A stretch of 64,000 bases of DNA, from the IMG/VR virus record IMGVR_UViG_2568526245_000002. One strand, 5' to 3'. The notes beneath the pieces are model-generated. The model ran no database searches. It was not told the DNA's origin and saw only the letters and a list, made by a program, of their open reading frames with translations. The position numbers were made by a program, and so were the translations under genes. Positions 1-64,000 of the stretch are shown here, piece by piece. This DNA comes from a virus. How positions within the stretch are numbered: position 1 is the first letter of the stretch; every line of letters begins with the position of its first letter.

Positions 1-1206
1 GCAAAAGCAGAAGCTAAAGACTACACCCTCGCCGACATTGACGGCCTCTCTCTCTTCGTTTCTCACAAGGGCACCAAAAGCTGGCACTTCCGCTTTTCGT
101 TGAATGGCCAGCAGAAGCGAGTGTCGCTTGGGACGTATCCCGAGTTGAGCCTGCGTGATGCCCGGCAGCGTCGTGACGAGGCGCGTTCGTTGGTGGCCCA
201 AGGTATCGATCCGCGGGGGCAGCATCGAGCGGACCGGAAGACGGTCAGCGTCGAGGAGACGTTTCGACACGTGGCTGAACAGTGGCTGGAGTTGAAACAG
301 GGGCGCTGGGCGGACGATAGCCGGAAAGGCAGCGCAAACCAGGCGCGCAGAGTACTGGACAATGACCTATACCCGGCCCTGGCGAACATGAAGTTTCGCG
401 AAATTCACCGTCGTGACCTGGCTGCGGTTGTCGGAGCCATCGAGCGCCGGGGAGCGCTGCACGTCGCGGAGAAGGCGCGGAGTTGGTTACGCCAGATCTT
501 CCGCGTTGGGATCGCGGCCGGATTACGAGAGGACAACCCTGCCTCGGACCTGGACATTCTGGCGAAAGAACAGCCGCCGACTGAGCACAATCCGATTCTT
601 GCGCATGATGGCGAAGAGCTTCCAGCCCTTCTTGTGAGACTGCGGTCTTACCAAGGGTCCGAGATCACAAGGATCGCCGTTCGTCTGATGCTTCTGACCG
701 CGGTACGTACGATCGAGCTTCGAAAGGCTGCGCCGGCAGACTTCGATCTAGAAAAGGGGATATGGACTGTCCCGCCCGGAAGGGTGAAGCAACTGCGCGG
801 CAAGGTGCGCAAGGACGGGGAAGAGGTGCCGCCGTATATCGTGCCGCTGTCGCGGCAAGCGATTGAGGAGGTCAGGGGGTTGCTGCAGAAGACGGGCAAA
901 TACCCGTTCGCGTTTGCTGGTCGAAATGACCCAACGAAGATGATGAGCGAGAACACCATCAACCAGGCGATCAAGCGCCTTGGGTTCGATGGGCTGCTGA
1001 CTGGTCATGGGTTGCGAGGGACTTTCTCCACTGCGCTGCATGAAATGGGCTACGACACGACGTTGATCGAGGGCCAGCTTTCCCATGCCGATCCCAACAA
1101 GACGCGGGCGGCATACAACCATGCCGCGCACGTTGAGCGTCGAAGGGCGATGATGCAAGACTGGGCTGATTATCTTGATCGGTTGGAGCAGGCTGCCCCG
1201 GAGTGA
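1..1206 (+). CDS. int: Tyrosine integrase, P4/IntA type with Arm-DNA-binding N-domain; 5' end outside window
   Basis: Frame open from base 1 (AKAEAKDYTLADIDGLSLFV...KRVSLGTYPELSL); catalytic AVR, GHGLR, LSH, AAY motifs intact. Confidence 0.95.
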   Translation, partial: AKAEAKDYTLADIDGLSLFVSHKGTKSWHFRFSLNGQQKRVSLGTYPELSLRDARQRRDEARSLVAQGIDPRGQHRADRKTVSVEETFRHVAEQWLELKQGRWADDSRKGSANQARRVLDNDLYPALANMKFREIHRRDLAAVVGAIERRGALHVAEKARSWLRQIFRVGIAAGLREDNPASDLDILAKEQPPTEHNPILAHDGEELPALLVRLRSYQGSEITRIAVRLMLLTAVRTIELRKAAPADFDLEKGIWTVPPGRVKQLRGKVRKDGEEVPPYIVPLSRQAIEEVRGLLQKTGKYPFAFAGRNDPTKMMSENTINQAIKRLGFDGLLTGHGLRGTFSTALHEMGYDTTLIEGQLSHADPNKTRAAYNHAAHVERRRAMMQDWADYLDRLEQAAPE

Positions 1207-1218
1207 TCACTCCGGGGC
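1195..1218. repeat. Perfect 24-bp palindrome GCCCCGGAGTGA|TCACTCCGGGGC centred on the abutting stop codons of int and alpA
   Basis: Read directly; both convergent proteins end in APE-stop. Confidence 0.95.
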
Positions 1219-1440
1219 TCCCGCTTCGTTTGCCGGCGCCGGCGGCGTCCAGGTTCCGTTGCAGTACTGGTCGATTTCAACCTCTGCCCAGCGAGTGGCG
1301 CGGCCAAACTTGCGCCCTTTGGGGAAGTCCCCTTTCTTCATATGGTCGTAGATGAACGTGGTGCCCATTCCCGTTCTCATCTTGACCATATTCAAGTCGA
1401 TGAAGCGGGGGATGTCTTGGTGCTGCTGGGTGTTGCGCAT
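1207..1440 (-). CDS. alpA: AlpA-family excisionase / recombination directionality factor
   Basis: RFIDLNMVKMRTGMGTTFIYDHMKKGDFPKGRKFGRATRW matches the AlpA HTH pattern; GGAGG SD; adjacent to int. Confidence 0.85.
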   Translation of the reverse strand: MRNTQQHQDIPRFIDLNMVKMRTGMGTTFIYDHMKKGDFPKGRKFGRATRWAEVEIDQYCNGTWTPPAPANEAGAPE

Positions 1441-1493
1441 TGAAGTACCTCCCGGGTCTGTTGATACGTACCGGGTGAAAGTTGGGTGTTGAG

Positions 1494-1814
1494 TTAACGG
1501 TTAGTCAGTACCGGGCCGGCCGGAAATGGCGTTCCCGGCAGGATGCCGAGGGCGTCGGTGGCGCGCTGGACAATGTTGAGCGCCACCTGCAGCGCCGCCG
1601 CGTCATCTTGCATGCGCATGAGTGCGGTCATCTTGGGCCGGTGTTCGGCACATACTCTGTCGCGAAGCTGACCGGCGGCGCGGCGAACAGCGTCGGCCGT
1701 ACCGTGGTGCTGGAGCACCAGGGCCATGACCAGTACCACGTCGACGCTGTGCATCTGCATCGTGGTTGTGCGAAGGAGCCAGCGGGGAAGTGCGATGCCT
1801 GGTTTCTGCTTCAT
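1494..1814 (-). CDS. Hypothetical phage protein
   Basis: ORF; start moved to ATG 1814, which overlaps the upstream stop (ATGA). Confidence 0.6.
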   Translation of the reverse strand: MKQKPGIALPRWLLRTTTMQMHSVDVVLVMALVLQHHGTADAVRRAAGQLRDRVCAEHRPKMTALMRMQDDAAALQVALNIVQRATDALGILPGTPFPAGPVLTNR

Positions 1815-1933
1815 CCGAAGCACCCCGCCTGCCAGGCCGCCAGTGTGCGAACGATCGGGAATATCTCCACCAGCCCCACCACGGTCAGGCCGAGGGCGGC
1901 GATAATGCCGAGGGCGGTCAGTGCTCTACGCAT
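1811..1933 (-). CDS. 40-aa single-pass membrane peptide (MRRALTALGIIAALGLTVVGLVEIFPIVRTLAAWQAGCFG), absent from ORF track
   Basis: Translated by hand; overlaps upstream stop and downstream start. Confidence 0.65.
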   Translation of the reverse strand: MRRALTALGIIAALGLTVVGLVEIFPIVRTLAAWQAGCFG

Positions 1934-2504
1934 CGCGCGGCCCTCCCTGAGTCGCCGTTGCCCGGTCGAGACGTTCGATCTCGGCCAGCGCCAGGGCGCA
2001 GGCCTTTACCAGGTCGCGTCGTGCGGTGCTCGGCTTCCACCACTGTTCATCCCAGGGCCATGCCAGCGACACCAGCAGGGCGGCGGTTCCATCGTTCGGA
2101 GCGCTGGAGCCGGCCAGGGCGTAGCAGGCGGAGGCGCGGGCCATCTGGCCGTGGCTGTGCTCGTCGTCGTGCTCCGGCGTCCAGCCCTCGGCGGTGATCT
2201 GCCGGCGGCGCTCTGCCTGCACGTCGAGCCATGCCTGCGGCACCTGCCCAGCCTGGTCGGTCCGGTGGTGGGCGATGCTGATAGTCCCGCCGAGCTTCAA
2301 CACCTGCACTGCGAGGGCATCGACATTGGCCAGGGCGGCGTTGCGCTCCTCCCTGAGCACCTGGTTCTCGGCTTTTTCGAGCATCAGGTCAGTAATTGCG
2401 CGCAGCACCGGATCGACGCCGGGGTACTTGGTGAACCCCAGCAGCGCGATGATCGCACCGAGGTCGGCGGCCGCGGCGTTGAAGGCTGATTTGTAGTCAT
2501 TCAT
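1926..2504 (-). CDS. Conserved phage hypothetical protein (AERRRQI..EGWTPEHDD...WPW...WWKP motif)
   Basis: Motif common in temperate-phage early regions; start at ATG 2504 overlaps upstream stop. Confidence 0.75.
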   Translation of the reverse strand: MNDYKSAFNAAAADLGAIIALLGFTKYPGVDPVLRAITDLMLEKAENQVLREERNAALANVDALAVQVLKLGGTISIAHHRTDQAGQVPQAWLDVQAERRRQITAEGWTPEHDDEHSHGQMARASACYALAGSSAPNDGTAALLVSLAWPWDEQWWKPSTARRDLVKACALALAEIERLDRATATQGGPRDA

Positions 2505-2880
2505 CTGTAGAAACTCCGGGCGTCGGCGGGGTAGCTTTCCGGCCACGCTGTAGGTCACTCGCGTGGCTGCTGTACCTGCGCGCATTGCTCTCGTAGTGCT
2601 CCTGAAGCGAGCGAAGGGCTCGTGCCAGGGTTCTGTCCTGGGCGGTGTGCAGCCAGGGGGATCGGGTTCCGTATCCCGCGCTGCTCACTTCGTAGTGGGG
2701 CTTGCCGGAACCGGCGTAGTCGTCCCGACGCTGCACGCGTAGCGTCGAGAGCCGGTTGGAGCCGCTGGACTGGATGCCGGTGGCGACCAACAGCTTTTCG
2801 CTGCTGCGGCTCGCATGAACTGTCCAGTTGTAGCCGGGCATGATCTTGACCAGCTCGGCCCTGAATTGGGATTGCTTCAT
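2497..2880 (-). CDS. Hypothetical phage protein (MKQSQFRAELVKIMPGY...)
   Basis: GGAG SD before ATG 2880; coupled to neighbours. Confidence 0.7.
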   Translation of the reverse strand: MKQSQFRAELVKIMPGYNWTVHASRSSEKLLVATGIQSSGSNRLSTLRVQRRDDYAGSGKPHYEVSSAGYGTRSPWLHTAQDRTLARALRSLQEHYESNARRYSSHASDLQRGRKATPPTPGVSTDE

Positions 2881-2881
2881 T

Positions 2882-3850
2882 TCAGTCTCCCATCGCGCCG
2901 TGGCCAGCGCATTCGCCGTTGCAGCCGTGTTCCATGCATTCCGGGCACGGCTCACCGTCATCTTCCTGGTCGTCGCTCTTGATGAGGACCAGGCGTCCGC
3001 CGCAGTGGTGACAGAACAGCGCTCCGTTCTCTGCTGGTCCGTCCTCGATGAAGCTCCAGGTCTGGCCGCAACTTGTTTCCCAGATGCCGCTGCTTTCGGT
3101 CCATTTGCACGACGGGGATGCCAAACTGGTCGGCGCGTGCGCCAGGGCGGCGCGGGCACGCTCAATCGCCCACTCCAGCATGTCGAGCGTTTCGCACTTT
3201 TCGATCATGATGTAGGTCTGCCCAGTGTTCTTCAGCTTCTCCGGCTGTCCCCTGCGATTTTTTACCCAGTCACGCACTCGGATTAACTCCTGAAGTGCCG
3301 CCCGCTCATCCCCGCCTGCCTGCTCTACCGATGCAGGCGCGTCACGAAGCGGTGTGCCTGCCAAGCCCTTGGCTGCCAGGTAGTTGGTGGCGCGTGCCAC
3401 CAGGTTGCTTTCCGGGGCATGCCGCTTCAGCGAACTGGCCAGCATGCGAACCAGCATTGCCAGTTCCTGGGTGCGCTGTCCCTCGGCGCGGCCGATGTCG
3501 TAGAACGGACGAAGCCAGTGATCCTCCGCCGGCGGCTGGCTGGCCTGGGCGCCGAAGGCTAGCGCGCCGGTGATGGCGTCCGCGGCGACCTGGCGCATAT
3601 TGGCGGCGGTCATGTTGTCCTGCTCAGGGCAGGGGTACTCGGCGATGGTGCGGAGCGCTAGGTCCTGGGCATCTAGCGCCGGCGCCTGGTCCTTGATCAG
3701 GGCCAGCAGGCTCTCGGCTGAGGAGTGAACATCGTCGAGGTCCGTCGACCAGCGGTGCGGGGTGCTGTCGTGGATGTTGTCCAGGGCTTCGACGATGCCG
3801 CGTAGGCGGGTGGCGCACTGCTTGATCAGTTGGTGTTGGGTAGATGACAT
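2882..3850 (-). CDS. Mosaic hypothetical protein with C-terminal Zn-ribbon motifs (SC...CHHC; CPEC...C...C)
   Basis: CCGGAGAC SD before ATG 3850; Cys clusters at C-terminus. Confidence 0.7.
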   Translation of the reverse strand: MSSTQHQLIKQCATRLRGIVEALDNIHDSTPHRWSTDLDDVHSSAESLLALIKDQAPALDAQDLALRTIAEYPCPEQDNMTAANMRQVAADAITGALAFGAQASQPPAEDHWLRPFYDIGRAEGQRTQELAMLVRMLASSLKRHAPESNLVARATNYLAAKGLAGTPLRDAPASVEQAGGDERAALQELIRVRDWVKNRRGQPEKLKNTGQTYIMIEKCETLDMLEWAIERARAALAHAPTSLASPSCKWTESSGIWETSCGQTWSFIEDGPAENGALFCHHCGGRLVLIKSDDQEDDGEPCPECMEHGCNGECAGHGAMGD

Positions 3851-3951
3851 GGTGGTGTCTCCGGTTGCTCCGGCGCCGGCGGCCGGCAGCGGAAGCATTT
3901 GCACAGGCCTATCCGTTGGCCCGTGGTGCGGCAGATGGTGGGGCGGTTCAT
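3826..3951 (-). CDS. 41-aa Cys-rich peptide (MNRPTICRTTGQRIGLCKCFRC...)
   Basis: ATGA overlap with upstream stop; fills the gap between genes. Confidence 0.5.
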   Translation of the reverse strand: MNRPTICRTTGQRIGLCKCFRCRPPAPEQPETPPCHLPNTN

Positions 3952-4454
3952 TTCGTGGCGTCTTGCTTCATGGCTTTGGCGTGGCCGACGCAGGTGCGGA
4001 CCGGGTTGCCCTGGTCGTCCAGGTCGGCGTGGCAGTAGAACCGGCTGAGTTCCTGCCGGCAGTAGATGGCATCGGAGGTGGTGACCGGCGAGGTGTTCGC
4101 CGGGGTGCCGAGTCGATAGGCGCAGCCGGCGCACGTGCCGCGAGGGTTCACCGTTGCGGCCAGGACAACGCCCTGCAGCGCTCCGAACATCGTCGGGAGG
4201 TTCGCCTGCTCCGCGGTGTGCGGATGTTCGCCGTGCTCGATGAGGATCAACTCGACCATCGCTCGGCAGTTCTCGGCGACGGCGTTGGCCATGCCCAGCA
4301 CCTGGGCGAACAGGTCGAGCATGGTGGCCGGGTCGCGCTGGGCGGCCATCTTCTCCAGCACCTGGCGGCGCAGGTCCGCCGGAAGAAGCACGGCGCCGGC
4401 CAGTTCGTGCGCGTCGGCGGCGCTGATCTGGTAGTCGGTGGGAGGCTGGTTCAT
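3948..4454 (-). CDS. Hypothetical protein with Cys/His metal-binding C-domain (CAGC...FYCH...C), DUF6283-like
   Basis: Motif spacing; ATGA coupling at 4454. Confidence 0.6.
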   Translation of the reverse strand: MNQPPTDYQISAADAHELAGAVLLPADLRRQVLEKMAAQRDPATMLDLFAQVLGMANAVAENCRAMVELILIEHGEHPHTAEQANLPTMFGALQGVVLAATVNPRGTCAGCAYRLGTPANTSPVTTSDAIYCRQELSRFYCHADLDDQGNPVRTCVGHAKAMKQDATK

Positions 4455-4816
4455 GGGACCGCCATCGTTGATGCTGCTTCCAGCAACTGGCACCGGCCAG
4501 CCAGTTGGAGCAGGTTACGAGTAGTCGGCTTGAAGCCTTCCGTATCCGGGAGGTACTCGTGACGATGGCCCTCCGGGTACGTCTCGAACGGTCCGTGCCA
4601 TTCCCAACTCATCAGCCAGGCTTGCCAGACGGTGTAGACGTCCTGTCCTTCGCCCCAATAGTCGACACCGCCGCCGACGGAAAGAACATGCCGGACTCGG
4701 GAGCCTTGCTCATATGCGAGTTCAGACGGTTCTTCGTCGCGCCAGGCGCTGCAGTAGAGCGCTGGGTAAAGCTCGACCAGCCGCTTGCTCAATTTCTTCT
4801 CGATGCGCGCTTTCAT
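4451..4816 (-). CDS. Hypothetical phage protein
   Basis: ORF with ATGA coupling on both sides. Confidence 0.7.
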   Translation of the reverse strand: MKARIEKKLSKRLVELYPALYCSAWRDEEPSELAYEQGSRVRHVLSVGGGVDYWGEGQDVYTVWQAWLMSWEWHGPFETYPEGHRHEYLPDTEGFKPTTRNLLQLAGRCQLLEAASTMAVP

Positions 4817-5598
4817 GCTTCACCTTCCTTCGCCAGTGCCAGCCGATGCTGGGCGCCTGGCTTTGCTTGGTCGAGTTGCTGCAACTTGGCGTATGCCTCG
4901 GGGTGCTGCTGGTCGAACGCTGGCATGCGGGGCGACTCAACCCAAGTGCCGCGCTCGGCCCCCTTGTCGAGCCAGGATCGTGTCCAGTTCGTCGCGCTGA
5001 CGCCGCATTCGGCGATCTGCTTCGTGGTGATGAAGCCCTGGCGGCGAAGCGTGGCGATCACTTTCAACGCGCCTTCCTTCCACTCGGTGAGGCGCAGCGG
5101 CGCCGGAACGCCGGCGGGCACGTCGGGGACCACAATCGGGACGTGGCAGCGTTCAGCGGGGTTCCAGTCGAACAGTTGCGGCCCGCTCAAGTGCTGGAGC
5201 CAGTGGCGCAAGTGGAACTCGGGGAAGTCGACGAACTTGCCGTCGCGCCGACGGTGTCCGCGGGACGGCGCGAGCACTGCGATGCCGCACATTTCAAGCA
5301 GGCGCGCGATTCCCTGGCTGGCTTCGGTGATCCGCCCGACAATGACCATGCGGTGATCTGGCCCGGGCGCACCGTACCGGTCTTGCCAGTACTGCGGCAG
5401 GATCTGGTCGGCTACCTTGGCGTTCAACTGCAATTTGGCCTCTACGCCGATCTGCCGGCCATCCTCATGGACCACCAGGATGTCGAACCCGGCAGTCTCC
5501 GGGTAGCAGGTCCAGCCGGGGACTCGGTTGAACTCGTCGATGAACGCCGCGCAGAGTTCGGCCTCGCTCTGCACCAGCAGCGCATTGGATCTGGTCAT
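4813..5598 (-). CDS. PD-(D/E)XK superfamily nuclease-like protein
   Basis: E...FDILVVHEDGRQIGVEAK core motif; ATGA coupling at 5598. Confidence 0.7.
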   Translation of the reverse strand: MTRSNALLVQSEAELCAAFIDEFNRVPGWTCYPETAGFDILVVHEDGRQIGVEAKLQLNAKVADQILPQYWQDRYGAPGPDHRMVIVGRITEASQGIARLLEMCGIAVLAPSRGHRRRDGKFVDFPEFHLRHWLQHLSGPQLFDWNPAERCHVPIVVPDVPAGVPAPLRLTEWKEGALKVIATLRRQGFITTKQIAECGVSATNWTRSWLDKGAERGTWVESPRMPAFDQQHPEAYAKLQQLDQAKPGAQHRLALAKEGEA

Positions 5599-6083
5599 GG
5601 CGTTACCCTCGGCGCCCAAGGCTGGAGCGCTTGATTTCCAGGCACGTACAGAGGGTGGCGCGGGTGTCCATCCTTCGTCGTGCCAAGACACCAGAGGCGC
5701 CCGCCGGCGGCGGTCAGGATGCTGGTTACGGCTTCTACTCGCTCGGGCTTCGCATTGGCGCCCCAGGCGCACACGATGTCGGTGTACTCTCGGGCGATCG
5801 CGCGCAGGCGCCAGTCGTTGTCTGGGCCTACTGGGTCGCTGTGCTGCCAGAGGTCGGCCGGGTTCGTCGCGCGCAAGGCGTACAGATTGACGACGGCGAT
5901 CCCGTTGCAGCCCCAGGCCGAGGCGAAGTTGCGGCAGCGCCGGATCGTTGGATCGTCGAGCGCGGCATCAGCGGTGCTCGGATTGAGCATCAGGAAAACC
6001 GCTGTGCCTTTGTCGGCCAGGCAGTCGCCAGGGCGAGTCAGAAGGTAACGGTACTGGCCGCATTCGCTGATGATGGCGCTCAT
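5595..6083 (-). CDS. DUF1643 family protein
   Basis: YRYLLTR...FLMLNPSTAD...DDPTIRRC...NLYALRAT...AWG...HPRHPLY signature. Confidence 0.88.
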   Translation of the reverse strand: MSAIISECGQYRYLLTRPGDCLADKGTAVFLMLNPSTADAALDDPTIRRCRNFASAWGCNGIAVVNLYALRATNPADLWQHSDPVGPDNDWRLRAIAREYTDIVCAWGANAKPERVEAVTSILTAAGGRLWCLGTTKDGHPRHPLYVPGNQALQPWAPRVTP

Positions 6084-6772
6084 GGCGTCACCCGCTTGAA
6101 TTCAATGCACCAGACCCAGGGGTTCGAATCCCAACTTTCGGAGCCGTTGATATCGCTCCAGAGTCGGCGGAATCGAGCCCGCGGCTGATTCATGGCGTTG
6201 AAGAGTTCGCGCTCAGCGCCATCCCAAGCGTCGACGTTGGTGATGTTTTCCGGACGCTCAACTCCTTCCGCCTCGGCCTGGTCATCGCTGATGTCCTGCA
6301 GCCGCTCGACGCGCACGGCGGTGATCTCCAGCAGGATACGGAAGGCCCAGCGAGGCATGTGAATGCTTGGGCGCCAGCGCGCCTGATCGAGATCGGCGTA
6401 CCAGCAGGCGAATGGATACGGCTTGACGCGCGGGTCGTCGTAGTTGAAGGCGCCGCGATCATCCAGAAACCCCGACTCCTCCATAAGATCGCGGATATCC
6501 TCGTCCGCCCGATATGCCAGCGCCGGTGCGCCGCAGAGGTTGACATCGGTCCACGTCTCACGCACCCACAGCCGGTCGCCTGGCTGGCCGTAAGGGCAGG
6601 CCCTGTCGATAACATGCTGCGGCTCGCGCTCCAGCACCAAGGCGCCCGGAGCGTAGATGTTTCCTAGATCAGGATGCTTGACAGGCTTTGCGATGCGCCG
6701 TGTCGCAGTCTTCCGGCCCTCAAGGAGGGCGCGGACCATCGGTCCAGTGAACAGGATCGGACGTTCTTTCAT
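6080..6772 (-). CDS. ASCH/PUA-like domain phage protein
   Basis: MKERPILFTGPMVRALLEGRKTATRR...GDRLWVRET...WRPSIHMPRWA...NPWVW signature. Confidence 0.75.
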   Translation of the reverse strand: MKERPILFTGPMVRALLEGRKTATRRIAKPVKHPDLGNIYAPGALVLEREPQHVIDRACPYGQPGDRLWVRETWTDVNLCGAPALAYRADEDIRDLMEESGFLDDRGAFNYDDPRVKPYPFACWYADLDQARWRPSIHMPRWAFRILLEITAVRVERLQDISDDQAEAEGVERPENITNVDAWDGAERELFNAMNQPRARFRRLWSDINGSESWDSNPWVWCIEFKRVTP

Positions 6773-7212
6773 GGCTGCACCTGCTTCTGCGAACGGTTCC
6801 AGGGATGCCGGCGCCCGGGCTTGGGCTGCTGGCGCGGGATGGTGAGCGCGTCGCGTAGGCTCATGCCTGCGGCGAGTCGCCGGCGAACGGTGCTGGCCGA
6901 GACGGGGCTCGGCAGCAGGTTGACCAACTCTTCGAGGGTTCCGGTTCGGCCGCGCACGGTGTGGGTGTGCTTTTCCTTGCGTGCCTGGCGGGCCTGGTTC
7001 AGAGCGTGGGCGAGTGCCGGCGTGCAGCAGCCCCGCTTCTGCGAGTTAGCCCGCTTGTGGTCCAGCGACTGGCCTTTCGCCGGCCACTCGATGTCCGGCA
7101 TCAGGCTGAGCATTTCGCGGAATACCCAGGGCCCGATGCCCAGGGCCAGCCGTGTGGCGCGGCGGGAAAGCCCGCGCGCGGCCGAGTCACGGATGAACTG
7201 TTCGGTGTTCAT
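6769..7212 (-). CDS. Putative DNA-binding protein
   Basis: Start ATG 7212 (ATGA overlap); C-terminal STVRRRLAAGMSLRDALT helical DNA-binding-type motif. Confidence 0.6.
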   Translation of the reverse strand: MNTEQFIRDSAARGLSRRATRLALGIGPWVFREMLSLMPDIEWPAKGQSLDHKRANSQKRGCCTPALAHALNQARQARKEKHTHTVRGRTGTLEELVNLLPSPVSASTVRRRLAAGMSLRDALTIPRQQPKPGRRHPWNRSQKQVQP

Positions 7213-7655
7213 GAATGCATCTCCCAGAGCAGTTTCTGTCCTTGGTTGGGCGTTTCCACGCGAGGGCGGCTTGGGCAGTTCCAACTGCCTCCGCCGCGGA
7301 TGCCCACCAGGCGCCAACCGCTGGCACGCAGGCTTGCGCCGGCCTCGCTGGCGAGGATGTAGGTAAGGAGCCTGCGGTAGCCGAGGGCGCGTGTTGCACG
7401 CCAGGCCGCGCCGTACAGCTTCGAGCAGCCGTTGCGCGCGCCGTCGGTGCAACAGCGGGTCACCTCGAGCGTCATCCCGTCGTCGAGGTGGCGCGCTACC
7501 GGGCGTCCGACGATGGCCACCCCCACGATGCGCCCGTCGGCGGCGAGGCCCAGGCTGAACTTATGGCCCTGGACCGGGCCGTGGTGGCGGTGGTGCTGTG
7601 CCACGAACGCATTCGCCTCGGCCAGGGTGAGGGGGCAGATGTCCAGCTTGCTCAC
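7209..7655 (-). CDS. XF1762-family / Mom-like GNAT-fold protein, candidate DNA base-modifying enzyme
   Basis: EANAFV..HH.H...KFSLG...VGVAIVGRP...LEVTRCC...N.CSKLY...LLTY..E.G.SL.ASGW pattern; GTGA overlap at 7655. Confidence 0.7.
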   Translation of the reverse strand: MSKLDICPLTLAEANAFVAQHHRHHGPVQGHKFSLGLAADGRIVGVAIVGRPVARHLDDGMTLEVTRCCTDGARNGCSKLYGAAWRATRALGYRRLLTYILASEAGASLRASGWRLVGIRGGGSWNCPSRPRVETPNQGQKLLWEMHS

Positions 7656-9745
7656 GCCGCCACCGCCTGTTGCGGCGTCGGCCGTAGCCGCCGCTTCCAT
7701 GGGTCGTTCGCCCGGGCGTATGCGGCCATCGTGTTCGGGCTCACGCTGTTGCCGCACATGTGGACCTGCTGGGATAGAGTGAACCGCTGCCCGTTGTGGC
7801 CCCGCTCGATGATGTAGCTGTCGGGGAAGCCCTGGGCGCGGTACAGCTCGCGGGGCTTCAGCATCCGCAGCCGGATGTCGACGATCACGTAGGGGCTACC
7901 GCTGATCCAGACCGTGACCAGCGCCAAGCGGTCCTTGGTGGTGATCGTGGTCAGCGGATCGTCCAGCTTCGCCCACTGCCCGCCGGTCGAGTGGTAGCGC
8001 ATCAGGAACGCCGACACCCACAGCGCGCCGTCCAATTGCGCCGGCGTCAGGCTGCTGGCGACGATTTCCGCGGTGACCAGACCGTGGTGCGTGCCGCCGG
8101 CGCTGACCGTGTGCAGCGGCTCGTCGGCGGCGCGTGCGTCGCAGTTGCCGCGCAGATGCAGCAGGTGGGCGGCGACCAGGCCGTGGTGGTCCGTGCCGGT
8201 TTGCGTGCCCTGCGGTCCGTCCACCGGGGCGCCATGCGATCCTTTCCGCAGCGTTACCAGGTGTGCCGTGGCGAGCTGCTGCTGACTGCCCTTGTTCGTG
8301 ATAGTGCTGATCGGGGCGTCGGCCGGGCGGCTGTAGGTGGTGTTGTAGCCCCCGTTGGCCTGGACCATGAACGCGGTGGCCACTCCGCAGTCAGCTTTCG
8401 CTGTGATGGTGTACATCGGCTCGGCGACCGAGCGCGGCTCGGTTTGGCCGGCGCGGCCGCCGACACCGACCAAGACCGCGCTGGCCAAGCCCAGGGCGTG
8501 CGCCGCGCCGGCCGGGCGCTTGCACTCGCCGCCGCTGGTGATCGTTGGCATCGGCTGGTCGACCGGCGCGCCGGTAGCGTCGAAGCGGAACTTCACCAGG
8601 TGGGCGGCAGCGACGGCGTGCTTGATGCCGCCGGCGACCACGTTACCGAGCGGTTCGTCCAGCTCAAGGACGCGCGGTGCCTGTCCGTCGCGCTCGCCGT
8701 AGCCGACTTGGATCAGCGTCGGGGTGGCAACGGAGAAAGCGCCACCCTTCGGCCAGGCAGTGATGGTGTTCAGCGGCTGGTCAACCGGATGCACGGCCTC
8801 GCGCGACCAGTTCGCGATCGGCACGATGAAGGGCTTGGCGCGCTGGAGTACTTCTTTCTCGATACCCTTCGCGATGCGGCGCATGGTGGCCTCCGCCAGC
8901 GGCTTCTTCCGGTTGCGGATCGACTGACCGAGGTCGCTCCAATCGATGCACTCTGCTGCCGTGCGGTACGGCTTCAGCCCCTTGCCGGGCTTCGCGGCAT
9001 GGGTCTTCTCCGCCGCCACTGGCGCGAAACCGCCGTCGGTGGCCACCAGGTACAGGCGCTGGCGAGTGGTCGGGTCGCCGTAGTCGCAGTTGCGCTCGAC
9101 CCAATAGTCGACGTGGTAGCCGAAGCCTTCCAGGGCGCGCAGGAACTGACGCCAGGTGCGGCCCTTGCGTTTCGGATCGGGCACCAGGAACTGCTCGTGC
9201 CGCGGCACCCGTTCGCCGGGACCGGCTACAGTGCCGTCGAGGCGCACGACGCGGCCGGTCGACTTGTCACGTTTGGCGATCAGCGGGCCCCACTGCAGGA
9301 TCTGCTTCACGTTCTCGAGGCTGATGACCCAAGGGCCGCGGCCGAGCTTCTGGAGCTTGCCGGCCCACTTCACAACAACCCAGGACAGGTCGCGGATCTC
9401 TTTCTTGCGCGGCTGGCCGCCCGCGGCCTGGCTGTGGTGCCGGCAGTCCGGCGATGCATGCAGCCAGCCCACGGTGGCGCCCTTGGTGGCCTCGATGGGG
9501 TCGATGCCCCAGACATCGGTCGGCAGATGCTCGGCGTGCGGGTGGTTGGCCTCGTGCATGCTGATTGCGGCCGGGTTGTGGTTGATGGCCAGGTCGACCT
9601 TGCGGCCCAGGCCCATTTCCAGACCGGTGCTGGCACCGCCGCCGCCGGCGAACAGGTCGACGATGATCGCGTCGTCGGTGTCGTCCAGGGCCAGGCCGTA
9701 CTGGGTTTTGAAGTCGAGCGGGGAGGGCTTCTTGAGGGAAGTCAT
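7652..9745 (-). CDS. DNA cytosine-5 methyltransferase with internal repeat array
   Basis: DLFAGGGG (motif I), SPDC (IV), ENV (VI), QRLYLVA (VIII), RAQGFP...GNSV (IX/X); AAGGAG SD before ATG 9745. Confidence 0.93.
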   Translation of the reverse strand: MTSLKKPSPLDFKTQYGLALDDTDDAIIVDLFAGGGGASTGLEMGLGRKVDLAINHNPAAISMHEANHPHAEHLPTDVWGIDPIEATKGATVGWLHASPDCRHHSQAAGGQPRKKEIRDLSWVVVKWAGKLQKLGRGPWVISLENVKQILQWGPLIAKRDKSTGRVVRLDGTVAGPGERVPRHEQFLVPDPKRKGRTWRQFLRALEGFGYHVDYWVERNCDYGDPTTRQRLYLVATDGGFAPVAAEKTHAAKPGKGLKPYRTAAECIDWSDLGQSIRNRKKPLAEATMRRIAKGIEKEVLQRAKPFIVPIANWSREAVHPVDQPLNTITAWPKGGAFSVATPTLIQVGYGERDGQAPRVLELDEPLGNVVAGGIKHAVAAAHLVKFRFDATGAPVDQPMPTITSGGECKRPAGAAHALGLASAVLVGVGGRAGQTEPRSVAEPMYTITAKADCGVATAFMVQANGGYNTTYSRPADAPISTITNKGSQQQLATAHLVTLRKGSHGAPVDGPQGTQTGTDHHGLVAAHLLHLRGNCDARAADEPLHTVSAGGTHHGLVTAEIVASSLTPAQLDGALWVSAFLMRYHSTGGQWAKLDDPLTTITTKDRLALVTVWISGSPYVIVDIRLRMLKPRELYRAQGFPDSYIIERGHNGQRFTLSQQVHMCGNSVSPNTMAAYARANDPWKRRLRPTPQQAVAA

Positions 9746-9758
9746 GCAGTAGCTCCTT

Positions 9759-11189
9759 TCAGACGAACAGCAGCGGCTGTACCGCGCCGTCGGCGAAGAC
9801 TTTGTCGAGAGGGGTGGTGGCGATCGGCTCGTCGCCGTCCCAGCCATCCGGCCAGGTGCCGGCGGCGATCAGCTCGCGGATGCGGGCCTCTTCCTCGGCG
9901 TTGATCAGGTCGATGCGAGGGCGACCGAGGTGGTCGGCTGCGGCGTTGCATTCGGCCTGGATGGCCAGTACGCGCTCCAGGCCCATCAAGCGGGACTCCA
10001 GCAGGATCGGGCCCATGCGCTGGGGGTTCGCGGCGATGCTGCCGTCCTTCAGCCGCTCGATGCCGGCCTTGCGCAGGCGGTGCTGGGGCTCGCGCAACTG
10101 GCGCCATAGCTCTTTCAGGCCGCGCAGCGGCGCCAGGTATGCCCAGTGCGGCATGGCCAGCACGGTTTCCAGCGCCTTCTCCTCGCTGGCCAGCGGACAG
10201 CCGGTGCAGCCGGTACGGGCGTTGATCTCTTCGGCTTCGTCGCCGCCGTAGGCGTCCGCGATCATCGCGGTGGACCAGTCGCCGAACTCGGCAAGTGGCG
10301 CCCAGTGCTTCAGCCACTCCCAGACGTGGCAGACGCGCCAGTGCAGGAGTGGGGCGAGGGTGGCGAGCCGTCCCTTGAGGCCCTTTGCCTCGGGTAGCAC
10401 CTTCTGGTACCAGCCCTGGCCGCACTCGGCGCCGTCCTTACCGCAGGACATCTCGATCCGCTTGTCGCGGATGGCGCTTTCGCCCTGGCGCACGCCAGTG
10501 ATCATCAGCACGTTCCCGTCGAGCGCGGCCAAGCGCTGCTCGAGGGCGGCCTGCATCGGGTCGATCTTGATCTGGCGGGTGCACCAGCGCAGCGTGTTGT
10601 TGTTCGGCGGGGGCACGCCGCGACCCAGGATGTAGACCATGAAGCGCTTGTCGAGCGGTGCGCATACCACCTCGACGTGGATGCCGCGGTCCCGCAACTC
10701 GTCCATGATCTGGTGCGCCGCGATGGCCAGCGGCGGCAGTTCCTGGCGGGTGTCCGCGTAGAACACGGTCAGCGTCTTCGGCGCCTTGACCCGGCCGGTG
10801 TCGATCAGCCAGATCAGCAGCGTTAGCGTGGTGGTGCTGTCCTTGCCGCCAGACCAGGCCACAGCCCAGTGCTCATGATCGGCGCCGTAGGCCTGCATGC
10901 TCTGGATGGTCAGCTCGATGCTCTCGGTCATCTGCAGGCGCTGGGCGCCGGCGGCGAAGATATCGCTTTGGCGCGGGCCGGCCAGATTTGCGGAGGCGGG
11001 CTCGGGGTCGATCCTTTTCAGGGCGGGGAAATTTACGGCCAGCGTTCTGCCCTCCGCGTACCCGCTGGTGCATTTGAGAATCACGTAGCCTTGGGCGTGG
11101 CTGCTCAGTACGATCCCGCGGCAGCGGTGCTTCTCCCGGTAGAGAAAGCTGACCTCATCGTCAGGCGCGAATACTGCCTTCGTGGTCAT
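9759..11189 (-). CDS. PAPS-reductase/DndC-like protein with an extra ~70-aa N-terminal domain
   Basis: WSGGKDS PP-loop, RWCT..IKI, GVRQGES..R, RTGCTGC; ATGA overlap at 11189. Confidence 0.85.
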   Translation of the reverse strand: MTTKAVFAPDDEVSFLYREKHRCRGIVLSSHAQGYVILKCTSGYAEGRTLAVNFPALKRIDPEPASANLAGPRQSDIFAAGAQRLQMTESIELTIQSMQAYGADHEHWAVAWSGGKDSTTTLTLLIWLIDTGRVKAPKTLTVFYADTRQELPPLAIAAHQIMDELRDRGIHVEVVCAPLDKRFMVYILGRGVPPPNNNTLRWCTRQIKIDPMQAALEQRLAALDGNVLMITGVRQGESAIRDKRIEMSCGKDGAECGQGWYQKVLPEAKGLKGRLATLAPLLHWRVCHVWEWLKHWAPLAEFGDWSTAMIADAYGGDEAEEINARTGCTGCPLASEEKALETVLAMPHWAYLAPLRGLKELWRQLREPQHRLRKAGIERLKDGSIAANPQRMGPILLESRLMGLERVLAIQAECNAAADHLGRPRIDLINAEEEARIRELIAAGTWPDGWDGDEPIATTPLDKVFADGAVQPLLFV

Positions 11190-12013
11190 GCGATGGGCTC
11201 CTTGGTGTCGTGGAAGATGTCGAGCTGCGCCAGGCCACTGCGCGCGGCATCGTTGAGCCAGAGGCATTCGATGCGGTCACGTGCGCCGTCGGCGAGGGCG
11301 TTCCGCTCGAGGCGGTGCCAGTGGCGGTAAAGGCGGTCGTAGAGCGGGCAGGGGTACCCGGAGAGGACCACCATGCCGGTCAGCCCCTTAAGGAACGCCG
11401 CCAGATCCCGGTGCTGGTCGTCGTCCAGTTCGTGTCGGTACGACTTGCCGGTTGCGTTGTGGCGGACCTTGGTGCTGCGAGTGGAATGGACGTAGGGCGG
11501 ATCGACGTAGTGCAGCGTGCTCGGCCGGTCGTGATGCTCCATCAGCACCAGGGCGTCGCGGTTCTCGATCACCACGCCCTGTAGGCGCTCGGTGATAGCG
11601 GCCAACGCATCGGGGTAGTTGCGCCAGTCCAGCGCGGGCGCGGTGCCACTCCTCGCCGACGTTGAGCGGAACCCCGTGCGTTCGCCGCTCGCCGCGGCGC
11701 TGCCGAAACCTTGGAAACTGCGGACCACCATTCGCCGGGCGCGCTCGAGCGGATCCGTCGTTTCCGCGTAGCTGGCTTCGAACTCTTCCCGGGCAAACGG
11801 GGTAAGCGCCAGGGCCTGGCGCAGTTCCTCGCCACGGTCCCGCGCGACGCGGAACAGGTTCACCACGTCCCCGTCGAGGTCGTTATAGACCTCGGCGTAG
11901 CTGCGGGCTTTCCGGAGCAGGACGGAGGCTGCGCCGCCGAAGGGCTCGATGTAGGTGTGGTGGGGCGCGAGGTGCTGGATGATCCACGGGGCGAGCAGCC
12001 ACTTGCCGCCGCC
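11186..12013 (-). pseudogene. dam: Dam-family adenine methyltransferase lacking an in-frame start codon for its N-terminus
   Basis: Frame reads GGGKWLLAPWII...EPFGGAAS...NDLD...YVDPPY, but the first in-frame start is GTG 11866, downstream of motif I; the usual M..LRY.GGK N-terminus is replaced. Confidence 0.75.
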
Positions 12014-12084
12014 CTGCCTGACTTGGGCGGCCCACGAGGCATGGTTGAATCGCCCACAGGGCGGCGTCCGGTGCGTGCTGGGAG

Positions 12085-12108
12085 AGAAAGCGCCCCGGGT
12101 GGGGCGCT
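12085..12108 (-). terminator. Rho-independent terminator after the LexA-like gene
   Basis: AGCGCCCC-ACCC-GGGGCGCT stem followed by TTCT on the minus strand. Confidence 0.65.
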
Positions 12109-12120
12109 CGGCGGGTGGCG

Positions 12121-12330
12121 TTAGAGCGGGCGGATACTGCGCGCCACTTTCGGGTCGCGCTGGATGTAGCCCTTGTTCTCGAGGGCGGTCAGGCGCTGCT
12201 GGATGGCGAACTGGCGGACTCCGGCCTTGGCTGCCAGCTCAGCGACGGTGGGCGCGTAGCCTTTCTCCGTCCAGAACGCCCGGATGTGCCCGAGCGTTTC
12301 GTTCTGCATCGTCGAGGGGGCCGACTTCAC
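12121..12330 (-). CDS. Stand-alone LexA-type winged-HTH DNA-binding domain (no peptidase domain)
   Basis: [19 protein letters not shown]...G.....IQQRL.ALE.KGYI.RDP..ARSI matches the LexA N-domain. Confidence 0.85.
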
Positions 12331-13553
12331 GACAGAACCTCGCGAGATCCGTCTCCCTTCATCGGCCCGACGATATTCAGCAATTCCATTTCCTCGACCA
12401 AACGGGCCGCGCGGTTGTAACCGATCTTGAGTTTGCGCTGGATGGCGGAGATCGAAGCGCGGCGCGTCTCGCGGACGAAGCGAATGGCCTCCTTCAGCAG
12501 CGGGTCGTCACCGGGCCCGTTGGCCCGGGGAATATGGAGGGTCGCGGTGATACCGTCGTGCATCCCCAGCGCCTTGGTTACGTCGATGCCGGCGCCAGGC
12601 GCTGGTTCGGGCTCATTGTGCACACCGTCGATTCCCTGCGGGGACTCTTCGCCGCCCAAGGCCTCCAGCAGTTGTGGTATGAACTCGCGGAAGGTGAGCA
12701 TCATCAGGACGAAGCTGGCGTCGGCCTGTGCGAACTCGTCGGAATCCTTACCAGCGTCGTCCAGTGCCCGCTCCTGCAGCAGGTCGTCGAAACGGAGGCT
12801 GCGGATCACCAGGCCCTCGTCAAGTACGAAGGAGAGGTCTTTCTTCCAGGCGAGGGCGAGCTTGGTGACGCTCTTACCTGAGTCCAGATGTTGGCGGATC
12901 ACGTCGCTGGTCAGGTCCTGGTGCTTGGCGGTGATGCTGCCTTGCTCGTCGGTGTCGCGGAGCAGGGCGCCGTCGCACAGCCAGAAGTCGCCACCCGCAT
13001 TGGTTTCCTGGCTGCGCAGCCACTCGGTCATGGTTGCGGTCGGCGAAACCTTGGTTGCGATCGGTCGGATGGGGAGGGAGCCCAGGGCCTCGCGCAAGGT
13101 CGACAGCATATCCTCGGCGGCCTTCGCTGTGGCGGTGTCCACGATCACCAGGCCTTCCGCAGGCATGATGGCGGCGTAGGTGCGCTTACGGCGGATGAAC
13201 GCGCGCGGTAGGAGGGTCTGGACGATCTCGTCCTTCAACTGGTCGCGCTCTTTCTTGTAGACCTTGCGCTGCTGGGTTTCCTCTATCTCCTCGACCTTCT
13301 CCTTCAGCGCGTCGTTAATCACGCTGCCAGGCAGGATCTTCTCCTCTTTTCGGCAGCAGATGAGCAAGAAGCCGTTCGCCTCGCGTACCAGCGGTGCCTC
13401 GCCCTTACCGACCGGCGGGGCGAATCCGTAAGTGGTCAGTTCCTGAGAGGCGCAGGGCCGTGCCGGTTTGCTCGCCAGGGCACTTTCCAGAGCGCTGGCA
13501 GTCGTGTCGATGGGTTGGGTCAGGCGGTAGATCAGTAGGTTGCGGAACCACAT
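12327..13553 (-). CDS. rdgC: RdgC recombination-associated protein fused to a C-terminal FtsK gamma domain
   Basis: [11 protein letters not shown]...[10 protein letters not shown] RdgC signature; C-terminal DPLLKEA...[25 protein letters not shown]...VGP..G...REVL. Confidence 0.92.
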
Positions 13554-13579
13554 GGTGCTGTCTCCGGGCAGCCCGGCGC

Positions 13580-14077
13580 TCAGACGATGCGCCAGAGCCT
13601 GCGGTAGGGGTTGTCGAAGGGGATGTCGTCGTCGTAGCTGTCGTAGTCGGTTGCCGGTTGCGGCTGGTGGTGAGTGGTCGGCCGCGGTGGCGGCTCGCGG
13701 CCAGGGCCACGCGACTGGCCTGCCTGCTCAGGCTTGCCGCCGAGCAGTTGCATGTTGCCGTTGATGTCCACCACTACCTCGGTGCTGTAGTGGTCCTGGC
13801 CGTCCTGGCCCTGCCACTTGCGGGTGCGTAGGCTGCCTTCGATGTAGACCTGGGAGCCCTTTCGCAGGTATTGCGCTGCGATTTCGGCCAGTCGGCCAAA
13901 TAGCACCACCCGGTGCCACTCGGTGCGCTCCTGCTGCTGGCCGGTCTGCTTGTCCTTCCAGCTTTCGCTGGTGGCCAGGCTGAGGGACGTGACTGCTTTC
14001 CCGCTGGGGGTGGATCTTGCGTCTGGATCCTGGCCCAGATGGCCGACCAGGATGACCTTGTTCACTCCGCGTGCCAT
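13580..14077 (-). CDS. ssb: Single-stranded DNA-binding protein with an extension after the DDDIPF tip
   Basis: [18 protein letters not shown]...TEWHRV...[15 protein letters not shown]; ends [17 protein letters not shown]. Confidence 0.96.
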
Positions 14078-14078
14078 G

Positions 14079-14684
14079 TCAGGCCTCCGCCTCAGCCGGC
14101 GGCACCGAGCTGGCCGGCGCCACATCGACTCCCTGCAAAGCGAAGTAGATGCGGGCGCAGGCCTCGGCGTCCGGCATCGCGCGGTGAGCCTCTACCAGGT
14201 CCTCCCCGGTGAAGTGCTTGTATGCCTCGGCCAAGGTCGGCAACTTGTTGCGGGGAAGCGCGACCTGTGCGCGGGAGCGATAGCAGGTGCAGAACTTCTC
14301 ACCCGATTCCTTGAAGGCGTTGGCCGCTTCCTCGTCCTGGTAGCGCATCAGCGCGATGCGAGTGATACGGTCGTCGAAGGTGATGTTGTGCGCCGCGCGG
14401 CGGGCAGCGCGGCCGTTGATCGCAAGAAAGCCCTCCAGAGCCTCGGCCTCGCTGATGCCAACATCCATCGCCTGTTCGTGGCTGATGCCGTGGATCGCGG
14501 TCATTTCGGGGGTGATTTCCCAGCCGTTGGGTCGCACGATCGCCTCGAAGCGATCGATGGTGTTGCCGGCGGCATCGCAGAGCAGAGCGGCAACTTCTAC
14601 GATGTGGGGCTGGCACGGGTCTTCACTGGGCAACTTCCACTCGGGAATCCCCGTCGTTTCGAAGTCGAAAATGTTGGTGAGCAT
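14079..14684 (-). CDS. DnaQ/DEDDh 3'-5' exonuclease
   Basis: DFETTG, AHNITFD, HRAMPDA motifs; GAGGA SD before ATG 14684. Confidence 0.9.
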
Positions 14685-14874
14685 GGTCTGTCCTCGGTGG
14701 TTGGGCATCAGGCTGCGCGCTCAACGAACGCGCACCCGGATGCCGCACCGGCGGTGGGCGCCGGCGCTGGCGGTTCGGAGGGGTTGGGGGAGTGGATTAG
14801 GAGGAGGGGAGCTTGCGGTAGCCGATGACGTACAGCCGTTCAGCCTGTTCGCGTGGTAGGCGCGAGGTGGATGG

Positions 14875-15891
14875 TCAGGCCGCTTTCGCGGGGGCCTTTT
14901 CGACGATCACGCCCGGCAGATTCAGCGTTTGGCCCTTGCTGTTGGCCAGGCTGTCCAGGTCCGGCTGGTTGACAACGAGCAAGTCCTCGGTAGCCAGGCC
15001 TTCGGCGATGGCGGCGATGAACGCGCTTTTATCGACGACGCGGGCGCGCCACTGGATAGCGCCGGGCTCTGCTGCCTTGCCGGCGGGCTTGATCTGGGCG
15101 GGCGCTGGTGCAACCTCGGCCTTCGGCGCCTCCGGCTCGACAGCGACGGGCGTGCCCTGCTCGGCGAGCTGCTGGCGCGCGGCAGCAAGCTCCTGCTGCT
15201 GGCGCGCCAGTTCTTCGCGTTGGCGTTGCATTTCCTCTTGCTGCCGGCGCATTTCCGCCTGTTGCTCCTCCATGCGGCGGCGCATTTCGGCTTGCTGGGC
15301 TTCCAACTCCTGCCGCTGGCGCTCCGCTTGCTCGAAGGCCAGGCGGTCGGTCAGCATTTGGGTCAGTTCGTCCATGGCCGCCTGCTGTGCGGCTTGGGCT
15401 TCCTTCGTCAAGTCGTAGAAGTCGTGTGCGGTGTCGATTTCGCCACAGCGGTCGATCATCGCGGCAATCTCGTCGCTGGTCTTGCCGCGTACCTGGGCCG
15501 GCATCCCTTTGATGGCGTCGACCTTCGACAGCAGGCGTGCGATCCGTTCCTGGCGCTCGCGTTCGACGCGATCGTCGACCTCCTTCTTGGCGGCCTTCAT
15601 CGGATCTTCCAACGTCACCAGTGCGGCGGTGATCCGCTTCGCCTCGGCGTCGATGATCTGGCCTGCTTCGATGTAAGGCGCCTTTTCACGCTTGCGAGCG
15701 GCTTCCAGGCTGGTGCGCAGCGTGGTCAATTCCTTGATACCGGCCTTGATGAACTCGTAACCATCGGCGGTATTGGCGTCCGGCAGCGTCGCGTACTTCT
15801 CGCGAAGTTTTGCCAGGGCGGCGTTGGTTGCGTTGTACTCGGCGACCTCGACGGTACCGTTTTCCAGGTCAACATTTTTCAGGATGGTCAT
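14875..15891 (-). CDS. Coiled-coil protein next to the annealase
   Basis: Long heptad/QQQ-rich helices; C-terminal WRARVVD...LPGV motif; GAGGA SD before ATG 15891. Confidence 0.65.
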   Translation of the reverse strand: MTILKNVDLENGTVEVAEYNATNAALAKLREKYATLPDANTADGYEFIKAGIKELTTLRTSLEAARKREKAPYIEAGQIIDAEAKRITAALVTLEDPMKAAKKEVDDRVERERQERIARLLSKVDAIKGMPAQVRGKTSDEIAAMIDRCGEIDTAHDFYDLTKEAQAAQQAAMDELTQMLTDRLAFEQAERQRQELEAQQAEMRRRMEEQQAEMRRQQEEMQRQREELARQQQELAAARQQLAEQGTPVAVEPEAPKAEVAPAPAQIKPAGKAAEPGAIQWRARVVDKSAFIAAIAEGLATEDLLVVNQPDLDSLANSKGQTLNLPGVIVEKAPAKAA

Positions 15892-15895
15892 GGTG

Positions 15896-16651
15896 TCATT
15901 CCTCGGGGCTGGTAGGAGCGGGGGAAAGCTGGCGCAGGCGCTCATCGGCGGCTTCATTCACGCGCAGCTCAATCTCTGAGGGGTTGAAGTTGACGACTGG
16001 CGCTTTGGCGCGGGCCTTCTCGGCGACTTGCTTACGCATTAACTCCAGGGCGCGGGAATTCGGTGCCGCGGCGATCGCGTCGAGTTGTGCGCGAAGCCAG
16101 GTCTTGAATTCGTCCTTGGCTTCGTCCAGGGCTGTCTCGGGATCGCCGGCATCGGCCAGGCGCTCTTTCAGCTTCAGGCCTTCGACATAGGTCGTGTCGT
16201 CGAACATGCCCATGTGAATGTCGGCGCTAAACCCGAGGAGTGACAGACACTTCTTGATGGCGTCGGTGAGTGACTTCTTGCCGTAGTCGTGGTCGGTCTT
16301 GAATCCCCACTCGGTCTTGTAGACGTAGGGGGTGTGCCCGTACTGGCGGGCGTGATTGATCGTCCCGTCGTGGCGGTACCAGAGTTCGATGTACAGGGTG
16401 TGGGTCTTGTCGTGGCAGATGACCGCACCGTTCTTATCGAGGTGCGGTGCGCCTTCATCGAAGCGCTCTACCAAGACCTTCCAGCCCCAACCCTTGCCGA
16501 CGGGGCCGAATAGCTCAGTCGCACGACGGACGATGTACAAGCCGTTGATGGACGTCATGTCCTGACCGTTGAGCTTCGCCTGCCTTGTGTACCTGGTGTC
16601 TGTTTCTTTCACCTGGTCCCAGATAGCCATGTTGCTATTCATATTCGTCAT
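15896..16651 (-). CDS. Rad52/Sak-like single-strand annealing protein
   Basis: ATELFGPVGKGWG...KKSLTDAIKKCLSLLGFSADI..G.FDD..Y; lies upstream of exonuclease and ssb. Confidence 0.75.
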   Translation of the reverse strand: MTNMNSNMAIWDQVKETDTRYTRQAKLNGQDMTSINGLYIVRRATELFGPVGKGWGWKVLVERFDEGAPHLDKNGAVICHDKTHTLYIELWYRHDGTINHARQYGHTPYVYKTEWGFKTDHDYGKKSLTDAIKKCLSLLGFSADIHMGMFDDTTYVEGLKLKERLADAGDPETALDEAKDEFKTWLRAQLDAIAAAPNSRALELMRKQVAEKARAKAPVVNFNPSEIELRVNEAADERLRQLSPAPTSPEE

Positions 16652-16800
16652 GGTGTTGCTCGCTTGACGGCTGCCGGCGCCGTGGCTGGTTGTTCCGCGG
16701 TAATCAGTCCGCCCCAGATCGGGCCTAGGGCGAGAATGAGCAGGAAGAGGAGGCCGCCAATCAGGCCGCCCACCCAGATGGCTTTGCGCTTCGCGTTCAT
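16648..16800 (-). CDS. 50-aa membrane peptide (MNAKRKAIWVGGLIGGLLFLLILALGPIWGG...)
   Basis: Basic N-terminus plus hydrophobic span; ATGA coupling on both sides. Confidence 0.7.
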   Translation of the reverse strand: MNAKRKAIWVGGLIGGLLFLLILALGPIWGGLITAEQPATAPAAVKRATP

Positions 16801-16916
16801 GTCGGGAGCATCCTGTAGATCAGCCAGCCGTAGAACGGAGCCACCAGGGCCAGCACGCCGATGGCCGACGCAATTTCGATGAGCGCCCGGCGGGCTCCAG
16901 TTGCATTTGGCTTCAT
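16797..16916 (-). CDS. 39-aa membrane peptide (MKPNATGARRALIEIASAIGVLALVAPFYGWLIYRMLPT), absent from ORF track
   Basis: Translated by hand; GGAGG SD; ATGA coupling on both sides. Confidence 0.65.
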   Translation of the reverse strand: MKPNATGARRALIEIASAIGVLALVAPFYGWLIYRMLPT

Positions 16917-17284
16917 GCGGAGGCCCCTCCCTTGGCTTTGTCGATTGCGCTTCGGGCAGCCTCGATCGCCGCAGTTGTGATCGCGTTGCGATGCTGCGGC
17001 AGATAGCCGACCAGCGCGCAGTACGCCTGCTCCAGGGCGATGAGTAATTCGGGTCCGTAGCTTTCAACGCGCCGCCGTGCTGCGCGTTCCGCCCGCTTGC
17101 GGTTGTCGCGCTCGATTGCAGACTGCGCTTCCTGTTCGGTGGCGTAGAACCTGTACCAGTCAGCGCGCTTCGCGATGCGCGTGCCGTCGGCTCGAACGTA
17201 GTACGCCTTCGTTTCCCGAACGAACTCACAGCGGCTAGCTGCGTCTCGGCCGGCCCGGACTTGAAAGCGGGTGATTGGATTCAT
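16913..17284 (-). CDS. Hypothetical phage protein
   Basis: ORF with ATGA coupling. Confidence 0.7.
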   Translation of the reverse strand: MNPITRFQVRAGRDAASRCEFVRETKAYYVRADGTRIAKRADWYRFYATEQEAQSAIERDNRKRAERAARRRVESYGPELLIALEQAYCALVGYLPQHRNAITTAAIEAARSAIDKAKGGASA

Positions 17285-17502
17285 ACCCGAGTGCTCCTGA
17301 GTTCTGCCCAGCGCGAATCCGCTGCGGCGTCGAGCCGGCGGCGCATATCGTCGTAGAGGCGGGTGTCGATGAAGTCCACTGCGTAGGCCAGTTCGATCTG
17401 GCCGTGGAGGAAGCTCTGTTCGGGGCGCGGGAAGTGGGACCGGCGCATGGCCGTGATGCCTTCCTCAATCATTCGAACCGCGCGTTCATTGCTGAAGGCC
17501 AT
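17281..17502 (-). CDS. 73-aa hypothetical protein (MAFSNERAVRMIEEG...)
   Basis: AGGAGG SD before ATG 17502. Confidence 0.7.
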   Translation of the reverse strand: MAFSNERAVRMIEEGITAMRRSHFPRPEQSFLHGQIELAYAVDFIDTRLYDDMRRRLDAAADSRWAELRSTRV

Positions 17503-17635
17503 CGTCGTCCTCCTGCTCGTCCTCGGGCTCCGTTTCCGGCTCCGGCTGGTCCCAGAGAGGGTCGACGGCACGGTCGTAAGCGAGTTGCGCGTTGCTGAAA
17601 GCCGCGCGGTTGCGGCGCTCGCGGTATGTCCACAT
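17486..17635 (-). CDS. 49-aa peptide with basic N-terminus and very acidic tail (MWTYRERRNRAAFSNAQLAYDRAVDPLWDQPEPETEPEDEQEDDDGLQQ), absent from ORF track
   Basis: Translated by hand; GGAG SD; overlaps the next start. Confidence 0.65.
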   Translation of the reverse strand: MWTYRERRNRAAFSNAQLAYDRAVDPLWDQPEPETEPEDEQEDDDGLQQ

Positions 17636-17734
17636 CGGGATGCTCTCCGTGGTTCACCTGCATTCGGCAGCACCCAGGCACACGGCAGTCGTGCCCGGTG
17701 GGGCGCCGTGGTGGGTGCTCTTGAATGGAGGTTG

Positions 17735-17758
17735 AAAAAAGCCCGGCCGGAGCCGGGC
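17735..17758 (-). terminator. Rho-independent terminator after the csrA-like gene
   Basis: GCCCGG-CTCCGG-CCGGGC followed by TTTTTT on the minus strand. Confidence 0.85.
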
Positions 17759-17779
17759 AAGCGGGGGGATGAAACGGGG

Positions 17780-18151
17780 TCAGGAAACAGCGGTGCAGTT
17801 GCGCAGCAGCACCGGCGTGGCCTGGCCCTCGACCCACACGACAGCCATGCCGGCGGCGGATAGCCGAGCCGGCCCGAGCGTGCGAGTTCGAACGGGTGTG
17901 GCGTCCCGGTACGCGCAATAATCAACAGTGGCCGGGCCGGAATGCCTGCTGTTCCAGGCTTCGACAAGATCTGCCGGCGGCACAGGGCGGACGTTTCCGG
18001 TACGCGCATAGATTTCAGAACGGTGGATCGCAACGTCGTCCGGGGCAGTGATGCCGAGGCGGATCTGGCCGCCTCTGTTCTCGACGACGGTCACGGTGAT
18101 GTCGTCGCCAATGTGCAGGGTTTCGCCGACTCGGCGGGTGAGGATCAGCAT
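17780..18151 (-). CDS. csrA: CsrA/RsmA-family RNA-binding protein fused to a ~60-aa C-terminal domain
   Basis: [48 protein letters not shown] is a canonical CsrA including the R44-equivalent; extension AWNS...VDY...RTRT...AVVW...NC. Confidence 0.93.
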
Positions 18152-18185
18152 GTGTGCCTCCGTTCAGGATGCTGGGCGCGCGGAC

Positions 18186-18398
18186 TCATGCCGGCTCGCA
18201 GTTGGAAAGGGCAACGCAACCGGACACTCCGGCGAGCCAGACGACAGCAGTGTGTCCGCCGAGCACCTGGGCTTCGGTTGTCGTCCGGGTGCGCTTCGGC
18301 GCCGCGCCGCGATGGAATCGGTAGTCGACCTCGGTTCCGGCGGGGTATGCGGAATTCCAGGCAGCAACGGTCGCCGCCGGGTTGGCGTTTCGCTTCAT
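18186..18398 (-). CDS. 70-aa stand-alone paralog of the CsrA C-terminal extension domain
   Basis: CCGGAGAC SD before ATG 18398; 25/58 identities, ungapped (hand alignment), to the C-domain of 17780..18151. Confidence 0.8.
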   Translation of the reverse strand: MKRNANPAATVAAWNSAYPAGTEVDYRFHRGAAPKRTRTTTEAQVLGGHTAVVWLAGVSGCVALSNCEPA

Positions 18399-18451
18399 CG
18401 GGTGTCTCCGGATAGAGTTCGGTGATGCCCTGCTACCGGCAGGGCGGCGGG

Positions 18452-18661
18452 TTATTGCGCGAAGCGGGCGTGCAGCTCGGCCTCTTCGGACTTGCGCGCT
18501 TCCAGGCACTGGGCATTTGCAATTGCCAGTTCCAAGGCTTCGCACAGTTCGCGGGCGTGGGCATGCAACTCGCCTGCAATGCGGCCGGTGTAGTTGAGCT
18601 TGGCGAGCTGATGCTGGCGGACGCGCTGTTCTTCCAGCATGGCCTTCAGTTGTTCAATCAT
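18452..18661 (-). CDS. 69-aa helical hypothetical protein
   Basis: GAGG SD; ORF fills the gap between stem-loops. Confidence 0.6.
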   Translation of the reverse strand: MIEQLKAMLEEQRVRQHQLAKLNYTGRIAGELHAHARELCEALELAIANAQCLEARKSEEAELHARFAQ

Positions 18662-18703
18662 GTCCGTCCCTCGGTGATGCCCCGGCGAACCGGGGCATGC
18701 TCC

Positions 18704-18877
18704 TTATGCGGCTTTCACCTTGCAGGCGCGGGCCTGCAGCTCTTTGCCGTTCACTTCGACGACCAGGTACTCACCGCCACCGCGGCCGGTGCCCTTGTTG
18801 ATGGTGCGCAGGAACTTGCCTTCCTTCGCGACGCCACGCGGGTTGGTCAGGATCACGGACTGGCCTTTCTTGAACAT
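18704..18877 (-). CDS. 57-aa basic KOW/SH3-like protein, first gene of the pL operon
   Basis: GAGGA SD before ATG 18877; FKKGQSVILT...EG...G...YLVVEVNG beta-barrel pattern (inference). Confidence 0.6.
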   Translation of the reverse strand: MFKKGQSVILTNPRGVAKEGKFLRTINKGTGRGGGEYLVVEVNGKELQARACKVKAA

Positions 18878-19142
18878 CGGTGTTTCCTCTCGTTGTGGTT
18901 TCCCGTATGCCCCTCCCGTACTGGCGAGGGGCATCTAGGAAATCGATGTTGCGGTCCGCTGTTACTGATCGCGCCACCTGCGGATGGGCGCATTTCTGCT
19001 TGGCTCCAGTCGGTCCCTGTCTGTTGGTAGGCAGTTTCAGAGGCCTACTCCACGGGGCTGGGGGAGGTTTTTCGCCACCTACCTGGCTATCCGGCGAGTC
19101 TCCGGCTTGTTGTCGTCACGATGTTCTGTGTCGATGAGATAA

Positions 19143-19185
19143 AAATTACCAGTGGCATTTAAGTAATGTCAATGCTGATGGTAAT
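19143..19185 (-). promoter_or_regulatory. pL promoter with two 15-bp repressor operators
   Basis: Minus-strand TTGACA (19172-19167) with a TAATTT-type -10; operators ATTACCAGTGGCATT (19145-19159) and AATGCTGATGGTAAT (19171-19185) resemble the OR sites. Confidence 0.75.
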
Positions 19186-19214
19186 AAAATTTTCCAACGC
19201 TCATCAGGCACAGG

Positions 19215-19255
19215 TTGAATGGGTGAGGTGGCGGGTATACTGTATTTATATACAG
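19215..19255 (+). promoter_or_regulatory. SOS promoter with a LexA box
   Basis: TTGAAT-17-TACTGT; CTGTATTTATATACAG (19240-19255) is a near-consensus CTG-N10-CAG overlapping the -10. Confidence 0.9.
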
Positions 19256-19271
19256 CTAGCGGGAGGTGCTT

Positions 19272-19541
19272 ATGGCTAAGCAACAGAAGAAGCAGCAGGT
19301 GGTGAAACCGCTGACGGCAGCCGAACGGCTGGGCCTGCGCGTTTCAGAGATGATCAATTCACCGAAGGCTCAGGATCTGAGGATGGTGACAATTCACCGG
19401 CTGGACACGGATTCCGATGAAGCATGGGAGGGAGTGATGGGAGTACTTGCCGAGACGGACGGTCTTGAGCTGATCTTTAACGATGACGGTACCGTCACTC
19501 TTAAGTGGGAGAAGCAGGAGAGGGAGGAGGAGGCCTGGTAG
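19272..19541 (+). CDS. DUF1654-family protein, LexA-regulated
   Basis: ERLGLRVSEMINSPKAQ...IHRLDTD.DEAW..V...LAETDG......DG.V.L.W; GGAGG SD. Confidence 0.75.
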   Translation: MAKQQKKQQVVKPLTAAERLGLRVSEMINSPKAQDLRMVTIHRLDTDSDEAWEGVMGVLAETDGLELIFNDDGTVTLKWEKQEREEEAW

Positions 19542-19550
19542 GCTGGATAC

Positions 19551-19578
19551 GAAAAGCCCCGCGTGGGGCGGGGCTTGT
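19551..19578. terminator. Bidirectional terminator between DUF1654 and cI
   Basis: AAGCCCCGC-GTGGG-GCGGGGCTT with A/T flanks between convergent genes. Confidence 0.75.
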
Positions 19579-19593
19579 TAAGCAAGGCGCGTA

Positions 19594-20379
19594 TCAGTGC
19601 TTCCTACGCCTGAGTACCGACCACCAGAATACCCAGCCCATGATGCTGAGGTTGTTCTCGCGCATCTGGTCCTTGGTGTACTCCTCGTCTGGGTATTCGT
19701 CACGGTTAAAGCTGCGTAGGCGGATGCCACCACCAGGCAATCGGTAGACGAACTTCACCCGTAGCATGTCATCGTGTTTCAACGCATAAATCTCGCCATC
19801 GATTATCGTATGGGCGGATAGGTCAACCCCGATGATGGCGCCATCGGCAATCAGAGGCTCCATGCTGTTGCCACTGACATTCACGCAGACCGAATGTTTT
19901 GGATCCACCCCCGACTCGCGCAGACCAGCCTTCGCGAACCTGATTTTTTGCTTGGCCTGCTCACGGTCGGGATAGCGACCGTCCCCCGCGGCGATTTGGA
20001 TCTCGTCGAAGTACGGTATTTCAACCTCATCCGGGTCGAGCGGGTCCCCCACCTCGAAACTGGACATGGGCGTAAGTTCGCCCTCTGTCTCCGCTTTAGG
20101 CGCCGGCCGGAGAGTCTTCGCCATATCCGTTATTTCGTCCGCTAGGCGCGGACTGAACTCCCGAACATGAACCTGGAGAATTTCTGCGAATGCCGCCGCT
20201 GCCTGGGCGTTCAAAGGGTTCACGCCATTCAGGTAGTGGCTAACGGAGCTTTGGTTGATCCCAAGGAGGTGGGCGAGCTTCTCCTGCGTTAGACCGAGGT
20301 CACGCTTTCTGCTGTTGAAGATGGCCTTCAGTTGAAGGCACTCGTCTTTTCTGTCTGGTGGAAGAGGTTTTTTGCTCAT
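19594..20379 (-). CDS. cI: CI-type phage repressor (HTH plus S24 autopeptidase)
   Basis: LTQEKLAHLLGINQSSVSHYLNG HTH; VSGNSMEP and LRVK catalytic Ser/Lys; likely start ATG 20379. Confidence 0.95.
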   Translation of the reverse strand: MSKKPLPPDRKDECLQLKAIFNSRKRDLGLTQEKLAHLLGINQSSVSHYLNGVNPLNAQAAAAFAEILQVHVREFSPRLADEITDMAKTLRPAPKAETEGELTPMSSFEVGDPLDPDEVEIPYFDEIQIAAGDGRYPDREQAKQKIRFAKAGLRESGVDPKHSVCVNVSGNSMEPLIADGAIIGVDLSAHTIIDGEIYALKHDDMLRVKFVYRLPGGGIRLRSFNRDEYPDEEYTKDQMRENNLSIMGWVFWWSVLRRRKH

Positions 20380-20390
20380 CTTCGAATCGT

Positions 20391-20456
20391 ATTCCCACAG
20401 GTAATATTTCAGCAAATGCCTATAGCATTGAAATGTTTAAATGCCACAGGTAATAT
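20391..20456 (+). promoter_or_regulatory. OR operator triplet and pR promoter
   Basis: ATTCCCACAGGTAAT (20391-20405), AATGCCTATAGCATT (20415-20429), AATGCCACAGGTAAT (20440-20454); TTGAAA(20428)-17-TAATAT(20451). Confidence 0.85.
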
Positions 20457-20487
20457 TCTGGTGTGAGGAACACTTTGGAGAGCGGTC

Positions 20488-20688
20488 ATGAACCGAGTAC
20501 ACATCAAGACATTTGCCTCCGAGCACGGGCAGTCCAGGGCTGCGGCGCTACTCGGCATCACTCAAGGGGCACTCAGCAAGGCTTTGCGTGTTGGTCGTGA
20601 CATCTACGTCACCGCGCATGCTGATGGGACTTTCACTGCCGAGGAGGTGCGCACCTTTCCGGCCCAGAAGGTGCGCTTCGTTTCTTGA
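20488..20688 (+). CDS. cro: Lambda-type Cro repressor
   Basis: HGQSRAAALLGITQGALSKALRVGRDIYV...AEEVRTFP; divergent from cI. Confidence 0.9.
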   Translation: MNRVHIKTFASEHGQSRAAALLGITQGALSKALRVGRDIYVTAHADGTFTAEEVRTFPAQKVRFVS

Positions 20689-20790
20689 CATGGACTGGTT
20701 CGTAGCAGGAGTGACTGCTGCAAGTAGATGCGTCAGCCAGCGCTTGGCGCAGGAGAACCAGGGCCTATGGGAACCGAGAACAGGGCTGAC

Positions 20791-21807
20791 ATGCAGTTCA
20801 CCGTGACGATCAATCAAGCGAAAGCGCTCGAGTGGGGGCTGAACTCGCAGCAGGCGCTGCTGTTCGCCTTCGTCTACGAGTGCCCGAGTTGGGCGCGCCT
20901 GGTGCAGACGCCCGCAGGTGATTTCTACGCCCTGAGCAAAGCGAAGATCCTTGAGGAGTTGCCGCTGCTGACGGACAAGCCGGACACCGCGTACCGCTTG
21001 CTGAAGCAGATCGCGGCGGCTGGGGTGATCGATCTGTCGAGCACAGCAACCATCACGCTCGTGCGCCTGACTGCGAAAGGGCAGGAGTGGAATCGGAAAC
21101 TGGACGGGTCGGAAAAATATCCGACCCAGGTCGGAGAAAAATCCGAGGTCGGAAATTCTTCCGAGGTCGGAGAAAAATCCGATGCAGGTAGGTCGGAAAA
21201 ATCTCCGACCAAGATCGGAAAAAAATCCGGGGTAGGTCGGAAAAAAATCCGTTCAGGGTCGGAAAAATCTCCGACAAATCAGGTAACCAGTAATCAGGTA
21301 ACCAGTAATCAGGGTACCAATCAGGATATTGCCGGGGAGGCTGCGCCGGCCCCGGGCGGGGAATTCGTCGGCGCCGAGCAAGAGCCCGGGCCGCGCTGCC
21401 AGATACCGGCCGACATGCCAGGCCCGAAAGACCCGAACTGCAAGGCGTACCGCACATGGGCCAACTACGCGATGGCCTATCGCACTCGATACACCGCTTG
21501 GCCGGTTTGGAACGCGTCGGTTGCCGGCAAGCTTTCGAAGCTGATCGATCGTGTGGGCCAGGCCGACGCGCCAAAGGTGGCCGCGTTCTACGTCAAGTGC
21601 ATCCACGATGCTCGACTGATTGCTCAGCACCATCCCCTCGGCCTGTTGCTGGCGAACGCTGAGGGCTACCACACGATGTGGCTGACCAATCGCCCGACCA
21701 CCGGAACGCAGGCACGCCAGCAGGAGAACACCGCATCGAACTTGTCCGCCGCTGAACAGGCCCTGGCCGAGCAGCGCGCGAGGAGGGCGGCCCATGCTGA
21801 CGCCTGA
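20791..21807 (+). CDS. Phage replication initiation protein containing the origin
   Basis: MQFTVTINQAKALEWGLN...wHTH N-domain; internal iterons; position after cro. Confidence 0.8.
   Translation: MQFTVTINQAKALEWGLNSQQALLFAFVYECPSWARLVQTPAGDFYALSKAKILEELPLLTDKPDTAYRLLKQIAAAGVIDLSSTATITLVRLTAKGQEWNRKLDGSEKYPTQVGEKSEVGNSSEVGEKSDAGRSEKSPTKIGKKSGVGRKKIRSGSEKSPTNQVTSNQVTSNQGTNQDIAGEAAPAPGGEFVGAEQEPGPRCQIPADMPGPKDPNCKAYRTWANYAMAYRTRYTAWPVWNASVAGKLSKLIDRVGQADAPKVAAFYVKCIHDARLIAQHHPLGLLLANAEGYHTMWLTNRPTTGTQARQQENTASNLSAAEQALAEQRARRAAHADA
21109..21326. repeat. Replication origin: eight 16-bp iterons TCGGA-N6-TCCG(A) followed by AATCAGG-based tandem repeats
   Basis: Copies read directly from 21109 to 21274; AATCAGGTAACCAGT x2 plus two degenerate copies 21277-21326. 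Confidence 0.85.
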
Positions 21808-22651
21808 CCAGCAGGACGCCCTGCTGCTTTCCCTGTTCGGCACCGCCGAGGCAATGGGGCAGCAACTTACGCCAGCCGCGGCCCAGCTCATGGTTCAAGA
21901 CCTGGCTGCCTACGAAGAGCCAGTGCTGACCGCCGCGTTGCAGGCCGTTCGCCGGGAGGGCGGACGATTCACGGTTGCCGCTGTACTCCGGCATGTCGAG
22001 TCCGCCGACGGTCGGCCCGAGCCGAACGAGGCCTGGGCAATCGCCCTGCAGAGCTTCGACGAGGCTGAAACGGTACTTATGACGCCGGAAATCCAGCAGG
22101 CGGCTGTGGTCGCCGCACCGCTCATGAAGGGGCGTGGTGACCGGGTGGGCGCGCGCATGGCGTTCATTGCCGCCTACGAGCGCCTGCTCACTCGTGCCAG
22201 GCAGCAGGCGCTGCCCGCGAGGTGGTCGCTGTCGTTGGGCAGCGATGCGGGCCGCCGAGCTGCTGCGATCGAGGAAGCGGAACGCCTGGGGCGTCTGCCG
22301 GCGCCGGCAGCGCAGTTGCTGCTCGAACAGCACGTACTCGAGCCGGTTACGCCGGCCGGTAGCGCAATCGCCGGGCTGCTGACTGGCCCCTCCGACCGGC
22401 TGCTGGCACTGACGAATGACCCACTGACCCGCGAAGCCCTTGCGAGGGAGGCTGCTGGTGGGGGGGATGTGCCAGACGACATCCGTAGGCGGCTTGAAGG
22501 CATCAAGAAGCGCTTGGTCCGCAGGGAAAAGGCGAAGGCCCGACTGCGTGATCGCCACCTGCGCCACGAGCGCGAAGACATGGACCGTCGGCGCGCCGCG
22601 GTTCTTCAAACCATCGATCAGCTACAGAGCCAGGAGGTTCAACATGGCTGA
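21794..22651 (+). CDS. Putative helicase loader / lambda P-position replication protein
   Basis: Overlaps the initiator stop; DGRPEPNEAWAIAL motif typical of proteins in this slot. Confidence 0.55.
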   Translation: MLTPDQQDALLLSLFGTAEAMGQQLTPAAAQLMVQDLAAYEEPVLTAALQAVRREGGRFTVAAVLRHVESADGRPEPNEAWAIALQSFDEAETVLMTPEIQQAAVVAAPLMKGRGDRVGARMAFIAAYERLLTRARQQALPARWSLSLGSDAGRRAAAIEEAERLGRLPAPAAQLLLEQHVLEPVTPAGSAIAGLLTGPSDRLLALTNDPLTREALAREAAGGGDVPDDIRRRLEGIKKRLVRREKAKARLRDRHLRHEREDMDRRRAAVLQTIDQLQSQEVQHG

Positions 22652-23198
22652 AGCACTATCAACCCAGGCGCACGTCAAGAGCGCGGCGGCGACGAAGAGG
22701 AAGCGCGCCGGACGGCCGATCTACCTGGAGTTCAAGCGCATGGTCGACCCGGACACCGGCGAGGTTCGCCTGGCCCTGGTCGCCGACAGCGGCATCGACA
22801 AGTTTCTGCTCAAGGAGCGCGGGTATAGGGCCGGCGCAAAGGTGCGCGCAGAGCTGAAGCAACCGCGGGACGTTCGTAAGCACCGCCTGGTTCACAGGTT
22901 GGGCCAACTGGTCGCGCGCAATGTGGATGGGTTCCAGGGGATGGATGCGCACTCGGTGATCAAGAAGCTACAGGGAGACGCAGGGGTTTGCTGTAGCTCG
23001 GAGTATTTCGACCTGGGCGGGCTGGGGCGCGTGTCGCGCCTGGTGCCGGAGTCGTTGGCGTTCGACGAAATGCCCGAGGAGCGGTTCTTGGAGTTCTGGA
23101 GAGGCATCTGCCAGCACCTGATCGAGCACTACTGGACGGGCATGAGCGAAGAGCAGATCGGCGACATGATCAACATGATGCCCGAGGAGGTGGTGTGA
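22644..23198 (+). CDS. NinB/DUF1367-like recombination protein
   Basis: PRDVRKHRL...SLAFDEMPEERFLEF motif; GGAGG SD before ATG 22644. Confidence 0.6.
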   Translation: MAEALSTQAHVKSAAATKRKRAGRPIYLEFKRMVDPDTGEVRLALVADSGIDKFLLKERGYRAGAKVRAELKQPRDVRKHRLVHRLGQLVARNVDGFQGMDAHSVIKKLQGDAGVCCSSEYFDLGGLGRVSRLVPESLAFDEMPEERFLEFWRGICQHLIEHYWTGMSEEQIGDMINMMPEEVV

Positions 23199-23812
23199 TG
23201 CTGGTCGCCGCGAAGAAGCCTCGCAAGAAGACGTGCAAGGCGTGCCGGGAGGTATTCACTCCAGAGCGATCGCTACAGTCAGTGTGCAGTCCGAAGTGCG
23301 GATTGGCGTTGGCGGCTGCCAAGCGCGAGAGAGAGCGGAAGTCTCTGGCGAAGATGGAGCGCCGCGAGATCCGTGCGGCCAAGGAACGTTTCAAGACCCG
23401 TTCGGACCATATGCGTGAGGCTCAGGCCGCTTTCAACGAGTGGGTTCGCCTGCGAGACGCCGACAAGCCATGTATCAGTTGCGATTCCATGGCCTGTGAC
23501 ACAGGGCTGATCACCGGCAGTCGCTGGGATGCAGGGCATTACCGCTCCGTCGGTGCCTGTCAGGCTCTGCGCTTCGAGCCGCTGAACGTGCATCGGCAGT
23601 GCGTGCGCTGCAACAGGGACATGTCCGGCAACGCGGTGGAGTACCGCATACGCTTGGTCCAGCGCATCGGCGCCGAGAAAGTCGAATGGCTGGAGGGGCC
23701 GCACGAGCCGCGGCGGTTTCCTATCGACGAACTGAAGGAGATCAAGGCCAAGTATCGAGCGCTGTCTCGGGAATTGAAGCGCAAGATGGGGAGGGGAGTA
23801 GGGCATGGCTGA
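23195..23812 (+). CDS. ninG: NinG/Rap-family endonuclease
   Basis: KTCKAC...CSPKC...AFNEWVRLRD...CISC...DAGHYRS...NVHRQCVRCN. Confidence 0.92.
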   Translation: MMLVAAKKPRKKTCKACREVFTPERSLQSVCSPKCGLALAAAKRERERKSLAKMERREIRAAKERFKTRSDHMREAQAAFNEWVRLRDADKPCISCDSMACDTGLITGSRWDAGHYRSVGACQALRFEPLNVHRQCVRCNRDMSGNAVEYRIRLVQRIGAEKVEWLEGPHEPRRFPIDELKEIKAKYRALSRELKRKMGRGVGHG

Positions 23813-23894
23813 CCCTCAGTTCAAGGAGTGGCTGCAGGAGCAGTGGCGCATTCTGCATCAACACGGGCTCATCGCTGAAGGGGAGAGCAGATGA
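23805..23894 (+). CDS. 29-aa peptide (MADPQFKEWLQEQWRILHQHGLIAEGESR)
   Basis: Translated by hand; SD present; bridges ninG and the next gene by overlaps. Confidence 0.45.
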   Translation: MADPQFKEWLQEQWRILHQHGLIAEGESR

Positions 23895-24382
23895 AGAAGT
23901 CATCGACCCAGGTTGTACTCGACGCAGTTCGGGAACTGCACAGCCAGCAGCAGATCGTCACTCGCCAGACCCTGGTCGAACTCACGGGGTTGAAGCCCGG
24001 CGTTGTCGATGATCGCCTTTCCGTCCTGGTGGACGACCTGCTGGTGCTGCGCGTCGAGCGTGGTGTGTTCGTACCGGCTCCGCAGTTCGATCCGCCCAGG
24101 CCGATCACTATCACGCAGATACCAGGTGGCTGGGCGAAGGTCGAGATCAGCGATGATCACGTAATCACGCTTACCCCAGCGGAGAAACGGATGCTCGGCG
24201 AATTGCTGGCGGGTGCGGCTCAGCAGTTCGCAGCGATCGATATCGGGCATTCGAACCAGATACTGGCCGCGGAACTGGCGATCAAGATACGGAAGCTGGA
24301 AAGGGAAGTGGCAGCATTACGCGCAGACAGGACCGATGGCGACGAAGCCCAGCTTTCCCTGTCGATGGACCATATCGCCTGA
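23891..24382 (+). CDS. Winged-helix protein, candidate late-gene regulator
   Basis: N-terminal VTRQTLVELTGLKPGVVDDRLSVLV...LRVERGVF wHTH pattern; lies immediately before terS. Confidence 0.6.
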   Translation: MKKSSTQVVLDAVRELHSQQQIVTRQTLVELTGLKPGVVDDRLSVLVDDLLVLRVERGVFVPAPQFDPPRPITITQIPGGWAKVEISDDHVITLTPAEKRMLGELLAGAAQQFAAIDIGHSNQILAAELAIKIRKLEREVAALRADRTDGDEAQLSLSMDHIA

Positions 24383-24383
24383 C

Positions 24384-24399
24384 CCCCCTGTAAGGTTCG
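24384..24399 (+). promoter_or_regulatory. Late-promoter motif copy 1 (CCCCCTGTAAGGTTCG) upstream of terS
   Basis: Four near-identical intergenic copies in the window. Confidence 0.7.
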
Positions 24400-24432
24400 A
24401 CCCATCCCCTCTGGCCCGGACAATTCCGGGTC

Positions 24433-25323
24433 ATGACCCAGAAGCCCAACACCGAACCGAAGAAGGCCCCGGTAGCGAAGAAGCGCGCTACAGGGGCTTC
24501 TGCACGCCTGGCGCCTGATCACGCTCAGGGGCAGGCAGTAGCCAAACTCACCTCGCAACAAGCGGCGTTCGTCCAGGAGTACCTGGTAGACCTGAACGCG
24601 ACCCAAGCTGCGATCCGTGCCAAGTACAGCGCTAAGACTGCGCGCTCAATTGGTAGCCAGCTATTGACAAAACTTAACATCCAGGAAGCCATCGCCAAGG
24701 CTCGCTTGGAGCAGCAGGAGCGGACGCAGATCACCGCCGACCGCGTATTGCGTGAAGCCTGGAACCAGGTGACGGCAGATGCACGCGAACTGACGCAGCT
24801 ACGCATCGGTTGCTGCCGGTACTGCCACGGCTTCGAGCACAGGTATCAGCGTACCCGTAACGAGTTCGACCAGGACTACGCGGAGTGGGAATCCGATAGC
24901 GGTACGGACAAAGGGCAGTTCAACGTCAAGGGCGGCCCAGGCTTCGATCCCAATGCCGAGCCGCACCCTGGATGCCCTGAGTGTGCAGGCGACGGCGTGC
25001 CGCGCGTGGTGCTGATGGATACCCGCAACCTGTCCGACGGTGCCCGCTCGTTGTTCGCTGGCGTCAAGCAGACCAAGTTCGGCATCGAGATACAGATGCA
25101 CTCCAAGGATGCGGCCATGGAGAAGCTGTTCAAGCATCTTGGCTTGTACGAGAAGGACAACGAGCAGAAGACCGATCCGCTCACCGCTCTGCTACACACC
25201 ATCGCCAGCACCAGCGGCAATGCCTTCAAGCCGGTAGCCGATGACCCTGAGCACACTATGCCGGCGAGTGGTAGAAGCGCCATGCAGCCCGTTTCCGACC
25301 CTGATGCCGTCGACGAGGGCTGA
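24433..25323 (+). CDS. terS: Terminase small subunit with Zn-finger insertion
   Basis: EYLVDLNATQAAIRAKYS...LL...NIQEAI; CRYC...CPECAGDG. Confidence 0.9.
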   Translation: MTQKPNTEPKKAPVAKKRATGASARLAPDHAQGQAVAKLTSQQAAFVQEYLVDLNATQAAIRAKYSAKTARSIGSQLLTKLNIQEAIAKARLEQQERTQITADRVLREAWNQVTADARELTQLRIGCCRYCHGFEHRYQRTRNEFDQDYAEWESDSGTDKGQFNVKGGPGFDPNAEPHPGCPECAGDGVPRVVLMDTRNLSDGARSLFAGVKQTKFGIEIQMHSKDAAMEKLFKHLGLYEKDNEQKTDPLTALLHTIASTSGNAFKPVADDPEHTMPASGRSAMQPVSDPDAVDEG

Positions 25324-25326
25324 TGC

Positions 25327-26958
25327 ATGGGAATGTCGGTCAGCTTCAACGAGCCACTGATGCCGCTCCCCACGGACGCGGCCGAACTGGCGCGCTGCCT
25401 GGCTGACCCTGAGTGGCGCCTGTTCTCCGGCTGCCTGTACAAGATCATGATCAAGGGTGACGACAAGATCGGCCCTGACGGCAGCATCGAGGAAGGCGAC
25501 AGCTTTGTGCTGCCCTTCAAGCCAAACCGGGCGCAGAAGCGGTTTATCCGTCGCCTATGGCACCGCAACTTGATCCTCAAGGCGCGTCAGCTCGGCTTTA
25601 CGACGCTGATCGCGATCATGTGGCTGGACCATGCGCTGTTCAACGGCGACCAGCGCTGCGGCATCATCGCGCAGGACCGCGACGCGGCTAAGGTGATCTT
25701 TCGGGACAAGGTGAAGTTCGCCTACGACAACCTCCCCGAGCAAATCCGCGAGCGCTTCCCCACGGCAGCAGCCAACGCCGATGAACTGCTGTTCGCCCAC
25801 AACAACAGCAGCGTGCGCGTGGCCACGTCCATGCGTTCCGGCACTATCCACCGCCTGCATGTCTCCGAGTTCGGGAAAATCTGCGCCAAGTACCCGGACA
25901 AGGCGCAGGAAGTCGTTACGGGCTCCATCCCTGCTGTGCCCACGAACGGCATCCTCGTCATTGAGTCCACCGCTGAAGGCCGCGAGGGCGAGTTCTTCAA
26001 GATGGTGCAGATCGCCGAGGCGAACCACGCCAGCCGCAAGAAGCTGACGCCGCGTGACTACCGCATGCATTTCTACGCCTGGTGGCAAGAGCCGAAGTAC
26101 CGCCTTGACTCGCGCACCATCGAACTGACGCGCGAGGAGCACGAATACTTCGATCTGGTGGAAGCCACGGTGCTGCGCGACATGGGCGAGCGCATCACTA
26201 TCGACCCGGACCAGCGTGCATGGTACGTGGCCACCAAACGCGCGGACTTCTCCGGCGCCGAAGAGAAGATGTGGCAGGAATATCCATCCTTCCCTGCCGA
26301 GGCTTTCCAGATCAGCACGGAAGGCAACTGGTACGCCAAGGACATGGCGACTCTGCGCAAGCGCAACGGCATCACCAAGGTGCTGATCCTGGACGTGCCG
26401 ATCAACACCTTTTGGGACATCGGCCGCAGCGATGGCTGCGCCATCTGGTTCCACCAGGAGCTACACGGCGAAGACCGCTTCATCGACTACTACGAGGCAC
26501 ACAACGAAGACCTGCGGCACTACGTCAAGGAAATGCGCGATCGGGGCTACCTGTTCGGAACGCACTTTCTGCCGCATGACGCTGAGCACAAACGCCTGAG
26601 CGACTTCAACCGCAGCACGCTAGAAATGCTGCAAGACCTGATGCCAGGCGAGCAGTTCGCCATCGTGCCACGCATCACCGAACTGGTGACGGGCGTACAG
26701 CAGACCCGAAAGCACATGAAGACCGCGTATCTGGACGAAACCAGATGCGCAAAGGGGATCCAGCGGCTGGAGGGGTACCGCAAGAAGTTCAACCGCGCAG
26801 AGAACCGATTCACCAATGAGCCCGACAAGAGCAATGGATGCAGCGAGGGTGCCGACGCCTTCCGTCAGTGGGCGCAGGCGAAGGAACTGGGGATGCTGTC
26901 CAGCGCAACGATGAATTACCAATACCAGGAAGCCGAGCCCACCGACTGGCGGCTGTGA
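25327..26958 (+). CDS. terL: Terminase large subunit
   Basis: ILKARQLGFTT (Walker A), LHVSEF (Walker B), ESTAEG, WDIG..D nuclease motif. Confidence 0.95.
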   Translation: MGMSVSFNEPLMPLPTDAAELARCLADPEWRLFSGCLYKIMIKGDDKIGPDGSIEEGDSFVLPFKPNRAQKRFIRRLWHRNLILKARQLGFTTLIAIMWLDHALFNGDQRCGIIAQDRDAAKVIFRDKVKFAYDNLPEQIRERFPTAAANADELLFAHNNSSVRVATSMRSGTIHRLHVSEFGKICAKYPDKAQEVVTGSIPAVPTNGILVIESTAEGREGEFFKMVQIAEANHASRKKLTPRDYRMHFYAWWQEPKYRLDSRTIELTREEHEYFDLVEATVLRDMGERITIDPDQRAWYVATKRADFSGAEEKMWQEYPSFPAEAFQISTEGNWYAKDMATLRKRNGITKVLILDVPINTFWDIGRSDGCAIWFHQELHGEDRFIDYYEAHNEDLRHYVKEMRDRGYLFGTHFLPHDAEHKRLSDFNRSTLEMLQDLMPGEQFAIVPRITELVTGVQQTRKHMKTAYLDETRCAKGIQRLEGYRKKFNRAENRFTNEPDKSNGCSEGADAFRQWAQAKELGMLSSATMNYQYQEAEPTDWRL

Positions 26959-26968
26959 GGACAACGAC

Positions 26969-29284
26969 ATGCAGATCACCGAGAACGACCGCCAGTATAT
27001 GAACGGCTTGCCACCTGCGGGAGACACGCCGCTGACCGTGGACGAATACGCCGACATCAACTACGAAATCGAGGACCAGCCCGCCTGGCGCGCCGTCGCC
27101 GACAAGGAAATGGACTATGCGGATGGCAACCAACTCGACACCGAGCTGCTGCGTCGCCAGCAGGCACTGGGCATCCCCCCCGCGGTGGAGGACCTGATTG
27201 GCCCGGCGCTGTTGTCCCTACAGGGATATGAGGCTGTCACGCGCACCGACTGGCGGGTGACGCCGAACGGCGATGTGGGCGGCCAGGAAGTGGCCGACGC
27301 TCTGAACTACCGGCTGAACACGGCAGAGCGCCAGTCTGGTGCCGACCGAGCATGCTCCGAGGCATTCCGGCCGCAGATTGCGTGCGGCATCGGCTGGGTA
27401 GAGGTCAGCCGCGAGTCAGACCCGTTCAAGTTCCCGTACCGTTGTCGGCCAATCCGCCGCGACGAAATCCACTGGGACATGAAGTGCGGCGACGACTGGG
27501 AGGCCTGCCGCTTCCTACGCCGGCAGCGCTGGCTGTCACCTGATCGCATTGCCCTGGTGTTCCCGGAGCATGCCGAGCTGATCGGCATGGTAGGTAAGTA
27601 CGGCAGCACCTGGTGGGGCCAGCCCGATCTCGGAATGATGGAAGGTGGCACATCCACCGGTCTGCACAACGCCTGGAACGAGGCGCGAGCATGGACCGTG
27701 CAGGAGGACCGCTGGTACAACCCGAGCAGCAAGGAAATCTGCCTGGTGGAACTCTGGTATCGCCGCTGGGTTCAGGTCCACGTCCTGAAATCGCCCGATG
27801 GCCGAGTCGTCGAGTACGACCCGAACAACCTGGCGCACAACATCGCGCTGGCGTCCGGCCGCATTTCCCCCAGGAAGGTGACGGTATCCCGCGTGCGCCG
27901 CTCCTACTGGCTGGGACCGCACTGCCTGCACGATGGTCCCACGCCGTACACGCACCGGCACTTCCCATACGTGCCATTCTTCGGGTTCCGCGAGGACGCT
28001 ACTGGCATTCCATACGGCTACGTGCGCGGCATGAAGTACGCGCAGGACAGCCTGAACAGTGGTGTCAGCAAATTGCGCTGGGGAATGAGCGTCGCTCGCG
28101 TCGAGCGTACCAAGGGCGCGGTAGCCATGACTGACGCCCAGTTCCGGCGGCAGATCGCACGTCCTGATGCGGACATCGTGCTGGACGAAAATCACATGGC
28201 GAAGCCTGGTGCGCGCTTCGATGTGAAGCGTGACTACACCCTGACCGACCAGCATTTCCAGATGCTCCAGGACAACCGCGCCACCATCGAGCGCGTAAGC
28301 AACATCACGGCCGGTTTCCAAGGGCGCAAAGGCACGGCCACTAGCGGCATCCAGGAACAGCAGCAGATCGAGCAGAGCAACCAGTCAATTGGCCGGATCA
28401 TGGACAACTTCCGCGCCGGCCGGACCCTGGTGGGCGAACTGCTGCTGGCAATGATCGTCGAGGACATCGGCCAGGAGCGCACTGAGGTTGTTATCGAAGG
28501 CGATGCCGTGACCGCCGATCGTGTCGTGGTGCTCAACGAGCCGCAGCGCGATCCGCAGACCGGCGCCGCCTACCTGTCCAATGATCTGCTGCGCACTCGG
28601 ATCAAGGTCGCCCTCGAGGACGTTCCCAGCACCAACAGCTACCGCGGCCAGCAGCTCAACGCGATGTCCGAGGCCGTCAAGAGCATGCCGCCGCAGTACC
28701 AGGCCGCTGTCCTGCCGTTCCTGGTCAGCCTCATGGACGTGCCGTTCAAGCGCGACGTGGTGGAGGCCATCCGAGCCGTTGATCAACAGCAGACCCCGGA
28801 GCAGATCCAGCAGCAGATCGACCAGGCCGTGCAGGACGCCCTGGCCAAGGCCGGAAACGACATCAAGCTGCGCGAACTGGAGATCAAGGAGCGCAAGGCG
28901 GATAGCGAAATCAGTGGGCTGAACGCCAAGGCAGTGCAGATCGGGGTGCAGGCCGCATTCAGTGCCATGCAGGCCGGCGCCCAGATTGCGCAGATGCCGA
29001 TGATCGCGCCGATCGCCGACGCCGTGATGCAGAGCGCTGGATACCAGCGCCCGAACCCTGCTGGTGACGACCCGAATTACCCCGTAGCCGACCAGACGGC
29101 GGCAATGAACATCAAGTCGCCCTACATCCAAGGGCAGGGGCCGGCAGCAGCAGAAGCTGAGGCCGAGGAGGCTCCGGTACGCAGGAACACCAGCCCGACA
29201 TATCCGCCGGTGCCGGCCGAAGCCCCGACCGGCCAGCGCGGAATAGAGACGCCGAGTACGGCTGACAACCTGCCGCAGCCCTGA
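26969..29284 (+). CDS. Portal protein, P22-like
   Basis: 771 aa after terL; YADGNQ, G.GW.EV, FPYVPFFG...YG.VR.M...QD..N motifs. Confidence 0.88.
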   Translation: MQITENDRQYMNGLPPAGDTPLTVDEYADINYEIEDQPAWRAVADKEMDYADGNQLDTELLRRQQALGIPPAVEDLIGPALLSLQGYEAVTRTDWRVTPNGDVGGQEVADALNYRLNTAERQSGADRACSEAFRPQIACGIGWVEVSRESDPFKFPYRCRPIRRDEIHWDMKCGDDWEACRFLRRQRWLSPDRIALVFPEHAELIGMVGKYGSTWWGQPDLGMMEGGTSTGLHNAWNEARAWTVQEDRWYNPSSKEICLVELWYRRWVQVHVLKSPDGRVVEYDPNNLAHNIALASGRISPRKVTVSRVRRSYWLGPHCLHDGPTPYTHRHFPYVPFFGFREDATGIPYGYVRGMKYAQDSLNSGVSKLRWGMSVARVERTKGAVAMTDAQFRRQIARPDADIVLDENHMAKPGARFDVKRDYTLTDQHFQMLQDNRATIERVSNITAGFQGRKGTATSGIQEQQQIEQSNQSIGRIMDNFRAGRTLVGELLLAMIVEDIGQERTEVVIEGDAVTADRVVVLNEPQRDPQTGAAYLSNDLLRTRIKVALEDVPSTNSYRGQQLNAMSEAVKSMPPQYQAAVLPFLVSLMDVPFKRDVVEAIRAVDQQQTPEQIQQQIDQAVQDALAKAGNDIKLRELEIKERKADSEISGLNAKAVQIGVQAAFSAMQAGAQIAQMPMIAPIADAVMQSAGYQRPNPAGDDPNYPVADQTAAMNIKSPYIQGQGPAAAEAEAEEAPVRRNTSPTYPPVPAEAPTGQRGIETPSTADNLPQP

Positions 29285-29328
29285 CACACCTCCGCTACAA
29301 CTCGCCAACCTGAAACCCTACCGGGCCA

Positions 29329-29345
29329 CCCCCTGTAGGGTTTCG
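29329..29345 (+). promoter_or_regulatory. Late-promoter motif copy 2 (CCCCCTGTAGGGTTTCG), overlapping the 3' arm of the hairpin GAAACCCTAC...GTAGGGTTTC
   Basis: Read directly; upstream of the scaffold gene. Confidence 0.7.
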
Positions 29346-29469
29346 TTCTTCCTGCACCTGTCTCCGACACTGCCGCCCAAGCCAAGGCGTCTCCGAACGC
29401 CGGCGAGACGCGGAGTAATCCGCATTGCTGATGACCCTTGCGGCCACGGCGATATGTGGCGGGATAGGC

Positions 29470-30561
29470 ATGAAAAAAGACGAGCTTTTCCAAGAGATAG
29501 ACGGTGGACGGCCGACACCCGAACAGGCTGCCAGGATGATTGAACTGGCAATGGGCGATACCAGCAATTTCATGCTGGACAGCGACGAGCCCAACGTCGC
29601 AGCCGACGCGGGTGCCGGCGATGCTGGCGAGGCCAGCGCCGATGCCGCCGATCAGGCAGACAACACCGAACAGAACACCGACGCGCAGCAGGGCGCGGGT
29701 GACGCCGGCGCTTCGGCTGGTGGCGACCAACAGGGCAAGACGCCCGACGCCAAAGAGCTAAACGCCGAGAACGCCGTGATCCTGGCCAAGGACGGCAAGC
29801 ACACCATCGGCTACGAGAAGCTGGTGGAAGCGAGACAGGGAGAACAGCACTGGAAGGCCCAAGCCCAGGCCGCGCAGGCAGAGCTACAACGCCTGCGGGA
29901 TGAGGCAGCAGCGCGCGCCACGGCAGGCGAGGCCCCGACGTCGCAGGACAACCAACTGGCGGCGGCTCAGGCTGCCATGGATCAGGGGGTTGACCCGGCG
30001 ATCTTCGGTGACTTCAGCGAGGAAGCGCTGGCCGCGGGCATCCAGAAGCTGATCGACGCGAAGGTGGAAGCGCGCGTGAGCGCACTCGTGGACCAGAAGC
30101 TGGCACCGATCCAGAAGAAGGAAGCCGAGAGCGCCGCGAGCGCCCACCTGAATGCGATCTACGAGGCCCACCCGGACGCCGACTCCATTGCGGAGAGCAA
30201 GGAGTTCGGGGACTGGGTGGCGTCCCGTCCGGCATATGAGCGCGCGAGCATCGCCAAGGTGCTGGAAGACGGCACCGCGGCCGATGTCATCGAACTGTTC
30301 GGTTCGTTCAAGTCCGCCACCGGAAACGCTCAGCAGTCGCAGCAGCAGCCGAACGCGCAAGACGCGAAGGCTGCGGCCCAGGCTGCCATCAACAAAGCCA
30401 AGACCGAACCGCCGGCCAGTCTCTCGGATATCCCGGGCGGCAAGCCTCCGGCTGGCAACCGATTCGAGGCCATCGCCGCAATGGATCCGGCATCCATGTC
30501 GGACGCCCTGCGCGGCATGAGCCCCGATCAGGTCGAGGCATTCCTGAACCGGAACATGTAA
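29470..30561 (+). CDS. Capsid scaffolding protein
   Basis: Acidic, Ala/Gln-rich, helical; lies between portal and capsid. Confidence 0.7.
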   Translation: MKKDELFQEIDGGRPTPEQAARMIELAMGDTSNFMLDSDEPNVAADAGAGDAGEASADAADQADNTEQNTDAQQGAGDAGASAGGDQQGKTPDAKELNAENAVILAKDGKHTIGYEKLVEARQGEQHWKAQAQAAQAELQRLRDEAAARATAGEAPTSQDNQLAAAQAAMDQGVDPAIFGDFSEEALAAGIQKLIDAKVEARVSALVDQKLAPIQKKEAESAASAHLNAIYEAHPDADSIAESKEFGDWVASRPAYERASIAKVLEDGTAADVIELFGSFKSATGNAQQSQQQPNAQDAKAAAQAAINKAKTEPPASLSDIPGGKPPAGNRFEAIAAMDPASMSDALRGMSPDQVEAFLNRNM

Positions 30562-30573
30562 GGGAGCTACCCC

Positions 30574-31866
30574 ATGACCGCAAGCAAAACCACCATGCGT
30601 TACGGTGATCCGAACGCGATGATCCAACAGGCCGCCGGCTTGTTCGCGCTCTGCCAGGGCCGCAACTCGACCCTGAACCGCCTGACCGGCAAGATGCCGA
30701 GCGGCACCAGCGACGCCGAGAAGAAGACCAAGGGCCAGTCGAGCCTGGAGCTTCCCATCGTCCAGGCCCAGGACCTGGGCCGCAACAAGGGCGACGAGGT
30801 GCGTTTCCATTTCGTGCAGCCGGCGAACGCCTTCCCGATCATGGGTAGCGAGTACGCCGAGGGCAAGGGCACTGGCCTGAAGATCGGCAGCGACCAACTG
30901 CGCGTCAACCAAGCCCGCTTCCCGGTGGACCTGGGTGATGTAATGTCGCAGATTCGCAACCCCTACGACCTGCGGCGCCTCGGCCGTCCGAAGGCGAAGT
31001 GGTTCATGGACGCCTACCTGGACCAGTCCATGCTGGTTCACCTGGCCGGCGCCCGTGGTAACCACTACAACAAGGAGTGGTGCCTCCCGCTGGAGACGCA
31101 CCCGAAGCTGGCTGACATGCTGGTCAACCGCGTCAAGGCGCCGACCAAGAACCGTCACTTCGTGGCCAGCGCCGATGCCATCACTGGCGTTGCGCCGAAT
31201 GCGGGGGAGTACAACATCACCACCGCCGACGTGCTGGACGTGGATGTGGTCGACTCCATCGCCACCTACATGGACCAGATCGAGCTGCCGCCGCCGCCCG
31301 TGAAGTTCGAGGGCGACGAGGCCGCCGAGGATTCGCCGATCCGCGTCCTGCTGTGCTCGCCGGCCCAGTACAACAGCTTCGCCAAGCAGGAGAAGTTCCG
31401 TAGTTGGCAGGCTGCTGCACTGGCGCGCGCGTCGAACGCCAAGCAGCACCCGATCTTCCGCGTCGATGCGGGCCTGTGGTCCAACACCCTCATCATCAAG
31501 ATGCCGAAGCCGATCCGCTTCTACGCGGGCGACACCATCAAGTATTGCGCCGCATACAACTCGGAAGCTGAGTCGAGCGCCGTGGTGCCGGATAGCTTCG
31601 GCAATCAGTACGCGGTGGACCGCGCCCTGCTGCTGGGCGGCCAGGCTCTGGCGCAAGCCTGGGCGGCTTCCGAGCACTCCGGCATGCCGTTCTTCTGGTC
31701 CGAGAAGGACATGGACCACGGCGACAAGCTGGAACTGCTGATCGGCGCGATCCTCGGCTGCTCCAAGATTCGTTTCGCCGTCGAGGCGACCAACGGCTTG
31801 GAGTACACCGACCACGGCGTGATGGCGATCGACACCGCCGTCAAGATCATCGGCCCCCGCAAGTAA
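30574..31866 (+). CDS. Major capsid protein (N4-gp56/DUF4043-like)
   Basis: DLGRNKGDEVRF...EG....L......RV.Q.R.PV...RALLLGGQALA...DHGVMAIDT; strong codon bias. Confidence 0.88.
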   Translation: MTASKTTMRYGDPNAMIQQAAGLFALCQGRNSTLNRLTGKMPSGTSDAEKKTKGQSSLELPIVQAQDLGRNKGDEVRFHFVQPANAFPIMGSEYAEGKGTGLKIGSDQLRVNQARFPVDLGDVMSQIRNPYDLRRLGRPKAKWFMDAYLDQSMLVHLAGARGNHYNKEWCLPLETHPKLADMLVNRVKAPTKNRHFVASADAITGVAPNAGEYNITTADVLDVDVVDSIATYMDQIELPPPPVKFEGDEAAEDSPIRVLLCSPAQYNSFAKQEKFRSWQAAALARASNAKQHPIFRVDAGLWSNTLIIKMPKPIRFYAGDTIKYCAAYNSEAESSAVVPDSFGNQYAVDRALLLGGQALAQAWAASEHSGMPFFWSEKDMDHGDKLELLIGAILGCSKIRFAVEATNGLEYTDHGVMAIDTAVKIIGPRK

Positions 31867-31871
31867 GCGAC

Positions 31872-31894
31872 AAGGGTCGGTGATCCCGGCCCTT
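31872..31894 (+). terminator. Stem-loop after the capsid gene
   Basis: AAGGGTCGG-TGATC-CCGGCCCTT followed by pyrimidines. Confidence 0.55.
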
Positions 31895-31924
31895 TCCTTC
31901 GTCCAGATTGAAAGGAGGCCCGTT

Positions 31925-32404
31925 ATGGCCCAGTACAAGACCATCCCGCTCGGCGGCCAGTTCGGCGGTTTCACGCCGTATGGCAACCTGACCACCCTGC
32001 GTTACCAGCTCGCGACCAACGCGGCCGGCGTTCTGCTCAACAGCAGTGCCGCCGCCGCGCTGGCGGTGGGCGACGTCGTGGCGTTCGAGTTCCCGTTGCC
32101 CGCCGGCTTCGTCGCCGAAGACCTGCAACTGGTGATTTCCGACCACTTCGGTGCCGGCGTGACCGCTGACGTGGGCTTTGCCTACGCCGACGGCGTGGAC
32201 GACGCGACCTATCCGCAGGACGCCGCATATTTCGGCGCTGGCCTGCTGCTGTCGGCCGCTGCGCGCCTGCGCACCAGTTCCAGCAAGGCGCTGTTCGCGC
32301 TGCCCAAGGACGCCAACCTGGTTATCACCATCAAAGGCGCTGCCGTCGCGGAGGCGGGCAAGCTCCAGGTGATCGTCCACGGCGAGCGCCTCGGCGCAGT
32401 CTAA
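31925..32404 (+). CDS. Capsid decoration/cement-like protein
   Basis: Beta-rich 159 aa right after the capsid gene; GGAGG SD. Confidence 0.55.
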   Translation: MAQYKTIPLGGQFGGFTPYGNLTTLRYQLATNAAGVLLNSSAAAALAVGDVVAFEFPLPAGFVAEDLQLVISDHFGAGVTADVGFAYADGVDDATYPQDAAYFGAGLLLSAAARLRTSSSKALFALPKDANLVITIKGAAVAEAGKLQVIVHGERLGAV

Positions 32405-32419
32405 GCGCCGCCGCCCCAC

Positions 32420-32445
32420 GAAGGGCCGGCCTGTGCTGGCCCTTC
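32420..32445 (+). terminator. Stem-loop similar to the post-capsid one
   Basis: GAAGGGCCGG-CCTGTG-CTGGCCCTTC. Confidence 0.5.
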
Positions 32446-32468
32446 TGTCACGCAGGAGTAGGACATTC

Positions 32469-33341
32469 ATGAAACCCATCCTCATCGCCACCATCGCCCA
32501 CGCGATCAATTCCGCCTACTGCCTCGCCATCGGCGACAAGGTGGCGCCACCGTTCGCCGAGTGCCCGGAAGACATGCAGCGCGGCATCCTGGCCGGCGTG
32601 CAACTCCACCTGGACAACCCACACACCACCCCCGAGCAGTCCCATGAGTCCTGGCTGGCGGACAAGCTGGCCAACGGCTGGGTCCATGGCGAGGTCAAGG
32701 ACTTCGAGGCGAAGACGCACCCGTGCTGCGTTCCCTACGCCGAGTTGCCCGAGTCGCAGAAGGTCAAGGACTACCTGTTCCGCGCCGTGGTTCATGCACT
32801 CAAGGACATCCCGGACGCTGGGAGCCAGGACGCCGACGCGCGCGTGGCTGAGTTGCAAGACCAACTCAACGAGGTGCTAGGCAAGAATGCGGCCCTGGTG
32901 GCGCAGATTGCGAGCGACGGCGTGCCCATGCTGGATAACGGCGTGCCCATCAAGTACATCGGCCCGCGGGAAAGCTTCACCGACCGTCTGTATAGCTCGG
33001 GGCTGATGTTCACCCAAGGGCAGGTGCGTAGCGTGCCCGGCGACCTGGCGCGTCGATTCCTCAACCATCGCGACCTGTTCGAGCGCTCCACCGGCCCCGC
33101 ACCGGCCGGCGACGACACCAAGCAGGTGATCGCGCAGGCCCAGCAGGAGCAGAAGGAGCGCACTCGCAAGGAGGAAGACCTATCGGCCCTGCACCGGGAG
33201 GTGGACAACTTCGCCGACTTCACCAGCCTGGCGGCATTCGCCAAGGACCGCTACGGACTGAACTTGGTCAAGCAGCACGGCTTGGCGCGCTCCCGTGATG
33301 CCGTCCACGCACGCATCGACCAGTTCGGTGGCGCGGTATGA
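32469..33341 (+). CDS. RyR (ryanodine receptor repeat) domain protein
   Basis: EQSHESWLADKLANGWVHGEVKDFEAKTHPCCVPYAELPESQKVKDYLF matches the RyR domain; start ATG 32469. Confidence 0.85.
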   Translation: MKPILIATIAHAINSAYCLAIGDKVAPPFAECPEDMQRGILAGVQLHLDNPHTTPEQSHESWLADKLANGWVHGEVKDFEAKTHPCCVPYAELPESQKVKDYLFRAVVHALKDIPDAGSQDADARVAELQDQLNEVLGKNAALVAQIASDGVPMLDNGVPIKYIGPRESFTDRLYSSGLMFTQGQVRSVPGDLARRFLNHRDLFERSTGPAPAGDDTKQVIAQAQQEQKERTRKEEDLSALHREVDNFADFTSLAAFAKDRYGLNLVKQHGLARSRDAVHARIDQFGGAV

Positions 33342-34015
33342 CGCTGGCCGACCTGATCCGCCGAGTTCGCACGGACGCGAATGACATGGTGGAGCCGTAT
33401 TTCTGGTCGGACCAGGACGTGGCCGACTGGCTCAACGACGCAGTGCGCGAAGCCGCCGTGCGCGGCAGGCTGATCCACGAGAGCCAGGCCGACGCCGTCT
33501 GCCGCATCGAGGTGGTCGCCGGAACTGCCGTCTACCAGTTGCATGCGTCGCTATACGAACTGTCGCACCTTGGCTTCTACCCGGCCGATATGTCGCGCCC
33601 GACCATGCCGGTGCTGAAGTCGGCCGAGGTGCTTGATGCGGAGAGGCCCGGCTGGCGCGCCTGCACCGGCAAGCCGCTGTACGCAATCCAGCACGACACC
33701 ACGCTGCGCCTGGCTCCGACCCCTGACCGCGCCGGTATCTTGCGTCTTGAAGGCTACCGCACGCCCCTGGCGGACATGACGCTGACCGACAAGGACACCG
33801 TGCAGCCGGAGATACACCCCGAACACCACCGGCACCTGGTCCAGTGGGCGCTGCATCGCGGATTCAGCATCCCCGACATGGAATCGTTTGACCCGAGCCG
33901 CGCCGCACTGGCCGAGGATGCCTTCACGGCCTACTTCGGCCAGCGGCCCGACTCCGACCTGCGGCGCATCACCCGTGAGGACGTTCCTCACCATGTAGAG
34001 GCATTCTGGCCATGA
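33338..34015 (+). CDS. Head-tail adaptor-like virion protein
   Basis: MTLADLIRRVR...YFWSD..V.DWLNDA.REA pattern; position. Confidence 0.6.
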   Translation: MTLADLIRRVRTDANDMVEPYFWSDQDVADWLNDAVREAAVRGRLIHESQADAVCRIEVVAGTAVYQLHASLYELSHLGFYPADMSRPTMPVLKSAEVLDAERPGWRACTGKPLYAIQHDTTLRLAPTPDRAGILRLEGYRTPLADMTLTDKDTVQPEIHPEHHRHLVQWALHRGFSIPDMESFDPSRAALAEDAFTAYFGQRPDSDLRRITREDVPHHVEAFWP

Positions 34016-34218
34016 GCAAGAAGATGAGCGTGGACCTGAAGGTCGGAGAGGTACTGCTGATCGATGGTACTGCCATCCGCCTGGAGAAGAAGTCCGGGCA
34101 GGTGGCGCGCCTGCAGATCTCGGCCGACGAAGGCACCGTTATTCAAAACCCCGCAGCAGCGCGCAGGAGTGCGCTCCAAGACCTGGAGCACACCCCTGAT
34201 GGCAAATACCCTCTATGA
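34012..34218 (+). CDS. 68-aa protein with CsrA-like fold
   Basis: LKVGEVLLIDGTAIRLEKKSGQVARLQISADEGTVI aligns with CsrA RRVGE.L.IGD.I.V.V....G..RL.I.AP..V.I; ATGA coupling. Confidence 0.55.
   Translation: MSKKMSVDLKVGEVLLIDGTAIRLEKKSGQVARLQISADEGTVIQNPAAARRSALQDLEHTPDGKYPL
34161..34174 (+). promoter_or_regulatory. GGAG-loop hairpin copy 1 (GCGCA-GGAG-TGCGC), upstream of ATG 34199
   Basis: 12-mer CGCAGGAGTGCG identical at three late-gene leaders. Confidence 0.55.
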
Positions 34219-34606
34219 CTATGCCCGCCAGCGCTTCCTGGAAGGTCAGTTCAACTGGATGACCGACACGATCAAGGTGATCCTGGTCGATACCGGCGCC
34301 TACACGCCGCAGACTGCGATCCACCAGTACCTGTCGGATATCCCGTCGTCGTCCCGGATCGCTGGTCCGGTCACTCTCACCGCGAAGACCACCACTGGCG
34401 GCGCCGCCGACGGTGCGGATGTGACGTTCACCAGTGTGTCCGGCGCGAGCATCGAGGCAATCATTATCTACAAGGACACCGGTACCGAGTCCACCAGCCC
34501 GCTGATTGCATTCATCGACACGGCTACCGGCCTGCCGATCACCCCCAACGGCGGCGACATCATCGTCACCTGGGATAACGGCACCAACAAAATCTTCAAG
34601 GTCTGA
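34199..34606 (+). CDS. Virion structural protein (MANTLYDYARQRFLEG...TPNGGDIIVTWD)
   Basis: GGAG SD before ATG 34199; beta-rich conserved tail-associated pattern. Confidence 0.65.
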   Translation: MANTLYDYARQRFLEGQFNWMTDTIKVILVDTGAYTPQTAIHQYLSDIPSSSRIAGPVTLTAKTTTGGAADGADVTFTSVSGASIEAIIIYKDTGTESTSPLIAFIDTATGLPITPNGGDIIVTWDNGTNKIFKV

Positions 34607-34615
34607 GCGCCTGCG

Positions 34616-34627
34616 CGCAGGAGTGCG
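34616..34627 (+). promoter_or_regulatory. GGAG-loop hairpin copy 2, overlapping the SD of gene 34630
   Basis: CGCA-GGAG-TGCG followed by AA then ATG. Confidence 0.55.
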
Positions 34628-34629
34628 AA

Positions 34630-35055
34630 ATGCAAGGGCATCAACACCCGCACGAGAAGAACGCCGACTGTCATTGCGTGGCATGCCGGCCGCTTGAACG
34701 CCCCTGTGATTGTGAGGGCTGCATGAGGCTGATGAGTGGCTCGGGCAAGCCGCCAGCGCAGGGTATCGGTGTCAAGGGTATCGAGCCCAGGCCCATTGAA
34801 CTGACGCCGAGCCAGGAAATGTACGTCAACTGGAAGGCTGTAGGCGCCTTGCCTCCGTTCCAGATGTTCGTTCACGAGCAGGCTCCATGTCCGCCCGACC
34901 GCTGCCAGCAACAGTGGGCTATCGACTACGGTGTGCGCTACGGCGCCCAGGTCGGAGACAGGGTGCTGCTGGAGCGCTATGCCCAGTGGCACCAGGCGAA
35001 AGGCTACTGGCCAGACGAAACGATCCTCGGTCAACCGGTTGAAGGAGCGAATTAA
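34630..35055 (+). CDS. Hypothetical protein with His/Cys-rich N-terminus
   Basis: HQHPHE..ADCHCVAC...CDCEGC. Confidence 0.7.
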   Translation: MQGHQHPHEKNADCHCVACRPLERPCDCEGCMRLMSGSGKPPAQGIGVKGIEPRPIELTPSQEMYVNWKAVGALPPFQMFVHEQAPCPPDRCQQQWAIDYGVRYGAQVGDRVLLERYAQWHQAKGYWPDETILGQPVEGAN

Positions 35056-35912
35056 TGGCCGACACCATCGACCTGGACGGCGAAAAATTCGTCTCTCCAT
35101 CATTCGTCACCAGTGCGACATCGCTCGACGACATCTATACCGCCTGGGTGGCCGACTTCCAAGGCCCAACGACGGCCTATAACCCTAGCTGGCCGAGCAC
35201 CGATGATAGTGCGACGCTGCTACCAATCCCGCCGTTGTGGACCGGCGGCGCCGATAGGTTGGTTGTTTCTACCGAGTGCGGTGTGGAGATTGTCCCCTAC
35301 CAGTTCACCTCGGCCAGTACGCACTACTCACAGGCGATCGCAGGAGTTAGCCGGTACTACTCGATCAACTGCGGGCTGCGCCTGGCGATTATCTTCCACC
35401 CGACTGGTGTCGACTCAGGTATTACCAGCTTTTCGGGCAACTACAACGCCGACCTGGCGCTATTTCGCGGCACGCATAACCGATCCAGTGAAAACGTTCA
35501 ATTCGTGGCGCGTGTCGTTCCGGGCAGGCAAATCGATGTGGCCATCAAGAACACCGCCCAAACTGCTGGACTCCCCATCAAGCTGGTGGTCCTCAACGGC
35601 ACCACTGTGGTGTCTTCCTCCGACCTGACTACGATCGTTCAGGGTGGTGTCACACTGGTGACATGTTCCATCTACGGTGGAACCGTCTCGGGCACCGTCG
35701 TGGACCAGGCTGGCCAGCCTGCTACCCGCATCGTCCATGTTCACGAGCGCGAAACAGGGTCGGTGATTGGTAGAGGACGCAGCGACTCATCAGGTCTGTT
35801 CGAAATTCCGGTCATCGCGAAGGTGGGTACCACCATGTACGTGGTCGGCCTGGACGATGAGAACTCGCCGCTGATCAATGCTGTGATCGCCGATCGCATC
35901 GTGCTGGAGTAG
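35055..35912 (+). CDS. Putative tail fibre / receptor-binding protein
   Basis: Beta-rich variable N-part; C-terminal VSGTVVD..GQPA.RIV.V.ER.TG..IG..RSD..G.FEI sandwich domain; AT-richer than flanks. Confidence 0.55.
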   Translation: MADTIDLDGEKFVSPSFVTSATSLDDIYTAWVADFQGPTTAYNPSWPSTDDSATLLPIPPLWTGGADRLVVSTECGVEIVPYQFTSASTHYSQAIAGVSRYYSINCGLRLAIIFHPTGVDSGITSFSGNYNADLALFRGTHNRSSENVQFVARVVPGRQIDVAIKNTAQTAGLPIKLVVLNGTTVVSSSDLTTIVQGGVTLVTCSIYGGTVSGTVVDQAGQPATRIVHVHERETGSVIGRGRSDSSGLFEIPVIAKVGTTMYVVGLDDENSPLINAVIADRIVLE

Positions 35913-35914
35913 CT

Positions 35915-38878
35915 ATGACCACGGGCGTAGAGCTGCGTTTTGACGCAGTACCCAGCGGCTACGTCCCCTCCAGCAGTCGCAACGTCACGCTGGGTGGCGG
36001 CCCGCCGGCGAACCTTCCCGAAGGAACCATCGGAGCTTGGGGCATTCAGCCACCGCTCCTCTCGCGCGATGCCCGGGTAGTGCGGACAATCCTTCCGGAC
36101 CCGCACGCATCGGCGGATCTCGACTTCTCTACCGTTGACCCCGCCTACGTGCCGCCAGCGTCCAATGCTGTGCTGCTTCAGTGGGGTGAGTTGCCGCCGG
36201 TAGAGGGCCAAACGGTTTTCCCGGGCGGATTCAGCGATTCCATGGTACCGCCACCGGCGATCCGTACTCAGTATCGCTTTGTGTTGCCTGTAGGGTCGTC
36301 GCACCAAGTGTTCGGCGCCGCCAAGGCTTGGAAGTACAGCACGTTCGTTTCGGCCTACGGCTTCAATTCGAACGTCATCGGATCCCACAACGCACAGAAC
36401 AAGCACCGAACGGTTCAGCCGACCGGATTTGTCGCCTACCAAAGCGGGCAGGCGAACATCATCAACCGAAACCGCTATGTGGCGGCCGGCAACATTGCGC
36501 CGCCGCCGTGGGGCGCGAATCCCACGGTTTGGCTGTACACCCGCTACCTGAAGCCTGGCGGCCTACTGGCGACCGCGATCCCGGATGTCCACCGCATCAG
36601 CCACGAACGCCAGTTCGTGCAGCTCAATGCTGGTGTTCCAGCGCCAGGCATGGGGACGGCATGGGTCAGTCAGGGAACGCGCGTTCTGGAGCCCATTGGC
36701 ACGTTTCTGGATGCCGTGGCCAGACCTATGGTCGGCGGCACGCGCTTCTTGGAGCCGCCAGGCTGGGATTCCTCGGCATTCGGCACGCGGATCATTCCCG
36801 AGTCGCAGACGGTCGCGCCTCAAGGCTTCGCCGAGTTGTGGGGGCAGCAGGCGATCAACAACTGGCTCACCTTTGCCGAGCCGGCCGGATTCCAGAGCAC
36901 CGTCCAGGAAGAATACCGCTGGGGCCGCGCAGACGTGTGGAACCTGCGCCAGTACGTGGTCCAGGAGTACGACCCGGACAGCGAGTTGAACCCGCCACCC
37001 TGGTCGCAGTGGACGCTGGTGGAGAACCGAAACCGTCAAGTGGGCACCATCGGCATGCCTTCGCCGCCAGCCGGCTTCCCGCAGATCGACAACAATGCCA
37101 GGCCGATCCTGCCAGGCGGCGTGGCGCCGCCGCAGATCACCACCGCAGCCATGATTGCCTACGGCCGCCGTTACCTGCCGCTGGAAGGCATCGAACCGCC
37201 GCCGATCCTGAATTGGCATGCCGTCTACAACGGCGCGAGGGTGTTGGTGTCGACCGGGAATGCGCAAAGCGCTTTCGGTGTTGCGAGACTGGAGAACACG
37301 CGGCGTTACTTCGACCGCATCGGCGGCTTCGACTCGGCGGATATCGGCATCGCGTTCATCGATTTCGCCATTCGCGGTATCAGCATCGAGCCGCGCTACA
37401 GCATCGAGCCGCCGGATATCAAGTTGCCCGAGGTCAAGCTGTACACGCGCTATGTCGATCCGGCAAGCAACGACATGCTGAACATGGGCCTGGCGGCTCT
37501 GTCGATCCACTTCAACGCGATCGGGCCGAGGTGGGCGCACAAAGACCTGTTCGGCGATCCGCGCATCCACAACGTGACGCCGGAGGTCGCGACCTTCGGG
37601 GCGAACGCCGAGGAATTCGGTTCGGCCTTCGTGCGCCTGCAATGGCGTCCGGTGGCGCCGGACGGCAGCAACATGCAGTTGTTCGGCCAGGCAAAGATCG
37701 CCGACCGCAAGCAGACCATCACGGTTCCAGGCACCAACCTGCTCAGGATGGGCGACAAGCTGGTGGTGACCAAGACCGGCGCACCGCCGTACTCGCCGCA
37801 GAACATCGTGGTGGATCGGGCGGTCAACACCGGCGCGGTGCTCGGAAAGCCCGGGCTTAATCAATACGTGCTGTACGCGGTAGGCGTCCGGGCGGCGGAA
37901 GTTGGGGAGCCAACGGTACGCATCATGGGCGTGAACATCGACGCTGGCATCAAGGTGGACGGCTACGGCATGCCAGCCGTGAGCTTGAAGCTGCGCAAGC
38001 TGACGGTGGACGAGTGGCCCGATGCTGAAGTGTTCCAGCCATCCAAGCCGCGCATCACGCCGCACACCATCTGGGCGGTGAAGGAGGCACCCGAGCAGGC
38101 TAAGCAGAACCATCCAGCCGGTAACCTGCACTATGTAGGGGAAACGCTGGTTTATCCTCCGGGCGAGCGGTTCGGCTCGGCGCGCATCAGCACCTACTTG
38201 GGCATCCTCAAGCCATTCCCGCTGGGCGACGTGTCGAAGGTGGGTGAGCACGCGATCTACCTGAAACGTCGCTACCTAGAGCCGCGGGGTCTGCAGGCGT
38301 ATCGCATGGGGTGGGCGATCGTGGGTGATGGCACCCAGTTCGTGACGCAGTTCGCCGGTGCTGATTCGATGTCACTGGGGGCGCCTGCTGTAGCCCGTGG
38401 CCCCTACTACGGCCCGCAAACGGTTCGGCCTGCTGGTCTGCTGGCCCCTGGCCCAGGTGGGGCGACATGGGTATCGCTGCTGGATCGTCGACTCCAGATG
38501 ACCGGACTCTCGTCGCTGGCTATGGGGTATTCGCGTGGAGAGGGTCCGTACCAGTGGCAGTCGCTGCATGTTGGGCCGCCGATGCCGACCATTCCAAGCG
38601 GTACCGACACATCAGTGTTCGGCACAGCCTGGGTTTCGCTGCGGGTACGAGGGGTTGAGCCGGACGGCTGGGAGTCGTTCATCTGCGAATACGACCCGTC
38701 GCACTTCGCGGATCGCATGCGAGTCCGCAACGTCTTCATCCCACCGGGTCCAAATGCCCAGTCCGTGGCACCTGTAGGGTTGGATTCAGTGGATGTGGGC
38801 GTGCCCAATGTGCGGCCAGGTGTCCACTACATCCGCCCTGACGGCAACGCCGATCAGTACCGCAAAGGAGCCTTCTGA
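35915..38878 (+). CDS. 987-aa repetitive virion (tail) protein
   Basis: Many ~22-aa P.G......G repeats; structural context. Confidence 0.7.
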   Translation: MTTGVELRFDAVPSGYVPSSSRNVTLGGGPPANLPEGTIGAWGIQPPLLSRDARVVRTILPDPHASADLDFSTVDPAYVPPASNAVLLQWGELPPVEGQTVFPGGFSDSMVPPPAIRTQYRFVLPVGSSHQVFGAAKAWKYSTFVSAYGFNSNVIGSHNAQNKHRTVQPTGFVAYQSGQANIINRNRYVAAGNIAPPPWGANPTVWLYTRYLKPGGLLATAIPDVHRISHERQFVQLNAGVPAPGMGTAWVSQGTRVLEPIGTFLDAVARPMVGGTRFLEPPGWDSSAFGTRIIPESQTVAPQGFAELWGQQAINNWLTFAEPAGFQSTVQEEYRWGRADVWNLRQYVVQEYDPDSELNPPPWSQWTLVENRNRQVGTIGMPSPPAGFPQIDNNARPILPGGVAPPQITTAAMIAYGRRYLPLEGIEPPPILNWHAVYNGARVLVSTGNAQSAFGVARLENTRRYFDRIGGFDSADIGIAFIDFAIRGISIEPRYSIEPPDIKLPEVKLYTRYVDPASNDMLNMGLAALSIHFNAIGPRWAHKDLFGDPRIHNVTPEVATFGANAEEFGSAFVRLQWRPVAPDGSNMQLFGQAKIADRKQTITVPGTNLLRMGDKLVVTKTGAPPYSPQNIVVDRAVNTGAVLGKPGLNQYVLYAVGVRAAEVGEPTVRIMGVNIDAGIKVDGYGMPAVSLKLRKLTVDEWPDAEVFQPSKPRITPHTIWAVKEAPEQAKQNHPAGNLHYVGETLVYPPGERFGSARISTYLGILKPFPLGDVSKVGEHAIYLKRRYLEPRGLQAYRMGWAIVGDGTQFVTQFAGADSMSLGAPAVARGPYYGPQTVRPAGLLAPGPGGATWVSLLDRRLQMTGLSSLAMGYSRGEGPYQWQSLHVGPPMPTIPSGTDTSVFGTAWVSLRVRGVEPDGWESFICEYDPSHFADRMRVRNVFIPPGPNAQSVAPVGLDSVDVGVPNVRPGVHYIRPDGNADQYRKGAF

Positions 38879-40068
38879 TGGCCACGACTTCCCTGGTGCC
38901 GCTGGCCGGCATCAACAACGTCGCCGAAGATGCCGCGCTGCAACGCGGCGGCGAGAGCCCGAGGCTCTATGTGCGTGACGCGGTGAACATAGACCTGTCG
39001 CCGGCCGGCAAGGCGCAACTGCGGGCCTCTGCGCGCCAGGTCACGGACCAGCCGTTCCGCCAACTCTGGCAAAGCCCACTGCACGGCGACGCCTTCGGCG
39101 CCCTGGGCGACCAGTGGGGAAAGGTCGATCCGCATTCATGGACGTTCGAGCCGCTCGCACAGATCGGCGAAGGGGACCTGTCCCACGAGGTGCTGAACAA
39201 TCGGGTGTGCGTCGCCGGAACGGCGGGCATCTTCACCTACGATGGCGCGAAGGCCGAGCGCTTGACGCTGGACACCCCGGCGCCGCCGCTGCTGGTGGCA
39301 GGCGCCGGATCGTTGAGTCAAGGCACCTACGGCGCGGCTGTGGCGTGGCTGCGCGGCCCCCAAGAGTCGGCGCCGTCGCTGATCGCCTTCGCGGACGTGA
39401 CCGATGCCGGCGCGCTGGAAGTCACCTTTCCGCTGTGCCTGGATGCCAGCGTTACCGGCGCGCGCCTCTACCTGACGCGAGCGAATGGCGGCGAGCTGCT
39501 GTTGGCCGGCGACTACCCGCTGGGCGCGGCCACGCTCATCCTGCCGACGCTACCGGAGCTGGGTCGACCGGCGCAGTTCCGCCACCTGTCGCCCATGCCC
39601 ACCGGCAAGTACCTGGCGTACTGGCGCGGGCGCCTGCTGACCGCGCGCGCTAACGTGCTGCGATTCTCCGAAGCGCTGACGTACCACCTGCATGATGAGC
39701 GTTACGGGTTCGTGCAGATGCCCCAGCGCATTACCTTCCTGCAGCCGGTGGACGGCGGGATCTGGGTGGGGCAGGTTGATCACGTCGCCTTTCTCGATGG
39801 TATCGACCCGGCAAGCCTGAGCGTGTCGCGCCGTGCATCGCGGGCTCCGGTGCCTGGTAGTGCGATCCTGGTCCCCGCCGAGGCGGTAGGCACCAACGCA
39901 TCACCGGATGGCTCGCCGGTCGCCGTGTGGCTGGCGGAGAACGGCTACGTCATGGGCACCAGCAGTGGCGCCATCGCCGAAGTTCATGCAGGCGTGCTCA
40001 CCGGTATCACCGGCCGTGCCGGTACCTCTGTAGTGTTCGACCGCCGTCTGCTGACGGCTGTAAGCTGA
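38878..40068 (+). CDS. Tail / DNA-stabilisation-like structural protein
   Basis: PLAGINNV...A.N.D...G pattern, beta-rich; TGATG coupling. Confidence 0.6.
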   Translation: MATTSLVPLAGINNVAEDAALQRGGESPRLYVRDAVNIDLSPAGKAQLRASARQVTDQPFRQLWQSPLHGDAFGALGDQWGKVDPHSWTFEPLAQIGEGDLSHEVLNNRVCVAGTAGIFTYDGAKAERLTLDTPAPPLLVAGAGSLSQGTYGAAVAWLRGPQESAPSLIAFADVTDAGALEVTFPLCLDASVTGARLYLTRANGGELLLAGDYPLGAATLILPTLPELGRPAQFRHLSPMPTGKYLAYWRGRLLTARANVLRFSEALTYHLHDERYGFVQMPQRITFLQPVDGGIWVGQVDHVAFLDGIDPASLSVSRRASRAPVPGSAILVPAEAVGTNASPDGSPVAVWLAENGYVMGTSSGAIAEVHAGVLTGITGRAGTSVVFDRRLLTAVS

Positions 40069-40099
40069 ATCACCCCGAATATCGGGCCTTCAATCGCTG

Positions 40100-40111
40100 C
40101 GCAGGAGTGCG
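40100..40111 (+). promoter_or_regulatory. GGAG-loop hairpin copy 3, upstream of ATG 40136
   Basis: CGCA-GGAG-TGCG in the intergenic region. Confidence 0.55.
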
Positions 40112-40135
40112 GCATGGGACTTCGGAGAGAACCCT

Positions 40136-40726
40136 ATGCAACGCATTAGCAGCGCTCTGCGCAAAGAACTGGCCGCCGACCTGGCCACTGGTAGCTTCGA
40201 CATCACCGAAAACGGCATTGCCTTCCCGCGGCTCAGCGTACTGGCCGGTGGCGAATACTTCGGCCGCATCAACAGCGGCGAGTGGGAGAAGGAAGGTGAC
40301 AACCTGATCCCCACCGAGGGCCTGGCGCACATCCTCAACATTGCGCTGGGCAGCAAGCCCAAGGTGTCGTATTTCCTGGCCCTGTTCGCCGGGACGGCAG
40401 CACCTGCTGCCAACTGGACCGCCGCCAACTTCGCCGCGGTGGCCTCGGAGATCACCAGCATGACCGAGGGTTACACCAGCGCTACCCGCCCAGCCTGGAC
40501 GCCAACCGATACCGCTACCGGTTCCATCGACAACATGAACGCGGTCGCGACCGTAACCATCGCCACGGCGTCGCAACTCAACGTCAACGGCGCCGCGTTG
40601 CTGACCAACAGCACCAAGGGTGGCACCACGGGTGCGCTGGTATCGGCGTCGAAGTACGCGGCGACTCGTGTGTTCCAGAACGGCGATACCTACGATATCG
40701 GCTACCGGCTGAACCTGACCGTCTAA
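40136..40726 (+). CDS. Virion structural protein
   Basis: 196-aa ORF with GGAG SD in the late operon. Confidence 0.7.
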   Translation: MQRISSALRKELAADLATGSFDITENGIAFPRLSVLAGGEYFGRINSGEWEKEGDNLIPTEGLAHILNIALGSKPKVSYFLALFAGTAAPAANWTAANFAAVASEITSMTEGYTSATRPAWTPTDTATGSIDNMNAVATVTIATASQLNVNGAALLTNSTKGGTTGALVSASKYAATRVFQNGDTYDIGYRLNLTV

Positions 40727-40730
40727 GCCG

Positions 40731-43328
40731 ATGTATTCGCCGCGCCCCTACGGACGTTTCGCGGAAGACGCGGAACTCTCCGCCGCCGATGCCGCCGCTG
40801 TCGAGCGGCTGGCCAGGAACCTGACGAACTTCAAGCAGGCGTCTGACCTCGCCAACCTGAAGCGCGTTGCGGACCTGCCCAGCGGCCGGCAGGCGGTGGC
40901 CATCGACATGGGCGGAGTGTTTCGCATCCTGGTGCTCGAGCAGCATGAGCTTCCGCAATTCCGTTTCGACGGGGTGGCACAGACCAACATCCCCATGCTG
41001 TTCTCCGGCGTCATCACCCGCGCCCAGGTGCTGACCGATGGGCAGGGCGTTGGCATAAGGTTGACCGAGCAGGCCCGGCGCCGGCTGGTGGCCTACGACC
41101 CGAAAGCGGCGCTTCCGCCGAAGGACGTGGCGTTGCAACGCTTCGTCATCAAGTACGAACCTCGTTTCCAATACTTCGAGCCGCGCGAGCAGGGCATCTA
41201 CACATTCACTCAGTACGTCAAGCAGCGCCCGACCTGGTACAGCGGCGCCATGGCCGAGGTCATGCAGGTGGCTGGCGGATATGGGCGGCAGGTCATGGCC
41301 GAACTGCCAGAGGACGACCTTGAGCGCGCAAGGATGCTGATTCCTGAGCGCTACATGCACCGCATCCGCCAGGAAGTCGGCAACGTTCGGCTGCCGGCCT
41401 ACACAGGCTTTCCGGACGAGCAAGGCCAGTTCAAATGTGACTACCTCGCCAGCCGCTGCAACGCCGTCGCTTTCGATGCCGGCAACAGTCCGTGGTTGCT
41501 GCAGATCAATGCGCGGGGCGTCTACGCGATGCCGCTTCCTGTGGTGCCGGCCACCACCACCGAGGCTTTCCGTGACTACGTGCTGGATGTTGGTGACGAC
41601 GAGCTGCTGAAGCTTCTGGACCGCTTCGGCGGCATGCCTACTGGTGAGGGGTTCCCACAGCCGGAACAGGAGTTCGAGGCGTGGCGCCGGGCCGGCGTCA
41701 TCGTCAAGGTCTGCGACACCGCCGACTTCTACAATTTCGAGGCCATGTACGCGGCGTGTGGCTGGGCGGTGAACAGCCGAGGCACCGAGGGCTTCAACAC
41801 CTGCTGGACCTATGACGACGCCGGCCTGATGCAGGTCCATGCGTACAAGATGAGTCTGTCGCTGGCCCCGGCGGAGAACCAGGGGCGACTGAAGAACACC
41901 TGGAATTTCGATGATCCAGACGATGCAGCGAAACTCAACGCCTACCTGGCCCAGGTCTATGGCGCGCTGACCGATGGCACCGCCAGAGAACTGGCCATCA
42001 AGTATAAGATTCGGCGGGTGCCGGCTGGTGAGATTCTCTCGCGCGCCTCTTCGGCCAGCGGCCCGGATCTGGACTACTGGGACAGCCTGGAACTACCTCC
42101 CATCGCCACCCACCAGGGCCGAGTGTCGCGCGTCGCCAGTGGCCCTTTCTACTGGCCGTCCAAGGTCTTGAAGTCCTGCACCCGCCTGAAGTTCCCCGAA
42201 CTGACGGGGCAGGGGTGCGAGTCCTTCCCGCACATCTCGCCCGACTATTCCGGCGGCGCAGTGAAGTGCGACACCATAGTCTTCGGCTGCTATGTCGAGG
42301 ACCAATTGCGTGTCATCAAGTATTTCTACGACGAACGCAAGTTCCAGCAGGAAACGACAAGTACGTTCGAGCAGTACATGATCGTCGGCCAGTGGGAGAA
42401 GACCGAGACCTTCGGCCTCAGCGGGCTGATGGGGTTCTTCTACACGACCGACTTCGACGATCGGCAGGAGCAGCCGGCGGTAACGGTTCATACCAACATC
42501 GTCGGCACCGATATGGGCTACGGCAACCCGGCTTACTCCACTCCGCCGACGCTTTGGTGCGTCGGCGGCGTGAGCCGGTCCAGGTATTACATGCACCGCA
42601 CCACGGTAGACACTACCGAGACGTTTACCCTGGACGTGGCGGCGCTGGTGCCGGTGTTCGAGCGCGATTGCATGCTCTACGCCTACCAGGACCATACCGG
42701 GGGACGCAGTTCCCACGAGGAAACGACGCAGGGCTCTGTGCCTGATCCAACGTCCTACGAACTCTGGTGCTACGACGACATCTGGCACTGGATGGGGCAG
42801 ACGCGGAACGGGAACCGGGGCGACCCGCCATCCAAGGATGGGGTGCCTGTCTATGTCGACACGCTGGTCTACAGCCCCACCGAAATCAGCGACTTCGCCG
42901 AGAGTGGCAACTGGCTGAACCTGCCACCTGGCGGGTTTCTGGATGTCACGGGCATCTGTGGGCCGTACACCTACCGCAACTCCGTCCACAACGCCAACGG
43001 CGTCATCATCGGCGGCGAGGCGCCAGGCTTCGATCCGTACCGGAAGGACACCCAGTACCCCAACGAGAGTAGCGGGCGCCTGAGTGTGTGCCTGTCCGTG
43101 GCCGGCGCTGTTCAGGTCAACAAGGACATGCCGCACTCGTGGTACTGGGGCTTCTCGCCCGAGAACGACTTTTACTTCTACCGCGACGCCGTGCATGTCG
43201 CCATCGGCGACGCCCGGTACGCCAGCATCTACGAGACGGGCCAGGATGGACTGCGCCGCCGCTGGGGGCATACCGCACTTGCCGATCACAAGGCGGCCCA
43301 CCACTTCATAGGGGTTATCAATGAGTGA
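40731..43328 (+). CDS. 865-aa virion structural protein
   Basis: Long ORF, aromatic/beta-rich, in the late operon. Confidence 0.7.
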   Translation: MYSPRPYGRFAEDAELSAADAAAVERLARNLTNFKQASDLANLKRVADLPSGRQAVAIDMGGVFRILVLEQHELPQFRFDGVAQTNIPMLFSGVITRAQVLTDGQGVGIRLTEQARRRLVAYDPKAALPPKDVALQRFVIKYEPRFQYFEPREQGIYTFTQYVKQRPTWYSGAMAEVMQVAGGYGRQVMAELPEDDLERARMLIPERYMHRIRQEVGNVRLPAYTGFPDEQGQFKCDYLASRCNAVAFDAGNSPWLLQINARGVYAMPLPVVPATTTEAFRDYVLDVGDDELLKLLDRFGGMPTGEGFPQPEQEFEAWRRAGVIVKVCDTADFYNFEAMYAACGWAVNSRGTEGFNTCWTYDDAGLMQVHAYKMSLSLAPAENQGRLKNTWNFDDPDDAAKLNAYLAQVYGALTDGTARELAIKYKIRRVPAGEILSRASSASGPDLDYWDSLELPPIATHQGRVSRVASGPFYWPSKVLKSCTRLKFPELTGQGCESFPHISPDYSGGAVKCDTIVFGCYVEDQLRVIKYFYDERKFQQETTSTFEQYMIVGQWEKTETFGLSGLMGFFYTTDFDDRQEQPAVTVHTNIVGTDMGYGNPAYSTPPTLWCVGGVSRSRYYMHRTTVDTTETFTLDVAALVPVFERDCMLYAYQDHTGGRSSHEETTQGSVPDPTSYELWCYDDIWHWMGQTRNGNRGDPPSKDGVPVYVDTLVYSPTEISDFAESGNWLNLPPGGFLDVTGICGPYTYRNSVHNANGVIIGGEAPGFDPYRKDTQYPNESSGRLSVCLSVAGAVQVNKDMPHSWYWGFSPENDFYFYRDAVHVAIGDARYASIYETGQDGLRRRWGHTALADHKAAHHFIGVINE

Positions 43329-44484
43329 CTACCGCGACGATTCCAACGACACGGCGGTAATCAGCGACTCGGCCTGGATCGGCCTGACCGCGATCAGCGA
43401 GGGAACCGCCAGGATCAGCGAGACGGTGCTGTTCGGCCTGCTGGTGCTGCATACCGACACCGCGGTGGCTTCCGACGAGGCAATTGACCGTCCGGGGCAC
43501 TTGCTGGCGGACCAGGCACACGCCAGCGACGAGGTGACCGACCAGTTGCGCGCCAGGGTGCTGGTGGTTGAAACGGCTACGGCGGGTGATCGCGTCACCG
43601 GCACGCTGCGCGTGCTGCATACCGATGGTGCAGTGGTCTCCGATGCCGTGATAGAGCGCGTTCGCAGCCTGGCCGTGGACAACGCCCACCTGAGCGACGA
43701 GGCGCTGGGCACCCGCCACACCTTCACGCTGGTGGTCGATTCCGCGCGCATCAGCGACAGCACGGGCCAGGCCGCTGCCGCGCTGTTCGAAGACAGCGCC
43801 CTGGCGAGCGACGAGGCTTTCGGCAGGCTGCATGCTCGCGTGTTGCTGACGGACACCGCCGCGCTATCCGACGAGGTGCTGGACGCCCATCAGGCCGTCC
43901 AGGAACTGCTGGTTGATGGCGCCCGCGTCGCCGCCATGGTACTGGACCACCTGGCCGCACGTGACCTAGTGACGGACTTCGCTCTGGTCGATGGCGAACC
44001 CGTGGGCGGCGAGCAGGACGGCGGCCTGGCTTGGACGGCCAACGTCGATAGCTGGGCCATGAGCCGCTATGCCCCGTACACCTTCAGCTCGCTGGCAGTG
44101 ATCGACGGCAAGGTCTACGGTATCGCTGCGGATGGCGTCTATGCCCTGGAAGGCGGCAGCGACGCCGTGGCGGGCAGCATCACCACCGGAAAGTTGGACC
44201 TGGGGCAGGGCGCACTAGTGCATCCGCATACCGCCTACTTGGAATACGACCTGGCCGCCGGCGGCCAGGTCACCATGGACGTGACCACCACGCAAAGCGG
44301 CGCCGCCGCGACCTACAGCTACCCGCTAGAGAGCGAGCCCGCCGCCGAACTGACTAACGGCCGGTTCAAGTTCGGCCGCGGCCTGCGCGGCAGGCACTTC
44401 GCCTTCACGCTGCGCCTGACGGGCCAGCGCGCCTACATCAACGACTTGAGCGTCGAATCGGCGCCGACCAACAGGAGAGTGTGA
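43321..44484 (+). CDS. Structural protein with ~11 D-x-A-x-x-S-D repeats of 18-21 aa
   Basis: DTAVISD, DTAVASDE, DQAHASDE, DGAVVSDA, DNAHLSDE, DSARISDS, DSALASDE, DTAALSDE and others. Confidence 0.7.
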   Translation: MSDYRDDSNDTAVISDSAWIGLTAISEGTARISETVLFGLLVLHTDTAVASDEAIDRPGHLLADQAHASDEVTDQLRARVLVVETATAGDRVTGTLRVLHTDGAVVSDAVIERVRSLAVDNAHLSDEALGTRHTFTLVVDSARISDSTGQAAAALFEDSALASDEAFGRLHARVLLTDTAALSDEVLDAHQAVQELLVDGARVAAMVLDHLAARDLVTDFALVDGEPVGGEQDGGLAWTANVDSWAMSRYAPYTFSSLAVIDGKVYGIAADGVYALEGGSDAVAGSITTGKLDLGQGALVHPHTAYLEYDLAAGGQVTMDVTTTQSGAAATYSYPLESEPAAELTNGRFKFGRGLRGRHFAFTLRLTGQRAYINDLSVESAPTNRRV

Positions 44485-46377
44485 ATGGGTATCGCACCGG
44501 ATAGCATCCTTGGCGTAGCGGTGGACACCGTTACGGACAAGATGAACGATCTTGAGGCGCTGGGCAGCAAGTACAGCGCAGAACTGTCCGCCGCGCTGGC
44601 GAAGATCGGCGACATCACGGTGGCTGACGTGCCGGCACCGACGCGGCCGGATGCGCCTATCGCTTCGCCGCCGCCCGTCAACCTGGGCGAGCAGCCGACC
44701 TACAACCCGTCTTCGCTGGTCAAGCCGGAAGCCCCTGGCGGCCTGAACATCGACGACCTGCTGGCCGACCTGGACGTGGGCGACATGGACGACCTGCCCG
44801 ACGCGCCGACCATGATCCCGATCAACATCCCGGACGCGCCGAGCATGACGGCCATCCCGGTGCCGGAACGCCCGGACATCGACACCACGGTGGAGATTCC
44901 CGACGCGCCGCAGATCGCCATGCCGGACATGGAAGCGCTGGAACAGATCCGCCTGCCGGAATTCGTGTTCCCCGAGTTGCCCACGTTCGATGCCACGCCG
45001 CCGGACGCGAGCGGGATCACGGTGCCCAACGTCTTCATCAACTGGCTGGAACCGGAGTACCAGTCCGAGGTGCTGGACGAGTTGCAAGCGAAGATCAAGG
45101 AACTGATGGCGGGCGGCACCGGCCTGCCTGTACCCATCGAGCAGGCGCTGTTCGCCCGCTCCCGCGAGCGCGACAGCGGTGAAACCACCCGCGCCGTGCA
45201 GGAGGCGGTTGATACCTGGGCCGCCCGTAACTTCTCCATGCCGCCGGGGATGCTCGCCAGGCAGGTGGACGTGGTGCGCGAGCAGGGCCGGCTGAAAGCG
45301 GCCGAGCTGAACCGCGACATCCTAGTTCAGGCGGCCACCTGGGAAATCGAGAACCTGCGCTTCGCCGTGCAGCAGGGCCTGGCCCTCGAGCAGTTGACCG
45401 AGAACATGCACCAGAACATGGCGCAGCGCCTGTTCGAAGTCGCCCGCTTTCACGCGGAAAGCCAGATCAACGTGTTCAACGCGCAGATCAGCCTATTCAA
45501 CGCGCAGAACGCGGCCTTCGAGACGCTGGCGCAGGTCTACCGTACCAAGCTGGACGCGGCCATTTCCAAGCTGACCGCCTACAAGACCGCCGTGGAGGGC
45601 CAGGTGGCGCTGGGGCAGATCAACCAGCAGCGCGTCGAGGTGTTTAAGGCCAAGCTGGACGCCGTACAGTCGAGCGTCGAGGTCTACAAGGCGCTGATGC
45701 AGGGCGCTTCAGTGCGCGCCGAGACGATCAAGAACCAGTTCGATGCCTACCGCGCAGACGTGCAGGCGTATGCCGAGCAGATTGGCGCCGAGAAGGTCAA
45801 GTTCGACGCCTACGAGGCCCGCGTCAAGGGCGAGTCGGCCAAGGCGGATGTGCTCGATGCGCAGGCCCGTGCCTACGCTTCAACCATCCAGGGGCTGGCG
45901 AACAAGGCCGATGTCAAGGTCAAGGGAGCGCAGATCAGGATGGAAGCGGCGCGCACCAAGGTGTCGAAGTTCTTGGCCGACGTGGACGCCTACAAGGCCA
46001 CCCTGCAGGCCAACCTGAGCGAGGTGCAGTACAACACGTCGGTGTTCCAGGCCCAAGTAGAAGCCTGGCGCGCAGCGGCCAGTGCCAACGTGGCCGACGC
46101 CGAAATGCAATCTCGCTTTGCCGACATGAACAGTCGGACCAACATCGCTTACGCGGAAATGCAGATCAGCGAGTACACCGCGAAGATGCAGAACGCTGTA
46201 CAGCAGGCGCAGATCGCACTGGAGGCAGCCAAGGCCTTGGGGCAGTACACCGCCCAGCTCGCGGCCGGCGCTATGTCGGCGGCACATGTATCGGCCAGCA
46301 TAAGTGGCTCTGGAAGTGCTAGTACAGGTGAAACAAAATCCGAAACAACTTCGACTTCTTATAATTATAATTATTGA
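44485..46377 (+). CDS. 630-aa internal/ejection-type protein (Pro-rich PDAP segment plus long coiled coil)
   Basis: Composition and position before the ejection genes; AT-rich 3' tail. Confidence 0.65.
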   Translation: MGIAPDSILGVAVDTVTDKMNDLEALGSKYSAELSAALAKIGDITVADVPAPTRPDAPIASPPPVNLGEQPTYNPSSLVKPEAPGGLNIDDLLADLDVGDMDDLPDAPTMIPINIPDAPSMTAIPVPERPDIDTTVEIPDAPQIAMPDMEALEQIRLPEFVFPELPTFDATPPDASGITVPNVFINWLEPEYQSEVLDELQAKIKELMAGGTGLPVPIEQALFARSRERDSGETTRAVQEAVDTWAARNFSMPPGMLARQVDVVREQGRLKAAELNRDILVQAATWEIENLRFAVQQGLALEQLTENMHQNMAQRLFEVARFHAESQINVFNAQISLFNAQNAAFETLAQVYRTKLDAAISKLTAYKTAVEGQVALGQINQQRVEVFKAKLDAVQSSVEVYKALMQGASVRAETIKNQFDAYRADVQAYAEQIGAEKVKFDAYEARVKGESAKADVLDAQARAYASTIQGLANKADVKVKGAQIRMEAARTKVSKFLADVDAYKATLQANLSEVQYNTSVFQAQVEAWRAAASANVADAEMQSRFADMNSRTNIAYAEMQISEYTAKMQNAVQQAQIALEAAKALGQYTAQLAAGAMSAAHVSASISGSGSASTGETKSETTSTSYNYNY

Positions 46378-46411
46378 TTATGTGGATCACGGAACATGGA
46401 GGTTTCGTATT

Positions 46412-46762
46412 CTAAGGCTGGTTGTCTTTTTGAAGGTTTCGATATTCTTCCCAAGGTTTTTTTTCTTCGTCATACAGCTTGCTGCATGCAATGAATATCA
46501 TGCGGCCAGCTAAGTTGCTCGGTGTCTCCTTTCCTATTGCCATCATGCAATCTCTGCCTGACTTGTAGCCAAATAATCCTCTCCCAGACCCTTGTTCAAC
46601 CTCTAAGAGTGCATTTGGGTATTGGCCTGCGCAAAGACTTATCACCACCCGGGCAGTCTGATCGTTTTGCACTTCTGGCATTTTATCCAAAATGCATGTT
46701 GCATAGTCTCCTGCTATTGAAGAGGTGGAGATAATTGTCAGTAGGAACAATAGATTTCTCAC
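46412..46762 (-). CDS. AT-rich antisense moron: exported four-cysteine protein ending in KKPWEEY
   Basis: Signal peptide MRNLLFLLTIISTSSIA; four Cys; GGAG SD before GTG; opposite strand to the late operon. Confidence 0.8.
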   Translation of the reverse strand: MRNLLFLLTIISTSSIAGDYATCILDKMPEVQNDQTARVVISLCAGQYPNALLEVEQGSGRGLFGYKSGRDCMMAIGKETPSNLAGRMIFIACSKLYDEEKKPWEEYRNLQKDNQP

Positions 46763-46835
46763 AAGTACTTTTCTCCGGTTGTGCGCCCGGAATATATAGC
46801 TTTTGGTTCATTGGCGGAAAGTGGATACGCCATAG

Positions 46836-46851
46836 CCCCCTGTAGGGTTCG
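46836..46851 (+). promoter_or_regulatory. Late-promoter motif copy 3 (CCCCCTGTAGGGTTCG) upstream of the ejection genes
   Basis: Read directly. Confidence 0.7.
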
Positions 46852-46911
46852 TCCAAAAATGAGACGAGCAGCAAGATTGAATCTGTATCCAAGCCGTTTT
46901 AGAGGCATCCC

Positions 46912-49074
46912 ATGTACGGATTCAAGAAGGGCGCCAAGCCCAAGCAACGATTTGCAGATGGTGGGCGGGTGCGTGGTCCAGGCTCTGGCACCTCAGACGA
47001 CATCGACACCGAGGTGCCTGCGGGCAGCTACATCATGCCGGCCGACTCGACCGAGCAGATTGGGGAAGCGGCGTTGCAGGGTATGGGGGCGCCGGTCCCG
47101 GTCAGCCTGAGTAACGGCGAGTACCAAATGCCTCCCGAGCAGGTTCACGCCGTTGGCGTGCAGGCGCTGGACGCTGTGAAGAATGCCACTCATGTGCCGG
47201 TAGCCCAGCAGGCAAAAGGGTTCTCTCCGCGTAAAAGGGGAGGGAATGGCGCCGAGAAGCCAGAATTGTTCTTCGCCGACGGCGGGGTTGTTGATGAAGA
47301 GCGTAAAAAGCAGACCCGTTTCGACATCACCAACACGCCCGCCGCCCAGCGTGCTGCTGGCGTTGTGCCGGAGGCATCGGCTCCCGTAGCCACCAGCGGC
47401 TACAGTGCAGACCCCACCATGGCAAGGGCGCAGGCCAATATCGATGCTGAACGGCAAGCAATGGCTGTGCATCGGCAGCGCACTGCTGATGCCGCGAATC
47501 TTCAGCCAGGAGTGGCGCCTGGCTACAGCGACAACCTCTATACCGCCAACGCCCAGGCACGTTCGGATGCAGCTCGGCAGCAACAGGCTGTGGCGCAGTC
47601 CGGTGCGCTGCCAGATGCGCCGTCGGCGCAAGGCTTCGCGCCCTCGCGACAAGGTAATGACCCGGCCAGAGCTGCAAGGATGCAGGCTCAGTTTGATCAA
47701 CCGGTAACGGGCCCTGATCGATCTAAAGCTGCTGGTTTCACTCCGCAGTACCGCACCGAGGGACCAGGCTGGCGAACCGATTCGGTTCTTCGCGGGACGG
47801 GTGACGACGTAGCGCAGCAGTGGGCATCTGGTGAGTATGCCCGAGGCTTTGGGACTGGCGTGCGTGGGGCGCTTGCGGCGGTTCCGGCAGCATTCGCTGA
47901 TGCTGGAGAGGATGTCGGTCGATTGGCTGAACCGGTGGTCAACTTCGGTAAAGGGCTATTCGGATGGGATGACACTCCGCCGGCGCTTCGTGGTCAGCAA
48001 GCGGCCCAGGGTGCAGCAGCTCCGAGTTCCAGTGCTGTGCCCGGGCGAGGCCAGGTGTTGCCGGCTGCTGGTTCGCCTACCGGAGCGTTGGAGTCGGCGG
48101 CGAATACTGGAGCCGCTATGCCAGGCGCCGGTGGCTCGGACCTGCCCAACAACGTGACGCGGGTGGGCAACAGCTTCTCCGGCACAACAATCCGCCCGGG
48201 CTACACCGTTAACGGGGAAGCTCAAGCTGCCGGGTTCACCCCAGGTGGTCAGCGGAGTGCTCAAAACCAGCGCGCAGTGGAGAACCTGCTGGCCCGAACG
48301 CCTGATGTGGGTATGGGGTTCAGTCCGAGTACTGTTTCTCAGGTACCGCCGATGACCCCGGACGCGCTGGCTCAGTACAACGCCGGTAACTCCAGCGCGC
48401 CTCGAGTAACCGTGGTTCCCGATAGCTCTCGGGCCGATAGCGTTCGCCAGGCCGCCTTGAATGCAGCCTCAACACCTTATCGCGGTTCGCCGAACGGGCA
48501 GTTAACTGCCCGCCAGATCGACAACCTGTTCGGGCTCCAGCAGAGCGATGACCGCAATGCTACGTCCTTGGCGAGCACTCGGGCGAATAACGACACGGCC
48601 TTGGCGCGAGAGCAGGTGCAGCAGCAGGGCGCCAATCAGCGCGCTGCTCTACAGGAAATGGGGCAGGGCGCGCGCTTCCTCGCCTCCAACGAACTCGATC
48701 GCCAACGCCTGGCTGGTGAGCAAGAGGCCAGGGGTTTCCAAACCCGCGCCGCCCAGCGCATCGAGAAGCTGTACGAGCAGTACGACAAGGCTGCTCCCGA
48801 AGACCGCGCCGCGATCGCCGAACAGATTCGTGTGCTTGCCGGTAAGGACGCTCCGAATCGCTTCACCGTGGTACCTGGCGGCCAGGAGTACGACCCGCAG
48901 TCCATGCAACTTCTGACGCGCCCTGCACGAGTACTCAACAACCAGACCGGACAATTTATCGACCAGCAAACGCAGTCGGCGCAACCCGTCGCTCCGCGAA
49001 CTGGTGAGGTGCGAAGTGGATACCGGTTCAAGGGAGGGAACCCTGCCGACCAGAATAATTGGGAGAAGGTGTAA
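46912..49074 (+). CDS. Internal virion / DNA ejection protein
   Basis: FADGG.V.GPGSGTSD.I motif (FADGG twice); low-complexity body; C-terminal GYRFKGGNPADQNNWEKV typical of podophage ejection proteins. Confidence 0.7.
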   Translation: MYGFKKGAKPKQRFADGGRVRGPGSGTSDDIDTEVPAGSYIMPADSTEQIGEAALQGMGAPVPVSLSNGEYQMPPEQVHAVGVQALDAVKNATHVPVAQQAKGFSPRKRGGNGAEKPELFFADGGVVDEERKKQTRFDITNTPAAQRAAGVVPEASAPVATSGYSADPTMARAQANIDAERQAMAVHRQRTADAANLQPGVAPGYSDNLYTANAQARSDAARQQQAVAQSGALPDAPSAQGFAPSRQGNDPARAARMQAQFDQPVTGPDRSKAAGFTPQYRTEGPGWRTDSVLRGTGDDVAQQWASGEYARGFGTGVRGALAAVPAAFADAGEDVGRLAEPVVNFGKGLFGWDDTPPALRGQQAAQGAAAPSSSAVPGRGQVLPAAGSPTGALESAANTGAAMPGAGGSDLPNNVTRVGNSFSGTTIRPGYTVNGEAQAAGFTPGGQRSAQNQRAVENLLARTPDVGMGFSPSTVSQVPPMTPDALAQYNAGNSSAPRVTVVPDSSRADSVRQAALNAASTPYRGSPNGQLTARQIDNLFGLQQSDDRNATSLASTRANNDTALAREQVQQQGANQRAALQEMGQGARFLASNELDRQRLAGEQEARGFQTRAAQRIEKLYEQYDKAAPEDRAAIAEQIRVLAGKDAPNRFTVVPGGQEYDPQSMQLLTRPARVLNNQTGQFIDQQTQSAQPVAPRTGEVRSGYRFKGGNPADQNNWEKV

Positions 49075-52000
49075 TGGCCGATACCAGCAAGCCATGGGAA
49101 GAGTTCGCGTCTCAACAGCCAGTAACTGGTGGCGAGAAGCCGTGGGAGGAGTTCGGTGGCGAGACGAAGGAGGAGGGAAGAGGCCTGATCGGGCATGCGC
49201 GCGACCTTGGCCTATCCGTGGCCAAGGGGGTGATTGGGGTTCCGGAAGCGGCTGTTGGCCTCGCTGATATCCCAACAGAGGGCCGCGTAGGTAAGTTCCT
49301 CGAGAACCAGGACGGCATGCTCGGCTTCCGGCCCCGGGAGGCGAAGGATTTCCTGAGTGATCTGCACACCGATCAGTACAAACAGCAACAGCAGGACTTT
49401 CAGGATGCTGATGGCGTCGTAGACAAGACGCTGCATGCTGTACAGAACCCGTCGATGGTCGTGAACACCGTAGCGGAGTCTTTGCCTTCCATGTTGGCGG
49501 GGGGCGCGGTCGGTCGTGGCGTTCGGGCGCTGGCTCCAGCGTTGGCACCTGTGGCAGCCGGCGCGGCTGGCGAAGGGGCGGTTATGGCTGGTCAGCAAGC
49601 AGAGCAGATCCGCCAAGAAACTGATGACGGCTTGCTCACTCCGGCGCAGTCGGGAGCTGCGGTGGCCACTGGTGTGTTGGGAAGTCTGTTTTCCCTTGCC
49701 GGCGGTAGCTTGGCCAAGAAACTGGGTATCGGTGATGCGGATACCCTCCTCGCTGGTGGTGCCAACCCAGGACAACTGGTCAGCGAGCTGGCGTCCATGC
49801 CGGCGAAGAGCATTCCGCGGAAGGTGATAGAGGGCGCAATCTCCGAGGGCTTCCTTGAGGAACTGCCACAGTCCGCATCTGAGCAGGTTCTGCAAAACCT
49901 GGCGCTGGGACGGGACTGGGCCAGCGGCCTGGATGAAGCGATGGTAATGGGAACGCTGGCCGGGATGGCCATGGGTGGGCCGGCGGCGGTTCTGCATGGC
50001 GGTCAGCCGGCAGCGTCCCGTGGCCTGGCGGATGCGGACGCTACCTTCGAGAGTACCCCGGGCCTTGAGGGGCAGACCGAGACGACTGCGCCACTGGCAC
50101 TCCCAGCTCCAGTGTATGAGGCTGGTTCTGACGGCCAGGTCCGGACCACGGTCGACCAGAACTCCGCTACCCAGGCACAGCGTCAGCAAGAGGCTGAACG
50201 TCTGGACCGAATCCGTCGAGGTGAAGTCACCGATGTGACTCCGGTCCCGGCGGCCCCAAAGCGCTCCGAGCAGATGGGTCTGGACCCGGCTGTTGGGCCA
50301 CTGTCTGGTGCTGCTGCGCAGGCCGTGGACAGTGGCGCAACTGACCAGATGGTGCAACAAGCCGCGCTCCAGCAGGCAGCCGAGGAGGCGCAGAAGAGCG
50401 GCAGGAAAGGTGATCAGGTCAACCCGGAAACCGGTGAGATTACAGCGGAGCAGGGTGATCTGCTGGCATCCGATCCTGTCACCGATCTGCAGGGCCGCCT
50501 GGAATTTGTACGCCGGCAAGCCCGTGCCACCGGATGGGACGCGAAGAAAATCGCCGAGCGCGATCGCTTGCAGGAGGAACTGGACAAGCTCGCGCCAGCG
50601 CCGGATGCCGGCTACATGCAGCGCGTCGGTGAGCGCGTGAAGCGTATCGAGGCCGCGCAGAGCCCCGATGAAATTGCCGCGATCCTCGCCGAGGATCAGC
50701 AGGATGAGCAGCGCCACCAGAACGCCGCTGGCCGGGTGGAGCTAGCCGCCCGCGCTCGCGGCTTCGCCCTGGACCAGGCGGCGCAGCAGCAAGCCCCGAC
50801 GCCAATCGGCGTGCAGGACGACATCCAGCAGGCCCAAGGCAAGGCTGACGCGCAGCAGGCGCAAGCCGCACAACCGGCTGTATCGCTGGCGCCGGCAGCG
50901 GAATCCGTACCGGCAGCACCTGCGACCGAGGCGAAAGCGACCAACCTGAAGGACGCCATTTCGAAGGTACGCCAGGCCAAACAGAAGCCCGAGCAGCCTG
51001 CGGCGCTGCAGGCCGTGCGTCGCGGAGAGGTGGGCGGAAAGCTGGGCAGTGGCGAAGTAGTGACCACCAGCAGCGGGCGGCAGACGACGCCTTTCCCGAA
51101 GGTCAGCGTGGACACCAACCGCAAGGCGACCGGCACCATCAAGGCCGTGGACCAGTGGCTGATGCAGAATGCACTGGATGAAGCGCGCTCGCGCGGCGAC
51201 GAGTCCAACGCGCGCCAGTTCGAGGCGAATCTGGAGAAGCCGCAGCGGGCCGATAAGGACGCTGCCGAGGAATACCTGTTCGGCCAACAGCCTGCTGTGC
51301 AGCCCCGTGTGCTGAAGCCACTGGTGCCGAAGTCTACCGCCACCGACAACAGCGCAAGCTGGGTCATCCGAAACAAGGAAACCGGTGAGGTGATCGCGGA
51401 AACGTTCGACCGTAAGAAGGTTGACGCGCTCAACACCGAGAAATACGAAGCGGTTCCGATCCAGCAGCACCTGGCGAGCCTGAACAAGCCCAAGGTGCCC
51501 AGCATCGAAGGCAAGGACATCGGCGAAGGCTGGGCGGAGTTCAGCAAGGAATCGGGCACCGTGGGTATCCCTCGCGCCGACATGCCGCAGATCAAGGCCG
51601 AGCACCGCGGCGCGATGGTGAACTTCCTGAGCGCTCGTGGCGTGCAGCATCAGGAAGAGACAGTTCCCGCAGATACCCTCAAACCGACGCAGGCTGAATT
51701 CAGCCGCGACAAGGTGGCGAAGGCCAAGGACTTCGAGGGTGGCAACCGCTCCATCTTGGTTTCGCGCGAAGGCAACGTGTTGGATGGGCATCACCAGTGG
51801 ATGGCCGCCCGCGATAACGGCGAAGAGGTGAGGGTGATCCGCCTGGATGCCCCCATCCGCGACCTGGTGAAACTGGCCCACGAGTTTCCCAGTTCCACCA
51901 CCGATGCCAGCAGCGGGCAGGGTGCCACGGTTGACGCGAGACAGGTGAGGCCCGAGCCTGAGCCAGCCGCTCCTGATGTGCCGAAGAAGAGGCCGCGCGG

Positions 52001-55000
52001 CGTGCTGGCAAAGAGGTTCCAGGCTGAGGCCCAGGCCCGCGCCGAATACTTCACCCCCGGCAACGTGGTGCGAGGTTACGGCGCCAACTACGACAGGGTT
52101 ATCAGCTACAACCCGACCGAATCGGGAAGCTGGACCGTCACGGTGCGCAGTGTACGCAAGGAAGGCGACACCTGGGTGGATGTCCCGGGCGAGAGCGAGC
52201 GCACTCACATGACGGCGCCGGATGCGCGCGACATGAAGCGCGGCCCGGCCGGCCGTATCGCAACACAGGGGGCGCCAACCGCCGATGAGTTCCCCTTGAA
52301 GGAAGCCGCCGCCAGCTACTCCGGTATCTCGAACAGCAGCAGCCAGCGAGCGAAGTCCGATGCGGATGAGTTCCAGACCTACATCGACGTGGCCCGCGAC
52401 GCGGGCGCTGTCGTGGCACGCACCGATGCTCAGCAGGCGGCCGTGGAGCAAGCCACACGAGAATTGCGGGCCGATTACCTGGCCCAGTACCGGCGCCTGA
52501 TGAACGTGCGCGCCGGCACCTACAGCGGTTATGTTGTCGGGCGTTCTGGACTGAACAGCAAGCAGGCGGACAGGCGCAACAGCGCCTACGACCGCGCCAT
52601 CGACACATTCGTGGCCTGGCAGAAGACCAATCAGGATCGCGTGCGCCAGGCGGCCCTGGACGCCCGTACCGACGAGGAAAAGGCGGCAGATCGCCAGGCC
52701 GCCGAGCAGGCCCGCGCCGACAAGGCGCAGCGCAAGGAAGACGGGGACCGCAGCCTGATGCGCAGGATTCTGTCCTGGAAGAAGGGCAGCGAGCCGGTGG
52801 CGATCACCAAGGCCGCGCACCTTGCCGGGGTGAACTTCGGCAAGGATGGCTACCCGACCAGCATTAAGTTGACGCCGACCGATGGCAGCGTGCTGACCAG
52901 CGACAAGTTCGACCTGGCGGCGCTGTTCCGTGAGCGCGGCATGAGCGTACCGGAGTCGAAACGCCGCGTGCGTGAACTGGTCGATTTCGTGCGCGCCGAG
53001 GATGCAGCCCGGCCCCAGTCCGAACCGGCAGAGGCACCCAAGCCTGAGCCCGCACAGCCCAGCGATTCGAAAACCCCGACGCTCGATGCGCATGTAGCCC
53101 TCATGCAGCGCGTGCGCAGTGGGGAGGCGACCGCCGACGAGTTCCGCCAGGCATTCGACCGTACGCAGAACGCCCGCGATGCCCTGGTGGCCGAGTTGGG
53201 CACTATGAAGAAGGATGACCTGCTGAAGTCAGGCGGCTACAGCTTCTTCCACCGCTACCGCAACGAGAAGAAGGCAGCGATCGTCGATGCCCTGGCCGGT
53301 CGCGTGCTGGAGGAGTTTGCGCTGGGCCGCAGCTACGGCCCAAGCAGCTACGTGATGTCGGCTGCTGGCCTCGAAGCGCACCGCCAGGCCAAGGCCAGCG
53401 CGCTGGCCGAACTGGTGGCGAACATCACCGACGACGACATCAAGGCGCACGCCGCCGAGGTCGCCGAGGCGCAGCAGGAAGTCCAGGCCCGCCGGGCAGC
53501 GCAGCAGAAGGCCGTCGCCAACCCGCAGACCCTCGCCGAGTTCCGCCAGGCAGTGAGCTACAACATGGAGACGCACGGGGAATCCGTGCGGGAGGCGTTC
53601 ATGCGCCTGACGCCGGAACAGCGTATTCGCTACGACGAACTGGAGGCTGAGAGCACCAAGGCCCTGCGTGAGCAGGCCAAGGCAAAGGCCAAGACCCGCG
53701 TAGCCAGCGCCGGGCAGACTACGGCCGGCGACATCATCGAGACGAAGCACACCAAGCACGGGCACGACCTTTTCGTGGTGCAACTGGCCGAGCGCGTCAG
53801 CCGCGAGGACTACGACACCCTGAACAATTCGGCGAAGCGGCTGGGCGGCAGCTACAGCAGTTACCGTGGGAATGGTGCCGTCCCCGGCTTCCAGTTCCGC
53901 ACCCGCGAGGCGGCCGAAGCATTCCGCAAACTGGTGACCGGCGACACCGCCGACGCGCAGGCTGTTGCAGAAGCGCGCCGCGACGCCTTCGAGGATGACC
54001 GCAACCAGAGCGCCGCCCAGCGGCTGCGCACCATGGCCCAGGCTCTCAACGAGCGGGCCGATGACTCCCTGAGCCGCGTACGCAAGCAGAACACCGATCG
54101 CCGTGCGCGGATGGCCGCCAGTGCCGAAGCCTCGGCGCGCGCCGACAAGGCACTGGCCGCCACCATGAACAACCTGGCTGCCGCCATCGAAGGCGGCAAG
54201 GCGAAGTTCCTAGACACCGTGCGGCAAAAAGTGCAAGTGGAGTTCCTGGCGCGGGAACTGCGCAATGCGAAGGACGCGCAAATTCGAGCGAAGTACCCGA
54301 CTTATGGCGAGCAGGAGAAACACCGTGGCGAGCCGGTGGACGCCGAGACGGTGGACTACTCCACATTCCCCAGTTACACCGCCATGCGCTCCGACCTGGC
54401 GAGCCTGGCGCGCCAGATGGCGGAAGTGGACGGCCTGAAGAAACTGGCCGCGCGCCTGGAGAAGGTCGCCGACGATGTGACCGAGGCCTACACCGACTGG
54501 GCCAAGCAGAACCTTCTGTCCGTCAGCCGCTTCACCCGCGGTGACCAGTTCGCCGACTTTAAGAGTCGCGAGGATGCCGAGCGTGCCATTCGCCGCTCCG
54601 GCCTCACCGGCAAGGCCATCGTGCTTCCGGTGAAACGCGGGCAGAACCGCATCGTCATGGCCCCCAGCGAAGCCATGAAGCTGGGCCTCTGGCAGGGCGA
54701 CGGCGACAAGCGCATCACGCTGTCCGGCGAGTTCGGCGGCGAACTGGTGCAGGCCCTGGGCCGGCGCAGTGGCAGCAAGATCACCGTTCCGTGGGCGCTG
54801 GAGAGCGCGCACGAAAAGCGCAAGCGCCTGGAGAGCATGGGCATCCTCACCGGCAGCGAGTACCGCTCCGCACTGCGCGAGTTCGCAGCGCTGCGCGAGG
54901 CGCCCGCCGAGCCGGATAAGATCAAGCAGATGGAACGGGCGATGATCGGTCGTCGCAATGACGGCCTGGACTTCTTCCCGACCAGCGATGCCGTGGTGGA

Positions 55001-58000
55001 GTCCATGCTGGACGCCGCTGAGATTGGGGAGGGCATGTCTGTCCTGGAGCCATCCGCCGGGATGGGCCATATCGCCGATGCGATCCGTGACCAGGCGGGC
55101 GTGGACCCTGACGTGATTGAGCTGTCCGGCGAGCGCCGCGAGCTTCTGGAAGCCAAGGGCTACCGCGTGGTGGGTAGTGACTTCATGGATGTGCAACCGC
55201 GCAGCTCCTACACTTTCGGCGACGTGTTTCGCGCGCCCGATGGTTCCCTTGGCGTGATGCGTGGACAGGGCGGCTTGGGTAGCAACCGGGTGCGCTTCCA
55301 GCCTCTGGATGAGAGCGGCATGCCAGATGATCGCCGCAGCCAATACATGGACCGCGACGACCTGGTGGGCGTCGAGCATCGTGGTGCGGACAGCGGCTAT
55401 GACCGGATCGTCATGAATCCTCCGTTCTCCAAGGGGCGTGACATCCAGCACGTACAGCACGCCTACAGCCTGCTGAAGCCCGGCGGCCGCCTGGTTGCCG
55501 TCATGAGCGAAGGCGCCTTCTTCCAGAGCAACAAGGCCGCCGAGAACTTCCGCGCCTGGCTGGACGGCCTGGGCGCCACCAGTGAACGGCTGCCGGAGGG
55601 TTCGTTTATGGACCCGGCGCTACCCGTCAATACCGGCGTGAACGCGCGCATGGTGGTGATCGATAAGCCGGCAGCCGAAGAGTCTCCAGCGCCGCAGCCC
55701 GGCGAACAACCGCCCGTGCAGTACTCGTTCGCCGGCCGCAATGCCGTCGGCGCCAACCTGCATGCCCTGAGCACCGCACAGCAGCGCATCGCCATTGGCG
55801 AAAACGCCGAGGCCGTTCGCCGAGATACCGGTTGGCACCGTAGCGCTGATGGCAAGTGGCGCTTCGAAATCAGCGATCATCAGGCCAGCATTGCCGTGGC
55901 CGGTGAGACTGCTGGCGCCATCATCAATATGGCCCACCTCAATGCCATCAACGACGAGCGCAGTCGACCGACCGTCGGCGATGTGCTCAACCATCCTCAA
56001 CTGTTCGCTGCATATCCCGACCTGCAGCGTATCCCGGTGGCAGTGATGCCAGAGGGCGTCACTGCGCTGGCTCGCCTACGCCGGTTCGCCACTGGTAACC
56101 AAGTTGAGGTTCAGGCGGACATGCCGCGCACCGAGGTTGCCTCGGCGATCCTGCACGAACTCCAGCATGCGATACAGATCCGGGAAGGTTTCGCCATGGG
56201 CGGCTCGGCCAGGGCTTTCGTCAGCAACTTCGACAAGACTGGTGCGGCGACCTATCGTCGTTTGGCTGGAGAGGTGGAGGCGCGCAACACGCAGGCTCGG
56301 CTGAAAATGACGCCGCGCCTGCGCCGGGACATTGCACCCGATGAGTCGGCGGACATCCCTGCAAGTCAGGTGCTGGTGTCGTTCAATGGCCGCGACATCG
56401 AGAATGGCCCGTTGCCGCAGAACCTGACGGGGCGTCCGCCGATGACCTCGCAAAGCCTGGTGCGTGCTTTCGACCTACAGTTCCCAGCCCTGGGCCAGGC
56501 TGTGCGCAAGATGCTGAAGCGCGGCAAGGAAGGACAACGGGGTGGCTTGGTGATGATCGACAGCGCCGACCCGTTGCGCATCGCGCACACCTACGCGCGG
56601 AAATCCGGTACCGCACTGAGCGATGCCGTTCAACTGTTTGAGGATGGCGGGCGCATCAATGGCTTCTACGATGCCAGATCAGGTCTAACTTTTCTGGTCG
56701 GCCCGAACCTGAATCCGGTAACCGCACCGGCCGTGGTGCTTCACGAAATGGTTCACGGCCAGCAGCGGCAGAATCTCGACCAGGCTGCCCACGCCATGCT
56801 GATGAATCGCGGCAACGTGCGGAGCGCCGAACTGCGCACCTTCCTGGACCGTGTGGCCAGCCGCATGATCGAGGCCGGCGAGAGCCGCAACATGAAGGAG
56901 GCCGCTCCGTATATCGTGGAGCAGGCTGTTATTGAAGGGCGAGAGCAGGGGTTCGCCGAGGCTGATAGCCGGTTCCTTTCCTGGGTAGACAGTGCGCTGG
57001 GCAAGCAGGTGGGTGACTTCCTGCGTAGGTTCCTGGCCAACATCCGTCAGTGGATGCTGCGCCACGGTCTGCCGGTTGACCGTATCAGCGTGGACGATCT
57101 GGTGCGATATGCGATGGCTGGTGTGGAAAGCGCCGCCGAAGGCCGGGTACGGGGCGACGGCCTAGCCATGAGTCAGGACGACATGCGCAAGGCGCGCGTG
57201 CTGCAAGGCCCGCCGGTGGCCATCCTGGAGGGGAATGAAGCACCACAGGGCTTCGCTGCGGTTCGCGAGTGGGCGGCGAAGCTATTCGAGTCTCAAGGTG
57301 GCAAGGCAGTGAACCCGGACCTGGGCGACGTGTTGCTGGATATGCGCGCTGTGCGCGACTCGATGGCGCATGGCAAGGCCAACCCATACAAGTTCTCGGC
57401 GTTCGCGGCCGTCAAGGACGTGCTGGAGCGTGGTGTGGTGGTTCACCGCGCGGACTATGAGAAGGGGGAGAGTTTCTACGTATCGGCGCCGGTGGTGATC
57501 GACGATAAGGATGACATCGTGACTGTGTTGGTGCGCCGCGATCCGAACATGCAGCGCATGTATCTGCATTCGGTGGCCACAAAAGAATATCTCCTGAACC
57601 GTCGAGTATCCGGTGCTGATGCCACGATGGCAGCGCAGCCTTCCGGCTCGTCCAGTTCAGGAGACGTAGCCAGTGTACTCCAGCGGCTGCTGACCGCAAG
57701 CCTGAATGAACCCGAAGGTCCGCAGTTCAGTCGCTCCGGTCTGCGCGAACTCACCAGCAAGGCTACCGCCGAACTGAACAAGACCTTCAGCGCTCCGGGA
57801 GGCCTGTCCTGGTGGCACAAGACCATCGGCACCATGTACAACCTCGCAGAGCGTTCCCCGGCATTCAAACCGGTCTTCGAGTCGGCGCAAGGATTTATCG
57901 ATGACGTGAGTTATTACGCCAGCGATGCGGCTGATCTGGCGCCGAAACTGCTGCCGAAGCTGGAAACCTGGCGCGACATCGCAAAGTCCCCGGTGGGCGC

Positions 58001-60629
58001 TGAGGACAACAAGGCGGTGGCCAAGCCGGTATTCGAGGGCACGCTGATGTGGGCGCGCGACGTGGACGGCAAGCCGGTGCGCGTCGATTCGCTGGCTGAG
58101 CGCGCCATGCGTCTGACGGCCGACGAGAAGGCGGACATCCTGCTGAAGCAGGGCAAGATTCCCGAAGGACTGCTGCGCGCCTGGCGCGGCCTGAGCCCCG
58201 AGCAGTTCGCCAAGATGATCGACAGCCGCTACGAGTCGCAGATGCTCAAGGCAGGCATCGTCTGGACCGACGCTGAGCTGCGCGACATATGGAAGCTCAA
58301 CGATGCTCAGGTCGCGCTGTACCGCGAGTTCCGCGCCGCCACCGACCGTAGCCTGGACACCATGGCCCGCGCCGACATGCTGCGCTTCGGCGGCGAGGAT
58401 GTGAAGGAACTGCGCGACCAGGTGATGGACGCGGCCGATGCGCAGGAGGGCGCCGCGATACTGCGCGACCACCTGGCGCAGATGGCTGATGCATGGCCGG
58501 AACGCGCCACGAACCTGCTGAACCTGGCACACGGCATGACAGATCGCGCCGAGAAGGTCGCCCAGTTGCAGGGCGAGGGCTATGCACCGCTGTCGCGCTT
58601 CGGCAAGTACACAGTGGACGTGGTGGGTCCGGACGGTCAGCGTGAATACTTCAGCCTGTTCGAGACGAAGCGCGAGGCCAACCAAATGGCCGAGCAGATG
58701 CGTGGCGCGTTTCCTGGCGCCACCGTGAGCCAGGGCACTCTGTCCGAGGAAGCGTACAAGCTATTCGCCGGCATCACACCGGAAACGCTGGAACTATTCG
58801 GTAACGCCCTCGGCTTCGACTCACAGGGCGATAGCGCGCGTGACCAGGCCTTCCAAGACTACCTACGCCTGACAAAGACCAACCGCAGCGCAATGCGCCG
58901 GCTTATTCACCGAAAGGGCATCGCTGGTTATAGCGAGGACGTAGGGCGGGTACTGGCCTCGTTCGTATACTCCAATGCGCGGCAAACCGCCGCCGGCCTG
59001 CACATGGGCGATCTATCCGAGGCTGTGAACGGCATCCCGCAGGCGCAGGGCGAACTGAAGGACGCCGCGGTACGGCTGGCCGACTACATCAAGAACCCGC
59101 AAGAGGAGGGGCAGGCGGTGCGCGGACTGCTGTTTGCACAGTACCTCGGCGGCTCCGTCGCGTCTGCCTTCGTCAACATGACCCAACCGGTCCAAGTGAC
59201 TTTTCCCTGGCTGAGTCAGTATTGCGGGGTGAAGCGCGCTGCGACGGAACTGGGGCGTGCAGCACGTCAGATGGCGCATCGGTCCTATCAGTTCGAGCCG
59301 GACCTGGCCCGGGCATTAAAGCGCGCCGAGGATGATGGGGTGGTGTCCCCGCAGGAGGTCCACCAGTTGATGGCGCAGGCCCGCGGCAGCGGCTCGCTGC
59401 GCGCGGGGGACGGGACGCGCTTGGGTGATGCTCGAGCACTTGCGTCCAACAGCGTGGCGCGCCTGTCGATGGCCTGGGGCAAGTTGTTCGGCGCCGCAGA
59501 GCAGATCAACCGCCGCATGACCTACATCGCGTCGTATCGCATCGCCAAAGCGCAGAACATGGCCAATCCTGATGAGTTCGCGCGCCGGGCCGTGCGCGAG
59601 ACGCAGTTCGTATACTCCAAGGCCAGCAAGATGCGCTGGGGGCGTGGTGCCGTCGGCGGCACCTTGATGACCTTCAAGACGTACAGCGTGGCCTATCTTG
59701 AGCTGATGCATCGCTTGTGGAATCAGGGTGAGCCTGGTTCGCAGGAGCGCAAGGACGGTCGGAAGGCTGCTGCCCTGATGATCGGCATGCTGCTGCTCGT
59801 CGGCGGCGCCGGTGGCTTGCCGTTCGCCGAAGACGCCGAAGACCTGATCGACGGTGCGGCGCAACTCATGGGCTATAACTTTTCTACCGCGAAGGCCAAA
59901 CAGGAGTTTCTGGAAAGTCTGTTCGGTCGGGTGCTTGCCGACTTCATTGATCGCGGGGTGTCCGGGCTGCCTGGGGCTCCGCTCGATGTATCGGGCCGGC
60001 TGGGTATGGGGAACCTGATACCCGGAACCGGTCTGCTAACTGAAAAGACCAGCCATACGCGAGACGTCCTGGAAATAGCTGGCCCGATGGGAGACTTTGC
60101 CAGCCGAATAGCGAGTGGTACTCGCAAGGTGCTGGGAGGTGATATCGGCAGCGGTATCCTGGAGATGTCGCCGGGCGCGGTGCGAAATGCGGCCAAAGGC
60201 GTGGATATGCTGGCCACTGGCATGTACAGGGACGCCAAGGGCTACAAGGTGCTCGACACCAACGTGCTCGAGGCCGCTATGAAGTCCATCGGCTTCCAGC
60301 CGGCCAGCGTAGCCACTATCCAAGGGGCCAACATGCTCAACCAGAAAGCAAAGGCCTTCTACAACTTGAAAGCCCAGGAAATTCGCAGCATGTGGGCGGC
60401 CGGCATCTTCGAGAAAGACCAGGGCAAGGTTGAGCGCGCGCGGCAAGCAATAGCCGATTGGAATCGACGAAACCCTGACCAGCCAATGGCCATCCGAGTG
60501 CCAGACATCATGCGACGAGTCCGTGAAATGTCGCTATCGAAGGACGAACGGATAGCGAAGACCGCACCGAAAGCGATGCGGCAGCAGATGCGAGAGGATC
60601 TGGAGCGCACCCGCGCAACGCTGGACTGA
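49074..60629 (+). CDS. 3851-aa polyvalent virion protein (ParB-like, N6-MTase, two HExxH metallopeptidase-like, LPD3-like and PLxRFG domains)
   Basis: LKPTQ...LDGHHQW (~51.7 kb); FFPT...LEPSAG.G...NPPF (~55.0-55.5 kb); GW.RSADGKWRFEISD...LHELQH (~55.8-56.2 kb); LHEMVH (~56.75 kb); YAPLSRFG (~58.6 kb); start ATG 49074 by TAATG overlap. Confidence 0.9.
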   Translation: MADTSKPWEEFASQQPVTGGEKPWEEFGGETKEEGRGLIGHARDLGLSVAKGVIGVPEAAVGLADIPTEGRVGKFLENQDGMLGFRPREAKDFLSDLHTDQYKQQQQDFQDADGVVDKTLHAVQNPSMVVNTVAESLPSMLAGGAVGRGVRALAPALAPVAAGAAGEGAVMAGQQAEQIRQETDDGLLTPAQSGAAVATGVLGSLFSLAGGSLAKKLGIGDADTLLAGGANPGQLVSELASMPAKSIPRKVIEGAISEGFLEELPQSASEQVLQNLALGRDWASGLDEAMVMGTLAGMAMGGPAAVLHGGQPAASRGLADADATFESTPGLEGQTETTAPLALPAPVYEAGSDGQVRTTVDQNSATQAQRQQEAERLDRIRRGEVTDVTPVPAAPKRSEQMGLDPAVGPLSGAAAQAVDSGATDQMVQQAALQQAAEEAQKSGRKGDQVNPETGEITAEQGDLLASDPVTDLQGRLEFVRRQARATGWDAKKIAERDRLQEELDKLAPAPDAGYMQRVGERVKRIEAAQSPDEIAAILAEDQQDEQRHQNAAGRVELAARARGFALDQAAQQQAPTPIGVQDDIQQAQGKADAQQAQAAQPAVSLAPAAESVPAAPATEAKATNLKDAISKVRQAKQKPEQPAALQAVRRGEVGGKLGSGEVVTTSSGRQTTPFPKVSVDTNRKATGTIKAVDQWLMQNALDEARSRGDESNARQFEANLEKPQRADKDAAEEYLFGQQPAVQPRVLKPLVPKSTATDNSASWVIRNKETGEVIAETFDRKKVDALNTEKYEAVPIQQHLASLNKPKVPSIEGKDIGEGWAEFSKESGTVGIPRADMPQIKAEHRGAMVNFLSARGVQHQEETVPADTLKPTQAEFSRDKVAKAKDFEGGNRSILVSREGNVLDGHHQWMAARDNGEEVRVIRLDAPIRDLVKLAHEFPSSTTDASSGQGATVDARQVRPEPEPAAPDVPKKRPRGVLAKRFQAEAQARAEYFTPGNVVRGYGANYDRVISYNPTESGSWTVTVRSVRKEGDTWVDVPGESERTHMTAPDARDMKRGPAGRIATQGAPTADEFPLKEAAASYSGISNSSSQRAKSDADEFQTYIDVARDAGAVVARTDAQQAAVEQATRELRADYLAQYRRLMNVRAGTYSGYVVGRSGLNSKQADRRNSAYDRAIDTFVAWQKTNQDRVRQAALDARTDEEKAADRQAAEQARADKAQRKEDGDRSLMRRILSWKKGSEPVAITKAAHLAGVNFGKDGYPTSIKLTPTDGSVLTSDKFDLAALFRERGMSVPESKRRVRELVDFVRAEDAARPQSEPAEAPKPEPAQPSDSKTPTLDAHVALMQRVRSGEATADEFRQAFDRTQNARDALVAELGTMKKDDLLKSGGYSFFHRYRNEKKAAIVDALAGRVLEEFALGRSYGPSSYVMSAAGLEAHRQAKASALAELVANITDDDIKAHAAEVAEAQQEVQARRAAQQKAVANPQTLAEFRQAVSYNMETHGESVREAFMRLTPEQRIRYDELEAESTKALREQAKAKAKTRVASAGQTTAGDIIETKHTKHGHDLFVVQLAERVSREDYDTLNNSAKRLGGSYSSYRGNGAVPGFQFRTREAAEAFRKLVTGDTADAQAVAEARRDAFEDDRNQSAAQRLRTMAQALNERADDSLSRVRKQNTDRRARMAASAEASARADKALAATMNNLAAAIEGGKAKFLDTVRQKVQVEFLARELRNAKDAQIRAKYPTYGEQEKHRGEPVDAETVDYSTFPSYTAMRSDLASLARQMAEVDGLKKLAARLEKVADDVTEAYTDWAKQNLLSVSRFTRGDQFADFKSREDAERAIRRSGLTGKAIVLPVKRGQNRIVMAPSEAMKLGLWQGDGDKRITLSGEFGGELVQALGRRSGSKITVPWALESAHEKRKRLESMGILTGSEYRSALREFAALREAPAEPDKIKQMERAMIGRRNDGLDFFPTSDAVVESMLDAAEIGEGMSVLEPSAGMGHIADAIRDQAGVDPDVIELSGERRELLEAKGYRVVGSDFMDVQPRSSYTFGDVFRAPDGSLGVMRGQGGLGSNRVRFQPLDESGMPDDRRSQYMDRDDLVGVEHRGADSGYDRIVMNPPFSKGRDIQHVQHAYSLLKPGGRLVAVMSEGAFFQSNKAAENFRAWLDGLGATSERLPEGSFMDPALPVNTGVNARMVVIDKPAAEESPAPQPGEQPPVQYSFAGRNAVGANLHALSTAQQRIAIGENAEAVRRDTGWHRSADGKWRFEISDHQASIAVAGETAGAIINMAHLNAINDERSRPTVGDVLNHPQLFAAYPDLQRIPVAVMPEGVTALARLRRFATGNQVEVQADMPRTEVASAILHELQHAIQIREGFAMGGSARAFVSNFDKTGAATYRRLAGEVEARNTQARLKMTPRLRRDIAPDESADIPASQVLVSFNGRDIENGPLPQNLTGRPPMTSQSLVRAFDLQFPALGQAVRKMLKRGKEGQRGGLVMIDSADPLRIAHTYARKSGTALSDAVQLFEDGGRINGFYDARSGLTFLVGPNLNPVTAPAVVLHEMVHGQQRQNLDQAAHAMLMNRGNVRSAELRTFLDRVASRMIEAGESRNMKEAAPYIVEQAVIEGREQGFAEADSRFLSWVDSALGKQVGDFLRRFLANIRQWMLRHGLPVDRISVDDLVRYAMAGVESAAEGRVRGDGLAMSQDDMRKARVLQGPPVAILEGNEAPQGFAAVREWAAKLFESQGGKAVNPDLGDVLLDMRAVRDSMAHGKANPYKFSAFAAVKDVLERGVVVHRADYEKGESFYVSAPVVIDDKDDIVTVLVRRDPNMQRMYLHSVATKEYLLNRRVSGADATMAAQPSGSSSSGDVASVLQRLLTASLNEPEGPQFSRSGLRELTSKATAELNKTFSAPGGLSWWHKTIGTMYNLAERSPAFKPVFESAQGFIDDVSYYASDAADLAPKLLPKLETWRDIAKSPVGAEDNKAVAKPVFEGTLMWARDVDGKPVRVDSLAERAMRLTADEKADILLKQGKIPEGLLRAWRGLSPEQFAKMIDSRYESQMLKAGIVWTDAELRDIWKLNDAQVALYREFRAATDRSLDTMARADMLRFGGEDVKELRDQVMDAADAQEGAAILRDHLAQMADAWPERATNLLNLAHGMTDRAEKVAQLQGEGYAPLSRFGKYTVDVVGPDGQREYFSLFETKREANQMAEQMRGAFPGATVSQGTLSEEAYKLFAGITPETLELFGNALGFDSQGDSARDQAFQDYLRLTKTNRSAMRRLIHRKGIAGYSEDVGRVLASFVYSNARQTAAGLHMGDLSEAVNGIPQAQGELKDAAVRLADYIKNPQEEGQAVRGLLFAQYLGGSVASAFVNMTQPVQVTFPWLSQYCGVKRAATELGRAARQMAHRSYQFEPDLARALKRAEDDGVVSPQEVHQLMAQARGSGSLRAGDGTRLGDARALASNSVARLSMAWGKLFGAAEQINRRMTYIASYRIAKAQNMANPDEFARRAVRETQFVYSKASKMRWGRGAVGGTLMTFKTYSVAYLELMHRLWNQGEPGSQERKDGRKAAALMIGMLLLVGGAGGLPFAEDAEDLIDGAAQLMGYNFSTAKAKQEFLESLFGRVLADFIDRGVSGLPGAPLDVSGRLGMGNLIPGTGLLTEKTSHTRDVLEIAGPMGDFASRIASGTRKVLGGDIGSGILEMSPGAVRNAAKGVDMLATGMYRDAKGYKVLDTNVLEAAMKSIGFQPASVATIQGANMLNQKAKAFYNLKAQEIRSMWAAGIFEKDQGKVERARQAIADWNRRNPDQPMAIRVPDIMRRVREMSLSKDERIAKTAPKAMRQQMREDLERTRATLD

Positions 60630-60630
60630 A

Positions 60631-60647
60631 CCCCCTGTAAGGATTTG
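60631..60647 (+). promoter_or_regulatory. Late-promoter motif copy 4 (CCCCCTGTAAGGATTTG) upstream of the lysis cassette
   Basis: Read directly. Confidence 0.65.
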
Positions 60648-60723
60648 CCGTTCTCTGGCTGTACCGAAAACTACCTGCCCAAGAAGCCGGGGCGTGATGC
60701 CCCGGCCTTTGGAGGATGGAGTT

Positions 60724-60981
60724 ATGTCGGAGAGGGCCGGAATGGCGGTAGAGGTGGTGGGCGTTTCGGTGGCCAACAAGACCACGCTGGCTGGCGCCCT
60801 TGCGGGCGCGTTGGGCTGGCTTGCGCAGATCAACTGGGTGGGGCTGATCGGCGTGCTGGTCGCCGTCATCGGTCTGCTGGCCAATATCTATTTCCAGGTT
60901 CGCCGCGACCGCCGCGAATCAGCCGAGAGCGCTGCCCGCATCGAGGCCATCCGGGGGCGTTGCGATGTCGAACAGCCGTAA
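60724..60981 (+). CDS. Holin
   Basis: Hydrophobic spans, basic C-terminus RRDRR; directly upstream of the endolysin; GGAG SD before ATG 60724. Confidence 0.8.
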   Translation: MSERAGMAVEVVGVSVANKTTLAGALAGALGWLAQINWVGLIGVLVAVIGLLANIYFQVRRDRRESAESAARIEAIRGRCDVEQP

Positions 60982-61498
60982 CCGCGTGCTGGTTGCCGCG
61001 CTGACCGTCAGCCTGGCCGGCTTCGGCGCTTGGATGAAGTCGGAGGATTTCAGCGCGAAACCATACGTGCCGACCAAGGGGGACATTCCGACCATCGGTT
61101 ACGGCTCCACCCGCTACGAGAATGGCCAATCGGTGAAGCTGACCGATCCGCCGATCACCCGCCAGCGCGGCGAACAACTGGCGCGCAGCCTGATGGCGAA
61201 GGACGAACAGCAGTTCCGCGACTCGCTGCCCGGCGTGAAGCTGTTCCAGGAAGAGTATGACCTGTACCTGGATTTCACGGGCCAGTTCGGCATCACCAAC
61301 TGGCGCGGTAGCTCGATGCGCCGCGACTTGCTCGCCGGCAACTACCGGCAGGCGTGCGACGACCTGCTGAAGTGGCGCAACCAGGCAGGCCGAGACTGCT
61401 CTCTGCCGAAGAACTGGGGGCCGAAGGGCTGCAAAGGTGTGTGGACCAGACAGCAGGAGCGGCATGCGCAATGCATCGCCGTGCAGGTGCCGCAATGA
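60965..61498 (+). CDS. SAR-type endolysin, GH24 lysozyme
   Basis: N-terminal anchor NRVLVAALTVSLAGFGAW; E(SED)...D..TIGYG catalytic triad; C-terminal GVWTRQQER...C. Confidence 0.9.
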   Translation: MSNSRNRVLVAALTVSLAGFGAWMKSEDFSAKPYVPTKGDIPTIGYGSTRYENGQSVKLTDPPITRQRGEQLARSLMAKDEQQFRDSLPGVKLFQEEYDLYLDFTGQFGITNWRGSSMRRDLLAGNYRQACDDLLKWRNQAGRDCSLPKNWGPKGCKGVWTRQQERHAQCIAVQVPQ

Positions 61499-62013
61499 CC
61501 GCCCGCGAGTTGGGCGCCGTTCTGGCTGCGATAGCGCTGGCTGGCCTGGTGGCCAGCACGCTGACCTATCGGCACCTGTACCAGGACGCCACCGCCAACC
61601 TGAAGTCGCTGAGCGACCAGGTGGAGCGGCAGAACGCCAAGGCTGAGGCCAAGCTGGCCGAACTGACCGCGCAGCGCGACATGAAACAGGCAGCGCTCAA
61701 TAAGGCCGCTGCCGACCAAGAGAGGAAGGACAACGATGCTCAGGCTGAAATCGCTCGCCTTGCTGGTGAGCTGCGCGACCGCCCTGTGCGCGTGCGCATC
61801 GCCCCCGCCGCAGGTGGGGGCTGTAGTGGTGGCGCCGCAGGTGACGCAGCCGGCACCGCCGAAGCTGGTGCAGGAGACGCCGCCTCGGCCTACGGGCTAC
61901 TACCGGAAGAAAATTCTCGACGCTTTAACGACTCCCTGAGCGAAGTCGAGACCCTGAGCGCGGCCTACAATTCGTGTCGCGCCCGGTTGATTCCCCAAGA
62001 ACCGACCCCGTAG
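61495..62013 (+). CDS. Rz: i-spanin (Rz)
   Basis: N-terminal TM, coiled coil, ELRDRPVRVRI motif; ATGA coupling. Confidence 0.88.
   Translation: MTARELGAVLAAIALAGLVASTLTYRHLYQDATANLKSLSDQVERQNAKAEAKLAELTAQRDMKQAALNKAAADQERKDNDAQAEIARLAGELRDRPVRVRIAPAAGGGCSGGAAGDAAGTAEAGAGDAASAYGLLPEENSRRFNDSLSEVETLSAAYNSCRARLIPQEPTP
61736..61939 (+). CDS. Rz1: o-spanin lipoprotein (Rz1), embedded in Rz
   Basis: Alternate frame inside Rz; lipobox LCAC; Pro-rich. Confidence 0.85.
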   Translation: MLRLKSLALLVSCATALCACASPPPQVGAVVVAPQVTQPAPPKLVQETPPRPTGYYRKKILDALTTP

Positions 62014-62023
62014 GGAGGAAACC

Positions 62024-62617
62024 ATGGCCTACACCGCATATCGGGTGCTCAAGGCACCTATCGACCAGATCGAGCGCTTCATGACCGAGGCCATCGCCGA
62101 TGGCTGGCAGCCGCTCGGTGCGCCTATCCTGCTTTACCCCGATGACAAGGCCGTCTACCAGGCTTTGGTCAAGGGCACGCCGGATGGTGGTGGCACCGGC
62201 CCTGTCACCATCGTGGTGGAGGACATCACTGACGCTTCTGTCATCGGCAAATCTCTGCTGACGGCCGTCAACGAGGAAGACGGGCGTGCAGCAATCGGGG
62301 CCGGCACTTCTAATCTGCAGTTGGGCACTACCGCAACCACCGCCAAAGCGGGAAACTATGCGCCTGCCTGGGGGGATGTGACAGGGAAACCGGCTGTTAT
62401 TGCGGCTGGTGCTGATGCCGCAACAGCAAGGGAGGCTATTGGCGCGGGAACATCCAGCCTTGCGATCGGTACAACCGCTACTACCGCAGCGGCTGGCAAC
62501 CACAACCATGCAATCGCCGAAGACGCTGGTAGTGGTCTGGCGGCAGCACCGAATCTGCAAACTGCATTTATAGCGCTTTCCACCCGAATCAAGGCGCTGG
62601 AATCCGTAGCGCCATAA
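62024..62617 (+). CDS. DUF1737-like N-domain fused to fibre-like repeats
   Basis: YRVL...AIADGWQPLGAP...YQALVK; two AIGAGTS.L..GTTATTA.AGN repeats; GGAGG SD. Confidence 0.6.
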   Translation: MAYTAYRVLKAPIDQIERFMTEAIADGWQPLGAPILLYPDDKAVYQALVKGTPDGGGTGPVTIVVEDITDASVIGKSLLTAVNEEDGRAAIGAGTSNLQLGTTATTAKAGNYAPAWGDVTGKPAVIAAGADAATAREAIGAGTSSLAIGTTATTAAAGNHNHAIAEDAGSGLAAAPNLQTAFIALSTRIKALESVAP

Positions 62618-62693
62618 GGCTGTCGTCACAGCGCTGCATGGCTGATGCTGGTACGCTTGATACGTACGGAGCTTCAACCAAAGGAAGTTGGTC

Positions 62694-63191
62694 ATGCAGC
62701 ACCTCAAGGGTTTCTATCGAGCAACGGCCTCACTTGCCGTGCTCGCTTTGCTGTCTTTCCCTTCAGCCTCGGCAGCTCAGGTATACCGATGCGTCGATGC
62801 CGCTGGAAAGGTCACATTTTCGGATCAAGGCTGCGCGGACGGTCACTCGTCCTCGGCCATTGATGTCGCCCCCGCGAACACCCTCGACAGCACCCAGTAC
62901 CGCAGCGAGCAACTGCCGGAACGAAGCAGGGGCGGCTCTCCTGGCGTTCGGGTCACCGTCGTCGGCGGTGAGGAGCCCCCTGCCCGGACGGGGAAAACTG
63001 ATAGCAGGCAGCGGCAAGTCCTGCCGGCGCCGGCGGCTCGGCCAGCACCTGGCGTGATCACGAATTGCGATTCTGGCGGTTGCTGGGATAGCAACGGCGT
63101 CCGGTACAACCGAGGAGCTGGAAATACTCACTTCCCAGCGAATGGTGGGCCGGCGTGCGAGTTCGTAGGCGGGAACATGGTGTGCCCCTGA
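62694..63191 (+). CDS. Exported DUF4124-domain protein
   Basis: Signal peptide ...SASA, then QVYRCVDAAGKVTFSDQGC; Cys-rich C-terminus. Confidence 0.8.
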   Translation: MQHLKGFYRATASLAVLALLSFPSASAAQVYRCVDAAGKVTFSDQGCADGHSSSAIDVAPANTLDSTQYRSEQLPERSRGGSPGVRVTVVGGEEPPARTGKTDSRQRQVLPAPAARPAPGVITNCDSGGCWDSNGVRYNRGAGNTHFPANGGPACEFVGGNMVCP

Positions 63192-63229
63192 AGTTGTAGA
63201 CTACGGCCTTTTCCTACAAGGGGCGCGAC

Positions 63230-63496
63230 ATGCTGGTGATTCGATTGGCGGGGAAGTGGACGCTGAAGCTCGACAGGCAGGTCGGCAGTTCCGGCAAGCA
63301 CGGGATATGGGCATTCCACTGCTCTGAAAGCACTTTCGCGCCGTCTTCGAACGACCTGCGGCGCACTGCGGCGATCCTTCCAGCCGAGCCCAAGGAAGGC
63401 CAGACGGTGGACGTATCGATCTGCGAGACCGCGCACTCGCCGGATGGCTGGATTGCCGTCGGATCAGGCGTTGCTGCTTACGAAGCGGAGCGCTGA
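63230..63496 (+). CDS. Hypothetical protein
   Basis: 88-aa ORF convergent with SRAP. Confidence 0.55.
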   Translation: MLVIRLAGKWTLKLDRQVGSSGKHGIWAFHCSESTFAPSSNDLRRTAAILPAEPKEGQTVDVSICETAHSPDGWIAVGSGVAAYEAER

Positions 63497-64000
63497 GGCT
63501 CGATCAGATGGGCGCCCTGGTTTCGGACGTTCCCCACGTCTCGGCTGACCGCGTACCACCGGAACGACTCGCTCGGCTCACCCTGGTGGAGCACGATCTG
63601 CTCCGCGCGTTCCGGCGGCGTCGCAGGGTCAAGCCACTCGCGTGCCAGTTCGGGTGACAGCACAACAGGACGCCGATCATGGATGTCGACCATGCCGCCC
63701 TCGGCGTCCGCGGTAATGATCACGAACCCATGGTGATCTGCCGGTTCGTCATCGAGGCCAGGAAACTGGCCGATGGCCGCGCATAGGATCGGACTCCCGT
63801 CCCGGTGTTGGATATGGAACGGTTGCTTCCGCGCCTCGCCTCCATCGACCCACTCGAACCAGCCCGAGATCGGCGTCAGCGCGCGATGGCGCCACGCGGT
63901 GCTGAAGAAGCGTCCATGCGCCACCTTTTCGACTCGAGCGTTTATCGGCGCCGCGCGATCACGGGCCCAGAACGGCCTCCATCCCCATCTGATCGCCTGG
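63478..64000 (-). CDS. SOS response-associated peptidase (SRAP/YedK), 5' end outside window
   Basis: RWG...PINARVE...GWFEW...PF.I...IHDRRPVVL...VGNVRNQG; frame open to the window edge. Confidence 0.92.
   Translation of the reverse strand, partial: QAIRWGWRPFWARDRAAPINARVEKVAHGRFFSTAWRHRALTPISGWFEWVDGGEARKQPFHIQHRDGSPILCAAIGQFPGLDDEPADHHGFVIITADAEGGMVDIHDRRPVVLSPELAREWLDPATPPERAEQIVLHQGEPSESFRWYAVSRDVGNVRNQGAHLIEPQRSAS

Follow-up and report, generated by a model that had tools for sequence, protein, structure and literature searches.

A 116-aa four-cysteine protein of an F116-like (Hollowayvirus) Pseudomonas aeruginosa phage is probably a prophage-encoded periplasmic peptide decoy that keeps out superinfecting phages of the same kind as its own; we give this reading a probability of about 0.6. 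The gene was found in a 64,000-nt stretch of viral DNA (IMG/VR record IMGVR_UViG_2568526245_000002), which is called the window here. Near its C-terminus the protein carries a short peptide that is also present, twice, at the N-terminus of a 3851-aa ejection protein (the giant), and across phage and prophage loci the two ends change together. On sequence grounds, this covariation points to a mechanism, so far undescribed, by which a resident phage could block the machinery that brings in the DNA of its relatives.

Gene and product of the cargo cassette

The initial annotation had described an AT-rich antisense gene. It is indeed on the minus strand between two virion genes, and the GC content is 0.37–0.48 within its cassette versus 0.62–0.70 in the flanks. 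The cassette borders (Table 1) were set by alignment with phages H66 and F116, in which the slot is empty, and with PA8, which carries different cargo, as does Epa33. One border coincides with the stop codon of the 630-aa gene, the other with conserved sequence roughly 80 nt upstream of the 720-aa start. The cassette gene is present or absent among close relatives and deviates in composition, as a moron does. It starts with GTG, has a GGAG 10 nt upstream and is intact in 10 Hollowayvirus records. A consensus scan, which is crude for Pseudomonas promoters, detected no sigma-70-like promoter or terminator for it.

Table 1. Coordinates of the cassette, the ejection genes and the motif copies in the window.
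Feature	Position	Strand	Remark
AT-rich cargo cassette	46378..46835	.	variable slot, 630-aa and 720-aa virion genes on either side
116-aa four-Cys protein gene, proposed decoy	46412..46762	-	VF_A0006 / PF28034 family
KPWEEY tail motif, residues 102-107	46442..46459	-	invariant in all Hollowayvirus copies
A8 run, codons of EEKK	46457..46464	-	overlaps KK codons
Predicted Sec signal peptide, residues 1-18, cleavage after S-I-A	46709..46762	-	read from sequence
720-aa ejection-type protein	46912..49074	+	N-terminal GPGSGTSDDI / LSNGEY signature
Variable C-terminal tail of 720-aa protein, ends GYRFKGGNPADQNNWEKV	48967..49071	+	candidate docking partner of motif
Polyvalent internal virion (ejection) protein, 3851 aa (giant)	49074..60629	+	LPD23, LPD3, methyltransferase domain
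KPWEEF copy 1	49089..49106	+	giant N-terminus
KPWEEF copy 2	49137..49154	+	giant N-terminus

The description of the product as a signal-peptide, four-cysteine protein agreed with its sequence. The N-terminus consists of MR, a 13-residue hydrophobic stretch and small residues at -3/-1, with S-I-A before G19, and relatives have the same A-x-A pattern before [GA]-N. The protein is thus likely to be exported by Sec. Its cysteine residues (C23, C44, C72, and C93) are invariant in 145–151 of 152 relatives. The AlphaFold 2 model was all-helical with a pLDDT of 90.6, and the pLDDT was low over residues 1–20.

The nearest Atlas clusters carry PF28034, and precomputed PF28034 matches were present on cluster representatives 95–98% identical to the 116-aa protein. 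Our Pfam scan, run with a Pfam set that lacks the PF28034 model, gave no matches. A Foldseek search of the model against the PDB returned nothing at E <= 0.001. In the fold search of AFDB clusters, only uncharacterised proteins matched; the top five were 30–43% identical and apparently relatives.

The motif in the moron and in the giant

As annotated, a partner ejection protein directly precedes the giant: the stop codon of the 720-aa gene overlaps the giant ATG as TAATG. The N-terminal signature of the 720-aa protein was found in 191 IMG/VR stretches, and the protein had no match in the Pfam scan. For the giant, the domain search gave LPD23, LPD3 and a methyltransferase domain, the last being a weak match. 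In H66, mass spectrometry identified the giant homologue as a component of the virion, and the C-terminus of this homologue shows homology to T7 IVP-D (H66 record; PMC4819975). With virion presence and IVP-D homology taken from these sources, the giant was classed as a polyvalent, IVP-D-type protein.

The twice-repeated KPWEEF reported for the start of the giant was confirmed at both positions. The exported protein had been said to end in KPWEEY; the motif is there, but nine more residues (RNLQKDNQP) follow, so it is not the literal end. The residues C-terminal of the motif vary among Hollowayvirus copies. In phages 8P and USP_25 (64–68% identical), the giant motif is kept as QKPWESF, again in two copies. 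Translation of the window in all six frames gave just three occurrences of PWEE[FY], and the best 7-mer match of the moron among the long ORFs of the window was the giant motif. None of 2000 shuffled morons reached that score against the giant; against all long ORFs, 9 of 300 did. The codons differ among the three motif copies, indicating that no DNA duplication produced them. The match between the moron and the giant is real and not a product of chance.

We rejected the possibility that PWEEY was added to the family specifically in phages, because 18 of its 145 representatives have tails with PW..[YF]. What matters is the match of a tail to its own phage and not the presence of PW..[YF].

Phase variation at the A8 run had also been suggested. 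The run exists, and LKA5, Atpa001 and four IMG/VR prophages have it at the same length as the window. A synonymous G interrupts it in E220, and A7 appears in one record only, which is marked UNVERIFIED. With no length variation in verified records and no indel at this site in the contigs of four sequencing runs, the suggestion was dropped as unsupported.

Tails match their own giants across loci

The initial annotation proposed, as a test, to look for covariation of the moron tail and the ejection-protein motif across phages, and such covariation was clearly seen. We collected 39 dereplicated phage and prophage loci and scored each tail against the N-terminus of its own giant by the best 7-mer. 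The locus search was built on a 12-sequence family alignment, a 53-sequence alignment being too diverse. For the permutation test tails were truncated at 60 aa, and long forms were scored separately. The mean score for a tail and its own giant was 28.6, whereas permuted pairings gave 16.1 ± 1.0; none of 20000 permutations reached the observed value.

Explicit matches between tail and giant fell into at least 14 motif classes: KPWEE[FY], GPW..Y, DLFDEFG, GLFDDLRP, N[FY]FDQFD, [FT]SYEDA[FY]G, LKPF.G.LD, DQFGG.LV, ID.FL, NPF.DP.[LY]G, DWESG, DW.Q[FY]ELV, WWK..A.P, and SEI..ALK.AP. Among the long forms, five different tail classes were present on cores 85–97% identical, and each tail matched its own giant except at L085. 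In some tails (L058 and L084), two or three motif classes were strung one after another. Tails without a match to their own giant were seen at three loci (L040, L085, and L024). The same motif class was also seen on different giant backbones when N-terminal sequences were compared by eye. About half of the family representatives had tails with none of the named motifs, so not every member of the four-Cys family need be a decoy.

A chance resemblance, or a shared peptide that is co-inherited without function, is hardly credible. Within the window alone, the match was only moderately unlikely when all long ORFs were considered, which is what such an explanation can draw on. It is contradicted by the permutation across loci and by near-identical cores with different, matching tails; the different codons of the motif copies and the recurrence of one class on different backbones also argue against it.

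The covariation could arise in another way. The four-Cys core might itself bind the motif, the protein's own tail being a cis ligand (a lid or an oligomerisation handle), and the core would then capture the tip of the incoming giant. Such an arrangement would likewise make tail and giant covary, and the AlphaFold 2 model shows the tail as a confident helix (residues 103–113, pLDDT about 88) although the aligned tails are heterogeneous. Five unrelated motif classes on nearly identical cores, however, indicate that a groove in the core is hardly class-specific, and multi-motif tails suit display better than a lid. We consider capture by the core improbable and prefer a displayed decoy peptide.

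A third covarying partner at the C-terminus of the 720-aa protein

The 720-aa proteins of the window and PA8 differ only in the C-terminal tail. In PA8-type members of Hollowayvirus, the exchanged segments are exactly the final ~35 aa of the 720-aa protein and the first 31 aa of the giant. LKA5, phiC725A and H66 are of the KPWEEF type, PA8 of the WGENDKIV type. Across 26 dereplicated loci, the C-tail class of 720-aa-like proteins agreed with the giant motif class in 23 pairs, compared with 2.6 expected (0 of 20000 permutations), the classes having been defined by eye after the data were seen. The tracking held across different giant backbones, as read by eye from N-terminal sequences, and it held even where the 720-aa-like and giant genes are not adjacent. 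The earlier proposal that the C-terminus of the neighbouring ejection protein takes part in the same docking system thus gains support.

These results bear on whether the motifs address a host protein. Both could be directed at a periplasmic or envelope factor of the host, and the role of the moron would then be lysogenic conversion or lysis timing on superinfection, not an entry block. The motifs are acidic-aromatic peptides like those with which colicins and pyocins recruit Tol/Ton proteins, and the four-Cys family was also found in contigs without a nearby giant; both facts favour a host target. Against it stand the two motif alleles in phages of a single host species, the phage-encoded nature of the only co-swapped part, and the covariation of the 720-aa-like tail with the motif class. 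Concatenated tails aimed at other phage types also make sense as defence. Overall, a host target appears unlikely, and a phage-encoded partner of the decoy is favoured.

Orientation and expression of the moron

A giant ORF was antisense to the moron, at a distance of 0.8–4.6 kb, in 43 of the 55 loci with enough flank. RNA contigs from four runs in three studies covered the moron and the flanking late genes alike. The same jamming could serve the lytic cycle: expressed late and not in lysogens, the protein would stop progeny from ejecting their contents into cells that are lysed or infected already. Llp of T5 acts likewise for the T5 receptor, protecting progeny. The position of the gene within the late region, and RNA contigs that do not separate it from the late genes, are compatible with this benefit. 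The antisense orientation to the late operon, maintained in most loci, points the other way, and the AT-rich character of the cassette suggests independent control. A purely lytic benefit has a low likelihood in our judgment, and exclusion by the resident prophage is preferred.

Proposed mechanism

In the proposed mechanism, the cassette gene runs antisense to the late operon and presumably has a transcript of its own, in lysogens as well. The product would be exported by Sec, and its four invariant cysteines would pair into two disulfides within a small helical domain, as sequence and model suggest, giving a stable carrier. This carrier would display the C-terminal KPWEEY, which copies the tandem KPWEEF at the tip of the giant. 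Once the internal proteins of a related phage have entered the periplasm, the decoy would occupy the site needed by the incoming giant's tip. That site is most likely the C-tail of the 720-aa protein, which covaries with the motif and would be bound by it. The trans-envelope conduit would be left incomplete, and DNA would not enter. Export would separate the mimic from virion assembly of the resident phage in the cytoplasm. Incoming phages could escape by swapping the motif pair, and decoys could follow by swapping or concatenating tails; such escape and pursuit would explain the many motif classes.

A broader formulation is offered tentatively, at slightly less than even odds. The F116-type conduit may be assembled by a short-peptide docking code, made up of the 720-aa-like C-tail and the tandem N-terminal motif of the giant, and selective pressure exerted by periplasmic prophage decoys, which copy one side of this code, may drive its diversification. 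Exclusion specificity would then reside in 6–10 residues, be broadened by strung motifs and be reprogrammable by a tail swap.

If this is true, exclusion at DNA entry follows an explicit molecular logic, decoy peptide against docking peptide, that is recognisable from sequence. Contacts between the poorly understood ejection proteins of podophages would be exposed, and the mosaic hot spots at the termini of these proteins would be explained. It could become possible to predict from sequence alone the phages against which a given prophage protects its strain, which would be useful for choosing therapeutic Pseudomonas phages. The window is a good test bed, with LKA5, phiC725A, H66, and PA8 as cultured phages and with natural controls at hand (an empty slot, alternative cargo, and an alternative motif pair).

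Comparison with known systems

Members of PF28034 ('VF_A0006 four-cysteine protein') have the same core, which comprises a signal peptide and the four invariant cysteines and ends at C-x-x-L-Y-D. A literature search by family name found no record of a function for this family. In open-access PMC and bioRxiv full texts, we found no description of a link between the tail and the ejection protein, of mimicry-based exclusion or of F116-type exclusion.

The TolB and TonB boxes of colicins and pyocins are short peptides in the disordered N-terminal leader of an imported protein, where they serve periplasmic docking. They bind conserved host proteins, whereas the covarying partner of the giant motif is phage-encoded. 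We know of no case in which these boxes are countered by secreted peptide mimics.

Spackle (Sp) of T4 is a small, helical periplasmic exclusion protein with a signal peptide, which binds a folded domain of the gp5 lysozyme and inhibits it. The 116-aa protein is likewise small and helical with a signal-like N-terminus, and it is proposed to act on an injected component of the incoming phage. Unlike Spackle, it would act by copying a docking peptide, and its model has no fold match in the PDB (Foldseek, E <= 0.001).

HxsA, an effector of the HXS system, acts in the periplasm to arrest the entry of phage DNA; it is host-encoded, rSAM-matured and broad, and is thought to bind DNA electrostatically (PMC13128918). 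Periplasmic arrest of DNA entry is also proposed here. In contrast to HxsA, no maturation genes accompany the 116-aa protein, and its specificity is predicted to depend on the motif.

SieA of P22 is encoded by the prophage and stops related phages from delivering their DNA. Escape from it maps to the ejection proteins gp16 and gp20, which places its action at the ejection conduit (Leavitt et al. 2024, PMC10883804). Topology and family matches place the 116-aa protein outside SieA: it has a single N-terminal hydrophobic segment, the rest is soluble and helical, and its family matches are PF28034 relatives only. Like SieA, the proposed decoy is prophage-encoded and aimed at the ejection conduit of relatives. 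Unlike SieA, it consists of a soluble four-Cys domain, predicted to be exported, that bears a copied peptide; its specificity would lie in 6–10 residues and change by modular swaps.

A variable slot beside the ejection genes carries the four-cysteine gene

The window was 97% identical to LKA5, phiC725A, F1Pa and E220, P. aeruginosa phages of the F116 group (Hollowayvirus). A cassette of 0.37–0.48 GC, against 0.62–0.70 in its flanks, carries an antisense gene for a four-cysteine protein. This protein has a typical signal-peptide start (MR, 13 hydrophobic residues, S-I-A, then G19), cysteines at positions 23, 44, 72 and 93, and the C-terminal end ...CSKLYDEEKKPWEEYRNLQKDNQP. The initial annotation proposed that it excludes superinfecting phages by mimicking the PWEE motif of the giant protein. 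The coordinates given there were correct and KPWEEY is present, but the protein does not end in it. The final codons of the neighboring 630-aa gene are synonymously AT-shifted, so the recombination border of the cassette falls within the 3' end of that gene.

Coordinates of the features (window positions unless another record is named)
Feature	Position	Strand	Remarks
630-aa virion gene	44485-46377		flanks the cassette on one side
AT-shifted codons of the 630-aa gene	46360-46377		AAT TAT AAT TAT vs AAC TAC AAC TAC in H66
Low-GC cassette, ~458 bp	46378-46835		between the 630-aa and 720-aa genes
Four-cysteine ORF, 116 aa	46412-46762	minus	GTG start, GGAG 10 nt upstream
KPWEEY tail motif	46442-46459	minus	9 residues short of the protein's end
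720-aa protein	46912-49074	plus	C-terminus GYRFKGGNPADQNNWEKV; stop overlaps the giant's start
Giant protein, 3851 aa	49074-60629	plus	N-terminus MADTSKPWEEF...GGEKPWEEF
Alternative cargo ORF, PA8 (L002)	2196-2387	plus	slot equivalent to 46378-46835
Alternative cargo ORF, Epa33 (L004)	3243-3434	plus	slot equivalent to 46378-46835
Frame with both motifs, F116 (AY625898; L011)	4930-5200		MADTSKPWEEF...KPWEEF

The slot was empty in H66 and F116. It held the four-cysteine gene in the window and nine phage records (for LKA5, phiC725A, F1Pa, E220, Atpa001, JBD90 and F_ET605sp), and the giant was of the KPWEEF type in every such phage record whose giant N-terminus was examined. PA8, Epa33 and CF/BR phages carried other cargo in the slot, a 63-aa membrane-type ORF. 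In PA8-type phages, the giant tip has two copies of a different motif (WGENDKIV and FGANDEVV), and the 720-aa protein differs in its last ~35 aa and is nearly identical in the remainder. The PWEE class is represented among cultured P. aeruginosa phages, for which natural controls exist.

The 63-aa product starts with a signal-like segment, probably cleaved after VFA, and ends in a membrane anchor. The short stretch left exposed, DKYGVDESI, bears a weak resemblance to the PA8-type motif [FW]G.ND..[IV], with a score within the chance range. As a lead only, the slot may house a second kind of decoy.

Phase variation through the A8 run, suggested by the initial annotation, was unsupported: A8 was retained by all verified copies (a synonymous change breaks the run in E220), A7 appeared solely in one UNVERIFIED record, and no indel was found at the run in contigs from four sequencing runs.

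The giant is a putative ejection protein

LPD23, LPD3 and a methyltransferase-like stretch were identified in the giant. The homologous protein of H66 carries the annotation of a virion protein with mass-spectrometric verification, and Hardies et al. (PMC4819975) related the C-terminal part of that homologue to T7 internal virion protein D. By homology, it is therefore reasonable to regard the giant as an ejection protein. The 720-aa protein is mostly low-complexity and A/Q/G-rich with five spaced GF[STA]P motifs, and its N-terminal signature (GPGSGTSDDI...LSNGEYQMP) recurred in at least 191 IMG/VR stretches. In F116, the giant's frame ends soon after the second motif and the annotated giant resumes in another frame, owing to a sequencing error of one base or to a genuine frameshift.

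The four-cysteine protein belongs to a family with variable tails

Precomputed matches on near-identical cluster representatives and Atlas clusters pointed to membership of the protein in Pfam PF28034 (VF_A0006 four-cysteine protein). An exhaustive profile-free search gave 285 representatives. The core is conserved to C-x-x-L-Y-[DN], the four cysteines are invariant, and a variable tail of short motifs follows. Among 145 representatives, 18 had tails of the recurrent PW..[YF] type; KPWEEY is thus not peculiar to the window phage. The AF2 model was confident and all-helical (pLDDT 90.6). A PDB fold search with it gave no match, and the AFDB clusters matched were of uncharacterised proteins only. 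Full-text searches of open-access PMC and bioRxiv found no literature on PF28034 or on the tail/giant mimicry.

One representative (P0011, 1611 aa) matched the domain in 14 separate stretches, which indicates a tandem array. In L080, L087, P0055, P0097, P0123 and P0130, two extra cysteines flank the copied motif (e.g. C..NPGPWC.Y[KR], CSALAQEFGLDC), which suggests display within a disulfide-closed loop.

Tails covary with the giant's tip

PWEE[FY] occurred three times in the six-frame translation of the window, exactly at the three known sites, whose codons are unlike each other. The top 7-mer match of the four-cysteine protein among the long ORFs was KKPWEEY to EKPWEEF. Shuffled proteins equalled its score in 0 of 2000 trials against the giant and in 9 of 300 against all long ORFs. 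By itself this match is suggestive; the cross-phage comparison is decisive.

We compared 61 IMG/VR and 19 genome loci encoding relatives, from Pseudomonas, Comamonas, Delftia, Acidovorax, Lautropia and Burkholderiaceae. The antisense arrangement is conserved: a giant ORF (≥1500 aa) lay on the opposite strand, 0.8–4.6 kb away, in 43 of the 55 loci whose flanks were long enough. The tail mimics the giant N-terminus through a shared short motif, usually present twice in the giant.

Tail motifs and giant N-terminal motifs
Tail	Giant
DLFDEFGIEP	MADLFDEFGID...GDLFDEFGIDP
NFFDQFD	SNYFDQFD...ANYFDQFD
TFSYEDAFGLP	TFSYDEAFG...FSYEDAFGLSP
GLFDDLRP	GLFDDLR...GLFDDLRP
PPGFIPFTGKLD	PPGFVKFTGEL...PPGFVPFTGKLD
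EVDWESG	DVDWESG
GPWNKYR	GPWDQYR...GPWRNY
NPFNDPNLG	NPFSDPHLG...NPFLDPDLG
DWWKRDAVP (long form)	EWWKQGASPV / DWWKAGAKPV
NPFADPNYG (long form)	NPFTDPDYG / NPFADPDYG
SEIEEALKGAPPY (long form)	SEINDILKGAPAY
MTYEEAYGLP (long form)	ISYEDAFGLKP
DGPWRKY (long form)	APWKKY / GPWSRY

When each tail was scored by its best 7-mer match to its own giant, the mean over 39 dereplicated loci was 28.6, versus 16.1 ± 1.0 for permuted pairings, and 0 of 20,000 permutations reached the observed value. The covariation that the initial annotation had set as a check was thus borne out, and chance is an extremely improbable source of the match. Tails are also swapped as modules. Long forms of the family, which carry an extra domain, have cores 85–97% identical, and their last 20–30 residues fall into five motif classes, matching the own giant in all loci but one (L085). 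Such cores with five tail classes ruled out co-inheritance as the source of the match. A trap, in which the four-cysteine core itself binds the motif, is quite unlikely.

Two loci (L058, L084) string two or three motif classes together in the tail, and three (L040, L085, L024) have a tail unlike their own giant. These arrays and mismatches fit a weapon against other phages better than a component used by the phage to assemble itself.

In L040 and L075, four motifs belonging to two classes (LQPFSGKLD, GPWTNY, GPWSQY and LKPFDGELD) stand together in a single giant N-terminus. The adjoining four-cysteine tail has GPW..Y in L075 and EIDRFL in L040.

The C-tail of the 720-aa-like protein is a third covarying partner

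Proteins with the 720-aa signature (GPG[ST]GTSD.I, LS.GEY) have C-tails that sort into classes, each tied to one giant motif class except NP..A.FD..[FY]G.

C-tail classes of 720-aa-like proteins and giant motif classes
C-tail	Giant motif	Source
GY.F.GG.P....W..V	PW..[YFW]	window, 8P, L020, L087, L098, L105
AVG..S.V...TAVWDG..WV	DW[DE].G	L017, L102, L111
GQVYQT	FSYEDA	L025, L100
AEVEQTA..RGIS..EVIRRL	[DN]L[FL]DEF	L018, L060, L081, L113
ALP.G..Y...DG	[FW]G....[IV][VP]	L038, PA8
NP..A.FD..[FY]G	NFFDQFD	L042, L059
NP..A.FD..[FY]G	NPF.DP.YG	L099, L104

Concordant pairs numbered 23, with 2.6 expected (0 of 20,000 permutations; 26 dereplicated loci), a figure that is only indicative as the classes were drawn by eye post hoc. 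The association also held where other genes separate the two. At least two giant backbone types, read by eye from N-terminal sequences, follow the motifs ('NTSLLGDLGTDLK' and 'GHARDLGLS...VPEAAVGLADIP'), and each bears several motif classes with the corresponding C-tail class. We read the C-tail and the giant motif as a docking pair, in which the two would bind each other. That the motifs are instead aimed at a host target is unlikely.

One representative, P0087, has a tail (EALPIDPEGTQYIKD...VPFDGDF) whose similarity is to the C-tail class of PA8 and L038 and not to giant tips. Some decoys may mimic the opposite side of the pair.

A periplasmic peptide decoy is the best-supported reading

The best-supported reading, to which we give a probability of about 0.6, is that the four-cysteine protein is a periplasmic peptide decoy. 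It would be expressed in lysogens, exported and disulfide-bonded. The giant tip of an incoming phage would be exposed in the periplasm, where the decoy would compete for the 720-aa tail and DNA entry would be blocked. Export would spare the resident phage's own assembly from poisoning by the mimic. An alternative role for the protein late in lytic infection is unlikely.

P22 SieA also acts on ejection proteins, but it is an inner-membrane protein without reported mimicry. The T4 protein Spackle, small and periplasmic, inhibits an injected enzyme. HxsA is a host-encoded periplasmic effector that arrests DNA entry. None of the three is known to act through a copied docking peptide, the mode proposed for the four-cysteine protein.
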